From assembly GCA_964457005.1 (NCBI GenBank), contig CAYWDJ010000001.1, positions 1-60,482 on the forward strand: a stretch of DNA of 60,482 nt, given 5' to 3'. This document shows positions 1-60,482 of this stretch, piece by piece. A program made the position numbers and the translations under genes. The stretch is from an uncultured Planctomycetia bacterium. Its GTDB lineage: Bacteria; Omnitrophota; Gorgyraeia; Tantalellales; Tantalellaceae. A model generated the notes under the pieces. That model had not been told where the DNA came from. It ran no database searches and saw nothing but the letters and a program-made list of their open reading frames with translations. Within the stretch, counting starts at the first letter, position 1. Each line of letters starts with the position of its first letter.

Positions 1-283
1 AATCTAACTCGTCCCCTCCTACCTTCTTGGCTTTATATGCTGCCCCGGAAAAAGGATCTCTCTTCCAATAAATATCTTCCTCTAACGAGTCTGCTTCCGA
101 CGTCTTTTGCGGCATTATCGCTTTTGCAGTCACCGAAGTCAGCTTAGTTTCCTCAGCCTGTTTCTGATACTGCTTCTTCTTAGCCACCTTTTTCCTGACC
201 GACTGACAGCTATTAACACCAACAGCCAAAAACACCACTACCAGAATACCTGTTAGCATTATCTCTTTTCTTGTTTTATCCAT
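1..283 (-). CDS. Partial CDS (N-terminus only, continues past the left edge): lipoprotein-like protein downstream of pilO, possibly PilP-type
   Basis: Own translation from ATG at 283; the ORF track omits it because there is no stop in the window. MDKTRKEIMLTGILVVVFLAVGVNSCQS... gives a signal peptide plus a lipobox-like Cys, followed later by WKRDPFSG. The frame is open to position 1 and starts 3 nt after the pilO-like stop. Confidence 0.4.
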   Translation of the reverse strand, partial: MDKTRKEIMLTGILVVVFLAVGVNSCQSVRKKVAKKKQYQKQAEETKLTSVTAKAIMPQKTSEADSLEEDIYWKRDPFSGAAYKAKKVGGDELD

Positions 284-286
284 ATA

Positions 287-850
287 CTATTCCGATTCCT
301 CCAGGGTATACGCTAAAAGACCCAATTTAATATCCAGCGATACCATGCTTGTTTTTGCTTGTACGAAAAAATTATTAAATCTTAAAAAATACGGGCTTTT
401 GTTCCTCAATACATCTAAATATTCCCCAAACGCCCTAAAATTGGACTGCATGACCATTGATATCTCATACTCTTTACAAACATACCCCACTACCGGGTTT
501 TCTTGTACAAATATGTGTTGAGGCCCTGCTGAAATATCTTTAACAACGATACCCAGATCAATGGCTGTGTCGGTCAACATAGTAACAAGTTCCTCTTTTG
601 AAGGCATACTTGCCTCATAAAGAGCTACCTCTTCACTAAACGCAACGTACGCTTCACCAACATCTCTGCCTAACATCAATTTGGTAATACGGTCTATACT
701 CTCTTCTACTTGCTCCAGCGTTTTTTTTGTAGTGTTAAGCCTCTGCTGCTGGGGCAAACAAAACCCCAAATAAAAGATAATGAAAATTGTCGCACCTATG
801 GCCGTAATAACGATAAGTTTTTTCTTTAGGAGTTCTTCCAAAATTTTCAT
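287..850 (-). CDS. pilO: Type IV pilus assembly protein PilO-like
   Basis: 187 aa with a short N-terminus, one TM helix (LIVITAIGATIFIIFYLGFCL), a coiled-coil stretch and a C-terminal alpha/beta domain. It lies directly after a PilN-motif protein. Confidence 0.65.
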   Translation of the reverse strand: MKILEELLKKKLIVITAIGATIFIIFYLGFCLPQQQRLNTTKKTLEQVEESIDRITKLMLGRDVGEAYVAFSEEVALYEASMPSKEELVTMLTDTAIDLGIVVKDISAGPQHIFVQENPVVGYVCKEYEISMVMQSNFRAFGEYLDVLRNKSPYFLRFNNFFVQAKTSMVSLDIKLGLLAYTLEESE

Positions 851-855
851 GTTTA

Positions 856-1734
856 CTATTTCCTTAAATTGTAATTAATTGCAAACCTTGCGGTTTCAAT
901 GCCTTCGCTTTTATCACTTTTTATCGCTACCAGGTCAGCATCTGAAACCATCTTATAACTTTCCAGATCTCTCACAAAACGAGCTAAAATATCGCCGGCG
1001 TCAGTTTTGTCTGTTTTGATCAACCCGATGATCTTCCCATTCATAGATTCTTGATTCAGAGTAAATTCCTTGATAAACATTTTTTCAGGTATTATTTTAC
1101 TGAAGATCTTCAAGATCATTGCAGCTCTCAATTCGCCGCTTTTGATCTGTGCCCCTAACTGGGCTAACGCGCTTTTCTGCTCGTTAAGCATTTTATGCCC
1201 CGAGATAGTGCCCAGTTCGCTAACCGCGGATGTAAGCCGTTTTTCATAATTCTCATTCTCAGCATGAGTAAAAATGTAGATCAGGACCAGGACAGCCGTC
1301 ATAAAAATACTTGTCATTCTCAACGCGATCTTTGCGAATTCTTCCATCCTTCTCATCTTATATTCCCAGGGAAGAAGATTTACTTTTCCCCCAACACTCA
1401 GCGACAATCCAAGGAGCCCATACATCCCAAACAGTGAAGCATCGGCGGATCCCGCCGGCATTCCCACCTTATCTTCAAGATAAAGCGGAGCAACCTCTGC
1501 CGCCAGATCCACATTCAAGTACTCGCTTAACACATGGACAGAGCTGCTCAACCCCGCGATATACAGCTTTTTAACTTGAAGCTCTGAAGATTCATTGTAG
1601 TAGTCCAAAGAAAGTTTTATGTCCTCAGAGAGCCTGTTTATCATCCTGTGGCATAAACTCGTAGAAAGCCTTATTTCCTGAACTATTTTCTCCGCAGACT
1701 GCTTAAAGAGGTTTATTTCACCGGATTCATCCAT
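856..1734 (-). CDS. pilN: Fusion of a PilM C-terminal fragment (about 115 aa) to PilN
   Basis: The canonical PilN N-terminal motif VNLLPWEY sits at about aa 118, followed by a TM helix and a periplasmic domain. The preceding 115 aa match the PilM C-terminal pattern (IKLSLDYYN...KKLYIAGLSS...GLLGLSL). An AGGGGG SD lies 9 nt upstream. Confidence 0.6.
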   Translation of the reverse strand: MDESGEINLFKQSAEKIVQEIRLSTSLCHRMINRLSEDIKLSLDYYNESSELQVKKLYIAGLSSSVHVLSEYLNVDLAAEVAPLYLEDKVGMPAGSADASLFGMYGLLGLSLSVGGKVNLLPWEYKMRRMEEFAKIALRMTSIFMTAVLVLIYIFTHAENENYEKRLTSAVSELGTISGHKMLNEQKSALAQLGAQIKSGELRAAMILKIFSKIIPEKMFIKEFTLNQESMNGKIIGLIKTDKTDAGDILARFVRDLESYKMVSDADLVAIKSDKSEGIETARFAINYNLRK

Positions 1735-1964
1735 ATAGGGCGCCCCCTTTTGAGGGCCTCATTCTCAGTGTCCTCATAAAATGGAGGAAGTTTTCCCGCA
1801 TCGATCGGTTTAAATCTGGACAAGGCTGAAAGCGTATTTTTATTTGTCGCCTCAGTTAATACCTCAAGGCCGTAAGACATCTCATTCACCAGAAACAGAC
1901 ACAAAACTACCGTTGCGATAGCTCTGATCCAAATCCTATGTCGTCTGTACAATAACCCTGTCAT
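1713..1964 (-). CDS. Hypothetical small membrane protein (83 aa), first gene of the pilus operon
   Basis: ATG preceded by an AAGGGG SD; one hydrophobic helix (AIATVVLCLFLV); overlaps the next gene by 22 nt. I recognise no family. Confidence 0.4.
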   Translation of the reverse strand: MTGLLYRRHRIWIRAIATVVLCLFLVNEMSYGLEVLTEATNKNTLSALSRFKPIDAGKLPPFYEDTENEALKRGRPIWMNPVK

Positions 1965-2119
1965 GTATGGTTTTCCCCTTGTCGATAATCGTTATTTAGT
2001 GCTATATTATAACATTATTGCCGTAATTATGCCAACAAAAACCTTGTTATCTAGCAAAAATCGCTTTTCCCCTACTAATCTACTGTAAAATAGCCGTGAT
2101 ATAGGTTATACTGTGATAC

Positions 2120-3100
2120 ATGAATAATCTTGACCAAACGCCACATTTCGCTTCACTGACCCATGAGATGATAATCAGGATCGCCGAAGAGGAACTTAAT
2201 ATGCCATTAACCGGACTTTGCCGGCAATACAACAGCTACATTAACCGTATATTTGAGCTTGCCGCCGAAGACGGAACGGGGTTTGTCATAAAATTCTACC
2301 GACCGGGCAGATGGTCAAAACAAGCCCTGCAGGATGAACATGATTTTCTCCTGGAACTCTCGGGATCCGAGATCCCGGTCATTGCCCCGCTCCCGCTAAA
2401 GGACTCTAATACCATAGGCAGGTCCGGAGACATCATGTTAGCTATTTTTCAAAAAAAGGGAGGCCGTAATTCTGACGAGTTCTCTGTAGAACAATGGCTG
2501 GAACTGGGACGCCTGATAGCAAGAGTGCACAATATCGGTGCCCTGCGCGCGCCAAAAGACCGCATCACGCTTACTCCGGCAAGTGTTACACAAGACCACA
2601 TAAATTATATCCTTGAACATGATCTTATCCCCAAAGAACTTTCAGGCAGGTTCAGAGATATATCAGAAGAACTTATTAGCCTCATAGACCCGCTTTTTAA
2701 GGATAAGCCGCTTATCCGCATACATGGTGACTGCTATTCGGCTAATATCATACACCGTCCCGACGAATCTTTTTATCTAATTGATTTTGATGACATGGCC
2801 ACAGGCACGCCGATTCATGATGTATGGATGCTTCTACCTGGATACTTAAAAGATTCACGTCCCGAACTGAACCTTTTCATTGAAGGATATGAGTGTTTTC
2901 GGAATTTTGATCGGAATGATCTAAAACTTATTGAGCCGCTGAGAGCTATGCGCTATATACATTTCACAACATGGTGCGCCCATCAGGTATCCGACAAAGG
3001 TTTTACCAACCTCGCCCCCGGCTGGGGCACGAACCAGTACTGGCAAACTGAAATAAACGACCTTACCGAACAGATCTCAAGAATAAAGCATACGATATAA
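2120..3100 (+). CDS. srkA: Stress-response Ser/Thr kinase SrkA (YihE/RdoA), aminoglycoside-phosphotransferase fold
   Basis: Collinear with E. coli YihE by eye: YNSYINRIFEL, FVIKFYRPGRW, HGDCYSANIIH, LIDFDD, IEPLRAMRYIHFTTW. Confidence 0.85.
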   Translation: MNNLDQTPHFASLTHEMIIRIAEEELNMPLTGLCRQYNSYINRIFELAAEDGTGFVIKFYRPGRWSKQALQDEHDFLLELSGSEIPVIAPLPLKDSNTIGRSGDIMLAIFQKKGGRNSDEFSVEQWLELGRLIARVHNIGALRAPKDRITLTPASVTQDHINYILEHDLIPKELSGRFRDISEELISLIDPLFKDKPLIRIHGDCYSANIIHRPDESFYLIDFDDMATGTPIHDVWMLLPGYLKDSRPELNLFIEGYECFRNFDRNDLKLIEPLRAMRYIHFTTWCAHQVSDKGFTNLAPGWGTNQYWQTEINDLTEQISRIKHTI

Positions 3101-3132
3101 GAGTTGGCATGGGGTTTGAACGATCAAAAAGA

Positions 3133-3624
3133 TCATTTCTCAGGAAACAAAACTGTGGTTTTATGCACGAACAGGGCCCGGACCTTATCCCAGAATTCTC
3201 CTCCCAGAACAAAGAAGCTAAATACAAACAAGACGTCTCCCGCCACTCCTAACATTATCTGGTTTGCCTCATACCCCGGCACCAAATGTCCGACATAAGG
3301 CATTACCCACCCGAAGAGTATAGGCAACATGAACATAATAAGTCCGATACGATACCGTGCAAGACTAACCGTTTCGGGGGGAGCACATTTTTTCAGCCAA
3401 CTGAAAATAATGCCCTTCAGCTGCTCATACCCTGATTTACCGAGAACCGCAACGGCACAGACTATCCCTATCTGAGGGATAACAAAGAAGAACAAGGTGT
3501 TTAGTACCGTTTTTGCCGTTGACGAAAGTCCTGAAGCAGCCACGAATGGGATCAAGAGAGTCGTGGCCTGTCCTAATACAAAAATGGTTACACCTGTAAC
3601 AAAGCGGCTTTTTGATATCGTCAT
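3133..3624 (-). CDS. Hypothetical integral membrane protein (about 4 TM)
   Basis: 163 aa and strongly hydrophobic, with four helix-length segments. No recognisable motif. Confidence 0.5.
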   Translation of the reverse strand: MTISKSRFVTGVTIFVLGQATTLLIPFVAASGLSSTAKTVLNTLFFFVIPQIGIVCAVAVLGKSGYEQLKGIIFSWLKKCAPPETVSLARYRIGLIMFMLPILFGWVMPYVGHLVPGYEANQIMLGVAGDVLFVFSFFVLGGEFWDKVRALFVHKTTVLFPEK

Positions 3625-3676
3625 TTCCTATATCTCCTGTTTACTGTCAACAACAACCCTCTGGCAAGACCATAGT

Positions 3677-5212
3677 TTAAGCTTTTTCAATAATATCGAG
3701 AGCGGCTTTTATGCCATCCGCAGCGCTTGATATGATCCCGCCGGACCACCCGCTCCCTTCTCCAACAACATAGAGGTTTTCAAACCCGTCACAGATCCCG
3801 TCTTTTTCCCGGATCGCCTGAACCGGAGCTGAACTTTTACTATCAAGTCCCATAATGTTTCCTTTATCAAAACCCTTTATCCTCTTGCTAAACTCCTTAA
3901 GCCCTTCTACGATCGCATCGGTGACCTTCTCCGGCAAAAGCTCCCACAAAGACGCGGGTTCCAGCCCCAAAGGATAACTTGTTTCACAAACCCTTTCAGT
4001 TCCTTTTTTTGCAATAAAATCATGGATAGTACAAGACGGAGCTTTAAAGCTGTTCGAATAGTTATAAAATTTCTCTTCAAGCTCTCCCAGCCAATCAAGC
4101 GCTTCCACGGGAGATACTTCCCTCCCTGTCAAGCTATCCAAATTTACCCCTGCTATGCAAGCTGAATTCGAGAATTTTCCGGCCCTGCTATAAAAGCTCA
4201 TACCGTTCACTATATTTCTATTTCCATATGCGGTTGAGGGAACAACAATGCCACCGGGACACATACAAAATGTATACACAGGCAATCCTCCCGCGCCGGC
4301 TGAAGTAAGTCTATATTCTGCCGCCTTAACTCCCTTCAGACATTTCGTACCCCACTGGGCTTCGTTTATGATCTCTTGAGGATGCTCTACCCGGCAGCCT
4401 ATGGCAAAATTCTTCGACTGGAACTTTACCCCTCTGGTTATCAGCATCCTGTATGTTTCATGAGCGGCATTCCCCCCCGCGAAAACGAACTTGTCCGCTT
4501 CCACTGGTCCATCCGATGTTACAGCTTCGCAGACTTTTCCATCTTTGGTTTTTATATCTTCAAGGCATGTCTCAAAAAGTATCTTTCCGCCTATCTCTTC
4601 AAACTGTTTCCTGAGAACCTCAATGATCTTTCTAAGGTTGTCACTTCCGAGGTGAGGATGCGCCATATATTTTATTACTTCCGGCGCACCGGCGTTAATA
4701 TAGCTGGATATTATAAACTCTCTTTCCAGTGATATGCGCTTGGACCTGGATGTAAGCTTACCGTCGGAAAAAGTGCCCGCGCCCCCCTCTCCAAAAGAAT
4801 AATTGCTTATGGGATCGAACTCTCCCGTTTCCTCGAATTTCCTGATACCTTCCGCTCTTTTCCGGACCTCCGACCCTCTTTCTATCAAGGTCGTATTGAA
4901 TCCGGCTTTTTGAAGAACGAGCGCGCAAAAGAATCCGGCAGGCCCGCTGCCGACAACCATGACCCTTTCTTTTGTTTTTCTGTATGGAATATCTAATGCT
5001 GGAGATGCCGCTGGAGGTGCCCCTTTAATGTGGTCTGACGCGACCGATACCGATATCTGCCAGTGAATATTGTTCTTTTTCCTGGCATCAAGGCTTTTCT
5101 TCTTGATCTGCCATGAAAATTCTTTTATTTTCAGCTCTTTTTCTAGTTTCTTTCTAAGCTGTTCCTCGGAATAATCGGTCGGTAATTTTAAAATAACTTC
5201 TTTATATCCCAC
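3677..5212 (-). CDS. FAD-dependent oxidoreductase of the COG2509 type
   Basis: Dinucleotide-binding motif VMVVGSGPAGFFCALVL...ERG after an N-terminal ~80-aa domain. Length and layout are typical of uncharacterised FAD-dependent dehydrogenases. Confidence 0.7.
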   Translation of the reverse strand: MGYKEVILKLPTDYSEEQLRKKLEKELKIKEFSWQIKKKSLDARKKNNIHWQISVSVASDHIKGAPPAASPALDIPYRKTKERVMVVGSGPAGFFCALVLQKAGFNTTLIERGSEVRKRAEGIRKFEETGEFDPISNYSFGEGGAGTFSDGKLTSRSKRISLEREFIISSYINAGAPEVIKYMAHPHLGSDNLRKIIEVLRKQFEEIGGKILFETCLEDIKTKDGKVCEAVTSDGPVEADKFVFAGGNAAHETYRMLITRGVKFQSKNFAIGCRVEHPQEIINEAQWGTKCLKGVKAAEYRLTSAGAGGLPVYTFCMCPGGIVVPSTAYGNRNIVNGMSFYSRAGKFSNSACIAGVNLDSLTGREVSPVEALDWLGELEEKFYNYSNSFKAPSCTIHDFIAKKGTERVCETSYPLGLEPASLWELLPEKVTDAIVEGLKEFSKRIKGFDKGNIMGLDSKSSAPVQAIREKDGICDGFENLYVVGEGSGWSGGIISSAADGIKAALDIIEKA

Positions 5213-5260
5213 TTACTTCCTTCTTTGTTTTACACACACATGCTTTTGGCAGGGACGAGT

Positions 5261-5797
5261 TTAGACGATATCTTCCAAATATTCGAACTTGTACGAGGCT
5301 TCGGAGAATTTTTCGTAAAATTTTTCTTCTTGAAAATGTTTAGGCGCGGTATCTACCAGTTTCGAGAAACCTTCCCAGATACCGAACCATCCCAGCGGCA
5401 TCAGAACTATACCTAATAGCGCTATATGCAGTTCATTTAAAAGCTTGAAATACGTGATAATCGTGAGTGCCGCAAGGTTTGTCACGCCAAAAAGGACAAA
5501 TATCGCACCCTTTGTCCTGATCGACCTAAGGTCCTTCCGGCGCTGTAGATATTGATACTTGAAATCGCGCTTAAGCCTCTGTATCACCATTTTTTCGGCA
5601 TTGTCGTCTCTTAGGGCAATAGGCGCGCAGATAGTAACAGAGAACGTATCACGCCTTGCCTCCCGATACCTTTTCTTAAGTTCAGAGACAAAGTCCTCCG
5701 AAAGCAATCTGTCTCCCAGCGGCCTGGGGTCAAAATCCGAAAAAATATCATCCCAGTTATCGATGATGATAGATATGTTTTTCCTTGTTTTATTCAT
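5261..5797 (-). CDS. Hypothetical membrane protein (178 aa, two C-terminal TM helices)
   Basis: ORF in an operon position between pdaD and the FAD protein. No recognisable motif. Confidence 0.45.
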   Translation of the reverse strand: MNKTRKNISIIIDNWDDIFSDFDPRPLGDRLLSEDFVSELKKRYREARRDTFSVTICAPIALRDDNAEKMVIQRLKRDFKYQYLQRRKDLRSIRTKGAIFVLFGVTNLAALTIITYFKLLNELHIALLGIVLMPLGWFGIWEGFSKLVDTAPKHFQEEKFYEKFSEASYKFEYLEDIV

Positions 5798-5801
5798 AAG
5801 A

Positions 5802-6386
5802 TCAAGTCACAAATACTGCCAACGCGATCACCGTGACCCAAAATCCGTTTTTATCACCCTTAGCGGTCTGGCAGATATTATGTGTTTTAAATATGTTTCC
5901 ACTGGCCCTGTATACCTGTTTTCTCTCATCCCATGCCTTATCAACATCAAAGGGTATTCCCAGGGTAGTTGCAAGCATGGTAGCGGCAAGATCTTCGGCG
6001 TAATCCCCGGATACTTTTTTGTCTTCACCATAAGCATGATGCTCGGAAAGATAACCGTAATGCTGCCGGTCCTTTGGCATTGCCACCCCGACAGCCGAGG
6101 AGACAAGCCAGCCCGGCTCATTGGTCTTGTTCCTTGCCATGACACAAAAAGTTATCTGTCCGGGTTTTAAAAGGTCCAGGCCCGCCTTTTTTGATATTGT
6201 TTTACACTTTGGCGGCAAGATACTTGAAACACACACCAGATTCATTTTTTCTATACCCGCTTGCCTTAAAGCCCTCTCGAAAGAAGCCAGTTTATCCTTG
6301 TGAACCCCAACCCCTTTTGTAAAAAATATCTTTGAAGGTATTATATTAACCCTAGCTCTTCCATCCCCTGTTAAATTTTTTATCAC
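5802..6386 (-). CDS. pdaD: Pyruvoyl-dependent arginine decarboxylase
   Basis: [39 protein letters not shown] carries the family pattern, including the VSS self-cleavage serine region. The ~190-aa size fits. Confidence 0.8.
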
Positions 6387-6410
6387 AGAATGTATTCTCT
6401 TGTCTTCATA

Positions 6411-9400
6411 TTATTGGGTACTAATATTCTTTGAACCGTCGGTCTGAACGGCGTACCTAAAGACTATCGTCGCGCTGACCGCAGGGACAACGGTAATACT
6501 TGTAACCTCCATCTTACCGTAATAACCTTCCTGGGTGATAAAAACAAAAACATCACCGGCAACCATATTAGCCGCAAAAACCGCATAACCACTTAACGGC
6601 GCAATATCCAGGCTGTCAAAAGTAGAAGTTCCCGTGACATCCTGTATCTGGGCTGAGCCAAGGGCGTTAAATCTGTTTGTCAGAACATAATTAAAATCAC
6701 CCGCATTGAGCGCGACCTGGGAACCGGATGAGAAATCAAACCCTTTAGGATTTCCCGCCGTGTTCATTACAGAACCGTTCTTTGTCTGAAGCGACGAACT
6801 TACCCCTCCGGACTCTTCGGTCTCTCCCGCCCCGGGCTGGACGGGAGTACGCGTGATCTTGGCCACACGTATTTCCTCAACGGTCGCCGACGGAAGACCG
6901 CTAGACTCGGCTACTTCCGGAGACAATGTCGCGTATATAAGGTTCCCCCTGAGATTTACTATCTTCATTTTCCCGTCTTCCAGCGCGAAAACCATATTTG
7001 TCCGGCCTGAAGTCCTTTGCTGCTGAAGAGTAGAACGTGGGGTCTGGGTCTTATCCCACTTCGTCTCGGCGGTAAAATTCCCTCCCCCCTGATCTATCCT
7101 ATTTATAAAAATAACAAGCCTTATGTCGGTAAACATATCAAAGTCGAACCTGATACCTTCCATAAGGTATGTTTTATTCCCGAGAAAATCGCGTGAAATA
7201 TAATCACTAAAAAGCGGGACATTCTTTGCTTCATAGGCTTCCGATATCTTTCTTACAGTCTCAGTTATGAGCTGGGAATAATCTATGTCTTTGTACATAA
7301 TACCGTTTATATTTGGAAACACCTTTATCGGGATCTCGTCACCGTCAACAGTAATTACTTTTATCAGAACCTGATACAGCCTGTTCGGGATAGGAACGAA
7401 CTGATGCCTTATGCTCTGATTCCGGGCAAGTTCATTCCATGTCCTTCCGTCATTTTCGGATATAAGAATTTTTTGAACCCTTTGCATTGTGGAAATCCTG
7501 CCGGTGATCTCAATATATCCCTGTCTCATTTCAGCATTTGTAAGGATCACATCTCCCGAAGCGTCCCTGAGGCTTATGGTGTTTACCCTTGCGTCATATA
7601 CCTGATAGAACCCGCTTAGCTCTCCGGGTGTGACTCTCACGCCCAGTCCACCGGTCCCACCCGGCCCCTGCGGCGCTCCCCCCGCCGGGCCTTTCGGTTT
7701 GTCCCCAGGACCATCAGGACCGCCGCCAGGGACTTGCGGCCCAGTCGGTGTCTTTGCCTGTTTTTTCAGGTATTCCTCGCGTTTATCCAGCACATCCTGA
7801 AGCTTATCCAGGATAGATAAATATTTTTTGCCGAGCGAATTATTATAATCGCCTCCGTATCCTTTGTAACTCTGCGTGGCTGCGTATTTAACTCTGGTAT
7901 CTGAAGAAGTGATCACTCCGGCCATACCATTGATCTGGCTTATTTCTATTATCGCCTGTTCGAATTTTATATCGCTGTCATTATATTTGAGTTTACTTAC
8001 CACTCCATCAAGGTCATTCACTGTGCTTTTCCACAGGACGAGCGTACCGTCCTGGGAACGGGCTATAACATTTTCTTCTGGCGCCGGACTGACATCAGAG
8101 AGGACAAGTATCTTTTTGAGCTGCTCGTAAACCTTAGGCGCGCTCTGCCTGATATACTGATACGCGGGATAACTATTCCAACCGCTTTGCACCTTCTGGA
8201 GATAGCTGTCGAGGTCGCTCTTGAGCATGTAGTGCTTGTAGGGTGTGTACGCTATGGCCATGCCTTCCTCTTCCTTGAACACAAGCACATAGTTCGGAGA
8301 ATAACCATCCCCAATATCCTTTATTATTTTTTTCTTTACCTGGTCATCCAAGAACCACCTTATCTCACGTATCTTAGACTCGAGCCAGTCGGCGTCATTC
8401 TGCCGGGCAAGGGTGTCCGAATGGGCTACCCTCAGATATGCCTCTATATCCCCTTCCATCCTGGGTTTGAGCTTGGACACACCTTTCGCGGCCATGTCCA
8501 GCTGCCGCGTGCCATCACTTATCGCTTTGGCCTCTTCCTCTCCCACCAATACCTTAATTTCCAGGATCTCACGGGACGTAGGTTCGGGAAGCTCCTGCCA
8601 TCTTTTTATAGCCATGTCCCATCCCTCGAACCAGGCCTGGTAATTCTGAATAACGGACCTTATTTCAACATTTTCGGTCGTTATGCCGTTCCTTATGGCA
8701 TCGGCTCTCGACTGCATATCCCCCAAAAGGCTGCCAAGATCCTTTGACTCCGTAAAAGGATAGTTTGCCGCATACTTGTCAGACTCGATCTTCGCTATGG
8801 CAGAGGTCATGGTGGTCATAGCCCTTTCCACCGTTTCATCCATCGAATAGCTGTAAGCGGTAGCCTTTCCTGACACTTCCTTCATGGGAAGATCATTTTC
8901 TATCTCGTTCACATTTCCTATAAACTGATTATACTGGTCCCTGCGGGTATCCCTGAGATGTTCGAATTCTTCTATCATCGTCATGCAATCGGCTACAAGC
9001 ACTTCTATCTTCGCCTTGTCATTAAAATGAAGCACAGCTACAACCTCCCGGGCCATATTATAAGCCTCAAAACATATGGATTTTTGCCTGTTCTCCTTTT
9101 CCAGTAATTCCTTGGTCACCTTCTTCTTGTCCATGTTACTCTGGAACTGCGGAATGAAAGCGTTCAGTACCTGCTTATGCCTTGCCGCCTGATCTGGCGG
9201 GGTGCGGGGGCCTATCTCCTCGGGGGCCTTGTTGTCACTAAGCGCCTTCAGGTACCTTTTTCTGATATCATAATATTCCTTCACCAGCATTTTTTCTTCT
9301 TTCTTCAGTTCCGCTATCCTGTCATCATAACTCTTATCCAGCTTATCTTGCGTCTCTTTTAGCGGCGTCATAAGCTTGCCTCCACCGATGTAATAATTTC

Positions 9401-10925
9401 TAATACCCTCCTGGCCTGACCATTCCGCGACAATCCCCCTGGCCTCGGAGAATTTTCCCTCGTTAAGATAATACATCAGGTCGCCTTTGGTGTCGTCCTC
9501 AGTTGGATTCCAATCGTAAAAAGGTTCTATCAGAGGCTTAAAATGCTGGGCGTAGAAATCTTTCGCATCGGCAGCGTCTTCCACCTCAAATTCGGTCACA
9601 TAGACAACACCCGGATCAGCCACCACTTTTCCCTGATTGCTTTCTATAGTTCTTTCGAGCTCATCTTCAAAGTCCCACCAAGCCTGCCTCTGGACCTTTA
9701 GGTCTTTCCACAACGCCATTTCGCCAACAACATGTGCACCGCTTACCGAGCGCATCATCCGACGATTCCCCTCCTTAGAAATAGCCTGGGCCTTTCTTAT
9801 CATTTTAGGATCCTCGAGGAGTTTCCGCGCTTTAGCCAGTTCTCCGGGACTTTCGGCAAGCCATTTCTTCCACTCGGGCACCTCCAGGGCGAGTTTTTCC
9901 CTGGATTTATACTCCGCCAGTACGCGCTGGAAATCTCCGTCGATAAGCGCCACGTTCTTTAGATACTCGTTGAACTCCGACTGCCCCTGCCTCAGCCGCG
10001 TCTGGGCCCATGCCAGCTGCGCCTGCTTGTTTACATCCTTGATCAGCTTGAGAATACAGTCCCTGATATAGTCGTACTCATTCTCAAGAGCCGCCGCATC
10101 ATCGGCTTTTCGGGTATCTACCCCGGAACCTATAGCGAACCAGCTATAAGCCCAGTCTGACCATGTCTGCTCCGGCCAGTCGTCGTCGAGCACCGTCTTT
10201 ATATATGACTTCACATACTGCCGGGTGTCCTCATCCGTAAATACATATTTCCCGGTAAAATATTCCGCCATCTCCTTTGTCTCTGGAATAAGCGGAGGCT
10301 GGTCGGCATTCAGATTGGCCGTTTTGAACAGCTTCGCGTCTCTGGAAACCTTTTGATATATCACCTCTACATCGGTAGCGGCCTGCAGATCCCACACCTC
10401 TTTCTGGGTTTCCAGCGTATATGCCGCTGCAGCGCATACAAGTTTAGCCACGGGATGCTTGGAAACCTCTGCCGCGACATAAAGCGCCCTTATCGCTGCC
10501 TCATCATAATCCCCTTCAAGTACCATGGTGATCATATCACCGCTTTTCGACAAGGCCTTGTACACGGACTTGTAATTATCATACTTTTTCTGTAAAGCTC
10601 CCTGCCCCATGCCGAAAATGGATTTCGCGTCGACATCCTTCATAGTCGATATGCCAAGATCCGTACATCTTTCCAGAAAGTACCATATAAAAGCCTCTTC
10701 CTTTTCCTCTTTTGTCTCTTTCTGGGTGTCTATATCCATGGTGTTTTCCATGAAATTTATGCCCAGATGGGCTACTACCTCTCCGGTTTTAGCTACGTCT
10801 TGTTTTGAGATCGCGACAGCTTCGCCCGTCATAAAAAAGAACAGCGCTATGGACAACATGCATATCACCGATATTTTTTTTAACGCTTTCATCCTAATTC
10901 CTTCTTGTTTATTTTTCATTTCCAT
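6411..10925 (-). CDS. Large secreted protein of unknown function (1504 aa; the likelier start is ATG 10892)
   Basis: Uninterrupted ORF. Signal peptide MKALKKISVICMLSIALFFFMTGEAVA from ATG 10892 with a GAAGGA SD. Long helical N-terminal two-thirds, a Gly/Pro-rich linker, an NTF2-like module and a C-terminal beta-rich domain. Confidence 0.8.
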   Translation of the reverse strand: MEMKNKQEGIRMKALKKISVICMLSIALFFFMTGEAVAISKQDVAKTGEVVAHLGINFMENTMDIDTQKETKEEKEEAFIWYFLERCTDLGISTMKDVDAKSIFGMGQGALQKKYDNYKSVYKALSKSGDMITMVLEGDYDEAAIRALYVAAEVSKHPVAKLVCAAAAYTLETQKEVWDLQAATDVEVIYQKVSRDAKLFKTANLNADQPPLIPETKEMAEYFTGKYVFTDEDTRQYVKSYIKTVLDDDWPEQTWSDWAYSWFAIGSGVDTRKADDAAALENEYDYIRDCILKLIKDVNKQAQLAWAQTRLRQGQSEFNEYLKNVALIDGDFQRVLAEYKSREKLALEVPEWKKWLAESPGELAKARKLLEDPKMIRKAQAISKEGNRRMMRSVSGAHVVGEMALWKDLKVQRQAWWDFEDELERTIESNQGKVVADPGVVYVTEFEVEDAADAKDFYAQHFKPLIEPFYDWNPTEDDTKGDLMYYLNEGKFSEARGIVAEWSGQEGIRNYYIGGGKLMTPLKETQDKLDKSYDDRIAELKKEEKMLVKEYYDIRKRYLKALSDNKAPEEIGPRTPPDQAARHKQVLNAFIPQFQSNMDKKKVTKELLEKENRQKSICFEAYNMAREVVAVLHFNDKAKIEVLVADCMTMIEEFEHLRDTRRDQYNQFIGNVNEIENDLPMKEVSGKATAYSYSMDETVERAMTTMTSAIAKIESDKYAANYPFTESKDLGSLLGDMQSRADAIRNGITTENVEIRSVIQNYQAWFEGWDMAIKRWQELPEPTSREILEIKVLVGEEEAKAISDGTRQLDMAAKGVSKLKPRMEGDIEAYLRVAHSDTLARQNDADWLESKIREIRWFLDDQVKKKIIKDIGDGYSPNYVLVFKEEEGMAIAYTPYKHYMLKSDLDSYLQKVQSGWNSYPAYQYIRQSAPKVYEQLKKILVLSDVSPAPEENVIARSQDGTLVLWKSTVNDLDGVVSKLKYNDSDIKFEQAIIEISQINGMAGVITSSDTRVKYAATQSYKGYGGDYNNSLGKKYLSILDKLQDVLDKREEYLKKQAKTPTGPQVPGGGPDGPGDKPKGPAGGAPQGPGGTGGLGVRVTPGELSGFYQVYDARVNTISLRDASGDVILTNAEMRQGYIEITGRISTMQRVQKILISENDGRTWNELARNQSIRHQFVPIPNRLYQVLIKVITVDGDEIPIKVFPNINGIMYKDIDYSQLITETVRKISEAYEAKNVPLFSDYISRDFLGNKTYLMEGIRFDFDMFTDIRLVIFINRIDQGGGNFTAETKWDKTQTPRSTLQQQRTSGRTNMVFALEDGKMKIVNLRGNLIYATLSPEVAESSGLPSATVEEIRVAKITRTPVQPGAGETEESGGVSSSLQTKNGSVMNTAGNPKGFDFSSGSQVALNAGDFNYVLTNRFNALGSAQIQDVTGTSTFDSLDIAPLSGYAVFAANMVAGDVFVFITQEGYYGKMEVTSITVVPAVSATIVFRYAVQTDGSKNISTQ

Positions 10926-10933
10926 TTAGGTCT

Positions 10934-11395
10934 TTACATTAACGGATTGTTCCCTTTTATGCGGATTATTTTCCAGGACCCATCCTGCTCCTCAAAAACA
11001 AAAGTAGCGTTACCCTCAGTGAGAACCAACTGTCCTATATTCCTCTGCTGCACCCTTTTCTGCCACTTGAATGTAACTGCAAGGATCCCGTTATCACGCA
11101 TCACTTTATTTATAAAATACTCTATATCAACTACTATTATTTTGGAGTAAGAACTATCTATGTTGTTTATGAGCTGCATACGATCGGGCGAAAAATCATC
11201 CGAAAATATACTCATAAAACGAGGTATTGAAAAATTCCTATAGGCGTTTAATGTCGACCCCACCAGTTCATCAGCAAGCTGTCTCTCGGATACTCCGTCA
11301 TCTTTAACGCGTACGGCCTCGACCCCTTTGGGAAGCACGATCCCTCCGGCCACAACAGCAATTACGACAATACAACCTAAGTATATTTTTTTCAT
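10934..11395 (-). CDS. Small exported NTF2/SnoaL-like fold protein (153 aa)
   Basis: The track ORF 10934..11728 is trimmed to ATG 11395 (MKKIYLGCIVVIAVVAGG...). This start has a GGGAGG SD and lies 13 nt after the upstream stop at 11409. The sequence resembles a module inside the 1504-aa protein. Confidence 0.6.
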   Translation of the reverse strand: MKKIYLGCIVVIAVVAGGIVLPKGVEAVRVKDDGVSERQLADELVGSTLNAYRNFSIPRFMSIFSDDFSPDRMQLINNIDSSYSKIIVVDIEYFINKVMRDNGILAVTFKWQKRVQQRNIGQLVLTEGNATFVFEEQDGSWKIIRIKGNNPLM

Positions 11396-11408
11396 ATATC
11401 CTCCCGTT

Positions 11409-13157
11409 CTAGAAATTACTTGAGACCCTGACTGTAGCCCGGTCCTCCGTATAATTCTGCGAACTGTCCTCATGCTTATAAACATTCTCTTCCAGTCTAA
11501 AGGTAATGCGCGGAGACCGTTTGTCTTTAAATTGGAAGATAAATTCTCCGTAATTCTTCGTATTGGTAAAGTTGCTGGAAGGTCCCGCCGCATCGGTATG
11601 CTGAACATTGTTACCAAACCTGAAAGTGCAAAGTTTATGGAACTCATAAGTACCAAAAAACGAGTTACCAACAGTGACTTCGGGATTAGTATCTGTTTTA
11701 GTGGCGCGAAAATCCAATGATATATCATCTGAGAAGTAAAACCTTCTTCCGAAAAGTTCGGTTTCTATCCCTATATTGCCATTAATGCGGTTGTAGATAT
11801 CCGACCCCGTGAGACTGTTCGCCAGATCTATATACTGCCTGTATTCGTATCCCGTGCCATAAGTTATCCTGCCATTCATAAGACTGTCATTAACGGAAAC
11901 GCCGTAAGTATTGGTCTTGGACTTGAGAGAATCGTTTATATCGTCAGAACTCACATTGAGCAGGTTAACATATGACCTGATCGCAAAACTTGAACTATCC
12001 GTGAATGGTCTAAAGTAGGCCGTCATATATTTCTGGTCGTTTATGGTCCTCAGATTTCTGGAACTTCCCTTCAAATGATCCCAGTACAGGTTTTCAATAA
12101 AAGAAAGCGTAAGATACTTATTCATTCTCCAGTCGGCCGTGAACTGATGCTGTTCTTTATCGGACATGGCAGATCCGGCATCCGTATAAAATTTTGGAGT
12201 GACATAGTAATACAGGTATTTAAACTTAAAGTCATCTATCTTTAAGGTGGGTTGTATGCGAAAAGCTATCCCGCTGCGCAGATCTTCGGTCCTGTCTTTT
12301 TGATCGTTACGGGCGACGCTCTGGGCGAGTTCATACACTACGGAAAAATCCTTGGCCGGTCTTATTTCTCCATCCAAACTCACCACTGAATTATTCATAT
12401 CCTCAGCAGAGGTGACCTTGTCTATACTTCCGCTGTCATCCTGGGAAGTGACCGCCTGAACACCTATCCTAAAAAGAGGAAAATCACTTTCATCCCGAAA
12501 AACATACTCTGCCTTTCCCCCGAACACATATCTTGCATAAAGGTCAGCCGCGTCATCAGCCTCATGCCTTCTGGCCGCCACCATCTTATATCTCTGGCTC
12601 TTATTATGACTTAGCTCTACATTAAAACCTTCCAGGCTTGAGCCAAGAACGAACTGGCTGAAATCTCCATAAAAATCCCCGAACTGCACCAGGTTATCTT
12701 CATTGTAGACTTTAACATCAAACTGCTTCAGTCTGATATCTTTTCTGGGTTCTATCCGCCTATCATCGGTTTTGCGAAAGAAAAACTGGCTCTCAAGATT
12801 ATAATCCGACCATAAGCGCTCCTGTACATTGAGGTTAAGTTCGGTAAGCTGATAAACGCCTTTCCGTAAAAACGATTTACTGCCGTTTCCGGAAACACTG
12901 TTCCAGTTGACCTCCTGGAATATATTCCCCGAAATACGTCCGGAACGTTCGGGGCCATATTCTCCGTAGGACTTAAAATCCAACAAGTCATCTACTCGAT
13001 CTTCCAGGGTAAATTGCTTATTTTTAGCACCTGTCCCTTCGGAACCGATCCCTCCCCCTCCGAGGTAATAGACTTCCGCCGCGTAAGCTACAGGACTTAA
13101 GCTAAAAAATGGTAAAAATAGGATAGTAATTATGGTAAGCTTTATATTTTTCTTCAT
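11409..13157 (-). CDS. Putative outer-membrane beta-barrel protein (582 aa)
   Basis: Signal peptide MKKNIKLTIITILFLPFFSLSPVAYA, an alternating-hydrophobic Tyr/Gly/Asp-rich sequence throughout, and a C-terminal ...VRVSSNF ending in Phe. Confidence 0.6.
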   Translation of the reverse strand: MKKNIKLTIITILFLPFFSLSPVAYAAEVYYLGGGGIGSEGTGAKNKQFTLEDRVDDLLDFKSYGEYGPERSGRISGNIFQEVNWNSVSGNGSKSFLRKGVYQLTELNLNVQERLWSDYNLESQFFFRKTDDRRIEPRKDIRLKQFDVKVYNEDNLVQFGDFYGDFSQFVLGSSLEGFNVELSHNKSQRYKMVAARRHEADDAADLYARYVFGGKAEYVFRDESDFPLFRIGVQAVTSQDDSGSIDKVTSAEDMNNSVVSLDGEIRPAKDFSVVYELAQSVARNDQKDRTEDLRSGIAFRIQPTLKIDDFKFKYLYYYVTPKFYTDAGSAMSDKEQHQFTADWRMNKYLTLSFIENLYWDHLKGSSRNLRTINDQKYMTAYFRPFTDSSSFAIRSYVNLLNVSSDDINDSLKSKTNTYGVSVNDSLMNGRITYGTGYEYRQYIDLANSLTGSDIYNRINGNIGIETELFGRRFYFSDDISLDFRATKTDTNPEVTVGNSFFGTYEFHKLCTFRFGNNVQHTDAAGPSSNFTNTKNYGEFIFQFKDKRSPRITFRLEENVYKHEDSSQNYTEDRATVRVSSNF

Positions 13158-13222
13158 AAAACGGATCTTTCCATTTCACCAGAACGTTTGGGTCCTGATT
13201 TTGTCACTAACAAAGTTGATTA

Positions 13223-13251
13223 ATTATATCACTATTACCGGTAAAAACCAA
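13223..13251 (-). promoter_or_regulatory. Candidate sigma70 promoter of the barrel/NTF2/large-protein operon
   Basis: Minus strand reads TTGGTT - 17 nt - TATAAT, about 65 nt upstream of ATG 13157. Confidence 0.4.
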
Positions 13252-13340
13252 TATTATACATATGAAAACTTCCTCTCCTTAACCGAAAAATATACACTAT
13301 AAAAACGGCTACGATGTGACTCTCAACGAGCCTACCATAA

Positions 13341-13382
13341 AAACAAAAAGCCCCAAACCGTCATCTGATAGCGGTTTGGAGC
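13341..13382 (-). terminator. Rho-independent terminator of the GPH transporter gene
   Basis: Minus-strand hairpin GCTCCAAACCG/CGGTTTGGGGC (one G.U) followed by a TTTTTGTTTTT run. The stem sequence is related to the terminators at 29.4, 58.7 and 60.1 kb, but no tRNA-like core is present. Confidence 0.7.
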
Positions 13383-13423
13383 TTTTGTTATTAAATCATG
13401 TACGCGCAGTCTTTACTCCTCTC

Positions 13424-14884
13424 CTATACCTCTCCTCTTCGCTCTTCAAGCTGCTTACGGATTTCCAGGGTTTTATGTTTTGTAAGCGGCATCCGCAAAA
13501 CAAAAATAATCGCTAAGAGCATACCCGCGATAGGCAGGAAGGCCAGACTGGCACGTATCCCCAATATGGTCTCAGGCAGCTGCACCGTACGATCCCAGGT
13601 AAACCCTACCCAAGACAAAATAAGCCCTGAGAAAAAATACCCCAATGAATTTCCAAGCTTAAGAATGTATGAAGCACAGGCGGTAAAAGAACCTTCTCTT
13701 CTTTCATATGTATTAAGCTCATCGTAGTCAATAATATCGGCACCGATCGAACTATGCAGCATCCAGAGAGAAGCCGCAGCCGCTCCCATCAGACCCGACG
13801 CGACCGTTTGCAGCCAAATAATATCCGGCGTATAGAGGAACCAGGATCCGCCATAACCCACTATACCTATAAGACAGGCTGTCACTACCGCCTTTCGTTT
13901 ACCTATGTGATGCGCAACCGTAGAAAGCAGCGGAACGCCTATAACGCCTCCAAGCATAAAAGCCACACCCATCCAAAACTGCCAGTTATCTCCGACGATC
14001 TTGTCTCCCTGGGCAACATAAAAAACCGTGGCATAATAACCAAGCGAACCCACCATGCTGGTACCTATAATGAAGGAAGCACCCACAACTACCATTTGGC
14101 GGAACGGCTTACACTTCAGAGTCTCACCATACGAGCTAAGAAGGGAAATTCGCTCCTTAACGTTCACAACCACTTTCTCATAGTAACGTTCTTTTGTTTT
14201 AAAGAAAATGATTATAGCAAAAACAGCCATTACCAGACCCAATAGTGATGAATAAACCTTTAACCCCAGAAGCACGTTCTTTTCCCCCGTTCCCGGAATA
14301 AGGAACCAGGCCAGGTTAGTAAACCTGAGCGCGTAAAAATTACCCAATTCAAAGATCTTTTGGGCCATGCTTCGATAGGCCATAATAGAAGTACGTTCTT
14401 CATAATCAGGGGTCATTTCATTACTCAAACTGTAGTAAGGCACAGTAAAAGAACTGATTATCGGAATGTAGATCATATTAGACGCTATCATATACCAGAA
14501 TATCACGGATACACCGAGGAATTTTACATTCGCCCATCCCGGCGATATCCAAAATAAGATCGGCAGCATAACACCACTTAAAATACCGGCTATCAAAATA
14601 AAAGGACGCCGGCGGCCATGTCTGGTACGTATATTGTCCGATATCCACCCCACTACAGGGTCAACAATGGCATCAAAGACCCTGATCAAAGTAAGCGCCA
14701 AACCCACAAGCCATGGTGAAACCCCCAAATACATGTTAAAAAGCGCAAAAGCGACAGAGGGGTATAACCAGAGCCCCCACATATCAACTCCCGTTCCAAG
14801 AGCATAGAATGCCTTGACAGAAAACGGAAGATGATCTCCCCAGGTCTTCTTCTCAACATCATTAATTACTTCAGCTTCTCGCAC
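13424..14884 (-). CDS. Glycoside-pentoside-hexuronide (GPH):cation symporter family MFS transporter
   Basis: GPH signature region DAIVDPVVGWISDNIRTRHGRRRPF, 12 predicted TM segments, 486 aa. Confidence 0.8.
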   Translation of the reverse strand: MREAEVINDVEKKTWGDHLPFSVKAFYALGTGVDMWGLWLYPSVAFALFNMYLGVSPWLVGLALTLIRVFDAIVDPVVGWISDNIRTRHGRRRPFILIAGILSGVMLPILFWISPGWANVKFLGVSVIFWYMIASNMIYIPIISSFTVPYYSLSNEMTPDYEERTSIMAYRSMAQKIFELGNFYALRFTNLAWFLIPGTGEKNVLLGLKVYSSLLGLVMAVFAIIIFFKTKERYYEKVVVNVKERISLLSSYGETLKCKPFRQMVVVGASFIIGTSMVGSLGYYATVFYVAQGDKIVGDNWQFWMGVAFMLGGVIGVPLLSTVAHHIGKRKAVVTACLIGIVGYGGSWFLYTPDIIWLQTVASGLMGAAAASLWMLHSSIGADIIDYDELNTYERREGSFTACASYILKLGNSLGYFFSGLILSWVGFTWDRTVQLPETILGIRASLAFLPIAGMLLAIIFVLRMPLTKHKTLEIRKQLEERRGEV

Positions 14885-14921
14885 TCCGCTACCTCCTTTT
14901 TCCTTTGAAAAAAATCAAAAT

Positions 14922-15899
14922 TTAGCGATTATGACATGCATCTATAAGACGGTCTACGGTTGTGGTAGCTACGCATTGAACCGTATCAGCACCGCCGTAA
15001 TAAAGTTTGATCTCGCCGTCATCTTCTACCACGGCCCCGCAGGTGAACACCACGCTGGGAGTTTGTCCCGAAAGCTCGTATTCCTCCTCCGGTATCAATA
15101 TAGCTTTTTCGCTCATGGCTATAACTTTTGACGGATCCTCCAAATCCAGAAGACACACGCCTAACTGATAAACAAAATGCTGTTTACACTGGGTACGGAC
15201 TCCATGAAAAATATTGAGCCATCCCTCGTCGGTCTTAATAGGGGCGGCTCCCGGACCGATCTTTGTCCAGGCCCATCGTATTCCCTCATAGTTCCTGAAA
15301 ACGCAGCTGCTCTTTCCCCAGAAAACAAGATCAGGAGAATAAGACACCCATAGATCTCCTGTACCGTCTCCGGTATTGGGGCGATCAAGACGCGCGTACA
15401 ATCCGTTGATCTTTTCCGGAAAAAGCACACCGTTGCGGTTATCCGTTTCGGTAATAAACCCTTTCCACTCAAACTTCTTAAAGTCGTCCGTCTTCACCAG
15501 GCTAAGCCTGCAGGTATGACCTGAATGCGCGGCGTGGACTATATAATATTCATCCCCTATCTTAGTCACTCGAGGATCGTAATACATCCCGGTGGTATAC
15601 TCCTTGAATTCAGGATTATCAGTGGGCATCTCTACCGGTTCCGGCCATGGCGTAAAATCATAACCGTCCGCGCTCTCGGCGATCCAAAAACGGTCAACCA
15701 AAGCGGAATCCTCAACCCGGCACACCATTATATATTTGTCATTAAACTTAACTATTCCGGAATTAAAAACATTCTTGATATCAGCTTCAACCGGAAAATC
15801 CTTGCCCGTCAGGATAGGATTGCCCTCATACCTCTTGCATATAGGATATTTACTTGTCTTCACGTTTAAACCCTCCAAATTTGTACTCACTTCTACCAC
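14922..15899 (-). CDS. Glycoside hydrolase family 130 protein (beta-mannoside phosphorylase type)
   Basis: YEGNPILTGKDFP..., NSGIVKFNDKYIMVCRVED, YYDPRV, LYYGGAD: a five-bladed propeller GH130 pattern, 325 aa. Confidence 0.8.
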   Translation of the reverse strand: MVEVSTNLEGLNVKTSKYPICKRYEGNPILTGKDFPVEADIKNVFNSGIVKFNDKYIMVCRVEDSALVDRFWIAESADGYDFTPWPEPVEMPTDNPEFKEYTTGMYYDPRVTKIGDEYYIVHAAHSGHTCRLSLVKTDDFKKFEWKGFITETDNRNGVLFPEKINGLYARLDRPNTGDGTGDLWVSYSPDLVFWGKSSCVFRNYEGIRWAWTKIGPGAAPIKTDEGWLNIFHGVRTQCKQHFVYQLGVCLLDLEDPSKVIAMSEKAILIPEEEYELSGQTPSVVFTCGAVVEDDGEIKLYYGGADTVQCVATTTVDRLIDACHNR

Positions 15900-15921
15900 C
15901 TCTTTCTACATATTTTTTTAA

Positions 15922-16704
15922 TTAGTCTATGTCTAACCACTCTGTGTCAGCCCTATTCCACTCTAAAATTACATGCTTTCTATCTTCAAAAAATTTCCGT
16001 ACCTTACCTTCATCGAACTTCAAGAGATCCTGAAGTATAGGAACTAAGATAGAAAGGGCATTGTCGGAGATTACACTTCTGCGGCAAATATGCCCCATAT
16101 AGGGCGCCGGTGAAACGGTTATTGTATACCCCTGATAGGACTTAAGATGCAGCATAACATGAACGTCACTTGAACCATCTCCTACATATATTATGGCATA
16201 CCTTGTAACATTTTCTTTTTGCTTTAACATATCGAGGGTGGATACTTTTGCATGCCCGGCATTAGTCCTGTCAACGTCCTGAACAATTCCGTTTTCATCA
16301 TAGATAAAAGTCGTGCCGTAGATGTTTTCTATCGGAAAGATGCCTTCCATTGCTTTCTCAACACACTCTGCAGGCGCCGCGGACAGTATATATGTGCTAA
16401 ACTGGCACCCGTCAATTCCTTCAGCCAGGATCTTCATCAACTCGGGAACACCCTTTTTCAGCTCAACCTCTTCCCCAACCTCATAAAGAAGGTCCTTGCT
16501 CACTTTTCCGACATAATCAGGATCCCGAATTATCAAATGTGCGAGCTCCCCACCCAGTTGCACTATATTTTTACGTTGGATGTCTGCTATTTTAAGGTCG
16601 AATTGCTCGGCAGTTATCCCCAGCTTTGCGCTTAAGATATACCCTATATCTCCCGTAGAAAGTGTCTTGTCAAAATCAGAGACAAATAGAATCTTCTTCT
16701 CCAT
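15922..16704 (-). CDS. HAD-superfamily hydrolase/phosphatase
   Basis: DxDxT motif in MEKKILFVSDFDKTLS and a late GDGSSD motif. Start trimmed to ATG 16704, which has an AAGGAG SD 10 nt upstream; the track start at 16713 is a GTG only 1 nt after the SD. Confidence 0.65.
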   Translation of the reverse strand: MEKKILFVSDFDKTLSTGDIGYILSAKLGITAEQFDLKIADIQRKNIVQLGGELAHLIIRDPDYVGKVSKDLLYEVGEEVELKKGVPELMKILAEGIDGCQFSTYILSAAPAECVEKAMEGIFPIENIYGTTFIYDENGIVQDVDRTNAGHAKVSTLDMLKQKENVTRYAIIYVGDGSSDVHVMLHLKSYQGYTITVSPAPYMGHICRRSVISDNALSILVPILQDLLKFDEGKVRKFFEDRKHVILEWNRADTEWLDID

Positions 16705-16731
16705 TTTGAACACACTCCTTTTTCCCCGACA

Positions 16732-16762
16732 GGGATTTGATTTTTACTGTGGTGCGGGAAAC
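16732..16762 (-). repeat. Degenerate relic of the terminator + tRNA-like-core repeat
   Basis: Plus strand gggatttgattttt-actgtggtgcggga versus copy A gggatttgattttt-ggtggaggtgccggga. There are 14 identical nt followed by a decayed core. Confidence 0.35.
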
Positions 16763-17019
16763 CGTCCCGCTCTCGACTATTCCGGCAGTACATTTAATGA
16801 GGGATTAGTGTACCATCTGTGCCTGAAAATGACAATAAAATTTTTGACTAACCGAGCTTTCACTTATCTAACCAACCTCAGAACTGATAGTCTTCCCTCC
16901 TCACAAAAAAACTATGTACTGTAAATCCTGAATGAAGTAAAATGATGGTGCTTATCTTCCTTCACGGCAGGAGCTTTTAGACAAGAAACTACAGCAATAT
17001 CACAAGGAGAACTTTATCA

Positions 17020-18294
17020 ATGGACATTAAGGGCATATTATCAAAAAATCTTGGCATAAACAAGCTTACCGGGCCTTCTTTAATAGATGCCATAGAGCAT
17101 CGCTATAAACACATGCCTGACAAAGAAAAAAGGCATATAAATCGTGCAATTGCCCGTCACGTTATAACAGCCGTGACTGCCGCTAGAGGTATAAAAAAAT
17201 ACGAGGATACAGGGGGAAAGGAATCTTTGCCGAATACTAAGGTGCTGGCGATAAATCACGCCGGCCCCCTTGATATTACGATCAAATGGAAAACTGAACC
17301 GAATGGCACCCTCAAGCTGGTCGAATGCCATATGCATTCAGGAGGAGACCAGGTCAACGTATCAAAGGTGTTCAGCGACTTCAATGAAAATATCGCGCTT
17401 GTAGCACTGGCAGGAAAAGCTGGAGAGAAAACTACTAATGTCTGGGAAAGGAATTTTTTAAATGATAATATAATCCCCTCCCTGATCCGTGACCCTCAAG
17501 AAGACCAACAGGTAGCGATCTTAAACATGATCGACGGCAGTCCCCTGCCCGTAATGTTCGGATGGTCCGATGAACTATCGGAAGAAACCGTAGAGAAGAT
17601 CAATCAGGAAACCCTGTCAATGCTTGAAGAGATGTTCAAAGGAGGATCCGACACTATTTGGATGGTCCTTTCGGCAGGCGGGCCCATACGATATAACCGG
17701 GATCTTGCCTATTACGCAACGCTCGTAAAACAAGTGGAGAATAAATATAAAGGCAAAGTGGAATTTCTGATCGATTTCAAGTATATGTCCGGCCCGGAAG
17801 AAGCTCTGTCAGTGCTGGACGTTCACAGAGACTCTCCTCAGGATATAATTAAACCTAATCTGGAAGAATTCATACAGATCCTGGTCTCAAGCGGTTTAAT
17901 GGAAACCGGTATTCTTGACGAAATTACGATCACCGAAGAAGATGTTAAAAAATACGCATTAAAATTGAGGAGCAAATATAATCTTCTGGGAGTACTAGTT
18001 TCAATGGATAAAGACGGATTGATGCTCGTTATGCGAGATAAGATCATCAGAGAAAAAGGCATCAAGATAAAACAGGCATGTCATATAGCCGCCGGAGATT
18101 CACTTAAAGCGGGATTTATTTACGCTCTTTCTAATGGAAAGTCATTTGAAGAGGCTGTGCATACCGGAAATCTTTTTGGAGCTTCGACGGCCTCTATGGA
18201 AGGTTCTCAAACTGTCACACCCGAAAAACTCGCCGAGACTGAAGCTTTAGCTCAGGCGCAAAATGTAACACCGGAAGTAGAATACCTGACATAA
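17020..18294 (+). CDS. PfkB-family (FruK/LacC-like) sugar/sugar-phosphate kinase with a ~75-aa N-terminal extension
   Basis: AINHAGPLDIT matches the NPxxD start of the 1-phosphofructokinase subfamily. C-terminal AAGDSLKAGFIYAL is the anion-hole/GAGD-like motif. An AAGGAG SD is present. Confidence 0.65.
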   Translation: MDIKGILSKNLGINKLTGPSLIDAIEHRYKHMPDKEKRHINRAIARHVITAVTAARGIKKYEDTGGKESLPNTKVLAINHAGPLDITIKWKTEPNGTLKLVECHMHSGGDQVNVSKVFSDFNENIALVALAGKAGEKTTNVWERNFLNDNIIPSLIRDPQEDQQVAILNMIDGSPLPVMFGWSDELSEETVEKINQETLSMLEEMFKGGSDTIWMVLSAGGPIRYNRDLAYYATLVKQVENKYKGKVEFLIDFKYMSGPEEALSVLDVHRDSPQDIIKPNLEEFIQILVSSGLMETGILDEITITEEDVKKYALKLRSKYNLLGVLVSMDKDGLMLVMRDKIIREKGIKIKQACHIAAGDSLKAGFIYALSNGKSFEEAVHTGNLFGASTASMEGSQTVTPEKLAETEALAQAQNVTPEVEYLT

Positions 18295-18314
18295 ACTCGC
18301 GCCACCGGAGGATG

Positions 18315-18851
18315 TTACTTCTTGTTGATCTTCGAGATCTTTGCCCCTTCGAGTGTCAGGTTGTACATAAGACCTTTCTGGTCGAAAACAAAAGCCAGAA
18401 TGGGCTTATTGGTAGCTGTGGTATCTATGCTTCCACCGGCGCCTATAACAATGACCGCCACGGAAGCATCAACGCCGATCTTCCACCCGGAAGCATTTTG
18501 AAAGTTCTTGAGAGCCTCATCCGTCATGAATGCCAGAATAATTGATTTTGCCTGGACCCCTAACTGGAACCCTATTGACCCGGCGATAGTATTGTAGCAA
18601 TCTACTGCCTTGTCATTCACCAGAAGCACTCCTTCTCCATACTCGGCGCCCAACCCCATACCTATCTTTTTAACACTGGGAAAAACAAGAAGCCCTTTGG
18701 CTTCATCCAATATCTTGCTCGACCCCTTATTCTCTTCAAAGAGTTTCAATGTGGCTCGAGACTTCGTGTCCAGGACTGCCGCTGAATCAGCAAAAGCTAC
18801 TGCCGTGAAAAACAATGATACGATCACACAAAATATAATTTTTTTCTTCAT
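18315..18851 (-). CDS. SYLF (DUF500/Ysc84-like) lipid-binding domain protein, exported
   Basis: Signal peptide, then AKGLLVFPSVKKIGMGLGAEYGEGVLL...GSIGFQLGVQ...GWKIGVDASVAV, the typical SYLF glycine-rich repeats. Confidence 0.7.
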   Translation of the reverse strand: MKKKIIFCVIVSLFFTAVAFADSAAVLDTKSRATLKLFEENKGSSKILDEAKGLLVFPSVKKIGMGLGAEYGEGVLLVNDKAVDCYNTIAGSIGFQLGVQAKSIILAFMTDEALKNFQNASGWKIGVDASVAVIVIGAGGSIDTTATNKPILAFVFDQKGLMYNLTLEGAKISKINKK

Positions 18852-18957
18852 AGAGATCTCCTTTTTCCTACAATCAGTCCCGATAAAAAGCTCTTTATAT
18901 GCATATATTATACCACCTTAAAAATAGAAAGCAAAAACTGAGAAATTTTACATACGA

Positions 18958-20271
18958 TTATTTTCCCATAAAATATCTTAACCAAATATATGCCGTACAG
19001 ATAACCATCGACTGGATCATAAACCCAAACCCGTATTTGGAAAACCTCATAAAGTTAATAGGATAATTGTTTTTTTCGCTTATGCGGGCCATTACGATAT
19101 TGGCGGAAGCTCCGATGAGAGTACCGTTGCCACCAAGACAGGCGCCCAACGCAAGAGACCACCAGAGCGGCTGGGCGATCTCCATATGTATCACCACAGG
19201 ATCGACTATTCCCGATGCCTGTGAAAAGTAAATGATAAATTGCTTTACAAGCGGCACCATCGTGATCACAAAAGGTATGTTATCCAGGAGCGATGAAAAT
19301 ATAGCGGACCCCCACAAGACCACGATACATACAAGAAAAAGATTGTTCCCCGCTAAGTGAATAATATGATACCCTATCCATTCCATGACCCCGTTCGCCT
19401 CTAACGCCCCTATCATTATGAACATGCCTACAAAAAAGAACACTACCCCCCACTCAACGCTCATGAGGGCGTCATCGCTTTCCGAACGGCAAACAAGAAG
19501 CATCAGCATGCTTCCTCCCAGAGCTATTACACCGGCCTCTACATGCAGGATGTTATGCATAAAAAAACCAATAAAGATCAGCGCAAAGATCGAAAGCGAA
19601 CGGATCATCATTTTTTTGTCCACTATAGCCAGGTGGGGAATGGCATGCATCACTCTTGCTTTCATTTCTTCTGAAACATGAAACTTTTTGTGGAAAATAA
19701 AAAATGTGGTTGCCAGAAAAACAAAGAAAACGACAATTATTACGGGCCCTAAATTGGCCAGGAAACTATTAAATGAAAGTCCCGCCTGGGAGCCTATAAC
19801 AATATTCGGGGGATCCCCTATCAGGGTTGCCGTCCCTCCTATGTTCGATACTATCGCCTCCAAAATAACAAAAGGAACCGGCGATATTTCCAGTATTTGA
19901 GTTATCAAGATAGTTACGGGAACAAGCATGATAATGGTCGTAACATTATCCAAAAAAGCCGAAAGGATCGCCGTTGCGATAAGAAGAAGGACCATAATAT
20001 GCCATGGATCTCCTTTAGCGAATTTTGCCATGCTGATCGCTACCCATTCAAAGAATCCGGTTTTAGCGAGTATATGCACGCTCGTCATCATTCCCACGAG
20101 AAGGAACACAACGTTGAAATCTATCGCCAGGACCGCTTGCTCAAAAGAAACCAGCCCCAGAAAAAGCACTAATGAAGCCCCTAGGATAGCACTAATGGTC
20201 TTATTTACCTTTTCTGACGCTATAAAGTAATAAGATATCGCAAAGATCGCTATAGATAACATGGCTTTCAT
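18958..20271 (-). CDS. ArsB/NhaD-superfamily anion/cation permease
   Basis: 437 aa with 10-12 TM segments. N-terminus IAIFAISYYFIASEKVNKTISAILGA and internal GGTATLIGDPPNI/GGNGTLIGASANI duplicated hairpin motifs. Confidence 0.75.
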   Translation of the reverse strand: MKAMLSIAIFAISYYFIASEKVNKTISAILGASLVLFLGLVSFEQAVLAIDFNVVFLLVGMMTSVHILAKTGFFEWVAISMAKFAKGDPWHIMVLLLIATAILSAFLDNVTTIIMLVPVTILITQILEISPVPFVILEAIVSNIGGTATLIGDPPNIVIGSQAGLSFNSFLANLGPVIIVVFFVFLATTFFIFHKKFHVSEEMKARVMHAIPHLAIVDKKMMIRSLSIFALIFIGFFMHNILHVEAGVIALGGSMLMLLVCRSESDDALMSVEWGVVFFFVGMFIMIGALEANGVMEWIGYHIIHLAGNNLFLVCIVVLWGSAIFSSLLDNIPFVITMVPLVKQFIIYFSQASGIVDPVVIHMEIAQPLWWSLALGACLGGNGTLIGASANIVMARISEKNNYPINFMRFSKYGFGFMIQSMVICTAYIWLRYFMGK

Positions 20272-20288
20272 TTCGAACTCGTCCTTTC

Positions 20289-21215
20289 TTAAAAAAACAA
20301 TATTTTATCGATTATGCTGAACCTGTCTATAACTCCTATCAATGTGCCGTCGTCTTCCACTATGAATAATTTTGTTTTTCTCTTTACGGCCATCTCAAAA
20401 ATTATTTCAAGAAGAGTGCTGTCTTTTTTTATTCCACTGCCCCTTTTAAGGCCAAGGTCTTTGACTTTTATCCCCTTTTTAATATTGAAATATTTCTCTA
20501 ACGGGTCTATGTGTTTTATAAAAGAAACAGTCTGCAGCTGCCTGAAAAAATCAGGCATGCCAAACGTGAAAATATCATAGCAGGATATTTCTCCGTAAAA
20601 CCTGTTATTGTCATCGACTACAGGCAATATACTGATCCGTTTAAGATGCATCTTCTCGGTAACTTCTTCAATGGAAGTCTTTAATGTAACAACTTCCTTT
20701 ACCGGTCGGACTATATCGCGGGCAAGGACCTGTTCCGTGGCCTCTATTTCCTTTTCCTGCATAGTGTCGAATATCCTGGTTATCTTTTCTGGATCACTCA
20801 GGACATCCCCCTCCGGTCCCATATCTCCGATGAACCGGATGATAGCGGACATGGACTGAAGTATCATATATGGCTGTTCCGTTGAAGATATCATGAGGAA
20901 CACGAACTTGACGGGCTTGTCGTCCAAAGAGTTAAAATCCACAGTCTCGGTTAATACCCCCATGGCCATACGGAACTCTCCCCATTTTTCTATCCTGGCA
21001 TGGGGAAATGCCAATTCATGCCCTATTCCAGTACTCTGGAGCGACTCCCTCTTTATAACGGAATTATATGTTTCTTCCTTCGACACGGGGATAGCTCCCG
21101 CACCCGCTTCCTGGTATATCTTTTCGACAAGAAGCTTTATAGCCTCCTCTTTTGTCGAAGCCTTCAATTCAGGCACTATGGTATCGGAGTTTAAATACCG
21201 ACTTATATCGATCAT
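20289..21215 (-). CDS. PTS EIIA(Ntr)-type domain fused to a CBS pair
   Basis: N-terminal EIIA-2 pattern with the phosphorylatable His in GIGHELAFPHARIE. The C-terminal two CBS repeats include ILPVVDDNNRFYGEIS and LFIVEDDGTLIGVID. Confidence 0.75.
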   Translation of the reverse strand: MIDISRYLNSDTIVPELKASTKEEAIKLLVEKIYQEAGAGAIPVSKEETYNSVIKRESLQSTGIGHELAFPHARIEKWGEFRMAMGVLTETVDFNSLDDKPVKFVFLMISSTEQPYMILQSMSAIIRFIGDMGPEGDVLSDPEKITRIFDTMQEKEIEATEQVLARDIVRPVKEVVTLKTSIEEVTEKMHLKRISILPVVDDNNRFYGEISCYDIFTFGMPDFFRQLQTVSFIKHIDPLEKYFNIKKGIKVKDLGLKRGSGIKKDSTLLEIIFEMAVKRKTKLFIVEDDGTLIGVIDRFSIIDKILFF

Positions 21216-21325
21216 GCAGATCTCCCCCTTAAACGCACATCTTCATTTACTCGCATTAAATTATCGTCTTACTTTAAGTTATCTATTATAGTCCCTTGTC
21301 ATGATATTTCAAAAAAATCTGCTCT

Positions 21326-22159
21326 TTATTTAACGATTCGCGCGGTTCTTTTAAAACATTCCAATATTTCCTCGGGAGTTTCTGCCCGGACGAGCTCATC
21401 CCTAAAATCTGAGATACGCAAAAGCTTCGCTAAACGGGCTAAGATCTTCAGGTAATACTTTACCGCTTTATCTCCTCCGGGTGAACCTATAAGAAATATC
21501 AGTTTTGCGGGCTGCCCGTCCAAAGACCTAAAACCCACCCCGGAAGAAGACCTCCCAAACGCGACTACCAGCTCCGAGACCGAACCGGTCCTGGCATGCG
21601 GGATAGCCACCCCATCACCTATGCCGGTAGTATTGAGTTCTTCCCGCTCTAAAACTTTTTCCATGAATCCGTCAAAAGCGGATATCTTTTGCGATGTTTT
21701 TAACACTTCACCCAACTCGTAGATGGCCTCCCTGCGATCCTGGGACCTCAGATCGAGCAGAATGTTCTCCTTCCTCAAAAGGTTACATACTTTCGCGTCA
21801 ATTTCCGGATCCTTTTCGATATTCACGGTCTCAAGAGTAAGAGATCTAAGCTGCGAGAAAGGAACCGTGCACACAAATCCTTTATCCTCCAGATTCAATA
21901 GCGCTAAGGACGTATCCTCTTCTATCATCTTCTGGACCTGCAGCACTTGATCTTCACCCCTGACCGCCGTGATCAGTGCCTTGTCATAAGCCGCACGCAA
22001 CGTGCCGGTCTGGGATATAAAATTCTCATTATTGCCTATAAGCCTATTCCCTATATTCTTTTCCTCAATGATCGTTGAATTTAATATGCTTTCTTTACTC
22101 AAAAGTGTTTTAAGCGCCTCCAAATAATTCTTATTATTGTGCATAACTATTACCAGCAT
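21326..22159 (-). CDS. Unknown N-terminal domain fused to a PTS EIIA(Ntr)-type domain
   Basis: C-terminal GIGDGVAIPHARTGSV...KLIFLIG is the EIIA-2 signature. Start trimmed to ATG 22159 (GGGGG SD); the track start at 22177 is a GTG. Confidence 0.7.
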   Translation of the reverse strand: MLVIVMHNNKNYLEALKTLLSKESILNSTIIEEKNIGNRLIGNNENFISQTGTLRAAYDKALITAVRGEDQVLQVQKMIEEDTSLALLNLEDKGFVCTVPFSQLRSLTLETVNIEKDPEIDAKVCNLLRKENILLDLRSQDRREAIYELGEVLKTSQKISAFDGFMEKVLEREELNTTGIGDGVAIPHARTGSVSELVVAFGRSSSGVGFRSLDGQPAKLIFLIGSPGGDKAVKYYLKILARLAKLLRISDFRDELVRAETPEEILECFKRTARIVK

Positions 22160-22209
22160 ATTTACCCCCTTTAACACTATTCGTATGATAGCTCAACTTA
22201 TAGAGTCTT

Positions 22210-23850
22210 TTATATGTTCTCGGCATCAGCCTGTTTTTCCAATAATTGTATATCAAGAAGTTCCTTGGCTTTTGCGTAATTAAGAACACCTACAACTTTT
22301 CTGGAACTTGCATCTTCCACGACCGGCAAACATTCTATATATCTTTCCTCAAATATCTCAAAGGCTTCTTTCACCGGCTGGTCTCTTGAAACAACCCATC
22401 TAGCGGAAGACTCTATGTCCCCGGCCAATAGCATATCTTTAATATCTGCATTAAGAAGAGCATGTTTTATCTCATAGAGGGATATAAACCCCGTCAAGCA
22501 ATTCTGTTTATCTACCACCGGGAAATAATCCGACTCTTCTTCATGCAGTATATCTATTACATCGGCAAGAGAGGCGTGTTCCTGAATTGATATGAACTTA
22601 TGTTCCATAAGATCTGTAACCCGGAAAGAATCAATAAGGTCCTCTTTTGTGATATCTTTATATGCTTCACCTGCCTTTATTATCCCAAAGCGCACAAGCA
22701 TGGGTCCCACAACCTGGGCTACAAAAGTTGTAGTAACCACGATGTTTATTATCATAAGCCCCACATCTCTGCCTTCGGGACCTATCATGGTAAGATTGTG
22801 GTTTATTGACAGGGCCAGTCCCATGGCCACACCTCCCTGCGTAAAAAGACATATCCCGGTATAAAGAGTCACTTTCTTCCTGGCCCTGGCTATGACACCG
22901 CCAAGCATTGCTCCAATTGCCTTGCCAAAACTGCGCCCTATAATGTACACCAAAGCTATCGCTACCATGCCGCTTTTCAGTATCAAAGAAATATCCAGCT
23001 GCGCCCCGACAACAACGAAAAACAGAATATATAGAGAAGCACTCATTTCTTTGATCTTGGCAATCAACTTTTCAGATTTGTCCGGAAGGAGATTAATTAT
23101 CGTGGCTCCTAACGCCATAGATGTCAGTATAAGATCCAGATGCAGCACCATAGAAAGTCCTACAGCGATAGCGACTACACACAGGACAAACGCCATGGCC
23201 AGATCTTTCTCTTTTATGTGAACGACCGTTTTAACCACTACTAATCCGATCAAAATCCCTATCAAAACACAAGAGACTATTTCAAGGACCGGAATGCCGA
23301 TCGAATGTATCAGGGAAAAGTGGCTTTTTGTTATCATCGCTTTTGCGAAAACACTGGCAATCCCGTATATTATAAGAGCCAGGCCGTCATCCAACGCGAC
23401 TATGGATGTTACTGTCGTAGTTAAAGGTCCTTTCGCCTTATACTCCCAAAGAACATTGATGGTTGATGCCGGATCGGTCGCGGAAGCTATGGCTCCAAGC
23501 AATAAACCCAAATAGAGTTTTCCTGTCAACAGTGTAACAATGGCTGCAACAAAAACAAACGCCAGAATACCTTCGCCAAGAAGAATAGAATATATCGAAA
23601 GTCCGTATCGTTTAAAAACATCTTTTTTTAATTCCGCACCAATTATGAATCCTATTATTCCCAGGGTAAAGTTAACAATAAGTGTAAGAGACTGTATCTC
23701 AACATCTCCGAATATATGAAAAATGGATTTCCCGACTATCAAGCCTATGAAAATATAACCTACCACTTGAGGTATTTTAAACCTTTGGCATATTTTACCG
23801 CCAGCTATTCCCAAAAATATTGCAATACCTATCAGTAAAATACTGTTCAT
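22210..23850 (-). CDS. Cation:proton antiporter (CPA2/Kef-like) with a C-terminal CBS pair
   Basis: N-terminus LLIGIAIFLGIAGGKICQRFKIPQVVGYIFIGLIVG, about 12 TM segments, and a C-terminal CBS pair (YFPVVDKQNCLTGFIS, CLPVVEDASSRKVVGVL). Confidence 0.85.
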   Translation of the reverse strand: MNSILLIGIAIFLGIAGGKICQRFKIPQVVGYIFIGLIVGKSIFHIFGDVEIQSLTLIVNFTLGIIGFIIGAELKKDVFKRYGLSIYSILLGEGILAFVFVAAIVTLLTGKLYLGLLLGAIASATDPASTINVLWEYKAKGPLTTTVTSIVALDDGLALIIYGIASVFAKAMITKSHFSLIHSIGIPVLEIVSCVLIGILIGLVVVKTVVHIKEKDLAMAFVLCVVAIAVGLSMVLHLDLILTSMALGATIINLLPDKSEKLIAKIKEMSASLYILFFVVVGAQLDISLILKSGMVAIALVYIIGRSFGKAIGAMLGGVIARARKKVTLYTGICLFTQGGVAMGLALSINHNLTMIGPEGRDVGLMIINIVVTTTFVAQVVGPMLVRFGIIKAGEAYKDITKEDLIDSFRVTDLMEHKFISIQEHASLADVIDILHEEESDYFPVVDKQNCLTGFISLYEIKHALLNADIKDMLLAGDIESSARWVVSRDQPVKEAFEIFEERYIECLPVVEDASSRKVVGVLNYAKAKELLDIQLLEKQADAENI

Positions 23851-23967
23851 ATAAACCCCTTAAACATGTCCCTTCTTGTTTTAAACTAATATGTTTTTAT
23901 CGATGTATCGATTTCTTTTACTGCTGTTGTTATGCCTTTGGGCAGCACCACAATAGAACTCCCTTAT

Positions 23968-24675
23968 TTAAACTGCTTCCCACGGAAAAAGATGTTTTCT
24001 TTCCATTTCTAAAAGCAACTGGATGACCTCATCTCCCGAGGACATATTCATAAACTTATCAATAACACCTTCGACATGCAGAAGCTTGGATATTTTTGCC
24101 ATTAATCTGAGGTGTATCATCATATTCGGCGCACAAGGCATAAAAATAAGATGCACCTTTTTCTTGTCCGGAGAAGAATACTCCACGCCCTTTCCGGCCC
24201 TTGCCATAAGAATATTGGGTTTTTTAAAGAGGGTCAGATCCGGCTGTCTAGGATGCGGAATAGCTATACCATTACCGACAGCCGTACTTAACATCTCTTC
24301 TCTCAGCTTCAATTCTTCTAAAAGCCTTTCCGCGTTATCTATTATTCCGGCCGTAAAAGCAATGTCTACGATCTCGTCAAGAACCCCCTCTTTATCTTTT
24401 GCCTGAAGGTCCAGTTCTATCATGGAAATACTCATAAGACGGGACAGAGGTATCTGGTAATCGGCCGTATTTAAAGCACCATAAATCTCATTTTCAGGGA
24501 CCTTCATAATATCTTTTTGAAGGTATCGGTCAATGGCTTCTAAATTGAAACGCCACTGGCTGCCTATTTTTACACCCGGAAGTTCACCCTTTTGAGCCAT
24601 TTTGAGTATAGTTTTCTCGTTTAACTTCATATACTCGGCTAACTCTTGTGTAGTCAAGATTTGGGTTTTACTCAC
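23968..24675 (-). CDS. Excisionase/MerR-type HTH fused to a PTS EIIA(Ntr)-type domain
   Basis: N-terminal LTTQELAEYMKLNEKTILKMAQKGELPGVKIGSQWRF is the HTH_17 pattern. C-terminal GNGIAIPHPRQPD...VHLIFMP is EIIA-2. GTG start with a GGAGGGG SD. Confidence 0.8.
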   Translation of the reverse strand: MSKTQILTTQELAEYMKLNEKTILKMAQKGELPGVKIGSQWRFNLEAIDRYLQKDIMKVPENEIYGALNTADYQIPLSRLMSISMIELDLQAKDKEGVLDEIVDIAFTAGIIDNAERLLEELKLREEMLSTAVGNGIAIPHPRQPDLTLFKKPNILMARAGKGVEYSSPDKKKVHLIFMPCAPNMMIHLRLMAKISKLLHVEGVIDKFMNMSSGDEVIQLLLEMERKHLFPWEAV

Positions 24676-24729
24676 CTAACCCCTCCTATTGTTTCCCCCG
24701 CATTAACTCATATTAACTTATATTCCTAT

Positions 24730-24758
24730 ATTTTAACGCATTTAAGCGAAATGTCAAC
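24730..24758 (-). promoter_or_regulatory. Candidate sigma70 promoter of the HTH-EIIA/antiporter operon
   Basis: Minus strand reads TTGACA - 17 nt - TAAAAT, about 55 nt upstream of the GTG start at 24675. Confidence 0.55.
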
Positions 24759-24790
24759 TCTTTTACACGTTTTTTGCATAAATAAGCACC

Positions 24791-24859
24791 ATCCGAACCC
24801 GGGGGCACCTACTCTAAAAATAAAAAGCTCCAACCCATTATATTATAACGAATTGGAGC
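24791..24859 (+). repeat. Inverted, degenerate copy of the tRNA-like core + hairpin. The hairpin also serves as the terminator of the rhodanese gene on the minus strand.
   Basis: Plus strand atccgaaCCCGGgggCACCTaCtCt-aaaaataaaaa-GCTCCAA(19 nt)TTGGAGC. On the minus strand the perfect 7-bp hairpin is followed by TTTTTATTTTT, 48 nt after the rhodanese stop. Confidence 0.55.
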
Positions 24860-24907
24860 TTCCGTCACGATCCCATCGCGATATCTATCATTCGATTAAG
24901 TTATAAG

Positions 24908-25342
24908 TTATTTTACCAGCTTATTCCCTTTTTCTTGCCACTCCTGGAGGCCTCCCTTGAAATCAACTATGTTCTTATACCCCAGCTCTCCAAGTTTTTT
25001 AGCAGCCATAACACTTGCCATACAATGGGAACTTCCACAATAGACCACTATACTAGCATTCTTGTTCAATCTTTTTTCAGCATTTTCAACGATAATCTCT
25101 GGTACCGGGAAATTTTCCGCCCCGGGTATATGCCCCCTTGAGTAACTGCCCAACATAAGGACATCCAGAAGCACATATGGCTCCCCGGAATCCCTTAGCT
25201 CCAGGAATTGGGAATAAGAGATCTCCCGGACACCCTCATGCTTGATCTCAGCATTCTCATAAATATTATCATAGACCTCTCCGGCCATTACATTGGTATT
25301 GACCAACATTAGTATTAGACAAATAGATAGTATTTTTTTCAT
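24908..25342 (-). CDS. Exported rhodanese-like sulfurtransferase domain protein
   Basis: Signal peptide. Rhodanese layout with the active-site loop VVYCGSSHCMAS and C-terminal FKGGLQEW. Confidence 0.8.
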   Translation of the reverse strand: MKKILSICLILMLVNTNVMAGEVYDNIYENAEIKHEGVREISYSQFLELRDSGEPYVLLDVLMLGSYSRGHIPGAENFPVPEIIVENAEKRLNKNASIVVYCGSSHCMASVMAAKKLGELGYKNIVDFKGGLQEWQEKGNKLVK

Positions 25343-25402
25343 ATCGTAACCGCCTCCTTTTTAAGACCAGTTAATGGCTCTATTATACCACCTAAAATCA
25401 TG

Positions 25403-27079
25403 TTAAGCTGCGACTTTCACTTCTTTTACCCCTTGCCATCTCATACCACCTATTACTCCTTCCGCGATATTTGTCAGATGGTCACCTATCTTTTCAAGAT
25501 TATCAACAAAATCCATAAAAACTATCCCTGATTGCGTGTCGCACTTGCCATCGCTAAGCCGCCTGACATGTCGTTCTTTAAGATCTTTCTGGAACTGATT
25601 TATCTTCCCCTCCCGCTCAAGGACACTTTCTGCTGTCTTGATATCATTATTCTTAAGGGTTCCCTCCGTTTCGATCATCATCCTGTTGAGCTCGTCCCAC
25701 ATCAAACCTGCATCCTTCATAGCTTCATCGCTAAACAAAAGCTTCTCTTCCATTTTACGCTCAGCAAGTTCTACAATATTCTCCGAATGATCTCCTATTC
25801 TTTCAGCATCATTAACATTATGGATCAACACGGGCAATGCCTCCGACTCTTCCTCTGGGATCTCTCTTTCAGAAAGCTCAACAAGATACTGGGTTATCTC
25901 TGTCTGAAGATTATCCACCACATTTTCCAGGTTTGATACCGGTTTTAGAGCGTTCCTGTCATTCTCGAAAAAACCCTTTGCTGAAGTCGAAACCGATTTA
26001 CAGGCCAAAGACAACATATAAACAGTTTCTTTTCGAGCCTGCTCAATTGCTATTGGAGGAGTGTCCAGTAAGTGTTTTTCCAGATATTGTGTTCCCATCT
26101 CAACTGCGCCTTTTCTCTTCGGAACCAGCCATATACTGGTTTTCTCCAACACGCCAATGAATGGAAGAAAAACCAAAGTATTTATCACATTAAAGGAACT
26201 ATGCGCGACAGCAATATAAAACATAATGTTCCTGGCAGTTATCTCTCCTGGGATAAGAAACGTTATGCTTTTTACAAACCATCCCGTATATACAAAAATC
26301 AGCATATACGCGACTCCTATAACGTTAAACAATGTATGTGCCATTGCCGTTCGCCTTGCGTTCAGATTTGTACCGAGGGCTGCCATCTGAGCAGTAATAG
26401 TGGTCCCTATATTATCTCCAAGTATAATGGGAATAGCTGCCGGGAAACTTATCAAACCGCTAAAGGCCAGAACCTGGACAATAGCGATCGTGGCACTGGA
26501 ACTTTGAAGCAAAACAGTGAATACAATACCAGCAAGAACCCCTAACAAAGGATTATTGCTGAACATTACAAACATATCTTTGACCTGTTCACTGTTTTTT
26601 AGAGGGACAACAGCATCTTTCATAAAAGAGAGCCCTAGAAAAAGAAGGCCAAACCCCAGAATAACCTGCCCCCAGAATCTCGCTTTCCTCGTCCTGCCAA
26701 AGCTCATAAAAGCAACTCCTATCCCTGCAGCCGGAAGGGCATAATGAGTAACCTTAAAAACTGACATGGAAGATACAAGCCATGCCGTAAACGTCGTCCC
26801 TATATTGGCGCCGATTATAACACTTATCGCTTGCTTTAAAACAAGAAGCCCGGCGTTGACAAAGCCTACTACCATAACTGTAGTCGCACTGGAAGATTGT
26901 ATTAAACAAGTTACAACAGCTCCCACTAAAACGCCTACTATCGGAATTTTAGTCGCCAAATGCAAAATGCTCTTGAGGCGCTCTCCCGCTACCTTCTTCA
27001 ATCCTTCTGACATCAGCTGCATGCCGAAAAAGAAAAAACCAAGACCGCCTATTAGCCCGAATATAAGGTCCTTTGTCAT
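25403..27079 (-). CDS. Na/Pi cotransporter family protein with C-terminal PhoU-like repeats
   Basis: LIGGLGFFFFGMQLMSEGLKK, duplicated QSSSAT motifs, and C-terminal paired helical repeats with ERIGDHSENI and EKIGDHLTNI. Confidence 0.85.
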   Translation of the reverse strand: MTKDLIFGLIGGLGFFFFGMQLMSEGLKKVAGERLKSILHLATKIPIVGVLVGAVVTCLIQSSSATTVMVVGFVNAGLLVLKQAISVIIGANIGTTFTAWLVSSMSVFKVTHYALPAAGIGVAFMSFGRTRKARFWGQVILGFGLLFLGLSFMKDAVVPLKNSEQVKDMFVMFSNNPLLGVLAGIVFTVLLQSSSATIAIVQVLAFSGLISFPAAIPIILGDNIGTTITAQMAALGTNLNARRTAMAHTLFNVIGVAYMLIFVYTGWFVKSITFLIPGEITARNIMFYIAVAHSSFNVINTLVFLPFIGVLEKTSIWLVPKRKGAVEMGTQYLEKHLLDTPPIAIEQARKETVYMLSLACKSVSTSAKGFFENDRNALKPVSNLENVVDNLQTEITQYLVELSEREIPEEESEALPVLIHNVNDAERIGDHSENIVELAERKMEEKLLFSDEAMKDAGLMWDELNRMMIETEGTLKNNDIKTAESVLEREGKINQFQKDLKERHVRRLSDGKCDTQSGIVFMDFVDNLEKIGDHLTNIAEGVIGGMRWQGVKEVKVAA

Positions 27080-27131
27080 AATATGTATCCTCCAGATTTT
27101 TGAGACCAGAATAACACTTAAAATACATCTG

Positions 27132-27186
27132 AATTATACATTTTTAATATGAAATGAATATGAAGAGCTTGTGAAGATTTGATGAA
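27132..27186 (-). promoter_or_regulatory. Pho-box-like array (four direct hexamers phased at 11 bp) abutting a TATAAT -10, upstream of the Na/Pi cotransporter
   Basis: Minus strand carries CTTCAT (27186-81), CTTCAC (27175-70), CTTCAT (27164-59) and TTTCAT (27153-48), with starts exactly 11 nt apart. After 10 nt comes TATAAT (27137-32). A GGAGGA SD precedes ATG 27079. Confidence 0.5.
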
Positions 27187-27209
27187 GATAACATCGTCGG
27201 ATCTTTCAG

Positions 27210-28631
27210 TTATCTTGGAAGGAGGATCGTAACCTTTGTTCCTTTGCCGGCCTCGCTATCAATATCAATATGGCCCTTATGAAGCTTCACTATGTGTTTC
27301 ACTATAGCCAATCCCAGTCCTGTTCCTCCAAGCTCCCGGGAACGAGACTTGTCGACTCTGTAGAACCTTTCAAAAATTCTGTCCAAATGCTCTTTTGATA
27401 TGCCGGCGCCGTTATCCTCAACTGTTACCATAACATTGTCCTTCTCTTCAAAAAGAGAAACTCTGATCTCCCCGGACTGTCCGGTATACTTTATGGCGTT
27501 GTCAATCAGATTAACCATAACCTGTTCAATCTTGTCTTTATCTCCTCTGATGTTAAAATGGTCGCCCTTATAACCAACGTTTAACTTCTGTTTCTTCATA
27601 GAAAGTGCGTGGCCGAACCCCCAGACAACTTCATCCAGCAAGCATTTAACATCAAATGTAACTTTCTCAATTCCATCCTTCGGTTGTTCTATTGCGGCAA
27701 GAGTAAGCAGGTCATTTACTATATTGCTGAGTCTGTCAGCATGTTTTCCCATAATTGAAAGAAATCTTTTGGCATTTTCTTTATCATCTATCGCCCCATC
27801 TTCCAGTGTTTCGATGAATCCCTTAATGGAAGTAAGCGGGGTCTTCAGCTCATGTGATACATTCGCAACAAAATCTGTCCTGATTTGATCATTCTTTTTC
27901 AGACTATCTATCTTATTCTGCAATTCATCAGCCATGTGGTTAAACGCTTTGGCCAGACCACCAAGCTCATCAGTTGTAGTTAAATCAACTCTCTTACTGA
28001 AATTTCCCTTTGCAATGCTATTAGCCGTTTCACTCATCTTATGAATGGGTAGAGTGATGTTCTTCGATATAAAATATCCTATCAGAAGAGTCACAACTAT
28101 CGCCAATATGCCTCCTACAATAAATATTTTGTTTAGAACCCCTACTTCTTGTTCTAGCGCTGTAAGTGGCAGCGCTAGCCTTACGACACCTATAACCTCG
28201 CCATTTTTTTCAATCGCTACGGCCAAGTATTTCATGCTTAGCCCCAAAGTGTTGCTCATACGCACACTTTCGCCCAAGCCGGCATCAACAGCAGCTGCGA
28301 CTTCTTCCCTATCAATATGGCTTTCCATCAAGACAGGGTTTTTCTCTGAATCGCCAAGAACCTTACCAGTTCTATCTACTACCGTTACCCTTAGCCCAAG
28401 TTTTTCAGCTATATATTCCGTTTTTTCCTGGACAGAGTCCTGGTTATTGCCGGACAGGTCATCGCTTAAAATATCGCCCGCAAGGAGTGCGTTACTAGCG
28501 ACATCGTCCGAGATCCTTTTTTCATAATAATCCAGCAATCGTGATCTGACGAAGAAATTCAACACAAGAACCGCGATCAATATCAAAAAAATGTTCGCAC
28601 CCCAGAATTTCCAGATTATCCTGTTCTTCAT
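27210..28631 (-). CDS. phoR: PhoR-like sensor histidine kinase (TM-sensor-TM-HAMP-HisKA-HATPase)
   Basis: H-box FVANVSHELKTPLTSIKGFIETL is near-identical to the Bacillus PhoR H-box. N, G1 and G2 boxes are present (NLIDNAIKYT, VEDNGAGIS, GGTGLGLAIV). Confidence 0.75.
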   Translation of the reverse strand: MKNRIIWKFWGANIFLILIAVLVLNFFVRSRLLDYYEKRISDDVASNALLAGDILSDDLSGNNQDSVQEKTEYIAEKLGLRVTVVDRTGKVLGDSEKNPVLMESHIDREEVAAAVDAGLGESVRMSNTLGLSMKYLAVAIEKNGEVIGVVRLALPLTALEQEVGVLNKIFIVGGILAIVVTLLIGYFISKNITLPIHKMSETANSIAKGNFSKRVDLTTTDELGGLAKAFNHMADELQNKIDSLKKNDQIRTDFVANVSHELKTPLTSIKGFIETLEDGAIDDKENAKRFLSIMGKHADRLSNIVNDLLTLAAIEQPKDGIEKVTFDVKCLLDEVVWGFGHALSMKKQKLNVGYKGDHFNIRGDKDKIEQVMVNLIDNAIKYTGQSGEIRVSLFEEKDNVMVTVEDNGAGISKEHLDRIFERFYRVDKSRSRELGGTGLGLAIVKHIVKLHKGHIDIDSEAGKGTKVTILLPR

Positions 28632-28635
28632 ATAC

Positions 28636-29319
28636 TTATAGCTCCTTGAACCTGTACCCTGTTCCCCTTACGGTTTCAACGTACTCCCTTGCCTTACCAA
28701 GCTTTTTTCTTAACGACTTAATATGGGCATCTATCGTCCTGTCATAAACAGCTGAATCGTAGCCAAAAACTCCGTCAAGAAGTTTGTCGCGAGAAAATAC
28801 TACTCCCGGCTGGTGCGCCATGAATTCCAATAATTTAAATTCCGTATGCGTAAGAGAGATCTCTTTATCGTCTACGAGCACTTTGTGCTTTATACTATCT
28901 ATGAGCAAAATTCCACTCTCTATTTTTGTCTGAAGCAAAAGAGGTTCGTTCCTTCTAAATACCACTTTTATTCTTGCGATTAGTTCTCTGGGGCTGAACG
29001 GCTTTGTCACATAATCATCAGCTCCCAGTTCTAACCCGGTAACCTTGTCCACTTCCTGTGATTTGGCAGTAAGCATAATAATGGGTATCTGTCCTGTTAC
29101 CGCATTCTTTTTCAGGCGTTTGCAAACCTCAAACCCGTCAATATCCGGCAGCATCAGATCTAAGAGGACTAAATCCGGACGCTCCTTTTTTGCCAAAGAT
29201 ATTGCTTCTTCTCCATTTAGAACGGCAAATGTCGTATACCCTTCTTTTTTCAGGTTATACTCTATCATTTCAGCTATATCTTTTTCATCTTCGACTATAA
29301 GAATTTTTTGCCTGGCCAT
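28636..29319 (-). CDS. phoB: OmpR/PhoB-family response regulator
   Basis: Receiver domain (ILIVEDEKD, LLDLMLPDIDG, LTAK) plus a winged-helix output (TVRGTGYRF). AAGGAGG SD; 4 nt upstream of phoR. Confidence 0.8.
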   Translation of the reverse strand: MARQKILIVEDEKDIAEMIEYNLKKEGYTTFAVLNGEEAISLAKKERPDLVLLDLMLPDIDGFEVCKRLKKNAVTGQIPIIMLTAKSQEVDKVTGLELGADDYVTKPFSPRELIARIKVVFRRNEPLLLQTKIESGILLIDSIKHKVLVDDKEISLTHTEFKLLEFMAHQPGVVFSRDKLLDGVFGYDSAVYDRTIDAHIKSLRKKLGKAREYVETVRGTGYRFKEL

Positions 29320-29360
29320 TGCCCCTCCTTATTCGAATCATTATAACATATTCCATGGCT

Positions 29361-29434
29361 AAAAAACAAAAAGCCCCAAGCCGTTATGCTTCAACGACTT
29401 GGAGCTTCTATTTTTAAATGGTGGAGGTGCCGGG
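29361..29434 (-). repeat. tRNA/tmRNA-3'-end-like core (16 nt) + rho-independent terminator, downstream of the PGK-fusion gene
   Basis: Minus strand, 30 nt after the stop: CCCGGCACCTCCACCA-TTTAAAAATAGA-AGCTCCAAG(17 nt)CTTGGGGCT-TTTTGTTTTTT. The stem has a G.U on the minus strand but a C.A mismatch on the plus strand. Confidence 0.7.
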
Positions 29435-29463
29435 TAAAAACCAAAGCCCTCAAAACAGAGCAA

Positions 29464-32400
29464 TTAGGCCGCCGTAAGCACCTTGAGAATATTATCAAGT
29501 CCTTGTATGTCCATCGGAACTATAGGCCTTAGAACGTGGCCGATAACATAGCTGAACCTTTCATTAACGGTTTTTCCAGAATCTACCAGATTTGCTATGT
29601 ACTCATCCACATCAGCGGATCCACTGAGATATTCTGAAAGGATAGCTTTCAATACGGTATAACCGGATCTATCCCGATATTCTTCGGAAGGAAGGGTCCT
29701 TGCCAACAATATAGTTTCTAAGACTCCTCTCACAAAAGAATCGTGTCTCTCTCCCCTGCCAGGGATACCCTGCATGCTGAAATTCATGGGCAATACATCC
29801 GCAAAAACCTGTGGATTGGCATCTACTATTTCCTTCAAAACAGAATAGGTCAAATCCGTTGTGAGCAAACCTATCTTCGCCCCTTTATATCTGGCTACAA
29901 TTTCATGTAACCTGCCTATATCAGTATACTGGTTATATTGAACAAATTCGATATTACCGGCAGAAACAGATCCTTTTCCAAAAACTTCATTAATGAATTT
30001 TCCGCATTCTTTCTTGCCAGCAAAACTCTGCGGCACAATAAAAACCATCTTGTTAGATTCCGCGTCAGCCGCGATCTCCATAGCGGCCTTGTCTATAATA
30101 ACATCCGAAACTGGAGCTTCACTCTCTTCAGATTCCTGTTCGCCAGGCGGCATATTAAACATGTTCCAAGCAAGCCCTTTTTCGGTGGCCTTTTTTAAAG
30201 ACTGAACCGCGGGGAGGGGCTTTTGACCCGCTAAATACTGCAATGTAGCTCCTCCGGCAAGCGTCTGATAACTGAATCTATCTCCAAAAATATCCAAGGC
30301 CTTATCCGTATCTCCTCCTCCTCCGAATGAGAACAGATCTCCTTCCTCAGACCTCTCGGAGATCCTTCCGAAAACAATTCTCGTCCCTTCCGCGTATGCA
30401 TCATCGATGTCAAACGCCCCTAAAGGGCCCTTAATATATATCGTCTTTGCGGTATCAACAGCCCCCAGATATCTTCCAACAGTTTCAGGGCCTATATCAT
30501 AGAGCACCAGGTCTGTCCCGGCTAATTCCTCGACCTTAACTACCTTAACACCGTCTGGCCCTTTTACCACAACGTCAACAGGAGCCATAAATTTCCCCTT
30601 ATATGTGCTATCCAACTCTTTTATCTTAGCCAGCGCAGCGTCCAGGTCCATCTTACTTCTTAAGAATGCCACGTTCGCTTCACCTATATCTATACCCCTT
30701 GCCATTAAAAGCACATTCGCCAAGCCACCACCGGTTATGATAGTGCTTACCCAGTTTTCGCTCAATGCCCTTTCCATAAGATCCAGATAATCGTCTATTT
30801 TTATTCCTCCGAGCGCCATAACATAAGGTTGTTCTATCTCCTCGGTAGCTTTACCTAACCCCGTAAGCTCCTTTTCCATAAGACGTCCTGCAACATTAGG
30901 CACTCCGGTAAACCCGACAACACTCGCCGCTGCCCTGTGAGCAACTGAAAAGCCGTCTATTACATGTATGTCGATCAACGGCTGCAAATTCTCGACAAGC
31001 TCACCAAGAGAATGATCAACACCTTTCGCCTGTTCTCCTTTCCAGGAACGAACATTTTTCAGTATCAATATCTGCCCGGGCTTAAGATTACGAATGGCAT
31101 CTTTAGCTGTATCCCCAAACAGGTCATCTATAACTATCACATCATATTTCCTTCCGCTTTCAGGATCTATCGCTTCCATTTCCTGTTTTAAAACCGCCGC
31201 ATGCTGTTCCATAGTTTCAAGATAATCCTTATCACCCGGTCTGCCCTGATGACCCATAACAACTGTTTTGGCTCCTCTATCAGACAGTTCTTTCAATGTT
31301 ACAGCCGCCGCCTTGATTCTATTATTAGTTGTGACCTTCCCGCCTCGCGTCAAAGTCGTATTAATATCGACTCTTACACTTACTGTCCTGTCCTCAACAT
31401 CCACTTCATCCAATGTAAAATATTCTCTCTTTGTCCTATACTTACCAACAGGCACTATGTGCCTGTTATTACGTATCCTGGCTTTCATTAACTCTTGAAA
31501 ACTTGCTGCCTGGTCAGAGTCTACCCCCTCATGGGAGATCCCGGTTCTTCCCAGCAGCCCCGTTCCTCCGGCTGAAGCAGGCGAACCTCTTAATGTCCGC
31601 GCTCCGAATTCCTCCATAAAATAGAACACCATCGTGTCACCCAAACCATAGAGCTCTTTATCCGCACCCCTATTCCAATTTGCTGCCTGGATCCAGTGAA
31701 TAGTATTGGTGTCATTGTCATCATCATATTTAATGACCGTTCCGATCTCTATCCTCTGTTCTCCACTTGCGTCTGTGGATATCAACACAAAACCTTCTTC
31801 TTCATCAGGATCAGAGTAGGCAAGCCCTCCAAACTGGAGTATCCCCGCCTTCTGAATAAGAGGCAGCATGTCAGGACTAAATTTTCTAATCTCAAAGGTC
31901 CGCTCTTTACGCATCTTTCTATTCTGTATCCCGGCCAATATTTCTCTCTCGTCAGCGGCACTCTGCTGAGCTGCATAATAATCAACTTTATCCGGGGTCT
32001 GCCACCTGGTCTCAAAAGACCTCTCGCCGGCAACAGCCAACAGTGCTTTATCCGCCGCGGTTAATACAAGATTTTCGGGATCACTCAGCCATTTAGAGAA
32101 TATTTTCTCCATTTCCCGGCATTGTTTATGTTCTAATCCGGCCTTGGCAAAAACCTCATGCACGATTGCGCTATGAACACTGCCTGCGAACCCTTCAGGA
32201 ATATATATACCTACTCCCCCGGCGTGGGGCTCAGAAAGACCCGGTATAGACATCAACTGGCCTGAAGCTACAAGATTCTTGAACTGTTTGGCTATCGCGG
32301 GATTTACCCATTCAATAAATTCATTGGCTGAACCAACACTACCTATATCCAGGGTCTCAGCCTTCCCGCTGGTTATGGCTTCATGAATGATCTTATCTGC

Positions 32401-32988
32401 CGTATTCTCATGCGCGGCATATGTCATTATCGCGGCGTCATTAGCAACCTCTCGTTTCAAGCGAGCCACAAATTCCATAGCATTCGCCACTGAAGAGGAA
32501 ATTTGAGGAGCGATAAAATTCTCATACTCTTCCGGCGTAAAGACTTTAAACACATAAGTTCCGGACATCTCTTCTTTTATTGCGCAGCATACATAACTAT
32601 TGTCGTTTATGGAACAAGGAATGACCAGAAGATCACCGTCACCGTACTCTTGCTTCTTCCTGATATTGAATATAATGCTATCCCCCGGCCTCTCTATTCC
32701 CTCCGTTCCCTTTTCTTTAAGGATCTCATCAACGATAATGTTACGTCTGATAGCGTTGATGTCTCTACCCTTTTCCGCATACTCATACATTATCGTAGCC
32801 GTTAGCTTCATTACATCCCTAAGCGCGGGGGTCTCAATTGGAGCCAACCGTGATTCCGCGGCAAGATCGTCCACTGAAAGAATGTCTGAAGATATTCTTC
32901 CCCCTGAAAAGGCATCTATCACCATGACATTATTCGCTAAAAACGCGATAGTTGTAATAATTACGAGAAATTGTTTCATAACTTTCAT
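29464..32988 (-). CDS. Multidomain protein: signal peptide/anchor + ~520-aa unknown region + archaeal-type phosphoglycerate kinase domain + ~235-aa unknown C-terminal region
   Basis: The PGK domain (about nt 30190-31430) is collinear with archaeal PGK: FTLDEVDVEDRTVSVRVDIN, LSDRGAKTVVMGHQGRPG, ILILKNVR, FSVAHR, GGIKIDD, ITGGGLAN, GPLGAFD, FGGGGDT. Start trimmed to ATG 32988 (MKVMKQFLVIITTIAFL, AAGGAGA SD); the track ORF extends to 33045. Confidence 0.8.
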   Translation of the reverse strand: MKVMKQFLVIITTIAFLANNVMVIDAFSGGRISSDILSVDDLAAESRLAPIETPALRDVMKLTATIMYEYAEKGRDINAIRRNIIVDEILKEKGTEGIERPGDSIIFNIRKKQEYGDGDLLVIPCSINDNSYVCCAIKEEMSGTYVFKVFTPEEYENFIAPQISSSVANAMEFVARLKREVANDAAIMTYAAHENTADKIIHEAITSGKAETLDIGSVGSANEFIEWVNPAIAKQFKNLVASGQLMSIPGLSEPHAGGVGIYIPEGFAGSVHSAIVHEVFAKAGLEHKQCREMEKIFSKWLSDPENLVLTAADKALLAVAGERSFETRWQTPDKVDYYAAQQSAADEREILAGIQNRKMRKERTFEIRKFSPDMLPLIQKAGILQFGGLAYSDPDEEEGFVLISTDASGEQRIEIGTVIKYDDDNDTNTIHWIQAANWNRGADKELYGLGDTMVFYFMEEFGARTLRGSPASAGGTGLLGRTGISHEGVDSDQAASFQELMKARIRNNRHIVPVGKYRTKREYFTLDEVDVEDRTVSVRVDINTTLTRGGKVTTNNRIKAAAVTLKELSDRGAKTVVMGHQGRPGDKDYLETMEQHAAVLKQEMEAIDPESGRKYDVIVIDDLFGDTAKDAIRNLKPGQILILKNVRSWKGEQAKGVDHSLGELVENLQPLIDIHVIDGFSVAHRAAASVVGFTGVPNVAGRLMEKELTGLGKATEEIEQPYVMALGGIKIDDYLDLMERALSENWVSTIITGGGLANVLLMARGIDIGEANVAFLRSKMDLDAALAKIKELDSTYKGKFMAPVDVVVKGPDGVKVVKVEELAGTDLVLYDIGPETVGRYLGAVDTAKTIYIKGPLGAFDIDDAYAEGTRIVFGRISERSEEGDLFSFGGGGDTDKALDIFGDRFSYQTLAGGATLQYLAGQKPLPAVQSLKKATEKGLAWNMFNMPPGEQESEESEAPVSDVIIDKAAMEIAADAESNKMVFIVPQSFAGKKECGKFINEVFGKGSVSAGNIEFVQYNQYTDIGRLHEIVARYKGAKIGLLTTDLTYSVLKEIVDANPQVFADVLPMNFSMQGIPGRGERHDSFVRGVLETILLARTLPSEEYRDRSGYTVLKAILSEYLSGSADVDEYIANLVDSGKTVNERFSYVIGHVLRPIVPMDIQGLDNILKVLTAA

Positions 32989-33180
32989 ATGTGAAGTCTC
33001 CTTAAATTGGCTAAGTGTACAAAAAATCAAATCGTAAAACTTCAATGCAGCACAATGTAAATGGGTATATTGCTGTCATTTCCGTTCCGACAATTTAAAA
33101 TCTTAACACCACTATCTTACCAGATGAATCTAGTTAGGGCAATAAAAATCTATGTTACTTTTTCATACCTAACATCCTAT

Positions 33181-33208
33181 ATAATAACAGATTAATTTTC
33201 CCTTGTAA
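33181..33208 (-). promoter_or_regulatory. Candidate promoter of the PGK-fusion gene
   Basis: Minus strand reads TTACAA - 16 nt - TATTAT, about 190 nt upstream of ATG 32988. Confidence 0.35.
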
Positions 33209-33394
33209 CACCTTACCATATAAGCATTTACAACTCACGCCGACAGAGGATACCGTAAGATACCCCTTGAAGCCCCTATGCAGGAAACCTTAGCGTGCTC
33301 CACCCTTCCCGCAGCCGAATACAGCGGAACTGAAAATCTGCTCAACCCGATGTGCGGTAGTGACACTATCACCATAGAAGCTGCGTTGATATCT

Positions 33395-33500
33395 TTGATC
33401 AAGGCTCCTTCTTTTAGCCCCACTAGCTCTCACGGTGTTGGCTTGTGGATACTTCTAAGCTCGCTAGTTAACGAGCACTGTTGGGGCCCCGGAAGAGTAC
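33395..33500 (-). repeat. Relic of the modular intergenic repeat (U2-type modules)
   Basis: Plus strand ccttcttttagccccactagctctcacggtgttggcttg matches 58605-58642 with 1 mismatch. The following ttctaagctcgctagttaacgagcactgttgggg parallels 60049-60085. Confidence 0.5.
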
Positions 33501-33574
33501 CATTGTTTTGCAAAGAGGCATAAAAAGAAGTATAATTACAGATAGGGTTTCAAATATATAACAAGGAGACAGAT

Positions 33575-34075
33575 ATGGGAAAAATGTTCGATGAAAAAGG
33601 TAAATTAAATATCCCCGTAGCGGGATCTATCAGCATACCAAAATCAAAGATACATAAAAAAGGCAATCAACTTATTATCAGCAAGGCATACTGCCCAAAA
33701 GGGCACAGCCTCATGAGCAACGTACAAGTTGATGGTGAACCGGGACTTCATTTTATTTATACGAATAAAGCAGACACGAAAGAAACAGATATCGTCATCT
33801 CTTCTGTCGTAAAAAAATGCAGAAAAAAGATTTTGAAAGGCGAAGCTTTTAAAAAGAATGAAATGGTTAAGATTCTCTGCCCCACATGCCGGACAGAACT
33901 TGATATACTGTTCGACTGCGAATGTGGTGCACCCATATATATATTTTATCTAGACAAAAAGCGAAATTACTATTATGGTCAGTCTTTCTGCTCCCGAATC
34001 GGGTGTGTAAAGGCAAGTCAACTTCGTTTCTCACAAGATACACTCCAAGAATTCATCACCAAACACACATTTTAG
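33575..34075 (+). CDS. Hypothetical Cys-rich (zinc-ribbon-like) protein, 166 aa
   Basis: AAGGAGA SD. CPKGH...CPTCRTELDILFDCECG...CSRIGC cysteine pairs. It is one of only three plus-strand genes and I recognise no family. Confidence 0.5.
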   Translation: MGKMFDEKGKLNIPVAGSISIPKSKIHKKGNQLIISKAYCPKGHSLMSNVQVDGEPGLHFIYTNKADTKETDIVISSVVKKCRKKILKGEAFKKNEMVKILCPTCRTELDILFDCECGAPIYIFYLDKKRNYYYGQSFCSRIGCVKASQLRFSQDTLQEFITKHTF

Positions 34076-34104
34076 AAACATATAAAAACACTGCCCACAT
34101 ACAC

Positions 34105-34310
34105 AAAAATCCCACCGCCTTGGATGGCAGTGGGATTTGATTTTTGGTGGAGGTGCCGGGATTCGATATGCGGTGGAGTTGTAACTTGTTCTACCCCATA
34201 CACTTATGACATAACTTGTTTATTTGTAAAAGATTTTGGATTCCACACAGCATACAACATCTTACAAGGTTTTCCCCTGGATTCACTTTGGATGGGCGCG
34301 TTTTGGGCAC
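34105..34310 (-). repeat. Long copy A of the repeat: ~165-nt body + 22-nt tRNA-like 3' end + terminator (possible structured RNA or att-like site)
   Basis: The minus strand starts at the HK stop and runs ...GCGCCCATCCAAAGTGAATCCAGGGGAAAACCTTG...ATCGAATCCCGGCACCTCCACCA (core 34166-34145). It continues AAAATCAA-ATCCCACTGCC(6)GGCGGTGGGAT-TTTTGTG. The hairpin (34109-34136) has a G.U on the minus strand and a C.A on the plus strand. The plus-strand T-run also lets it terminate the convergent 33575..34075 gene. Confidence 0.75.
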
Positions 34311-35317
34311 TAAACTGGTAAGATAAAATAGAACGTAGAGCCTTCATTTATTGTGCTTTTAACCCCTATTTTCCCGCCGTGAGCTTTTACTATTTTCTTA
34401 GTAATTGCAAGCCCCAGACCTATTTGTGTATCGCTCCCCTTGGGCTTTATAGTGGAAACATAAAACTCTTTAAATATTTTGTTTAGGTCTTCATCTGGGA
34501 TACCTACACCATGATCTATAACTTTTGTGGTGACATTCTTTGCATCACTGGATATCTCGACTTCTATAGCAGAATTATCACGCGAGTATTTAATAGCATT
34601 GCTCAAAAGGTTATCTAATCCCTGTCTCATCCTTCGGGGATCAAAACATATTGATGGAATATCCCCCAAAACCTTTAACTCCACATTAATCCCACGTTTC
34701 TGTGCGACAAACCTGTTAAGTTCAATATTGTCATCAACAAAAGCTACATAATCAGATCTCACCTTATTCAGATCTAATTTTCCGGCCTCTACCTTGGAAA
34801 CATCTAGAAAATTATCGATAAGATCCTTCATCATGACAGATTGAGCTTCAACGACTCCGACATATTTCATGGCTTTTTCGTCTTCCTGAACACTTTTACT
34901 GGACGATATGACCTTTGATGCCATATTCATTACCGAGATAGGATTCCTGAGATCGTGTGCGGCCATACCCAAAAACTTATTCTTCAGATCGTTTATACGT
35001 TCAAGTTGTTTGTTCTTCTCGTACAGTTCTCTCTGCAGTTTAATGGTTTTATTTTCGATCCTGTTCTTAGTAGCTATAATTTCAAGAACAACAAACAAAA
35101 CAAGCGCACAGACGATCACTGTGATCAGGTTCTCAAAAGTGGCTTCACGCCAGTTGACCCGACTCGGCGGCGCACCGAACAAAATATGTGAAAGGTCAAA
35201 TATCTCCTCCACCCAGGAAACTACACACAAGGCAAGAAAGCCCGCGATAACGGTAGCTACGATCCTCCCGGTAAAAATTTTGGCCCCTATCCCTTTTTCT
35301 TTTTTTCCAGCTTCCAT
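34310..35317 (-). CDS. Orphan membrane sensor histidine kinase (HisKA + HATPase_c)
   Basis: Two N-terminal TM helices, H-box FLGMAAHDLRNPISV, N box LLSNAIKYS, G boxes DHGVGIP and GLGLAITKKIV. No adjacent response regulator. Confidence 0.85.
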   Translation of the reverse strand: MEAGKKEKGIGAKIFTGRIVATVIAGFLALCVVSWVEEIFDLSHILFGAPPSRVNWREATFENLITVIVCALVLFVVLEIIATKNRIENKTIKLQRELYEKNKQLERINDLKNKFLGMAAHDLRNPISVMNMASKVISSSKSVQEDEKAMKYVGVVEAQSVMMKDLIDNFLDVSKVEAGKLDLNKVRSDYVAFVDDNIELNRFVAQKRGINVELKVLGDIPSICFDPRRMRQGLDNLLSNAIKYSRDNSAIEVEISSDAKNVTTKVIDHGVGIPDEDLNKIFKEFYVSTIKPKGSDTQIGLGLAITKKIVKAHGGKIGVKSTINEGSTFYFILPV

Positions 35318-35332
35318 ATATGAGTACTTGCC

Positions 35333-37435
35333 CTATTTTAAAGATACGCCTGAAGATCTAAAGTGAATATCTCTCTGCGGAAATGCTATTGTTATCCCTT
35401 TTTCCTTAAAAATTCTGTTTATACTAAAATGTAATTCGCTTTTTATCGTAAACCTGTTGTTAGGCTCATTGGTCCAGAAATACAATTTGAAATTCAGAGA
35501 GCTGTCACCGAACTCCTCGAACCATACATAGGATTCTGGTCTTCTCAATACTTTTAGATGTTTATCGGCAACCTCAAGCAAACACGCTTTTACCAGTTCA
35601 ACATCAGATCCATATGCAACTCCGACCTTGACGTGGACACGGGTTATTTTGTCGCTATAGCTCCAGTTGACGACACGCTGTGTCATAAACTCTGAGTTAG
35701 GTACGATAACGGAAATATTGTCAAAGGTGTCGACAATAGTACTGCGAGCCTTTATGGCTTTTACCCTGCCCGGCAGCTCTCCCACTTCAACATAATCTCC
35801 GATCTTTACCGGGCGCTCTATAAGCATTACTATTCCGCTTATAAAGTTTTTTGCTATATCTTGAAGTCCTAACCCTATGGCTATACCCAGAGTTCCGGCA
35901 AAGACAGTAAGCGCCGCCAGGTCAACTCCCAGAACGGATAAGACTATAAAAATCCCCACTATTACCATTGAATATTTTATTGATACTGAAAAAGTATACT
36001 GAACATCCTCGTCAATATGTAATTTAGGGTAAACATTCTTTTTCAAAACCACATCAAGCAGACGAGCCCCGACAATGGCTACCCATAGTATAACTACAAC
36101 TTTGAATATAACAGCTATGGAGACACTTACTTTCCCCAGAGTAAAGAATGGTTTTTGTACGGCCTCAAGAATAAAGCTAATGGTCTCCTGTTTCACTCCC
36201 GAAATCTCGGCCACAATAAAGATCCCAAGCAGGAAAAGCGCCCAACCGAAAAAAGTGGCAAATACTCCGATAAAAGGATGTGATGATGGTTGTTCCGGGG
36301 ATGCGGCTTTCATTGCAGCAAATACCTTCCGTACTCCCAGCATAACGATACGATAAGCAACAAATAAAGCCAATATGGTCACAACTACTACAAACACCCT
36401 CAACCCGAGATAGACACTAAGCTGGTGATATCCCAAAAAAGCGGTGCAAAAATAGGCCAACAAGAACAGCCCGCCGCCTATGAGCCCCATCCGCATGCTC
36501 TTAAGCAACATTCGACGGGCACCAGAGATGTCACCTTTCCCGCAAGATCTCGTCATTCTCTTCAAGACAATAAACAGCGAAAGGAGAGACAATAACAGTA
36601 ACAACATAAACATGCCGTCTCCCAGACCCAAGGTATACGGTTTAGCCGGAGCAAAAAGCCTGCGTTGGAGTACATCCAGACGCTTGGTGCTTAACAGTGA
36701 AAGATAATCCCTTACCAGCTCTATCTGAACATCCAAAAAATTTATTCTCTCCTTCACTGAAAAAAGTTCAGAGTTGATAAACACCAGTTCATCCTCATTG
36801 ATCTTAATAGTCTCCAGAATCTCACCATTAGTCCCTTCTTTGAGAGAAGCCAGGCTCTTCTGAGCAGCGATCTCAGCCTGGGTGGCTTTTAATTCAAGGT
36901 TTATCACGGGTATTTTCTTTTGCAGGAAGATCTTTTTCTTCTCCAACTTAAGGAGAGAACTCTGCACCGCCTTTTCCTCATTCCTCAACTCTATTAAAGA
37001 AATATCTTTGTTGCCAAGCATCTGAACTTTCCGTTCGATTAGAGCTACAGTCTGTTCATATGTCTGTATTTTCTGTTTTATTGCCAGCTCTTTAGCAGTA
37101 AGAGTAGCTTCCTTCTGCCCCAGAGCATGGATCTTTTCCTGAGTGACCACATCTCCGGCAATAACGACTTCTTTACCTGTCCCGCTTTTAGCCCCTATCT
37201 CGACTTTTTCCTTTTCTACAGCTTCCTTTTCCTTATCCAGGTTTTGGACTTCCCGGGTGAGCTGTTCTTTCCCATCTTTTGCCGTCTTGATATTTGAGAG
37301 CACCTTTTCTTCCGGGTTTATCTCCGCGCTTTCCACGGTGGCGTGTTCAGACTGCGCCTTGGGCTCTTCCGCCCCGACAATTGTAAAGCTGGAACAGATA
37401 AATATAACGCTTAGCAGCATAATAGTTTTTTTCAT
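35333..37435 (-). CDS. MscS/MscK-family mechanosensitive channel with a long N-terminal coiled-coil periplasmic domain
   Basis: Signal peptide, ~270-aa Glu/Lys/Gln-rich coiled coil and multiple TM segments. MscS core: GLQDIAKNFISGIVMLIERPVKIGDYVEVGELPGRVKAIKARSTIV. Confidence 0.9.
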   Translation of the reverse strand: MKKTIMLLSVIFICSSFTIVGAEEPKAQSEHATVESAEINPEEKVLSNIKTAKDGKEQLTREVQNLDKEKEAVEKEKVEIGAKSGTGKEVVIAGDVVTQEKIHALGQKEATLTAKELAIKQKIQTYEQTVALIERKVQMLGNKDISLIELRNEEKAVQSSLLKLEKKKIFLQKKIPVINLELKATQAEIAAQKSLASLKEGTNGEILETIKINEDELVFINSELFSVKERINFLDVQIELVRDYLSLLSTKRLDVLQRRLFAPAKPYTLGLGDGMFMLLLLLSLLSLFIVLKRMTRSCGKGDISGARRMLLKSMRMGLIGGGLFLLAYFCTAFLGYHQLSVYLGLRVFVVVVTILALFVAYRIVMLGVRKVFAAMKAASPEQPSSHPFIGVFATFFGWALFLLGIFIVAEISGVKQETISFILEAVQKPFFTLGKVSVSIAVIFKVVVILWVAIVGARLLDVVLKKNVYPKLHIDEDVQYTFSVSIKYSMVIVGIFIVLSVLGVDLAALTVFAGTLGIAIGLGLQDIAKNFISGIVMLIERPVKIGDYVEVGELPGRVKAIKARSTIVDTFDNISVIVPNSEFMTQRVVNWSYSDKITRVHVKVGVAYGSDVELVKACLLEVADKHLKVLRRPESYVWFEEFGDSSLNFKLYFWTNEPNNRFTIKSELHFSINRIFKEKGITIAFPQRDIHFRSSGVSLK

Positions 37436-37453
37436 AACATTCCCTTTATTCGT

Positions 37454-38518
37454 TTAGAACCATTTTTTCTTCTTAAAGAAAATTATCAGGACCCCCGCAA
37501 CAACGGCCATAAAGCCCAAGACCGAAAAGTATCCCCAGTGCCACTCAAGTTCGGGCATATACTTAAAGTTCATGCCATATATCCCAGCGATAAAAGTAAG
37601 CGGGATAAAAATGGCAGCAAATATCGTCAGGACCTTCATTACTTCGTTCATCCTGTTACTTAAGCTGGAAAGATACATATCCAGCATCCCGGATATCATA
37701 TCCCTGGATGTCTCAATAGTATCTATAACCTGTATAGTGTGTTCATACACATCCCTCAAATATATGACCGTGGTCTGATCTACAAGAGCCGCATCCCCTC
37801 TTGCAAGCGCGTTAATGGCCTCTCTCAAGGGCCAGACGAACTTACGAAAAAATATAATATCCCTTTTTACGCCGTATATGTTCTGTAATATTTTTGGATC
37901 AGCCTTCTTTACCAGTTTTTTCTCCATATCCTCTATTTTTTCGCCAATGGACTCCAATATTACAAAATAGTTATCGACCACGGCATCAATAAGGGAATAT
38001 GCCAGATAATCGGACCTCATTTTTCTTATACGGCCTTTAGCCTTCCGTATACGTTCCCTCACATTTTCAAAGACATCTCCCTCCTGTTCCTGAAATGAGA
38101 TGACAAAATTCTTCCCTACGATCAAACTTACCTGCTCTGCGGTAATATCATGAGACTTATGTTCTTTGTAGAGCATCTTCAAAACAACGAAAATATAATC
38201 CTCGAAATCATCAAATTTGGGTCGCTGACCCGTGTTAACGATATCTTCAAGCACCAGAGGATGTATGTTAAATGCTTTTCCCAGATCGGAGACAAGATCA
38301 ACATCATGCACCCCGTCTATGTTTATCCATGTCACGCCTTTTTCATTTACCGAGTCTATACACTCTTGTGCGCTCCGGGCGATTTTCTCCCTAAAATCCG
38401 ATTCATCATAATTGATTATAGTTATCTTTACTTTCTCTGTCTTACTCTCACCTATGTGCACAAGAGTACCCGGAACAGTTCCGGCTTTCTTGGATATCTC
38501 CTTGATCAGCCTCGACAT
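37454..38518 (-). CDS. corA: Magnesium/cobalt transporter CorA
   Basis: 354 aa with two C-terminal TM helices and the signature GIYGMNFKYMPEL. Confidence 0.9.
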   Translation of the reverse strand: MSRLIKEISKKAGTVPGTLVHIGESKTEKVKITIINYDESDFREKIARSAQECIDSVNEKGVTWINIDGVHDVDLVSDLGKAFNIHPLVLEDIVNTGQRPKFDDFEDYIFVVLKMLYKEHKSHDITAEQVSLIVGKNFVISFQEQEGDVFENVRERIRKAKGRIRKMRSDYLAYSLIDAVVDNYFVILESIGEKIEDMEKKLVKKADPKILQNIYGVKRDIIFFRKFVWPLREAINALARGDAALVDQTTVIYLRDVYEHTIQVIDTIETSRDMISGMLDMYLSSLSNRMNEVMKVLTIFAAIFIPLTFIAGIYGMNFKYMPELEWHWGYFSVLGFMAVVAGVLIIFFKKKKWF

Positions 38519-38595
38519 ACCGCCTCCCTTTGAATCATAAAAACAATATCATTTAGTTCCGCAAGTTTCCTTCACCCATATTTTAGCATACCTGA

Positions 38596-38632
38596 AAACG
38601 GTATAGGAAGAATTTATCATTTTCCTTATACC
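38596..38632 (-). terminator. Probable terminator after the lipase-like gene
   Basis: Minus-strand hairpin GGTATA(A)GGAA...TTCCTATACC followed by GTTTTC (a short U-run), 16 nt after the stop at 38648. Confidence 0.45.
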
Positions 38633-38647
38633 GGCCCCATTTGTAGC

Positions 38648-40093
38648 TCATCTTGGATGTTCCAGCAAATAATAAAGGATATTATCCGAAAAATGCGGGT
38701 CTTCCGTTATCCCTACATGATCACTGAAAATAAACATCACCTGTGACCACTTTATCGGCGAAACAAGCCTGGGAGACCATTTTCCGCCTATCCTTTCATC
38801 CATTAAAGCACTTGACCTTAAAACCGTCCCGTCACCAGGAGCCTTCCGGATCACTTCGACAGATCCATCTTTCCTGTTTACCCCAACTACGGCGTCTGTC
38901 TGAATGGCATCCCCGGTAAAAAGGGCGAAAGAAACACTACTAGGAGGATCAGCGGGAACATCAAGCGCTTCCCAGAACCGTTTTGCCCTATTAAGGCATT
39001 TTCTCTGATGGTCAAGAGCTATCCTGCGTCTCTCTTCAGCACTGTCGACCTCAGGCAATAAAGTTTTCAACACCTTTTCTTGTCCCGGAGAAGCTAACCC
39101 CCATTTCATATCTTCCCACAGATCCGGATCATAAATATCAAGAGGCTCCCCGTTAGGAGTATCCTTATCCATCAGCGCTCTGTGCTTTGGATGAGGCATC
39201 AGTTCATACATTGACGGCATAGTGCCCAGAATAGCCGGTGGATATTTTGGCATTAACGGACTATTCAACCCTTCTAAAAGGCTTTTAAACGCTGATATGG
39301 ATCCCGCGTTCGGGGTGCTTACCATAATAAGTTTGTCAATATGCTTTGCCCCTGCCCAGTTTGTTTTTGGCAGAGTACCGTCTTTCGGCAGGTCTTGTGT
39401 GCCATATCTAAAGTAATACCTGCTTATCAGCCCGCCCATAGAATGGGCGACGATATCAAATTTCACATTATAATCTTTTATCCCGAACCTTTTTTCTATC
39501 TCCTTCTGGACATATATTCTGTGTTCTTCAATGAAATCCTCCAGCAATTTAGCGTTTTCCACTATATCTCTCCGCCAATCATAATCGAACTGAAAGGAGG
39601 TAAAATGTCCTTCCGGATATTGAACCGTTCCTGACTTTCCCAGATCTTCGTCCCGGTACCCCCCCACTCCAAGGATCTTAAGAATATTAAGATAAGCGTT
39701 AAGACGTATCGGTATAAGTAAAAAATTCAGGTCCAACCGGGCCAGGGCTCCGCTGGGAACAACGGTGTCTTTCAAGTCCTTCAGGGGGACGCCCTCCTGC
39801 ATCGGGAGAGCAGCGAGACGGGCGCCTTTCTTTGTGCCCGGATCCGCATATTTCCCGGAGAATGCACCCCATACGAGAGTGCCCGTTTCTGAATCCTTTA
39901 ATCTTGACCCCAAAAGTCCCGGGATAACGATAACCGGATTCCTCTGAGGCTTATCATATCCATTCTTTATCTCATATGTCCCTACACTCCTTGTGTACAA
40001 TACATCCAGGTCCGCTGACTTAGGCGCGGCCGTGCACTCCGTGGAAACGATCAAAAATATAGACATCACGGCTATATTAATTATTCTGCGCAT
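38648..40093 (-). CDS. Exported alpha/beta-hydrolase, lipase/LCAT-like
   Basis: Signal peptide. Nucleophile elbow DIVAHSMGGLISRYYF (GxSxG), a late GDGTV motif (Asp of the triad region), 481 aa. Confidence 0.6.
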   Translation of the reverse strand: MRRIINIAVMSIFLIVSTECTAAPKSADLDVLYTRSVGTYEIKNGYDKPQRNPVIVIPGLLGSRLKDSETGTLVWGAFSGKYADPGTKKGARLAALPMQEGVPLKDLKDTVVPSGALARLDLNFLLIPIRLNAYLNILKILGVGGYRDEDLGKSGTVQYPEGHFTSFQFDYDWRRDIVENAKLLEDFIEEHRIYVQKEIEKRFGIKDYNVKFDIVAHSMGGLISRYYFRYGTQDLPKDGTLPKTNWAGAKHIDKLIMVSTPNAGSISAFKSLLEGLNSPLMPKYPPAILGTMPSMYELMPHPKHRALMDKDTPNGEPLDIYDPDLWEDMKWGLASPGQEKVLKTLLPEVDSAEERRRIALDHQRKCLNRAKRFWEALDVPADPPSSVSFALFTGDAIQTDAVVGVNRKDGSVEVIRKAPGDGTVLRSSALMDERIGGKWSPRLVSPIKWSQVMFIFSDHVGITEDPHFSDNILYYLLEHPR

Positions 40094-40114
40094 TACTTCA
40101 TACTCCTTTGCTCT

Positions 40115-41080
40115 TTAAAAAGAACATACTAACGATGACATTAAACGCATATCATTCTTTTTCGTTTCTTCATCCTTAGGCTGTGAATTGTAGTCATCGA
40201 TCAGGCTGAAACGTATTGCCAGCAGGCTTGTAAGCTCTCCCGTTACAGCAGTTTCGGATCGGAACCTGTAATCGCTAAAATCCCTCAACGCAGGATAATA
40301 ATAAAAATCCTGCGAGACCACCAGCCTCTCAAGGATCCTTTTCTCGAAATACACCCTTGGAACCAGAACAGCCTCATCGCTATCCTTTGCGTCGTCTCTA
40401 TAATCCGTATGTTCCCAGCCTACACCGATCTCAGCTAAAAGTTTAATGTCGTCAAGATCAAAAAAATAATACCCCACTCCAGCGGCGGGTAAAAACCTGT
40501 AATTAATGTTCGCGAACCTGTCATGGTCTATTTCAGCGCTGTAAAAGTTATACCATTTCTTATCAGCTCCGAAATTGAAAGCGTATCTGCCTAATCCATA
40601 CCATTTTTCCGCATCCATCTTTTTGTCAGCCTCTGAATAATATAAGTTCCCTTTAACCGTGGTTTCATTAACATGTTTATGTTTCCTGTTTACAATAAAA
40701 TCACCCGAAAACTCCCCGGTTTCCGTATTTCCTCTGGATGTGTTATATCCTAGAGCTACCTCTCTTTTCCAGATCACTTCAGAAGCCTTCTCGCCTTCAT
40801 TCTCGCCATCTTTTCTATCTTCCACTATCCTTTCGACCGATGCTTTATTAATACTCACAGTACCCATGGTCTCGGTTACCAGAACAACCGCGCTATCCGT
40901 ATTGCTCGATATTGTCCCCGTGACCTTGTCCCCGTTCTTTAGATAGACCTCATCAGCCTGAACATTAAAACAGAATAAGACTGTCAGAAAGCAAGCAATG
41001 CTCAGGGCGCGCATGACGCTATGATTATTATATGAACAATTTTTAGATGTGATACTCATCTTTATTTTTCTGAAAAACAT
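40115..41080 (-). CDS. DUF481-family outer-membrane protein (YdiY-like)
   Basis: Signal sequence MRALSIACFLTVLFCFNVQA. DUF481-type Tyr/Asp/Asn-rich beta strands (WYGLGRYAFNFG, FYSAEIDHDRFANINYRF). C-terminal Phe. The start overlaps the upstream stop (TAATG). Confidence 0.65.
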   Translation of the reverse strand: MFFRKIKMSITSKNCSYNNHSVMRALSIACFLTVLFCFNVQADEVYLKNGDKVTGTISSNTDSAVVLVTETMGTVSINKASVERIVEDRKDGENEGEKASEVIWKREVALGYNTSRGNTETGEFSGDFIVNRKHKHVNETTVKGNLYYSEADKKMDAEKWYGLGRYAFNFGADKKWYNFYSAEIDHDRFANINYRFLPAAGVGYYFFDLDDIKLLAEIGVGWEHTDYRDDAKDSDEAVLVPRVYFEKRILERLVVSQDFYYYPALRDFSDYRFRSETAVTGELTSLLAIRFSLIDDYNSQPKDEETKKNDMRLMSSLVCSF

Positions 41081-42591
41081 TACAGGACCTTCCTGACTGC
41101 CTGAGAGGCCTTTCTTCTCCCTTTTACTTTGACATACCTGAATGCCGTAAACGGAAAGTTTACCATCTGCCGCAGGCCTGCGACAGTTGTGAAGTTCTGG
41201 ATCTCTTTTCTTGTTTCAGTTACGAGTTCATTAAATACGATCTTCTCATCAACTTCTCCCACCTCTTTGACCAGGGACAATCGGTGCATAGCGTAAAGTC
41301 CGCAAAGGAAGGCAACCGCAAAAAAGAAATCCCATGACTGAAAATTTAGTGTTTCCACCGAAACAACTTTATCCAAACTGGCGAATTTCAATGTCCAAGA
41401 GACCTCATACTCTGAGACAAAATCAGCTAATCTACCGCCTAAAATAGGTGACATGCCCGCGGCCAATGAGTTTATGAAATTATTCACTGTCAGAAATGCT
41501 GTCGCTTTGCCTTTAGGCGCCAGTTTAAAGCCGATGTTCCCTGCCCCAAGATTTATACCGGCAGTGGACATCCCCAGAAACACATGTATAAGGATAACCA
41601 GAGGTATAGTGAACATATGCTTATAAGGAAGCGTAGTAAAAGTCCACGCCAATATTGTAAAAAGAAAAAGAGGCCCGCTTACGCGCAATACAGACTTATT
41701 GGAAAATCTGTCGGTAAACTTACCCCATATTTTCAGGAACACCAGATGTGTAACCTGGCTCACTACCGAAAGCCCGACAATAAAAGCCATTGAGAAATCC
41801 AGTCTTTTGATCATATATACCGTAAAAAACGGAGCCGCCAGATTTACCGCAAAGGTCCATGATCCGGAAAAGGCCATGAGCCTCCGAAAATTCTCATCCT
41901 TAAAAGGTATTAATAAAATACTAAGAAACCCTGTTTTCTTTTCAGGAACGGCCATCCGGGGTTCCGGAATGGTAGAAAGGAAATATACCCCTATGATCCC
42001 CGCTATAAAGCCGCACAGAAAAAGAATTGAGTACCCGGACATCTCCTGTTTCGGAAAATATTTCGTCCACTGATCAAGATATGCCGCGCAAACAAGGCTC
42101 AGCACTATGCCGAGAATAGTACCCATCCTCATTCTTTTCGAAAAAAACTGTCCGAGCCTGTCCTGCGGAAGAATATCCCGGAGCCAAGGATTCCAGGCGG
42201 TTCCGGATACAGCGCCAAACAAGGAATATAAGGCCATACCTATAATGAGTATTTTCACTCCTATAGCCGCGGGAAATACGAATGGGATAGCTGCTACCAG
42301 CAGCCAAAAGGACCTGCTTACAAGAGATGTTGAAACAACTATTACTTTTCTGTTTCTTAATTTCTCTACAAGGTAGATCGATGGGATCTGTATCAGGGCC
42401 ATAAGAGGCGCTATAGCGGCCAAGATCCCTATAGTGGAGTTTGACGCTCCCAGTTTTAGTGCATACGCTGTCAGAAAAACGCCGCCGGTGAAGGTTCCCA
42501 TCGCGGTTGAAGCCATGCCGTCCCATATTACGGCTTTCATCCCGCGCTGCACATCTTGTTCCGTTAAAGCATCTTTTGGTTTAAACCACAT
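41080..42591 (-). CDS. MFS transporter
   Basis: 503 aa with about 12 TM segments and basic inter-helix loops (EKLRNRK, FSKRMRMG). Confidence 0.75.
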   Translation of the reverse strand: MWFKPKDALTEQDVQRGMKAVIWDGMASTAMGTFTGGVFLTAYALKLGASNSTIGILAAIAPLMALIQIPSIYLVEKLRNRKVIVVSTSLVSRSFWLLVAAIPFVFPAAIGVKILIIGMALYSLFGAVSGTAWNPWLRDILPQDRLGQFFSKRMRMGTILGIVLSLVCAAYLDQWTKYFPKQEMSGYSILFLCGFIAGIIGVYFLSTIPEPRMAVPEKKTGFLSILLIPFKDENFRRLMAFSGSWTFAVNLAAPFFTVYMIKRLDFSMAFIVGLSVVSQVTHLVFLKIWGKFTDRFSNKSVLRVSGPLFLFTILAWTFTTLPYKHMFTIPLVILIHVFLGMSTAGINLGAGNIGFKLAPKGKATAFLTVNNFINSLAAGMSPILGGRLADFVSEYEVSWTLKFASLDKVVSVETLNFQSWDFFFAVAFLCGLYAMHRLSLVKEVGEVDEKIVFNELVTETRKEIQNFTTVAGLRQMVNFPFTAFRYVKVKGRRKASQAVRKVL

Positions 42592-42713
42592 CTATTCCTC
42601 CATTATCCACATTCCCCACGAAGCATCACAGGCAGTATTATACCCCATACTCATGTGAAAGTATATGAGAACTAAAATTTCGTATATTCTTTTAATAATT
42701 GGACTTGGGGTTT

Positions 42714-42914
42714 TTACCGGGACTCATCCCTTGGGATCTTACCGACCACAAATCCCACTATGAGCCCGATAAGCATTATTAACGGCAATAATACGATCTG
42801 TGACATACTTATATGCCAAAACAAAAAGCGCAAAGATACTACCTGCGTGTTTTGGAGGATAATTATTAAGAATAGCGTTATTAAGCTAACAACAATGCCT
42901 ATCTTAAGGTTCAT
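42714..42914 (-). CDS. LapA/DUF1049-like small membrane protein
   Basis: 66 aa with two TM helices and the QNTQVVSLRFLFW motif typical of the LapA domain. Confidence 0.55.
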   Translation of the reverse strand: MNLKIGIVVSLITLFLIIILQNTQVVSLRFLFWHISMSQIVLLPLIMLIGLIVGFVVGKIPRDESR

Positions 42915-43393
42915 AAGTCCTCCTCTTCTCCTTTACCATGCCCACTCTTTTTGTGTTTATAAATACCTTTCTGCAACAGCTTGCTTATCTTCTCCAACCA
43001 TTGCACCCAAGTAAGTATAAGTAATGTTATAAAACACATCACCAGGGCCATTCCGTAGTGATCCAGTCCTATCGAGGCTCCCATGCTGGCAAGCAGCCAT
43101 ACAACCGAGGCTGATGTAACACCCGTGACAAGATCGTTACGGTTCATTATCACGCCCGCCCCTAGAAAACCAACACCGGTAACTATCTGTCCCAGCACTC
43201 TGGAAGCACTATTCCCCGGATCAAGGCTGCGTGCAAGTGTCATAAAATACATCGTAGACAAACATATCAATATGCTCGTCCTGATACCGACGGGTTTTCC
43301 TTTTATCTGTCTTTCGAGGCCTATTACTGAACCGCAGATGACTGACACAAGTATTCTAATATAAAAAGAACCATCCATTACTTCACCAAACAT
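42911..43393 (-). CDS. mgtC: MgtC/SapB family membrane protein
   Basis: GSVIGLERQIKGKPVGIRTSILICL and GQIVTGVGFLGAGVIM signatures. ATGA overlap with the next gene. Confidence 0.8.
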   Translation of the reverse strand: MFGEVMDGSFYIRILVSVICGSVIGLERQIKGKPVGIRTSILICLSTMYFMTLARSLDPGNSASRVLGQIVTGVGFLGAGVIMNRNDLVTGVTSASVVWLLASMGASIGLDHYGMALVMCFITLLILTWVQWLEKISKLLQKGIYKHKKSGHGKGEEEDL

Positions 43394-43437
43394 ATATCAC
43401 TTCCTTCCTTGTTTAACTTACTACTTAAATATCGATC

Positions 43438-44460
43438 TTATCGTTGCAAAAGAAGATCGGGAGCATATCCCAACCCGCGTACTTTCCTGACTTCTTTGGC
43501 GCCTTTTAGACAGGTAGCATATCGTTTTGGCGGCGTTTTCTTGTCGCTGACAATGATTTTCATGGCATCAACCATGGAAGACGCCGTAAGCCGGACTATC
43601 CTGTCAGGAACGCCGTCCTTACTTTCTGAGCTTGCTTCCATATCGCACTGATCGTTCACATGATCGATCGACACAAATCTTTTACGGCCATCGACCTTAT
43701 CTATGGCTATCTCCGTCGAGAACCATGACATGCGGCTTAACGAAGCTATCTTGACTGTCATTTTCACAAGTTTACTAAGATCATATCGGGCAAACTCTGT
43801 TTCATTCACATGTTCATAGCGAGAGGTCCTGTCATCCCACCAGCAAGGTATTATTTTATCAAAAACATGAAAGATCCTGAACCAGGCTCTTTTCCCGTTC
43901 AGGTCCACCGGACAGATCTTCTCCTGCAAAAGAAAATTATCACCCCTGTCAAAGTCCCTGGCCCTGGCTATCTCTCTTATCGTACCTTTAGCGTCGTAAA
44001 GAACACCTCTGTGTCCCCACCCGCATCCGGGTTTTATGATAAAAGGTACACCCAGTTTCTGTTTTTCTTCCTCGGTCAATTTGAATGAGTTTGGTTCCCA
44101 ATTACGAACCACCACTGTATAGGGCGTTGTAACCCCTGCATGGACAAGTTCATAATACATTACGGATTTATCAACCGACATGCGCGTCCTGTCAGGATCA
44201 TTGATCACGACCCCTCCGGAATCCTTTACGGCATAGGCAAGCCTGGCATATAGATCCCCCTGTTCATCATAGGTAGCTTCCGTATCCAGGAGTACGTTTA
44301 TTCGCAGTTCATTGCACTCAAGTTTGCGGATAATATCCTGCACATTATCTATGGTGATCCACCGGAAAGAAAACCCTTTTCTTTTCAGGTCGGATTGGAG
44401 GATATCGGTAAAAAGACATTTGTCTTTATCCCAGCTTAAAGCGAAATTTATGGTCTTCAC
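43438..44460 (-). CDS. ATP-grasp-like ligase (RimK-like fold), function unknown
   Basis: Central VPFIIKPGCGWGHRGVLYD, then FLLQEKI and a late FVSIDHVND. This is the order expected for ATP-grasp P-loop, hinge and Mg sites. Confidence 0.5.
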   Translation of the reverse strand: MKTINFALSWDKDKCLFTDILQSDLKRKGFSFRWITIDNVQDIIRKLECNELRINVLLDTEATYDEQGDLYARLAYAVKDSGGVVINDPDRTRMSVDKSVMYYELVHAGVTTPYTVVVRNWEPNSFKLTEEEKQKLGVPFIIKPGCGWGHRGVLYDAKGTIREIARARDFDRGDNFLLQEKICPVDLNGKRAWFRIFHVFDKIIPCWWDDRTSRYEHVNETEFARYDLSKLVKMTVKIASLSRMSWFSTEIAIDKVDGRKRFVSIDHVNDQCDMEASSESKDGVPDRIVRLTASSMVDAMKIIVSDKKTPPKRYATCLKGAKEVRKVRGLGYAPDLLLQR

Positions 44461-44461
44461 G

Positions 44462-45733
44462 TCATGCTTTCCATTTTTCCCTGAGATATGGCTTCATTGA
44501 CTCATAAACCCTGGCTTGAGCTTCAACCACCCTCTCGGCGTCATAAGTTTCCATATCTTTGGTCTCCATGACAAAAGAAGCCACCCTGCCGAAGTATAAC
44601 GGAGTCATGGATTCAATTACTTTCTCCTTCGCCGGGTCACTAGATGCGTTATTAAAAGAAACCGCAAAATCGTATACGGTCTGCACCCACAGTTCAACGG
44701 GAAAATTAAAAACATCCTCTTTCGCCTCTGATATGTCACATACGGCCTGTAAATTTTCTGCCGGAAGAAAAGTTTTCCAAAAATCCTTATTTTCTTCTAC
44801 TCCGGACCTGAACTTTTGGATAAGCGTCTCAAAAGATACCTTGACCGGCTCAGGATATACTTCTGAGATGAAACCGTAATTAGCTGTGGGGCTGCTGGAA
44901 TCGACTTTTTCCCATACATCCTGGTAGTCTTTCATAAGCTTAAAAACAGTTCCCACCACTTGCTTGAACATTGGCCCCAAACTGCTTCCGGGATCTTTAG
45001 GGTCGTGTATCTTGGCTCCGAGAAATGCCTGGCATATTTTTGCTCCCTCGCTTATAGCGACCGTGGTCATCCATATATCTATACCGAAGCGAGCTACATC
45101 CGTACCCCAGACATCTTTGCTTAGATATTTTTTAACCAGGTCCCCGGATATACCGAAATCCCCGCCTATCGGCTGCCTGACCCTTTTCCCGTAAAGCGCG
45201 CGTGTCGAGGGATAAACTATCATATTAGTTATCGTACCGTCATATTTATGCCTGGAATACAACGGACAAACATAATCATACCCTCTTCGCAAGATCGGCC
45301 TTAGAAGCATTTCTACCCATTCCGGGGTCACAGCTCTCAGGTCCGCGTCCAAAAGCATACAGGCCTTTGCGTTCAAGCTGTCGGTTATCTCAAGTATCTC
45401 TCTTACCGCACTCCCTTTCCCGGGAATTCCGGAGTACATGGTAACGATGTTTGCCATAGGAGCTACGGGATTATCTATCATGACCATATCCATATTGGTA
45501 CAACCTCCGGACTCCTCCTTGACTTTTTCGCGCGTACGATCGGAAGACCCTCCGTCTGAGTTAACAAGGACGGGTTTCATGTTGGGAAAATATTTGGCAA
45601 GCCCGAATTCGGCAGCTTTGATAACATGGCCGATAGTCTTTTCATTGTTATAACTCGGTATGCCTATAACTATGTCGGCGGTTCCAATTTCTTTTATCTG
45701 TGAAAGTGTTTCAGCGCTCATTTTATTTTGCAC
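44462..45733 (-). CDS. GT-A fold family-2-like glycosyltransferase
   Basis: ADIVIGIPSYNNEKTIGHVI, NSDGGSSD, and the DxD motif in CMLLDADLR. 423 aa. Confidence 0.7.
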   Translation of the reverse strand: MQNKMSAETLSQIKEIGTADIVIGIPSYNNEKTIGHVIKAAEFGLAKYFPNMKPVLVNSDGGSSDRTREKVKEESGGCTNMDMVMIDNPVAPMANIVTMYSGIPGKGSAVREILEITDSLNAKACMLLDADLRAVTPEWVEMLLRPILRRGYDYVCPLYSRHKYDGTITNMIVYPSTRALYGKRVRQPIGGDFGISGDLVKKYLSKDVWGTDVARFGIDIWMTTVAISEGAKICQAFLGAKIHDPKDPGSSLGPMFKQVVGTVFKLMKDYQDVWEKVDSSSPTANYGFISEVYPEPVKVSFETLIQKFRSGVEENKDFWKTFLPAENLQAVCDISEAKEDVFNFPVELWVQTVYDFAVSFNNASSDPAKEKVIESMTPLYFGRVASFVMETKDMETYDAERVVEAQARVYESMKPYLREKWKA

Positions 45734-45737
45734 AATA

Positions 45738-46871
45738 CTACTCCTTGTTTAAAAACTTTATTTTCGGTAAAAGATATTCATCAAAAACTACTCCCCCGAC
45801 AAAGATAAGGCCAATAGCCAGAAGAGAGACCATACTTACGACAACGCTAAAATCCTTTTCCTTGAACACATCAGCCTCACCCGGGACATATGTCTTTCCT
45901 TCCTTACTGCGAAGCCCAAATTTTCCCACATACCAGATTATATTTCTGATATTTATGACCGGAACATTGTTTCTAGCCATCGACGTTATCACACCCTCTT
46001 TAGGGAACTTATCGAACGGCAGGCTGAAAAATACACCTGTCGGAAAATCTTTCCTGTATTTATATTCCCCTAGAGAAACAACGCCTCCTCCTACATTAAC
46101 ATACGCCTTTATCGCATTGTCTCCGGCATATTTCTTATATATTGCCATCCTTTTTTTTAAACTTTTTTCAAGATTTTGGTTGTATATCAGGGGAACATCG
46201 TTCCTTTTGATTATTGCTTTAAGAGTCTCCACGACTTCTTCTGTTTTATCCTCCTGTATGTCATTAAGCCCTCCGAGGGAAGCCGCTGCTGACCTGTAGG
46301 GAAAGATACCGTCACGATAAAGAAAGGTTTGCATATCAAGCCATGTGAACTCAGGGTCTGTCCCTCCCCCTCTGGATCCTCCCACCGACGTTATGATCAC
46401 GAGTTTCAGTTCCATGGCTTTTGCGGCTGAAAGCACCGCAAGATTAGCACCCGGCAATGAACTGGTAAAACCCACAGCTATGGTATCACCTCTACGAACC
46501 CCGGCTTCCTTAAAAAACTCCACAATTACAGCAGCAAAATTAGGATCTATAGCGGCTTTTTTAGCGCTAAAACTTCCGTGAGTGGTATCTATTATGGAGG
46601 CCTTCGTATGCATCAAAACCCTGGCGGCTTTTTCATACAAAGATCCTTCTTCCCCTCCAGCAAGAACCTCCTCTTCCGGCTCACTCGTTTTTATACGTTT
46701 TGCTTCCAGGATAAGGACTTTTTCCGCCTCCACCATATTCATAGTAGCGTTCGTCTTGTACAGAAACCACTCCTCGTTACGAAGCACCTTTATGGCTGTC
46801 GCAACAACTATTACTGAAAGCAAACATATGATAAAGATCGTTATCTTCTCTGGTTTTTTTTGTATTATCAT
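45738..46871 (-). CDS. Membrane-anchored protein co-transcribed with pgsB/pgsC, a candidate third component of the poly-gamma-glutamate system
   Basis: Start trimmed to ATG 46871, an ATGA overlap with the pgsC stop; the track ORF extends to 46976 inside pgsC. TM anchors at the N- and C-termini. The assignment rests on position and recalled family architecture only. Confidence 0.5.
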   Translation of the reverse strand: MIIQKKPEKITIFIICLLSVIVVATAIKVLRNEEWFLYKTNATMNMVEAEKVLILEAKRIKTSEPEEEVLAGGEEGSLYEKAARVLMHTKASIIDTTHGSFSAKKAAIDPNFAAVIVEFFKEAGVRRGDTIAVGFTSSLPGANLAVLSAAKAMELKLVIITSVGGSRGGGTDPEFTWLDMQTFLYRDGIFPYRSAAASLGGLNDIQEDKTEEVVETLKAIIKRNDVPLIYNQNLEKSLKKRMAIYKKYAGDNAIKAYVNVGGGVVSLGEYKYRKDFPTGVFFSLPFDKFPKEGVITSMARNNVPVINIRNIIWYVGKFGLRSKEGKTYVPGEADVFKEKDFSVVVSMVSLLAIGLIFVGGVVFDEYLLPKIKFLNKE

Positions 46872-47320
46872 AGCGCCACCAGCCCCCCGGTTATTATAAC
46901 GAGAATAAACCTTACGATTATAGCCCCGACCACAGACAACATAAAGGTCTCGAGGACTCCCTGTCTTTGCATCCAATATGCCATAAGCCCCGGGACTATA
47001 AATCCAAAATCCACTTCATACCCCTTAAAAGCCGGCGTATTAAAAAAATATGCCAGGCTAAGACTTACCAGAAACCCTACCAGGATACATACCACCATCA
47101 TTTTTCTTCCGTATATGATCATAATATTGCTCATAACCCGGACTATTCCCACGGTCAAAAGAGCCGCACCAAATATCTGGGCCATAGAGGCTATATCCGT
47201 TATATGGAGTGCAAGATACCCGGGAACGAAAAACCCCCCGAGTATCACGCCGAGCATTTCAACGACCATAAGGTTGATCATCAATCCCACAAATATTGAT
47301 AAATATAAAAAATCCTGCAT
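46868..47320 (-). CDS. pgsC: Poly-gamma-glutamate biosynthesis protein PgsC/CapC
   Basis: 150 aa with 4-5 TM segments. N-terminus LYLSIFVGLMINLMVVEMLGVILGGFFVPGYLAL is typical of CapC. Abuts pgsB. Confidence 0.75.
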   Translation of the reverse strand: MQDFLYLSIFVGLMINLMVVEMLGVILGGFFVPGYLALHITDIASMAQIFGAALLTVGIVRVMSNIMIIYGRKMMVVCILVGFLVSLSLAYFFNTPAFKGYEVDFGFIVPGLMAYWMQRQGVLETFMLSVVGAIIVRFILVIITGGLVAL

Positions 47321-48537
47321 TACTGGACCTTCCTCTCATTAGCTTTTTCGGACATCGTGGACACAAGATCAAAGAACTCCTCTCCACGACCTTTTATGTT
47401 CCCCGCGCAAAACACAAAATTATGATTATTGGCGAGCTCCGTGCATTTATTAAATGTCGCTTCCGCGTGTTTCATGCCCATACAAACTATCTTTGAAGGG
47501 TGAACCCCCGATTTTAATAGCATCCTTTTGAATAGCCGCCATCCGGTACCTGTAGCTATATATACATCAACCGGAAATCTCGCGAAAGATCTCGCTATAT
47601 CCACCGACCTTATAGGCCTATCGCGGCGGGCGTTAAATAGAAATATTTTTTTCTGTCCCTGTCTGAACTTACGGCTCATTCTCGTCCATATCATTGCGGT
47701 GGAATCCGGATCATTCGCGGCAAAAGCATTGACAAACTCAAACCACTTACCTTCATGCAAGAAACTCTTGGTCCTCAGAACTCCCGGGTCAGGCGTAGTA
47801 TTGTACATCCCCCTTAACGCTACGGCTTCCTCCACCCCAAGATGTTTACATACATCCAGCACCAGGGCCACATTCTCACGGGTTTCCAGGAACGGGAACG
47901 GTAACATCATTTCATCGGTTATAGCGGAGGTATCCCGGCACTGAACAGCATCGGCCTTATTTTTATCGGCATTCTTTTTAATTATGTCGAAATAAGTTCT
48001 CTCTGCGGTAAAAACAGTCTTACCTCTGGGTATGGTATTTGATAAAGCATTTGCGATCTGCTGGAGAGACCCTCCCATGCTTTCCCGATGGTCATTCCTT
48101 ACATTCGTTATTATCCCGAGATCGGACCTGAGCATCTTTGATTCGGTAATTTTCTGGTATCCCGGATCGATGGCCATACATTCAGCCACAAGAACCTCCG
48201 CTCCGGTTACGGCAGCTTCCTTTACTACTTTCATCTGCTCGTTTATATTAGGATAGGCTCCTCTTTTTATGTCTACAACCTGGTCCCCTACTGTTATAAG
48301 TTGAGGAACTGTACCGGTGGTCTTGGCCATCACCTTGTAGCCGGCTTCTTTTAATGCAAAACATAAGAGCCTTACAACGGAAGATTTCCCGCGGGTTCCG
48401 TTGACGTTGATAACAAGTTTTAATCTTGACCTAAGAGAAAGGTGCAGGAAATAGCGAGCTATTTCCCACGTCACAAATAAGGAGAGCATAATAATAGCGT
48501 AAAAAACATACATTGCCCTTATCGACATATTAAGCAT
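47320..48537 (-). CDS. pgsB: Poly-gamma-glutamate synthase PgsB/CapB (Mur-ligase fold)
   Basis: N-terminal TM helix, then VINVNGTRGKSSVVRL (Mur ligase P-loop), ECMAI and ITNVRNDH motifs. Start chosen at ATG 48537 (GGAGA SD); the track ORF starts at 48576. Confidence 0.8.
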   Translation of the reverse strand: MLNMSIRAMYVFYAIIMLSLFVTWEIARYFLHLSLRSRLKLVINVNGTRGKSSVVRLLCFALKEAGYKVMAKTTGTVPQLITVGDQVVDIKRGAYPNINEQMKVVKEAAVTGAEVLVAECMAIDPGYQKITESKMLRSDLGIITNVRNDHRESMGGSLQQIANALSNTIPRGKTVFTAERTYFDIIKKNADKNKADAVQCRDTSAITDEMMLPFPFLETRENVALVLDVCKHLGVEEAVALRGMYNTTPDPGVLRTKSFLHEGKWFEFVNAFAANDPDSTAMIWTRMSRKFRQGQKKIFLFNARRDRPIRSVDIARSFARFPVDVYIATGTGWRLFKRMLLKSGVHPSKIVCMGMKHAEATFNKCTELANNHNFVFCAGNIKGRGEEFFDLVSTMSEKANERKVQ

Positions 48538-48582
48538 TTCAATTCTCCGTGTAGGTAGGTGAAAGAAGCACAGCATCGATCC

Positions 48583-49629
48583 TTATAGGCAAGCCAGATC
48601 AACATTATCAAAATTCCTTTTATAGTACCTCATATAATCTACTTTGCACTCCAAAGATTGCATGACTGCATGAGAAAAGTTAACGCCCTCAAATTTTTGC
48701 GCGCTTCCTAATCCCCCGGGTGAAAACACATTAATTTCCATTAATTTGTCTCCGACAATATCCAGTCCAACCAAGAACATTCCATCCTGAACTAATTTTG
48801 GACGAACGATCTCGACGATATTAAGCATCTCTGGGGTTATTTCTGCCTGTTTCAACTTTCCGCCTGCATGAATATTGCTCCTCATATCATCCCCTGTACG
48901 AACACGACGAAAAGCACAATATTTACCTTTGTATTTTAGAGCCTGTCCATTCATAACAAAAAGTCGGGTATCTCCTTCTTCGGCTTTAGGTAAATATTCT
49001 TGCGCAATCACATATCCATCTCTGCTAACCGCATCGATCATCTGATTTAAATTTGAAAGATCACTGGGATTAACAAGAAAAACACCTTGGCCTCCCGATC
49101 CCTGTAAAGGCTTTAAAACAATTTTCCCTCCTTCCTGTTTAGCAAATTCTTTTATTTCATCCCTATTACGAGTAATCAACGTCCTGGGCCTTACTTCTTC
49201 AGGAAAAAGCTGAAAATACATTTTATTCATCGCTTTTGAAAGACCATTCGGATCATTCAAAACAATAACTCCGTTACGCATGGCAACTCTACCAAAAATA
49301 ATGCCTGAAGATTGAGCCCATGATCGTAAGCCGGCATCCTCGGCAGGATCACTTCTTAACATTAATATGTCTAAGTCATCCACAGTAATTTTCTCAACAG
49401 GAGCTTTTTGCGTTTGAATGTCCTTAATTAATCTATCTGAAAGTTTATATTTTTTCTGCGGAATTGCTTGGGCATGCGCACAAATTTTTTCATCAAGGTC
49501 ATAAACAAAGTCCCCTGCCCCAATTATCCAAACTGAATGACCTCTATTGACTGCCGCCATAGCGAGTCGGATTGTTGTATACCCTGCTTCCTCAGTCTTT
49601 ACATCATTAACTACAAACCCTAGTTTCAT
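48583..49629 (-). CDS. Glutathione-synthetase-like ATP-grasp ligase (GshB/RimK superfamily)
   Basis: Collinear with E. coli GshB by eye: MKLGFVVND, DILMLRSDP, IVLKPLQGSGGQGVF, AQEYLP, GDTRLFVMNG, NIHAGG, FLVGLDIVGDKLMEINVFSPGG. Confidence 0.8.
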   Translation of the reverse strand: MKLGFVVNDVKTEEAGYTTIRLAMAAVNRGHSVWIIGAGDFVYDLDEKICAHAQAIPQKKYKLSDRLIKDIQTQKAPVEKITVDDLDILMLRSDPAEDAGLRSWAQSSGIIFGRVAMRNGVIVLNDPNGLSKAMNKMYFQLFPEEVRPRTLITRNRDEIKEFAKQEGGKIVLKPLQGSGGQGVFLVNPSDLSNLNQMIDAVSRDGYVIAQEYLPKAEEGDTRLFVMNGQALKYKGKYCAFRRVRTGDDMRSNIHAGGKLKQAEITPEMLNIVEIVRPKLVQDGMFLVGLDIVGDKLMEINVFSPGGLGSAQKFEGVNFSHAVMQSLECKVDYMRYYKRNFDNVDLACL

Positions 49630-51536
49630 TTTAATCCTCCTTCTGGCAAATTATAAACTTCTATCCCTTTTTGTATCCTTTCCAATTTTTCTTTGACGCC
49701 GGCTGTCGATAAAAATCTTGGACGCAAAACAGATGTAGACAATATTTTTCTTGAGACCAGTTCTTTTATAACAGGAATATGATCAAATCCAAATTTCCCG
49801 ATAAACAATAGATCTAGATCTCCCCCTTTTTTTATAAACTCCAGAACTTTCTGCAGCCCCCTGAGATAAATAATGTCTTTAATTGATCCGCCGGCTCTAT
49901 AAGTACGAAATGTTATCCTAAAAGCATGCCCTTTGTCAAAGCTATATTTATTTATTAACCCATCAAACGTTTCTACGAAATTCTTTCCGTCTGCAAGCCA
50001 TCTGGCTGCAATAACTCTCGCAGCAACCGTTCGCAATCTGGCAGGCGTGAGTTCCCCTGAAAGAAATTCAGCTAAAAGAGCAAGGCCCTCTTGTAATTCT
50101 TCATATCCTGCAAGTCCGCTATATAGTTGTTTGAATGGCTGCTGACGGCCATTATAGTACGTTACCAAATGTGTCCCCACTTCATGTTGGATCAAAGCGT
50201 TGACTCTCGACTCAGAGATTTTAGCATTCTTCCCGATGTGAACCTTATTCCCAACAACAAGAATTCCCGGGACACTTTCATCTATCTCTGCTAAAGCGTC
50301 AAACATATGGCACTCCTGCTTATAATGGAGGATCTCATCGTTTACTTTTTTCAGGAAGCCCATTGAGTCTATTAAATTTTTACTTTCGGATGATGAAGGT
50401 ATCTTATTTAATATTTTTTGCGCTAACTCTGTAAGCTTATTATCTACTTTTCCGTAGAGCTGTAAGTTGCTAAACAAAAAACGTTTAGTTCCTCTATTTA
50501 TTAACATATTTAAACGGTGTTCCAATTCAAATTGTTTTTCTCTGAAAAGATCAGCTAATGTAGGGTCTTCAATTCGTTCAATAGGGATATTAAACAACCT
50601 TCGCTTAATTAGTGCAGGATCTATCGGTAAAGGTCGATAATAAAATTCCGGTATTTTACTGAACTTATCAGTTTTAAACTGATTCCAGGCAGCTCCCGCA
50701 TTCACAGGAGTAATCAACAATAGAAAATCAAAGGCATTGCTAACTTCAGCTAATTTTGAATCTATTTCCCAAACAGCTTTTACAACCGCTCTTCGCCCCA
50801 ATGCCTTGTAATTAGACGGCTGGTGATCTGTATGCTCCTTCAAAAAAATAAAACATAATTGTTTCAAAGCCTTGGATAAACCACGATGCAGCGATCGCAG
50901 GACCAGGGGAAAAAGCTCTCCGTTCTTCTGGCTTCTGTATATGGGATTTACGGTTATTCCAACTGAATAAGATCGATACTTTTCACTAGCTTCTTTTTTT
51001 AGTAACAATGGTAGCCCTTGTGGTGCAACCTTGGCCTCAAAGGACATTTTTACATCAGCATATACTTTGAGGATCCGGATCTTCTTAAGAAAATCCGCAA
51101 AACCTGATAGCATTGGGGTGTAAAGACTAAATTTCGGATCTTCCGTAGAGATCCTGAACATCGTTTTTTGCAATGCCCCTTTAGTTGTTTTTGGACTCTT
51201 ACCCCTTTCCGCCCATAGCTCCAACAGTAAAAATCCTCCAAATTCAGCAGACATGATCTTAACAATATTTTCAAGTAGCTTTTCTAAATTCTTCTGATAT
51301 CGTGGATCTGCGGTTACGATCAAATATGAGGCTTCACCCATTATCAGCCGCTCTGTTCCTTCATCCTTAGAATTCAAGGGTTTTCGATAAACAAACAGGA
51401 ATGGCATTGGCCGATCAATGTGGATCCGTCCTCCCGGAAGGGTTCGGCGAACCCTCTTCCCTTGCGAAAGTCTTGTACATATTGCCTTGACTAGCCGGTC
51501 AAATTTTTCTTCTGATGATCTTATTTTTTTATTCAT
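49626..51536 (-). CDS. QEGLA-motif / DUF1704 (MATCAP-like metallocarboxypeptidase) family protein
   Basis: Literal motif YEELQEGLALLAE and the upstream metal-site-like IQHEVGTHLVT. 636 aa. 4-nt overlaps with both neighbours. Confidence 0.8.
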   Translation of the reverse strand: MNKKIRSSEEKFDRLVKAICTRLSQGKRVRRTLPGGRIHIDRPMPFLFVYRKPLNSKDEGTERLIMGEASYLIVTADPRYQKNLEKLLENIVKIMSAEFGGFLLLELWAERGKSPKTTKGALQKTMFRISTEDPKFSLYTPMLSGFADFLKKIRILKVYADVKMSFEAKVAPQGLPLLLKKEASEKYRSYSVGITVNPIYRSQKNGELFPLVLRSLHRGLSKALKQLCFIFLKEHTDHQPSNYKALGRRAVVKAVWEIDSKLAEVSNAFDFLLLITPVNAGAAWNQFKTDKFSKIPEFYYRPLPIDPALIKRRLFNIPIERIEDPTLADLFREKQFELEHRLNMLINRGTKRFLFSNLQLYGKVDNKLTELAQKILNKIPSSSESKNLIDSMGFLKKVNDEILHYKQECHMFDALAEIDESVPGILVVGNKVHIGKNAKISESRVNALIQHEVGTHLVTYYNGRQQPFKQLYSGLAGYEELQEGLALLAEFLSGELTPARLRTVAARVIAARWLADGKNFVETFDGLINKYSFDKGHAFRITFRTYRAGGSIKDIIYLRGLQKVLEFIKKGGDLDLLFIGKFGFDHIPVIKELVSRKILSTSVLRPRFLSTAGVKEKLERIQKGIEVYNLPEGGLK

Positions 51537-52324
51537 ATTTTATTCAATTCTTCAAGAACTCCGGGCACAGCTGATTGCAATGCTTGAAAAATAGTTTGTA
51601 TTTTTTCTTTGTCAGGCTCGCCGGTCCATTCATTCATAAAGATTTTTTTAAATTCAATAGATAGAACACATGCTGCATCGGGAAATTTTTCATGCACAAA
51701 TTCAGGGAAATGTCCCCCGCGAAACTTAATATTTTCTCTAACGTCTAATTTTCTTCCAAAATAATTAAAACTAGACAAATCATCAATGAAATTATTAATA
51801 ACACCCTTCCAACGAGATCTATCGAGCATCGTTCCTGTTCCAATATTCACTTCAGGATTGTCTTTGCCCGCAGCAGGCTGAGCATCAGGTCCATTTCGCC
51901 TATGGTTATAGGAATGCACATCAAAAACAACAAACTTTCCAAATTTACTCTCAAATTCTGATAGCACATCATGAATATTTTTGTAAAACAAGTCATATGT
52001 CTGTAACGAACTTCTCACAAATTTCTCGCCTGGTTTTGATTCCCAAACATTAAGCCCCCAAGCATCATCAGGAGTCAAATAAACAGCCTTATCCCTTGCG
52101 CGATTCAAATCAACCTCAAATCGTGATGTCTTTACAATCAAACTATTCTCAACGACACCTGTCCACGCTCCAGTGAAAGGATCTTCCTCTCGCAAACGAT
52201 CCTCACTGCTCAATGCCATTAACTTTAAGGCTTCTTCGCTAAGCTGGTGCCCATCATGTATGGCGGTAGCAATCACCGGAACATCATTATTTTTTAAATT
52301 TAATAAATAGTCCATATTTGTCAT
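51533..52324 (-). CDS. N-formylglutamate amidohydrolase (FGase) family protein
   Basis: IHDGH, EEDPFT, DLNR, VFDVHSY and NIGTG motifs in the order expected for the FGase/HutG-like fold. 263 aa. Confidence 0.7.
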   Translation of the reverse strand: MTNMDYLLNLKNNDVPVIATAIHDGHQLSEEALKLMALSSEDRLREEDPFTGAWTGVVENSLIVKTSRFEVDLNRARDKAVYLTPDDAWGLNVWESKPGEKFVRSSLQTYDLFYKNIHDVLSEFESKFGKFVVFDVHSYNHRRNGPDAQPAAGKDNPEVNIGTGTMLDRSRWKGVINNFIDDLSSFNYFGRKLDVRENIKFRGGHFPEFVHEKFPDAACVLSIEFKKIFMNEWTGEPDKEKIQTIFQALQSAVPGVLEELNKI

Positions 52325-52380
52325 CTTTTTTAAAATAGATCTTCAAAGCACTAGATCAACGCTTCCTATAAATCATGCTA

Positions 52381-52410
52381 ATTATACCTTAAAATGAAAA
52401 TAATAGACAA
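52381..52410 (-). promoter_or_regulatory. Candidate promoter of the FGase-QEGLA-ligase-pgs operon
   Basis: Minus strand reads TTGTCT - 18 nt - TATAAT, 57 nt upstream of ATG 52324. Confidence 0.4.
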
Positions 52411-52540
52411 TACTGTTATTGGCAATACCTCCCTACAATTTTCACATGTTTTTTTGAGGCGGAAAGACAAAAATGGCGACCTGTATCATAAAGCCGCCTG
52501 GGAAATGGGCACGGTGTGAGCACACATGAAGTCTCCCTAA

Positions 52541-52715
52541 AAATAAAAACCCCAAGTCATTATTAAATAACAACTTAGGGTTTCTATTTTTATTTGGTGG
52601 AGGTGTACGGGATACAAAAACCGAACCATGTGAGGTTTTTGAACCCCGGAATCTACACAAGCTATGAGCGAAGCGAATAGCAAAGAATTAGACGAAGTCT
52701 GATTCTTACATTTAA
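52541..52715 (-). repeat. Copy C of the repeat (short body + diverged core + terminator), second unit of a tandem array
   Basis: Minus strand AGACTTCGTCTAATTC...CCGGGGTTCAAAAACCTC...TATCCCGTACACCTCCACCA (core 52611-52595), then AATAAAAATAGAA-ACCCTAAGT(15)ACTTGGGGT-TTTTATTTTT. The hairpin has a G.U on the minus strand only. Confidence 0.6.
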
Positions 52716-53020
52716 AACAAAAAACCCGGAAGAGGATTTATTCTCTTCCGGGTTTAGTTTTAAATGGTGGAGGTGCCGGGATTCGATATGCGATGGAGTT
52801 GTAACTTGTTCTCCTCCATACACTTATGGTGATAACTCCTTTATTTAGAAAAGTTTAGGTTCTTACAACATCTTACAAGGTTTTCCCCTAGATTCACTTT
52901 GGATGGGCGCGTTTTCGCTGCGCCTTCTCTCGCTTTGCTCGAGGATCCTTCTGGACCCGCCTTGACAACTAGAACGGTGTCGAGCACACAATAGTGGCGG
53001 AGAAACTACACAAACAACTC
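52716..53020 (-). repeat. Long copy B of the repeat: U2-type module + ~165-nt body + 22-nt tRNA-like 3' end + terminator
   Basis: Begins 5 nt after the stop at 53025. Shares with copy A a 48-nt block (1 mismatch) and a 47-nt block (1 mismatch) flanking a diverged middle. Core 52786-52765; perfect hairpin CCCGGAAGAG/CTCTTCCGGG (52725-52753) plus a T-run. Confidence 0.75.
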
Positions 53021-53024
53021 GCTG

Positions 53025-53753
53025 CTATTGCTTGAACTTCTTAGGGAATTGCTTGATCATGCCCTCGGCCAATAGAGCAGCGATCTTAAGTGCATGCACA
53101 ACTGCCTCATCAGAGACTTTTACTTCCGCAGCATAATCTTTCTTGAGCCGTAAGTCTGCTTGCATAGCGAGATACTCCAGATGCTGGTAAAATATATCTT
53201 TCAAAGTCTGTTTCTCCCAAAGAGGGTTTCTGGCCAGGGCAAATAGACCCGCGATATTATCGGCATTATTCCGTCCCTTCTCTTTGGCCTTGTTCAAGGC
53301 CTCGACATCCCCGTTCTTTGTCGCCTTGACGATCTCCATGGCAATAAGGATATGTTGCTGTAGGAGATCGGATAACCTATTCCCGGCCCAGCCTCCGTAG
53401 TAAGGCGTTATGATGTCACCGATTATCTCCTGATTTTTAACAAGTTGCTTCTTCACAACAGCCACATCATCAAGACCTGACATCACGCTTACGACATACC
53501 TCCCGGTCCAGATCACATCATATTCCCATAGCTGTCTCAAGAGAAGCCTGAAATTAATAGAGGATTCGGTGTAGGGCGGTAATGCTCTCGCTGGCCTCCA
53601 GTCGAATATTTTCTCAACAAAAGAAGGCACTAAGTCCGCCGGCTTCCGGTTGAAAACTTGTGTAATGCTACTAAATACCTCGTAGCGGGTCCATATTACG
53701 CCACTCACAAAACTTAAGAAAACTACAGCTAAAATAATTATTGATCTCTTCAT
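53025..53753 (-). CDS. Hypothetical exported/anchored helical protein (242 aa)
   Basis: N-terminal anchor MKRSIIILAVVFLSFVSGVIW. The rest looks helical and I recognise no family. Flanked on both sides by repeat copies. Confidence 0.55.
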   Translation of the reverse strand: MKRSIIILAVVFLSFVSGVIWTRYEVFSSITQVFNRKPADLVPSFVEKIFDWRPARALPPYTESSINFRLLLRQLWEYDVIWTGRYVVSVMSGLDDVAVVKKQLVKNQEIIGDIITPYYGGWAGNRLSDLLQQHILIAMEIVKATKNGDVEALNKAKEKGRNNADNIAGLFALARNPLWEKQTLKDIFYQHLEYLAMQADLRLKKDYAAEVKVSDEAVVHALKIAALLAEGMIKQFPKKFKQ

Positions 53754-53810
53754 ATTTGACCCCTTTTACGAAAAAGTTTTGTTCCCCTATAAAAATAGTC
53801 TACTACGATT

Positions 53811-53872
53811 AAAAACCCTATGCAACTATTTTAGTTGCATAGGGTTTAGTTTTGAATGGTGGAGGTTTCAGG
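53811..53872 (-). repeat. Minimal copy of the repeat (10-nt core ACCTCCACCA + terminator) immediately after the TolC-like gene
   Basis: Minus strand, 6 nt after the stop: CCTGAAACCTCCACCA-TTCAAAACTAAA-CCCTATGCAAC(7)GTTGCATAGGG-TTTTT. The stem is a perfect 11 bp. Confidence 0.65.
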
Positions 53873-53878
53873 CACACA

Positions 53879-55276
53879 TTAAATTTTCAAGTCTTTTTTC
53901 CTTACAAGCTCGTCGGTCAAGGTTAGCCAGTCGATAAGAAGTTTTTTAAGTTTTATGCTGTACTGGATCTTATTGAACCTGTTAAAATCAAGCTGGTTGA
54001 CCTCATCGATCAGATTATTGATTATGACCTTGCCGTAAGAATAATTTATCGTATCGTCGTCTACAATGGATTGCGCGGTCTGCACCTTCTTTTCCGCTAT
54101 TGCAATAAGTTCCCGCGTCCTTTCAATTTCCCTATAGATATTCTTGAGCTGTGTATATATTCTTATATGCGTGTTAACTTTTTCGAGCACGCGCCTCTCG
54201 TACTCAACTTTTGATGTGTCATATTCTGCATGCTCGACCTGCCCGGGAAAAGGATACTCCAGGGACAGCCCAACCATTATTTTTTTGTCATCCTTCACCA
54301 GCTCGCGATCGCCGCTCTTTATAGAATACTCGGTAAAAAGATCCACAGAAGGAAGAAGATCATCCGCGTCTTTATCCACCTCAATGTCGCTTTTTTCTTC
54401 CAGCATATCGAGTATCATCGACGTCCTGCCGTATTCTCTGAACCTTTCGTAATCCTTCTCGAAATCTATGCTTACATCATCATACTGGTCCGTTGAATAG
54501 GGCTCAAGACCTTCTTCAACATCATATCCTATACTTTTCTTTAAGAGGTTCGTATATTGGTCAAATGTGCTTTTTAAGGCGACTAAAGTCTCCTCCTTGA
54601 GAAGTACCTGGAGCTTTATCTTGTTAACATCAACGGGCAAAGCAATGTTATTCTTTTCTCTCCTCTCAACATTTCCTAAAAGTTTCAGGTTCTCCTCATA
54701 CGAATGTTCAGCGGTCTTAAGATTCTCGTAGGATTCATACCAGTCATAATATATCTGAATTATGGATGAGAGGTATTGTTCATACGCCTCGGCTATCTGG
54801 TATTTTGCTATATCTATCTCCAGGCCCACGATCTTATCCAGAAGCCTTGTAGCTCTCCCAAAAGCATTTCTTGCTACGGGCTGCGATATGATCGCGTAGA
54901 GTTCAGCATCAACATTACCGATTATTGTGTCCTTTATTGTTGAGTTATACCCTACCTCGACCTCGGTTCCCGTTGTTGGGAAAAGTTTGCTGAGTGACAT
55001 TTCATATACGGGAAACCCTTTATCTTCATGTTTTATGAAAGCAACATACTCGCTTTTAAAATTGGTCACGATATCATCTGCCGGAAGCTCCAGTTTTTTC
55101 TTGTATTTCAACTTAAGGCCTTCTACAAGTATCTGTTCAAACACCTTGTCTCTCGCGCAGGCAAATTCGACAAATTCATCCAGGGACAAAGTATCAGCTT
55201 TCACCGCGACATCCGCGTAAGCGCAATTCCCTAAAAGAAGAATTCCTGAAATTATCATTGTGAGTATCGTTTTCAT
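53879..55276 (-). CDS. TolC-family outer-membrane efflux protein
   Basis: Start trimmed to ATG 55276 (MKTILTMIISGILLLGNCAYA signal peptide), 4 nt after the RND stop. Two tandem helical repeats with the coiled-coil character of the OEP family. Confidence 0.7.
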   Translation of the reverse strand: MKTILTMIISGILLLGNCAYADVAVKADTLSLDEFVEFACARDKVFEQILVEGLKLKYKKKLELPADDIVTNFKSEYVAFIKHEDKGFPVYEMSLSKLFPTTGTEVEVGYNSTIKDTIIGNVDAELYAIISQPVARNAFGRATRLLDKIVGLEIDIAKYQIAEAYEQYLSSIIQIYYDWYESYENLKTAEHSYEENLKLLGNVERREKNNIALPVDVNKIKLQVLLKEETLVALKSTFDQYTNLLKKSIGYDVEEGLEPYSTDQYDDVSIDFEKDYERFREYGRTSMILDMLEEKSDIEVDKDADDLLPSVDLFTEYSIKSGDRELVKDDKKIMVGLSLEYPFPGQVEHAEYDTSKVEYERRVLEKVNTHIRIYTQLKNIYREIERTRELIAIAEKKVQTAQSIVDDDTINYSYGKVIINNLIDEVNQLDFNRFNKIQYSIKLKKLLIDWLTLTDELVRKKDLKI

Positions 55277-55280
55277 AATA

Positions 55281-58200
55281 TTATCTCGCTGCCAGCCGGT
55301 ATTGAACTCCCTTATAGGAACTGTATACACATGGTACAAGGATCAATGTTATGACCGTACCGAATAAAAGCCCCCACGCAAGGGCCAGCATCATCTGTGC
55401 GAGCATTGCATCGTATCCCGCCCATCCATAGGCCGTTGGTATTATGCCGACAACCGTGGTTATCGTCGTTAAAAGAACAGCCCTTAAGCGGGTTTTCGCT
55501 ATAGCCGATATTTGGAGATCCTTTTTATCTTTTCCCTCTTTTGTGTCGAACATTTTATCCAGTTTGGTAAGCATTATTATAGCGTCATTCACAACAACTC
55601 CCGCCAGGCCAAGAGCCCCGATAACGGCGAAAAACCCATACATCCTTATGCCCTGAAGCCTGAAAGCCAGGATTATGCCCACCAACCCGAACGGAATTAC
55701 GGCCATAATAATGAGAGGCTTTATTAATGAATTAAAAAGGACCGCCAGTATTATGTATATCAAAAATGCCGCCATTATAGCCGCCGAGTAAAAATCACTT
55801 CCTGACTCCCTCGAATCTTTAACTTCTCCCTTGAACTCTATTATGGCCGTTGGATATTTTTTCTTGAATTCCGGAAATACTTCCTCTTCAAAATATTCGG
55901 CTATTTCAAGAGGCGTTTTTTTTGATCCGGGAACAATATCTGCGTAAAGCGTTGTACATCGTTTCATATCCTCCCTGATAATAGAATCAGGGCCTTCCAC
56001 TTCTTCAATATTCACCAGATCCCTCAAGGGCACAAGATACTGCCCTTCATTCTCGACAGGGATATCGAATATTTTAGTTATATCGTCTTTGGCTTCGGGA
56101 ATAACCGTAAGCCTTACATATACCTCCTCATCCTCACCGCTGAATTCATAAAGAATAGTCCCCTCAAGAGAAGCCCTGAGCGTTCTGGCAATATCGGAAG
56201 GGTTTATGGCCAGCCGCCTTGTTTTATCCCTGTTCAACGTAAGCCTGTATTCCGGATTATACGCGGGCCTGTCTATTTCAACGTTATTAAGCCCCTGGTA
56301 TTTGCCCATCAGGGCTGCAAGCTCGTCGGATATCTTGTATCTGCGCTGGACATTGTTCTCTTTTACCATTATTTCAATAGGGCTTGAGCTGTCCTGACCA
56401 TGCCAGGTCTTGCTTATTCGGACCTTAGTTATACCCGGGATGTCTTTGATCTGCTCTTTCCATTCTTTAATAATATCGTCGGACGATCTCTTCCTTTTTT
56501 CTTTAGGCAGGATCTCTACGCGCATCCTGAACTTGTTTTCCTGCGCCGCCACCCCCCACCTGCTCTTTGCTATCTCATTCCTGAAACCCGTAACCCCGCT
56601 ATCTCTGTATCCCAATACAATATCCTCAATGGGCTGCGTCATCGCGGCTGTCTGATACCTTTTTGTCCCGGTCGGCGTCTCAGCGGTGATCCGTATCTGG
56701 TTGGTTTCCTCATCCGGGAACATTACAAATTTCATGTGACTGGAAACTACATATCCTGAGACTAGAAGCAGTATTCCAAAAAATAGAAATACGGCCTTTT
56801 TGTTTATGAGGAGCCTGTTTATTAACCCCTCATATTTCTTTTCAGCCAGATCGATCCAGTACTTTCTATGTGATCTTACGGAGCTTTTGTCTTCGCCCGA
56901 TGGTCCTTTTAACCGCCTTTTCCACGAAGGTCCGACAATATTGCTTACACCCTCCTTGAAAGATATCATTAAGTGCCCCGGAAGTATACAAAGGGCTTCA
57001 AAAAGGCTCCCGCCAAGCATAAGGAAAACTACCGCGGGTATGAATCGTACCATTAGGCCGAAACGTCCGGAAAAGAAAAAAAGCGGAATAAAGGTTACAC
57101 ATGTGGTAAGTATGCTGGCTACTATTGGAAGAAAAACAAAAGAAGTTCCTTTAACCGCTGCTTCTTGCCTGTTCATCCCTCCCATACGGAGTCGGTTGAT
57201 GTTTTCAGCTACAACTATGGCATCGTCAACAACCATACCCATGACTATTACGATAGCGGCAAGCGTAATATTGTTTACCGAATATCCTATCATCAGTCCG
57301 GCGATAAGGGTAAACGCGAATGTAAAAGGTATCCCCATCGCGACCCAGAAGCCTGATTTAAAATCCAAAAAAAGAAAGAGCATTATCAGTATAAGAATGA
57401 AGCCTATCGCCCCGTTCATGCCTATCAACCTGAGCCGGTTTCTTACATCCACTGCCTCATCGTCCATAAGCACAACTTCTATATCCGTCCCATTGATCAC
57501 ATTCTTTTCAAACTGTTTAACTGTCTTCTCAACAACTTTTACGGCATCGATTATTCCGACGTTCGAATTTTTAGTGACTTTCAGGAAGATCCCTTCATGG
57601 CCGTCTATTTTTAGAACAGTTTTTTTCTTCTCGTACCCTTTGGCAACATCGGCAAGATCCGATACGCGTATTATCCGGCCTTCAAACCCGCCCTGGATAC
57701 TCATATCTTTAAGCTTTTCTACCGTATCCAGCTGCCCGGAAAGCGTAACCTTCGGTTCTCTTGCATTTTCTATGTTACCGGCCGGCTGCCGCACATTGCC
57801 ATCGGTTATCTCTTTCATTACGGTGCTGAAAGGAATATTGTATTCCTTCAGTTTGTCAGGGATGACCTCAATGTGTATCTCATCTTTCAAGTAACCGTCC
57901 CGTTGGACGTTATTCACCGCAGGAAGGTTCATAAGTTCATCTTCAAGAACAAGCGCGTATGTCTGCAGCTTAGCGCGTGACTCTACATCAAGGATGTTGT
58001 GCCCCTTGTAAATAAGCCCCACATCTATCACGGCTTTCCTGGAAGTTTTGAAGACCCGGATGTCTGGTTCATCCACTATATCGCTCGGCAAGTCGACATC
58101 AAGAACTTCATTGCGCAGTTCAGTTATTACCGCGTCAATATCAGGATGGTCTTTTTCGATCTCGGCCGTTACCGTGCAGTTCCCTATGCTGGTGGAACTG

Positions 58201-58448
58201 AATATCCTGTAAACACCATCGGTATTCCTTATAGCCTCTTCTATGGGCTCGGTAACGTAATATTCGACATCCTCGCTTGACGCTCCGGGATAAGTTGCGG
58301 ATATCCTGACCTGGTCAAAAGTAATATCGGGTAGTTCCTCTTTAGGTAAATTAATCCATGCAAATATTCCTCCCACAAGAACGCAGACGAATATCAAGTT
58401 ACTTAAGAGATGCCTTTTTAAAAAAAATTGAATTAGTCTTTCACGCAT
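55281..58448 (-). CDS. RND efflux transporter permease (AcrB/AcrD/AcrF family)
   Basis: 1055 aa. 12-TM pseudo-duplicated layout with two large periplasmic loops. Motifs include GMVVDDAIVVAENI and AGVVVNDAIIML. Confidence 0.9.
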   Translation of the reverse strand: MRERLIQFFLKRHLLSNLIFVCVLVGGIFAWINLPKEELPDITFDQVRISATYPGASSEDVEYYVTEPIEEAIRNTDGVYRIFSSTSIGNCTVTAEIEKDHPDIDAVITELRNEVLDVDLPSDIVDEPDIRVFKTSRKAVIDVGLIYKGHNILDVESRAKLQTYALVLEDELMNLPAVNNVQRDGYLKDEIHIEVIPDKLKEYNIPFSTVMKEITDGNVRQPAGNIENAREPKVTLSGQLDTVEKLKDMSIQGGFEGRIIRVSDLADVAKGYEKKKTVLKIDGHEGIFLKVTKNSNVGIIDAVKVVEKTVKQFEKNVINGTDIEVVLMDDEAVDVRNRLRLIGMNGAIGFILILIMLFLFLDFKSGFWVAMGIPFTFAFTLIAGLMIGYSVNNITLAAIVIVMGMVVDDAIVVAENINRLRMGGMNRQEAAVKGTSFVFLPIVASILTTCVTFIPLFFFSGRFGLMVRFIPAVVFLMLGGSLFEALCILPGHLMISFKEGVSNIVGPSWKRRLKGPSGEDKSSVRSHRKYWIDLAEKKYEGLINRLLINKKAVFLFFGILLLVSGYVVSSHMKFVMFPDEETNQIRITAETPTGTKRYQTAAMTQPIEDIVLGYRDSGVTGFRNEIAKSRWGVAAQENKFRMRVEILPKEKRKRSSDDIIKEWKEQIKDIPGITKVRISKTWHGQDSSSPIEIMVKENNVQRRYKISDELAALMGKYQGLNNVEIDRPAYNPEYRLTLNRDKTRRLAINPSDIARTLRASLEGTILYEFSGEDEEVYVRLTVIPEAKDDITKIFDIPVENEGQYLVPLRDLVNIEEVEGPDSIIREDMKRCTTLYADIVPGSKKTPLEIAEYFEEEVFPEFKKKYPTAIIEFKGEVKDSRESGSDFYSAAIMAAFLIYIILAVLFNSLIKPLIIMAVIPFGLVGIILAFRLQGIRMYGFFAVIGALGLAGVVVNDAIIMLTKLDKMFDTKEGKDKKDLQISAIAKTRLRAVLLTTITTVVGIIPTAYGWAGYDAMLAQMMLALAWGLLFGTVITLILVPCVYSSYKGVQYRLAAR

Positions 58449-58488
58449 AGTAAGCGTATTTTATCATGAATTACTCTATTTATAAATG

Positions 58489-58516
58489 ATTATAGTATTT
58501 ATACTTCTAAGCCCAA
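58489..58516 (-). promoter_or_regulatory. Candidate promoter of the RND-TolC operon
   Basis: Minus strand reads TTGGGC - 16 nt - TATAAT, about 40 nt upstream of ATG 58448. Confidence 0.45.
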
Positions 58517-58574
58517 AAATATGCTTTTTCACGAGGTGATAAGCATGAAAACTAAGACCTTCATCAAACAGGCT

Positions 58575-58930
58575 CATTATCTCTTCGCTTCGCTCGAGGA
58601 TCCTTCTTTTAGCCCCACTAGCTCTCACGGTGTCGGCTTGCGGAACCTTCCATATCGCCTCTTAAACTCGCACGGTTTGGACACACTTGAAGCCTCCCAA
58701 AAAAACAAAAAACCCCAAGTCATTATTTTACAACAACTTAGGGCCTATATTTTTAAATGGTGGAGGTGCCGGGGTTAGATTAAGGGTGTTTTTGCAAACC
58801 CTCTATTTACGGTGCTTTCGCACTTATCTCGTGTATTTATAAGAAATTACAGAGTGCGGTTGTTTACATTTAGCTACATATGATTACAGATGTTTTGATG
58901 TGAAATGGGCACTGTTTGGGCTCTAACATA
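58575..58930 (-). repeat. Composite copy F: diverged ~165-nt body + 17-nt core + terminator + s1/U1/U2 modules
   Basis: The minus strand starts 2 nt after the HEPN stop: GCCCAAACAGTGCCCATTTC..., GTGC-GAAA-GCAC, AGGGT(10)ACCCT, ...CCCCGGCACCTCCACCA (core 58774-58758). The hairpin at 58712-58744 has a G.U on the minus strand only, then a T-run. Modules follow, including the 45-nt U1 (58634-58678). Confidence 0.65.
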
Positions 58931-58931
58931 C

Positions 58932-59348
58932 TTACTGTTTAGTATCTTCTTCCACTAAACGTTTTGCCTTATCTAAAGTCGATTCAACAAAGCTTATATA
59001 CTCTACACATTCCTTGGTTGTTACCTCTATACCTCCATCATACAAATCTGTATTTCTTTTAGATCTCATCAAGTTTCCTAGCGCACTAACTCCATCATCA
59101 GCAAGAATATCCGCAAGTTTTTCTATGATCTTAATATGATGTCCTCGTACACTTTTCACTTTTCTCCCATAAAAACTAATAAGGGCTATGCCTGTCTTCA
59201 AAAGCGCGGTATATGAATAATTAAACTTCACATCTAAAAATTTATCTTTTTTTGCAATATCCAAATCACGCAAAGCATTCTTAATGTTATTGTGAACCTG
59301 TTCTTGTGTAAATTTGAACTTTGCAAAACATTTATCATCAAATTTCAT
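58932..59348 (-). CDS. HEPN-domain protein (putative toxin of a HEPN/MNT pair)
   Basis: 138 aa, all-helical. The region LMRSKRNTDLYDG resembles the HEPN R-x-x-x-x-(H/Y) region. The start overlaps the MNT stop by 1 nt (TAATG). Confidence 0.6.
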   Translation of the reverse strand: MKFDDKCFAKFKFTQEQVHNNIKNALRDLDIAKKDKFLDVKFNYSYTALLKTGIALISFYGRKVKSVRGHHIKIIEKLADILADDGVSALGNLMRSKRNTDLYDGGIEVTTKECVEYISFVESTLDKAKRLVEEDTKQ

Positions 59349-59893
59349 TAAATAACCTCAATGTATTTTTCTTTAAAAACAGTCTCAATAAAAGGATCTT
59401 TTCCCTTTTGTCTTTTTTCAAAATCTATTTTGTCCATATTCACAACATTGATTTCTCTGCCGATTTCTTTTTGAATTTTACTGATCTCTTTTTGCAGATC
59501 CATTACACTATGCTCACCTACTACTAAAAGATCTATGTCGCTATGTGCCTCCATTGAATCTTTGGCATACGAACCAAAAAGATAAACTTTTTCGATGCCC
59601 TTTATTTTAGTGAGCATATTTTTTAACTTACTTTCGACACCTATTGTTTTAAAAACTATTTTCTTATATTCTTCATACAGTGGATATAACTTATTGATCG
59701 AATATATTTTTTGATTTCCCCTTGTCTCGCTTGACAATAGTCCATCATTTTCAAGTTCTTTGAGTTTTTTAAGAAGATTCCTTTTATCCAAATTCAGTTT
59801 CCTCTCCATCTCATTCACGAAAAGACTATCTTCAGGATTGAGGAAAAAATAATTCAAAAGTACTTTTGTTATCTTTGATCTCATTGATATCAT
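59348..59893 (-). CDS. Winged-helix + minimal nucleotidyltransferase (MNT) protein (putative antitoxin)
   Basis: N-terminal wHTH-like region. The nucleotidyltransferase motif VYLFGSYAKDSMEAHSDIDLLVV is GS...DxD. AAGGAG SD. Confidence 0.75.
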   Translation of the reverse strand: MISMRSKITKVLLNYFFLNPEDSLFVNEMERKLNLDKRNLLKKLKELENDGLLSSETRGNQKIYSINKLYPLYEEYKKIVFKTIGVESKLKNMLTKIKGIEKVYLFGSYAKDSMEAHSDIDLLVVGEHSVMDLQKEISKIQKEIGREINVVNMDKIDFEKRQKGKDPFIETVFKEKYIEVI

Positions 59894-59917
59894 AACGTGT
59901 CTCCTTTTACACCGATA

Positions 59918-59946
59918 AGTGTATCATATTACACCTCACTAGTCAA
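59918..59946 (-). promoter_or_regulatory. Candidate promoter of the MNT-HEPN pair
   Basis: Minus strand reads TTGACT - 17 nt - TACACT, 25 nt upstream of ATG 59893. Confidence 0.5.
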
Positions 59947-59954
59947 GATAAGGT

Positions 59955-60173
59955 CATTAAGGCATGCTTTCGCTGCGCCTTCGGCTTGCGGAACCTTCCA
60001 TATCGCCTCTAAAACTCGCACGGTTTCTCTCGCTTTGCTCGAGGATCCTTCTAAGCTCGCCTAGGAAGCTCGCACGGTGTGGGCACACATAAAGTCTTCA
60101 TACAAACAAAAAGCCCCAAACCGTTATGTTTCAACAACTTGGAGCTTCTGTTTTTAACTGGTGGAGGTGCCGG
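59955..60173 (-). repeat. Composite copy H: 15-nt core + terminator + s1/U2/U1 modules, upstream of the TA pair
   Basis: Minus strand ...CTCCGGCACCTCCACCA (core 60173-60159), then GTTAAAAACAGA-AGCTCCAA(19)TTGGGGCT-TTTTGTTTG, then AGACTTTATGTGTGCCCACACCGTGCGAG. U2 and the 45-nt U1 (59982-60026) follow. The hairpin has a G.U on the minus strand only. Confidence 0.65.
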
Positions 60174-60482
60174 AGGGTGTGCGGTTTAAGGCTAAAATAA
60201 GCCCCCTCAACACGGCTCCACCACGATTTGCACCAATTATCGCCCTACTAAGCTCCCTCTGCTGGACGAGTTTAGAACTTGGTTTTATTCAAAAGAAGCA
60301 AGAAAATTACAGCAAATCAAGTCCACTCCTTCCCAAGAGGGGTCAAAATCAAAACTATGGTCTTTTTTACTTAAACGTTTTCGACGCACAGTTTATAGAA
60401 GATGAGCGAAAAGTAATTTTTTTGATCGGCATCTTGTCTTTAAGAAGCTCGTATAAAAGTTCGCACCAATTCTCACAAGTAG

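Follow-up and report, generated by a model that had tools for sequence, protein, structure and literature searches.

The window, by which we mean the whole 60,482-nt stretch of Omnitrophota DNA that was analysed, carries near its right end a minus-strand operon of two overlapping genes, one for an MNT-type nucleotidyltransferase and one for a HEPN-fold protein, which lies between two copies of a 15-nt core. An earlier note on this DNA had described the segment as a mobile toxin-antitoxin (TA) cassette between direct repeats, and all the sequence features that it listed were found where it had placed them. The features of the segment, together with the other cores in the window, are as follows.

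29419..29433, minus strand: leftmost core of the window, with terminator (exact 15-mer, folding)
34145..34159, minus strand: core with a 22-nt ssrA match, body at 34160-34310, and terminator (repeat families)
52595..52609, minus strand: degenerate core (CCCGTACACCTCCACCA) and terminator (sequence, folding)
52765..52779, minus strand: core that matches the ssrA 3' end over 22 nt (TCGAATCCCGGCACCTCCACCA), body before and terminator after (repeat families)
53857..53871, minus strand: degenerate core and terminator, 7 nt past the stop of the outer-membrane efflux gene (sequence, folding)
58580..58632, no strand: unit a (a-type), upstream of the promoter of the RND efflux operon (repeat comparison)
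58633..58678, no strand: unit b, the left module copy (repeat comparison)
58710..58746, minus strand: intrinsic terminator after the core (prediction and folding)
58758..58772, minus strand: ssrA 3'-end core, downstream boundary of the TA islet (core 15-mer match)
58773..58931, minus strand: P-arm-like "body" from the HEPN stop to the core; its beginning is conserved behind the cassette genes of loci L018 and L023
58932..59348, minus strand: HEPN-fold protein, 138 aa, putative toxin, with a start that overlaps the stop of the MNT gene
59348..59893, minus strand: MNT-type nucleotidyltransferase with N-terminal winged-helix domain, putative antitoxin (Pfam)
59918..59946, minus strand: TA promoter, TTGACT-17-TACACT with extended -10 TG; block 88-91% conserved in L018, L021 and L023
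59959..59980, minus strand: linker (aggcgcagcgaaagcatgcc on the minus strand), also in the 52.9 kb copy
59981..60026, no strand: unit b', the right module copy, 98% identical to 58633-58678, between the linker and unit a'
60026..60103, minus strand: GTGCCCA-bearing tail and unit a' (degenerate a-type tandem unit), without counterpart in relatives
60109..60149, minus strand: intrinsic terminator right after the core (18-pair stem predicted)
60159..60173, minus strand: ssrA 3'-end core, upstream boundary of the TA islet; exact 15-mer, identical to the tmRNA 3' ends of L018 and L024
60174..60240, minus strand: P-arm-like segment upstream of the right-hand core, homologous to L018 islet arms

The MNT/HEPN pair

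The assignment of the two genes to an MNT/HEPN pair was borne out by Pfam for the MNT protein (PF01909, NTP_transf_2, 1.3e-12; PF18765, Polbeta, 6.7e-13) and by a fold match for the HEPN protein. The 138-aa protein had no match by Pfam, NCBIfam, PDB phmmer or a PDB profile search, and fold comparison alone succeeded: its AlphaFold model (pLDDT 89.8) gave HEPN structures as the best Foldseek matches (2hsb, 3o10 and 1wol; TM-scores 0.62-0.73), with AF_0298, the sacsin HEPN domain and ST0689 at the top (E 7.6e-4 and TM 0.68/0.73 for 2hsb). Its homologues are named UPF0332 in JGI, and its invariant residues are H70, H71, R95, R98, N99, D101 and Y103. The MNT protein has 638 homologues, most of them in Omnitrophota.

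Like the type VII HepT/MntA system (Shewanella SO_3166/SO_3165; PDB 5yep, 7bxo), the pair consists of adjacent, overlapping MNT and HEPN-fold genes with their own promoter, and HepT/MntA structures are among the fold matches of the window's HEPN protein. It differs in that the MNT protein scores below the NCBIfam MntA cut-off (38.6 bits against 60; an ArsR-type HTH is also below cut-off) and carries an extra N-terminal HTH domain, and in that the HEPN protein is closest to HEPN proteins of the AF_0298/sacsin type, with a conserved R98-x4-Y103 in place of the canonical R-x4-6-H RNase motif, which was not found in it.

The promoter that had been proposed for the pair, TTGACT-17-TACACT, was confirmed on the minus strand at 59946-59918. 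It is overlapped by GGTGTAA direct repeats, which also occur in L026 and are likely the operator of this promoter. The TA block has a GC content of 31.7%, the lowest of all 1068-nt stretches (mean 43.0%, sd 2.8); the cargo is compositionally foreign, and the synteny of its flanks is not conserved. The pair probably stabilises the islet or serves in defence.

Copies of the ssrA 3' end in the window and in related genomes

The cores at 58758 and 60159 had been described as tRNA-like. Their positions, the hairpin, TGGTGGAGGTGCCGG and the single orientation were all confirmed, but the tRNA-like label was not: the core (CCGGCACCTCCACCA, read on the minus strand) is the 3' end of ssrA, the tmRNA gene, and has its sense on that strand. 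Five exact copies of the 15-mer are present in the window against 0.01 expected, and two degenerate copies bring the number of cores to seven, all on one strand and spread over 31 kb, with identity to the ssrA 3' end extending over 15-22 nt (ssrA reference, L018 and L024). A Watson-Crick acceptor stem (GGAGGTG) as in a tRNA was considered and dropped in view of the intact tmRNA genes that share this 3' end; the stem geometry, with G3.U70, is that of tmRNA. ARAGORN recognised no tRNA and no tmRNA gene in the window, and Rfam gave no known RNA family at gathering thresholds and noise only at permissive ones.

Folding of the seven core copies gave strong terminators and no common structure around the core. 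The terminator hairpins are GC-rich, their sequences are not conserved between copies, and in the one at 60109..60149 the G.U pairs form on the minus strand only. Related terminators without a core are present at 13341 and 24818. On the other side of the cores lie P-arm-like segments. The one at 60174..60240 carries ATTGGTGCAAATCGTGGTGGA, which repeats the end of the core in inverted form. Positions 60152-60240 match 4371-4283 of L018 at 75%, and the arm segments were also aligned by eye. The body at 58773..58931 opens with GCCCA-aaca-GTGCCCA direct repeats (plus-strand 58906-58923) and is 74% similar to a segment of L008 that ends in a tRNA-Ser fragment.

In related Omnitrophota MAGs, intact smpB-ssrA loci end in exactly the core sequence: the tmRNA genes beside smpB in L018 (2051-2438) and L024 (3624-4007) have the core as their 3' end. 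Downstream of ssrA, these relatives have islets of 1.3-1.9 kb in a row, and every islet closes with a P-arm-like segment, a core and a strong terminator. The cores behind ssrA in L018 lie at 4357, 5837, 7130 and 8662, each with a one- or two-gene cassette before it and a terminator homologous to those of the window after it. The TA block itself recurs with 81-82% DNA identity over ~1 kb in L018, L023 and L024. In L018 and L023 a core stands at each end of the block, with 1293 nt and 1330 nt, respectively, from core to core; in L024 a core comes after it. The neighbours of the operon differ in each of the four genomes. The accretion of the CIME type suggested earlier is supported, with the same TA operon and the same repeats found in other Omnitrophota genomes among different neighbours. 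The bodies adjoining the TA block also differ between genomes, which suggests that cargo may swap scaffolds by homologous recombination rather than travel core to core. A 242-aa ORF beside the TA pair in L021 is unrelated to ORF242 of the window. In IMG/VR, 73 loci contain the core 17-mer, 37 of them inside a tmRNA gene and none of the 73 inside a tRNA gene; none shares arms or TA genes with the window, and a viral link was rejected.

The observation that no recombinase is visible in the window also stood, as none of the ~50 ORFs scanned has a recombinase domain; this fits the integrase-less (CIME) subclass. Related genomes, on the other hand, link integrases to the same sites. HTH_17 genes and a tyrosine integrase in split form are part of the L024 array. 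Intact homologues of 362 aa exist (129 at E<=1e-10), and those of Omnitrophota sit directly upstream of the same arm repeats and core. In L102, where an HTH_17 gene precedes the integrase, and in L104, the integrase region is followed within ~80-950 nt by two copies of AGTGTGGTGAAA and then by the core, and an arm of GTGGTG(G/A)A direct repeats lies directly downstream of the intact integrase. The window segment 60174-60240 is related to this integrase-adjoining arm. From sequence comparison, the 362-aa tyrosine integrases would be the cognate family of the arm-plus-core site.

Probable origin of the islet and of the 46-nt module

Because the arrays of relatives start at an intact ssrA and a tyrosine integrase family carries the same arm-plus-core site, these results support the general idea of a mobile cassette between direct repeats, with the ssrA core rather than the 45-nt module as the repeat. 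In our reading, the MNT/HEPN operon is probably the cargo of a 1.4-kb integrase-less islet (58758-60173) in a chain built at the 3' end of ssrA. A tyrosine integrase would act on an attP containing a block of 15-22 nt that equals the 3' end of ssrA. Each integration would regenerate ssrA and displace the previous copy of the block downstream, so that co-oriented ssrA fragments would come to lie between the islets. An islet, in minus-strand direction, would consist of terminator, spacer, own promoter, cargo, a P-arm-like body with short direct repeats, and core, the terminator serving to end the transcript of the regenerated ssrA. The arm repeats, for which GTGCCCA and GTGGTGGA are candidates, may bind the integrase, and the array of the window would be attached to an ssrA gene beyond its right end. 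The islets may be mobile today; those of the window have no integrase and, if still moving, would be mobilised in trans like cis-mobilisable elements.

Five findings count against this model. Neither ssrA nor a recombinase lies within the window, and an extension of 343 nt past its right end contained no ssrA, only a PTPS/QueD-like gene. The genes between the cores are largely transporter or housekeeping-like (RND efflux operon, CorA, MscS, a PGK fusion). Contigs from several samples that overlap the locus showed no empty site or alternative junction. The differing bodies beside the TA block leave room for exchange of the cargo by homologous recombination. Finally, integrase-mediated insertion does not account for the close match between units b and b'.

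A broader form of the model would have Omnitrophota keep an active, integron-like cassette platform at ssrA, with dozens of single-operon cassettes of 1.3-1.9 kb, a parallel platform at tRNA-Ser, and the 362-aa integrases acting in trans. Each cassette would come with a promoter of its own, a compact arm whose repeats bind the integrase, an ssrA core kept without any change, and a terminator; the cargo would range from defence or TA genes to whole efflux operons, and the a/b units would be exchangeable accessory sites for recombination or regulation. Taken jointly, we regard these propositions as possible yet somewhat unlikely.

Units b and b' are the direct repeat on which the earlier note had placed the boundary of the cassette. 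The repeat is real, and measures 46 nt with 45 identical positions (58633-58678 and 59981-60026) where that note had 44/45 over 45 nt, but the main boundary is the 15-22-nt ssrA 3'-end core. The spacing is 1401 nt from core to core and 1348 nt from module to module. The mosaic character of the modules was also seen: the 15-mer at 59968-59982 equals 52913-52927, and 60025-60089 resembles 52925-52990 at 82%; at 52.9 kb the two pieces adjoin, and at 60.0 kb the module comes between them. The a/b units occur at four loci only, all co-oriented and all beside ssrA cores, and a-type units are 76-81% alike.

An alternative, which is the exact reading of the earlier note, is that the module itself was the crossover site. 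A circle made of module b, tail, terminator, core, body, TA pair and linker would have recombined with the chromosomal module b, by homologous recombination or through another site-specific system, leaving b and b' on either side of a 1348-bp insert. This would agree with the 98% identity of b and b', against ~77-80% for the adjoining terminators and tails and <=81% for other unit pairs, with the abrupt end of that identity at both unit borders, and with the placing of b' precisely between linker and unit a', two pieces that adjoin each other at 52.9 kb. Against it, a scan of 241 million JGI records for a 20-mer of the module found only these two sites in the same organism (two contigs, both of this locus). 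Neither the module nor its sister units are present in the TA islet of any relative, and the conserved TA block (58891-59958) begins and ends at positions other than the module borders. Moreover, the contiguity of linker and a' at 52.9 kb would have to have been recreated by coincidence, and 46 nt is short for a RecA-mediated insertion. We therefore consider a module crossover unlikely, although it would be compatible with the ssrA-array model, and the arrangement of the units makes core-mediated and module-mediated insertion both possible. The 46-nt module pair is a separate, recent and local duplication or recombination event in lineage-specific tandem units, not a family-wide recombination site.

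The two routes predict different junctions. Core-mediated excision would leave an empty site reading ...CCTATATTTTTAAA-TGGTGGAGGTGCCGG-AGGGTGTGCGG... (a 1401-bp deletion) and a circle reading ...CTTCTGTTTTTAAC-TGGTGGAGGTGCCGG-GGTTAGATTAAGG..., while module-mediated excision would leave unit a, one module and CTCTCGCTTTGCTCGAGG (a 1348-bp deletion) and a circle with GCTGCGCCT, module and GGACACACTTGAAG. The JGI and ENA contigs that overlap the locus revealed neither an empty site nor a circular junction nor a strain variant. Independent contigs from several samples match the window exactly, each over its own stretch: two groups cover the upstream flank (L001/L002/L006 and L101), L005 covers the downstream flank, and L003/L004 cover the TA genes only. 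Exact-protein look-ups returned only short contigs identical to the window, and the genome loci retrieved through the RND genes (70-77% amino acid identity) share the RND-OMP pair only, with no syntenic empty site readable.

The repeats could instead belong to a non-mobile or MITE/BOX/BIME-like mosaic family of intergenic sequences that double as operon terminators, with the TA pair merely caught between two operon ends and the likeness to ssrA reflecting an ancient co-option. Their modular makeup and variable unit number would suit such a family, as would the position of every copy at the 3' end of a minus-strand gene with a very strong hairpin, the core-less terminators at 13341 and 24818, the housekeeping-like genes between copies and a window without integrase. 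We judge this reading very unlikely: the match of the cores to ssrA reaches 22 nt, the arrays of relatives begin at an intact ssrA, all copies share a single orientation, the same arm-plus-core adjoins intact integrases, the repeats enclose the same TA cargo in genomes whose neighbouring genes differ, and neither terminal inverted repeats nor target-site duplications were seen. Finally, it is extremely improbable that the core and the body upstream of it form a functional tRNA-like RNA, such as a 3'-UTR minihelix in processing or stability, copied for its usefulness; although the core reads as a T-arm and acceptor 3' end just before coding-strand terminators, some copies fold into stems, and the core is kept perfectly between diverging flanks, the copies share neither a consistent structure nor a complementary 5' acceptor strand, ARAGORN and Rfam gave nothing, and identity of the core is expected anyway from that of attP and attB.

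To return to the islet model, it identifies the repeat family of the window as scars of integration at ssrA and reassigns the recombination-site repeat. Uncultivated Omnitrophota stack very small, integrase-less islets with defence-type cargo (MNT/HEPN, Fic, SLFN/AlbA, AAA_14-DUF4143, PDDEXK) behind the tmRNA gene. Should mobilisation in trans still occur, the islets would form a compact natural cassette system in a phylum without genetic tools, and the integrase-att pair could serve engineering.

Comparison with known systems

The a/b units resemble BOX/BIME elements as shufflable modules of 45-55 nt in variable copy number. They differ in being few, lineage-specific and confined to the terminator-proximal side of ssrA cores, with no linked RAYT or other mobilising enzyme; the high copy number, the occurrence in both orientations and the independence of an integration hot spot that mark BOX/BIME/REP sequences are absent from them.

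The islets share with integron cassettes a small size, a single function, repeated recombination sites and a recombinase encoded elsewhere. The analogy with integrons drawn in the earlier note nevertheless failed, as neither an attC-like inverted-repeat site nor intI is present, and promoter and terminator both belong to the cassette. The sites here are direct ssrA fragments with asymmetric arms rather than the imperfect inverted repeats of attC (R''-L''/L'-R'), the integrase is not of the IntI type, and the promoter is conserved across genomes, in contrast to promoterless cassettes.

The tycheposons of Prochlorococcus (Hackl et al., bioRxiv 10.1101/2020.12.28.424599) are likewise tyrosine-recombinase elements that target tRNA or tmRNA genes, in which new integrations push older elements deeper and leave partial tRNA fragments and degenerate remnants scattered. 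They belong to another host phylum and element family, and no replication or PICI-like modules were seen here. CIMEs (the Streptococcus ICESt1/CIME model), as far as the account of them cited in PMC3146451 goes, are similar as integrase-less, att-bounded segments stacked at an integration hot spot; by comparison with that account, no helper ICE or conjugation module was found here, and trans-mobilisation is proposed here.

A close likeness of arrangement is with the tandem ssrA islands of Dehalococcoides, which have 20-bp direct repeats and are in some cases integrase-less (McMurdie et al. 2011, PMC3146451). In both, several co-oriented ~20-nt repeats of the ssrA 3' end bound tandem islands, which lie downstream of ssrA in Dehalococcoides and in the relatives L018 and L024, and some Dehalococcoides islands without an integration module have been proposed to be cis-mobilisable (PMC3146451). 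The differences are that DsiB of Dehalococcoides is a serine recombinase, whereas the recombinase family here is a tyrosine integrase; that ssrA is absent from the window; and that the islets here measure 1.3-1.9 kb and hold one operon each, with its own promoter, arm and terminator, in an Omnitrophota host. The principle of genomic islands piling up at ssrA is familiar in other phyla, and "traffic at the tmRNA gene" has been described in general (Islander/TIGER, PMC4383910). The TA islet and the core array of the window probably belong to this known kind of island pile-up.

The repeated core and its identity

A 15-mer core occurs in five exact copies in the window, against 0.01 expected; with two degenerate copies there are seven in all (29419, 34145, 52595, 52765, 53857, 58758, and 60159). 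They share one strand, and each is immediately beside a strong hairpin; at 58758 and 60159 the hairpin precedes TGGTGGAGGTGCCGG, both on one strand. Because the G.U pairs of these hairpins are present only in the minus-strand reading, and almost all window genes are also on the minus strand, we read the cores in that direction (...CCGGCACCTCCACCA, then the terminator).

An earlier note had called the motif at 58758 and 60159 a tRNA-like core. The motif and hairpin are there, but comparison with relatives identifies it as the 3' end of the tmRNA gene, ssrA. Close homologues of the MNT protein led to MAGs GCA_015231715.1 (locus L018) and GCA_016783605.1 (L024), where ARAGORN places an intact tmRNA gene after smpB. 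Its 3' end reads ...GGGTTCGA(T/A)TCCCGGCACCTCCACCA, and the window copies are identical to it over 15-22 nt. The acceptor stem has the G3.U70 geometry expected for tmRNA. An independent check agreed with this identity: in 73 IMG/VR loci, the 17-mer core lay inside a tmRNA gene in 37, in an isolated fragment in 36, and inside a tRNA gene in none. No RNA gene was found in the window by ARAGORN or Rfam, and the organism's own ssrA was absent from the window and from a 343-nt extension given by two short overlapping contigs (L001 and L006). Terminators at 13341-13410 and 24818-24887, 61-71% similar to those beside the cores, carry no ssrA core; they would be generic relatives or else older sites that have decayed.

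The genes between the window cores have mostly transporter and housekeeping-like functions, and the RND pump is 70-77% identical to pumps of Omnitrophota MAGs, the organism being a Candidatus Omnitrophota bacterium. The window also encodes a large 1193-aa fusion protein (29464-33045, minus strand), in which a phosphoglycerate kinase domain is confined to residues 545-941 and the N- and C-terminal parts have no assignment, and a minus-strand cluster (48583-52324) of a 636-aa MATCAP-like protein (PF08014), a glutathione-synthetase/RimK-type ATP-grasp protein, and an N-formylglutamate amidohydrolase-like protein. Two small cargo ORFs without a family assignment lie between array elements, one of 166 aa with weak zinc-ribbon matches (33575-34075, plus strand) and one of 242 aa with no Pfam match (53025-53753, minus strand).

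The MNT/HEPN pair and its relatives

By profile searches, one gene of the pair encodes an MNT-type nucleotidyltransferase that has an HTH domain at its N terminus. Its 138-aa partner had no sequence-profile match in Pfam, NCBIfam, or PDB searches; the best fold matches of its confident AlphaFold model (pLDDT 89.8) were the HEPN proteins AF_0298, sacsin HEPN, and ST0689, and its homologues carry the JGI label UPF0332. The HEPN/MNT assignment made earlier thus stands, but since the invariant residues of the partner (R98-N-x-D-x-Y103 and H70-H71) differ from the canonical R-x4-6-H motif, which is absent, it is a putative toxin. The pair's own promoter and terminators, also claimed earlier, are present:

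Control signals and MNT gene of the TA pair
60149-60109, minus strand, intrinsic terminator
59946-59918, minus strand, TA promoter TTGACT-17-TACACT
59348-59893, minus strand, MNT gene
58746-58710, minus strand, intrinsic terminator

GGTGTAA direct repeats with 22-nt spacing lie over the promoter and Shine-Dalgarno sequence (59895-59946, minus strand) and also in another locus, L026 (1894-1936); they are likely the operator for the HTH domain of MNT.

The TA block (58891-59958: promoter, two genes, and about 40 nt more) has a GC content of 31.7%, the lowest of all 1068-nt windows in the 60 kb (mean 43.0%, sd 2.8). It recurs at 81-82% DNA identity in L018, L024, and L023, a third related locus, bracketed on both sides by cores in L018 and L023 and followed by a core in L024. 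Its neighbours differ in every genome compared:

Neighbours of the TA pair
Window: PTPS-like gene and RND operon
L018: AAA_14 and Fic
L023: YhcG nuclease and Fic
L024: MarR-like gene and 1265-aa gene

After ssrA in L018, co-oriented cores stand at 4357, 5837, 7130, and 8662, each with a one- or two-gene cassette before it (SLFN/AlbA_2-Fic-like; AAA_14/DUF4143; MNT-HEPN; Fic_N plus Fic) and, after it, a terminator homologous to the window terminators. Core-to-core spacing is 1.3-1.9 kb there and 1401 nt for the window TA unit. A Y1_Tnp gene (IS200/IS605 or RAYT-like) lies at the far end of that array (11232-11786). In the related locus L022, an EIIA/CBS and CitMHS gene pair (2891-5137) comes right after a short TA-Fic array; in the window the pair (18958-21215) lies about 8 kb past the last core (29419), which hints that the window array has grown or the region has been rearranged.

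Two further genomes carry the TA pair without cores. In one of them, the Omnitrophota locus L021, the copies of a different, 52-nt direct repeat (5854-5905 and 7710-7761, 96% identical) enclose the pair and a 242-aa gene, and the repeat begins at the DEAD-box helicase stop codon. The arrangement looks like another kind of small insertion with the same TA operon, and again suggests that the operon is mobile.

The 46-nt module

The earlier note had proposed a mobile TA cassette, of integron or CIME type, between 45-nt direct repeats. The repeat (b and b') is present as 46 nt at 58633-58678 and 59981-60026 with 45/46 identity, and the mosaic structure described with it is also seen: the 15-mer at 59968-59982 and the stretch from 60025 are contiguous at 52913-52990 and at 60 kb are split by exactly the module. 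The integron analogy fails.

The pieces between a terminator and the next promoter are units of an a and a b type, and the TA islets of relatives contain nothing that corresponds to them. Within the a type, units a, a', a'', and a copy at 33.4 kb are 76-81% mutually alike; b and b' are 97-98% alike, and the 33.4-kb b copy is about 65% similar. A 20-mer of b occurs in only two JGI contigs, both this locus at 100% identity. The module can be said not to be the family-wide boundary, and its borders differ from those of the conserved TA block.

Amid flanks of 77-80%, b and b' are nearly identical, which shows a recent local event. Gene conversion or template switching between the two neighbouring arrays could account for it, as could, in line with the earlier proposal, a circle inserted through recombination inside b. 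On the plus strand the units normally run linker, a, (b), tail, while at 60.0 kb b' lies instead between linker and a'; the unit arrangement fits both readings alike and favours neither.

A 180-nt stretch (33230-33409, plus strand) is 82% identical to 742-911 of the related locus L007. Not an ncRNA, it is part of a THUMP/SAM-dependent RNA methyltransferase-like gene, of which it covers residues about 162-221 of 379, and it is truncated where unit a starts at 33.4 kb. Its end aligns weakly with the linker and Box 1 of three a-type units (52.9, 58.6, and 60.0 kb), so the units may, tentatively, descend from that junction.

Probable integration at ssrA and comparison with known islands

As noted earlier, no recombinase is visible, none being found among about 50 window ORFs scanned. 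Besides HTH_17 (excisionase-like) genes, the L024 array contains a tyrosine integrase interrupted by a stop just past the first catalytic Arg motif, and intact 362-aa homologues of this integrase are common in Omnitrophota (129 matches at E<=1e-10). In the related locus L102, an HTH_17 gene precedes an intact integrase gene. Both there and in L104, two direct repeats (A)GTGTGGTGAAA follow within about 80-950 nt of the integrase region, with an ssrA core about 35 nt beyond. This arm type also lies upstream of cores in L023, L024, and L018, and window 60174-60240 (ATTGGTGCAAATCGTGGTGGA...) is related to it. Other bodies start right after the cassette stop codon with GTGCCCA-N4-GTGCCCA in 11-nt phasing (window 58906-58923, 34.3 kb, L018, L023), and a similar pair follows each window terminator. 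These repeats look like candidate arm-type integrase sites.

The best-supported picture for the window array is repeated integration by a tyrosine integrase into the ssrA 3' end. Each integration would use the identity block and terminator brought by the element to rebuild ssrA, and would shift the earlier identity block downstream, leaving a chain of islets with co-oriented ssrA fragments between them. Lacking an integrase, the window islets would be cis-mobilisable at best and fixed relics at worst. Short independent contigs from several samples agree with the window over every overlap, among them one whose strain differs by 1 aa in MNT, and no empty site or variant junction was found, so the present-day mobility of the TA islet stays putative. 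The earlier observation is confirmed and its interpretation partly supported: the idea of a mobile cassette and of CIME-type accretion holds, but the 45-nt module was wrongly singled out as the boundary.

The same phenomenon with a different target gene is found in L008 (9720-20377), from Omnitrophota MAG JBAROK010000026.1. There, an RND-OMP operon begins shortly downstream of an intact tRNA-Ser(GCU), and three co-oriented tRNA-Ser 3'-end fragments (GAATCCCTCCCTCTCCGCCA) follow the RND-OMP, ABC-F, and DsbD genes at 14611, 17136, and 20358. Cores thus flank the RND-OMP operon in both arrays, those of the ssrA type in the window and those of the tRNA-Ser type in L008. The body ahead of the last fragment shares homology with window 58834-58919. 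In L007, a CCTCTCTCCGCCA fragment lies about 110 nt upstream of the RND gene.

Taken together, the window TA array is probably a new case, in Omnitrophota, of a known type of ssrA island. The principle is already known from other phyla, and the interest is moderate, resting mainly on the phylum and on the very small, regular islets. In Dehalococcoides, ssrA genomic islands are tandem, have a 20-bp ssrA repeat at their borders, and lie within 100 kb of ssrA, and some without an integration module were proposed as CIMEs (PMC3146451); the window array is alike in being tandem, bounded by ssrA repeats, and having integrase-less members. It also resembles the integration remnants of Prochlorococcus tycheposons (bioRxiv 10.1101/2020.12.28.424599).
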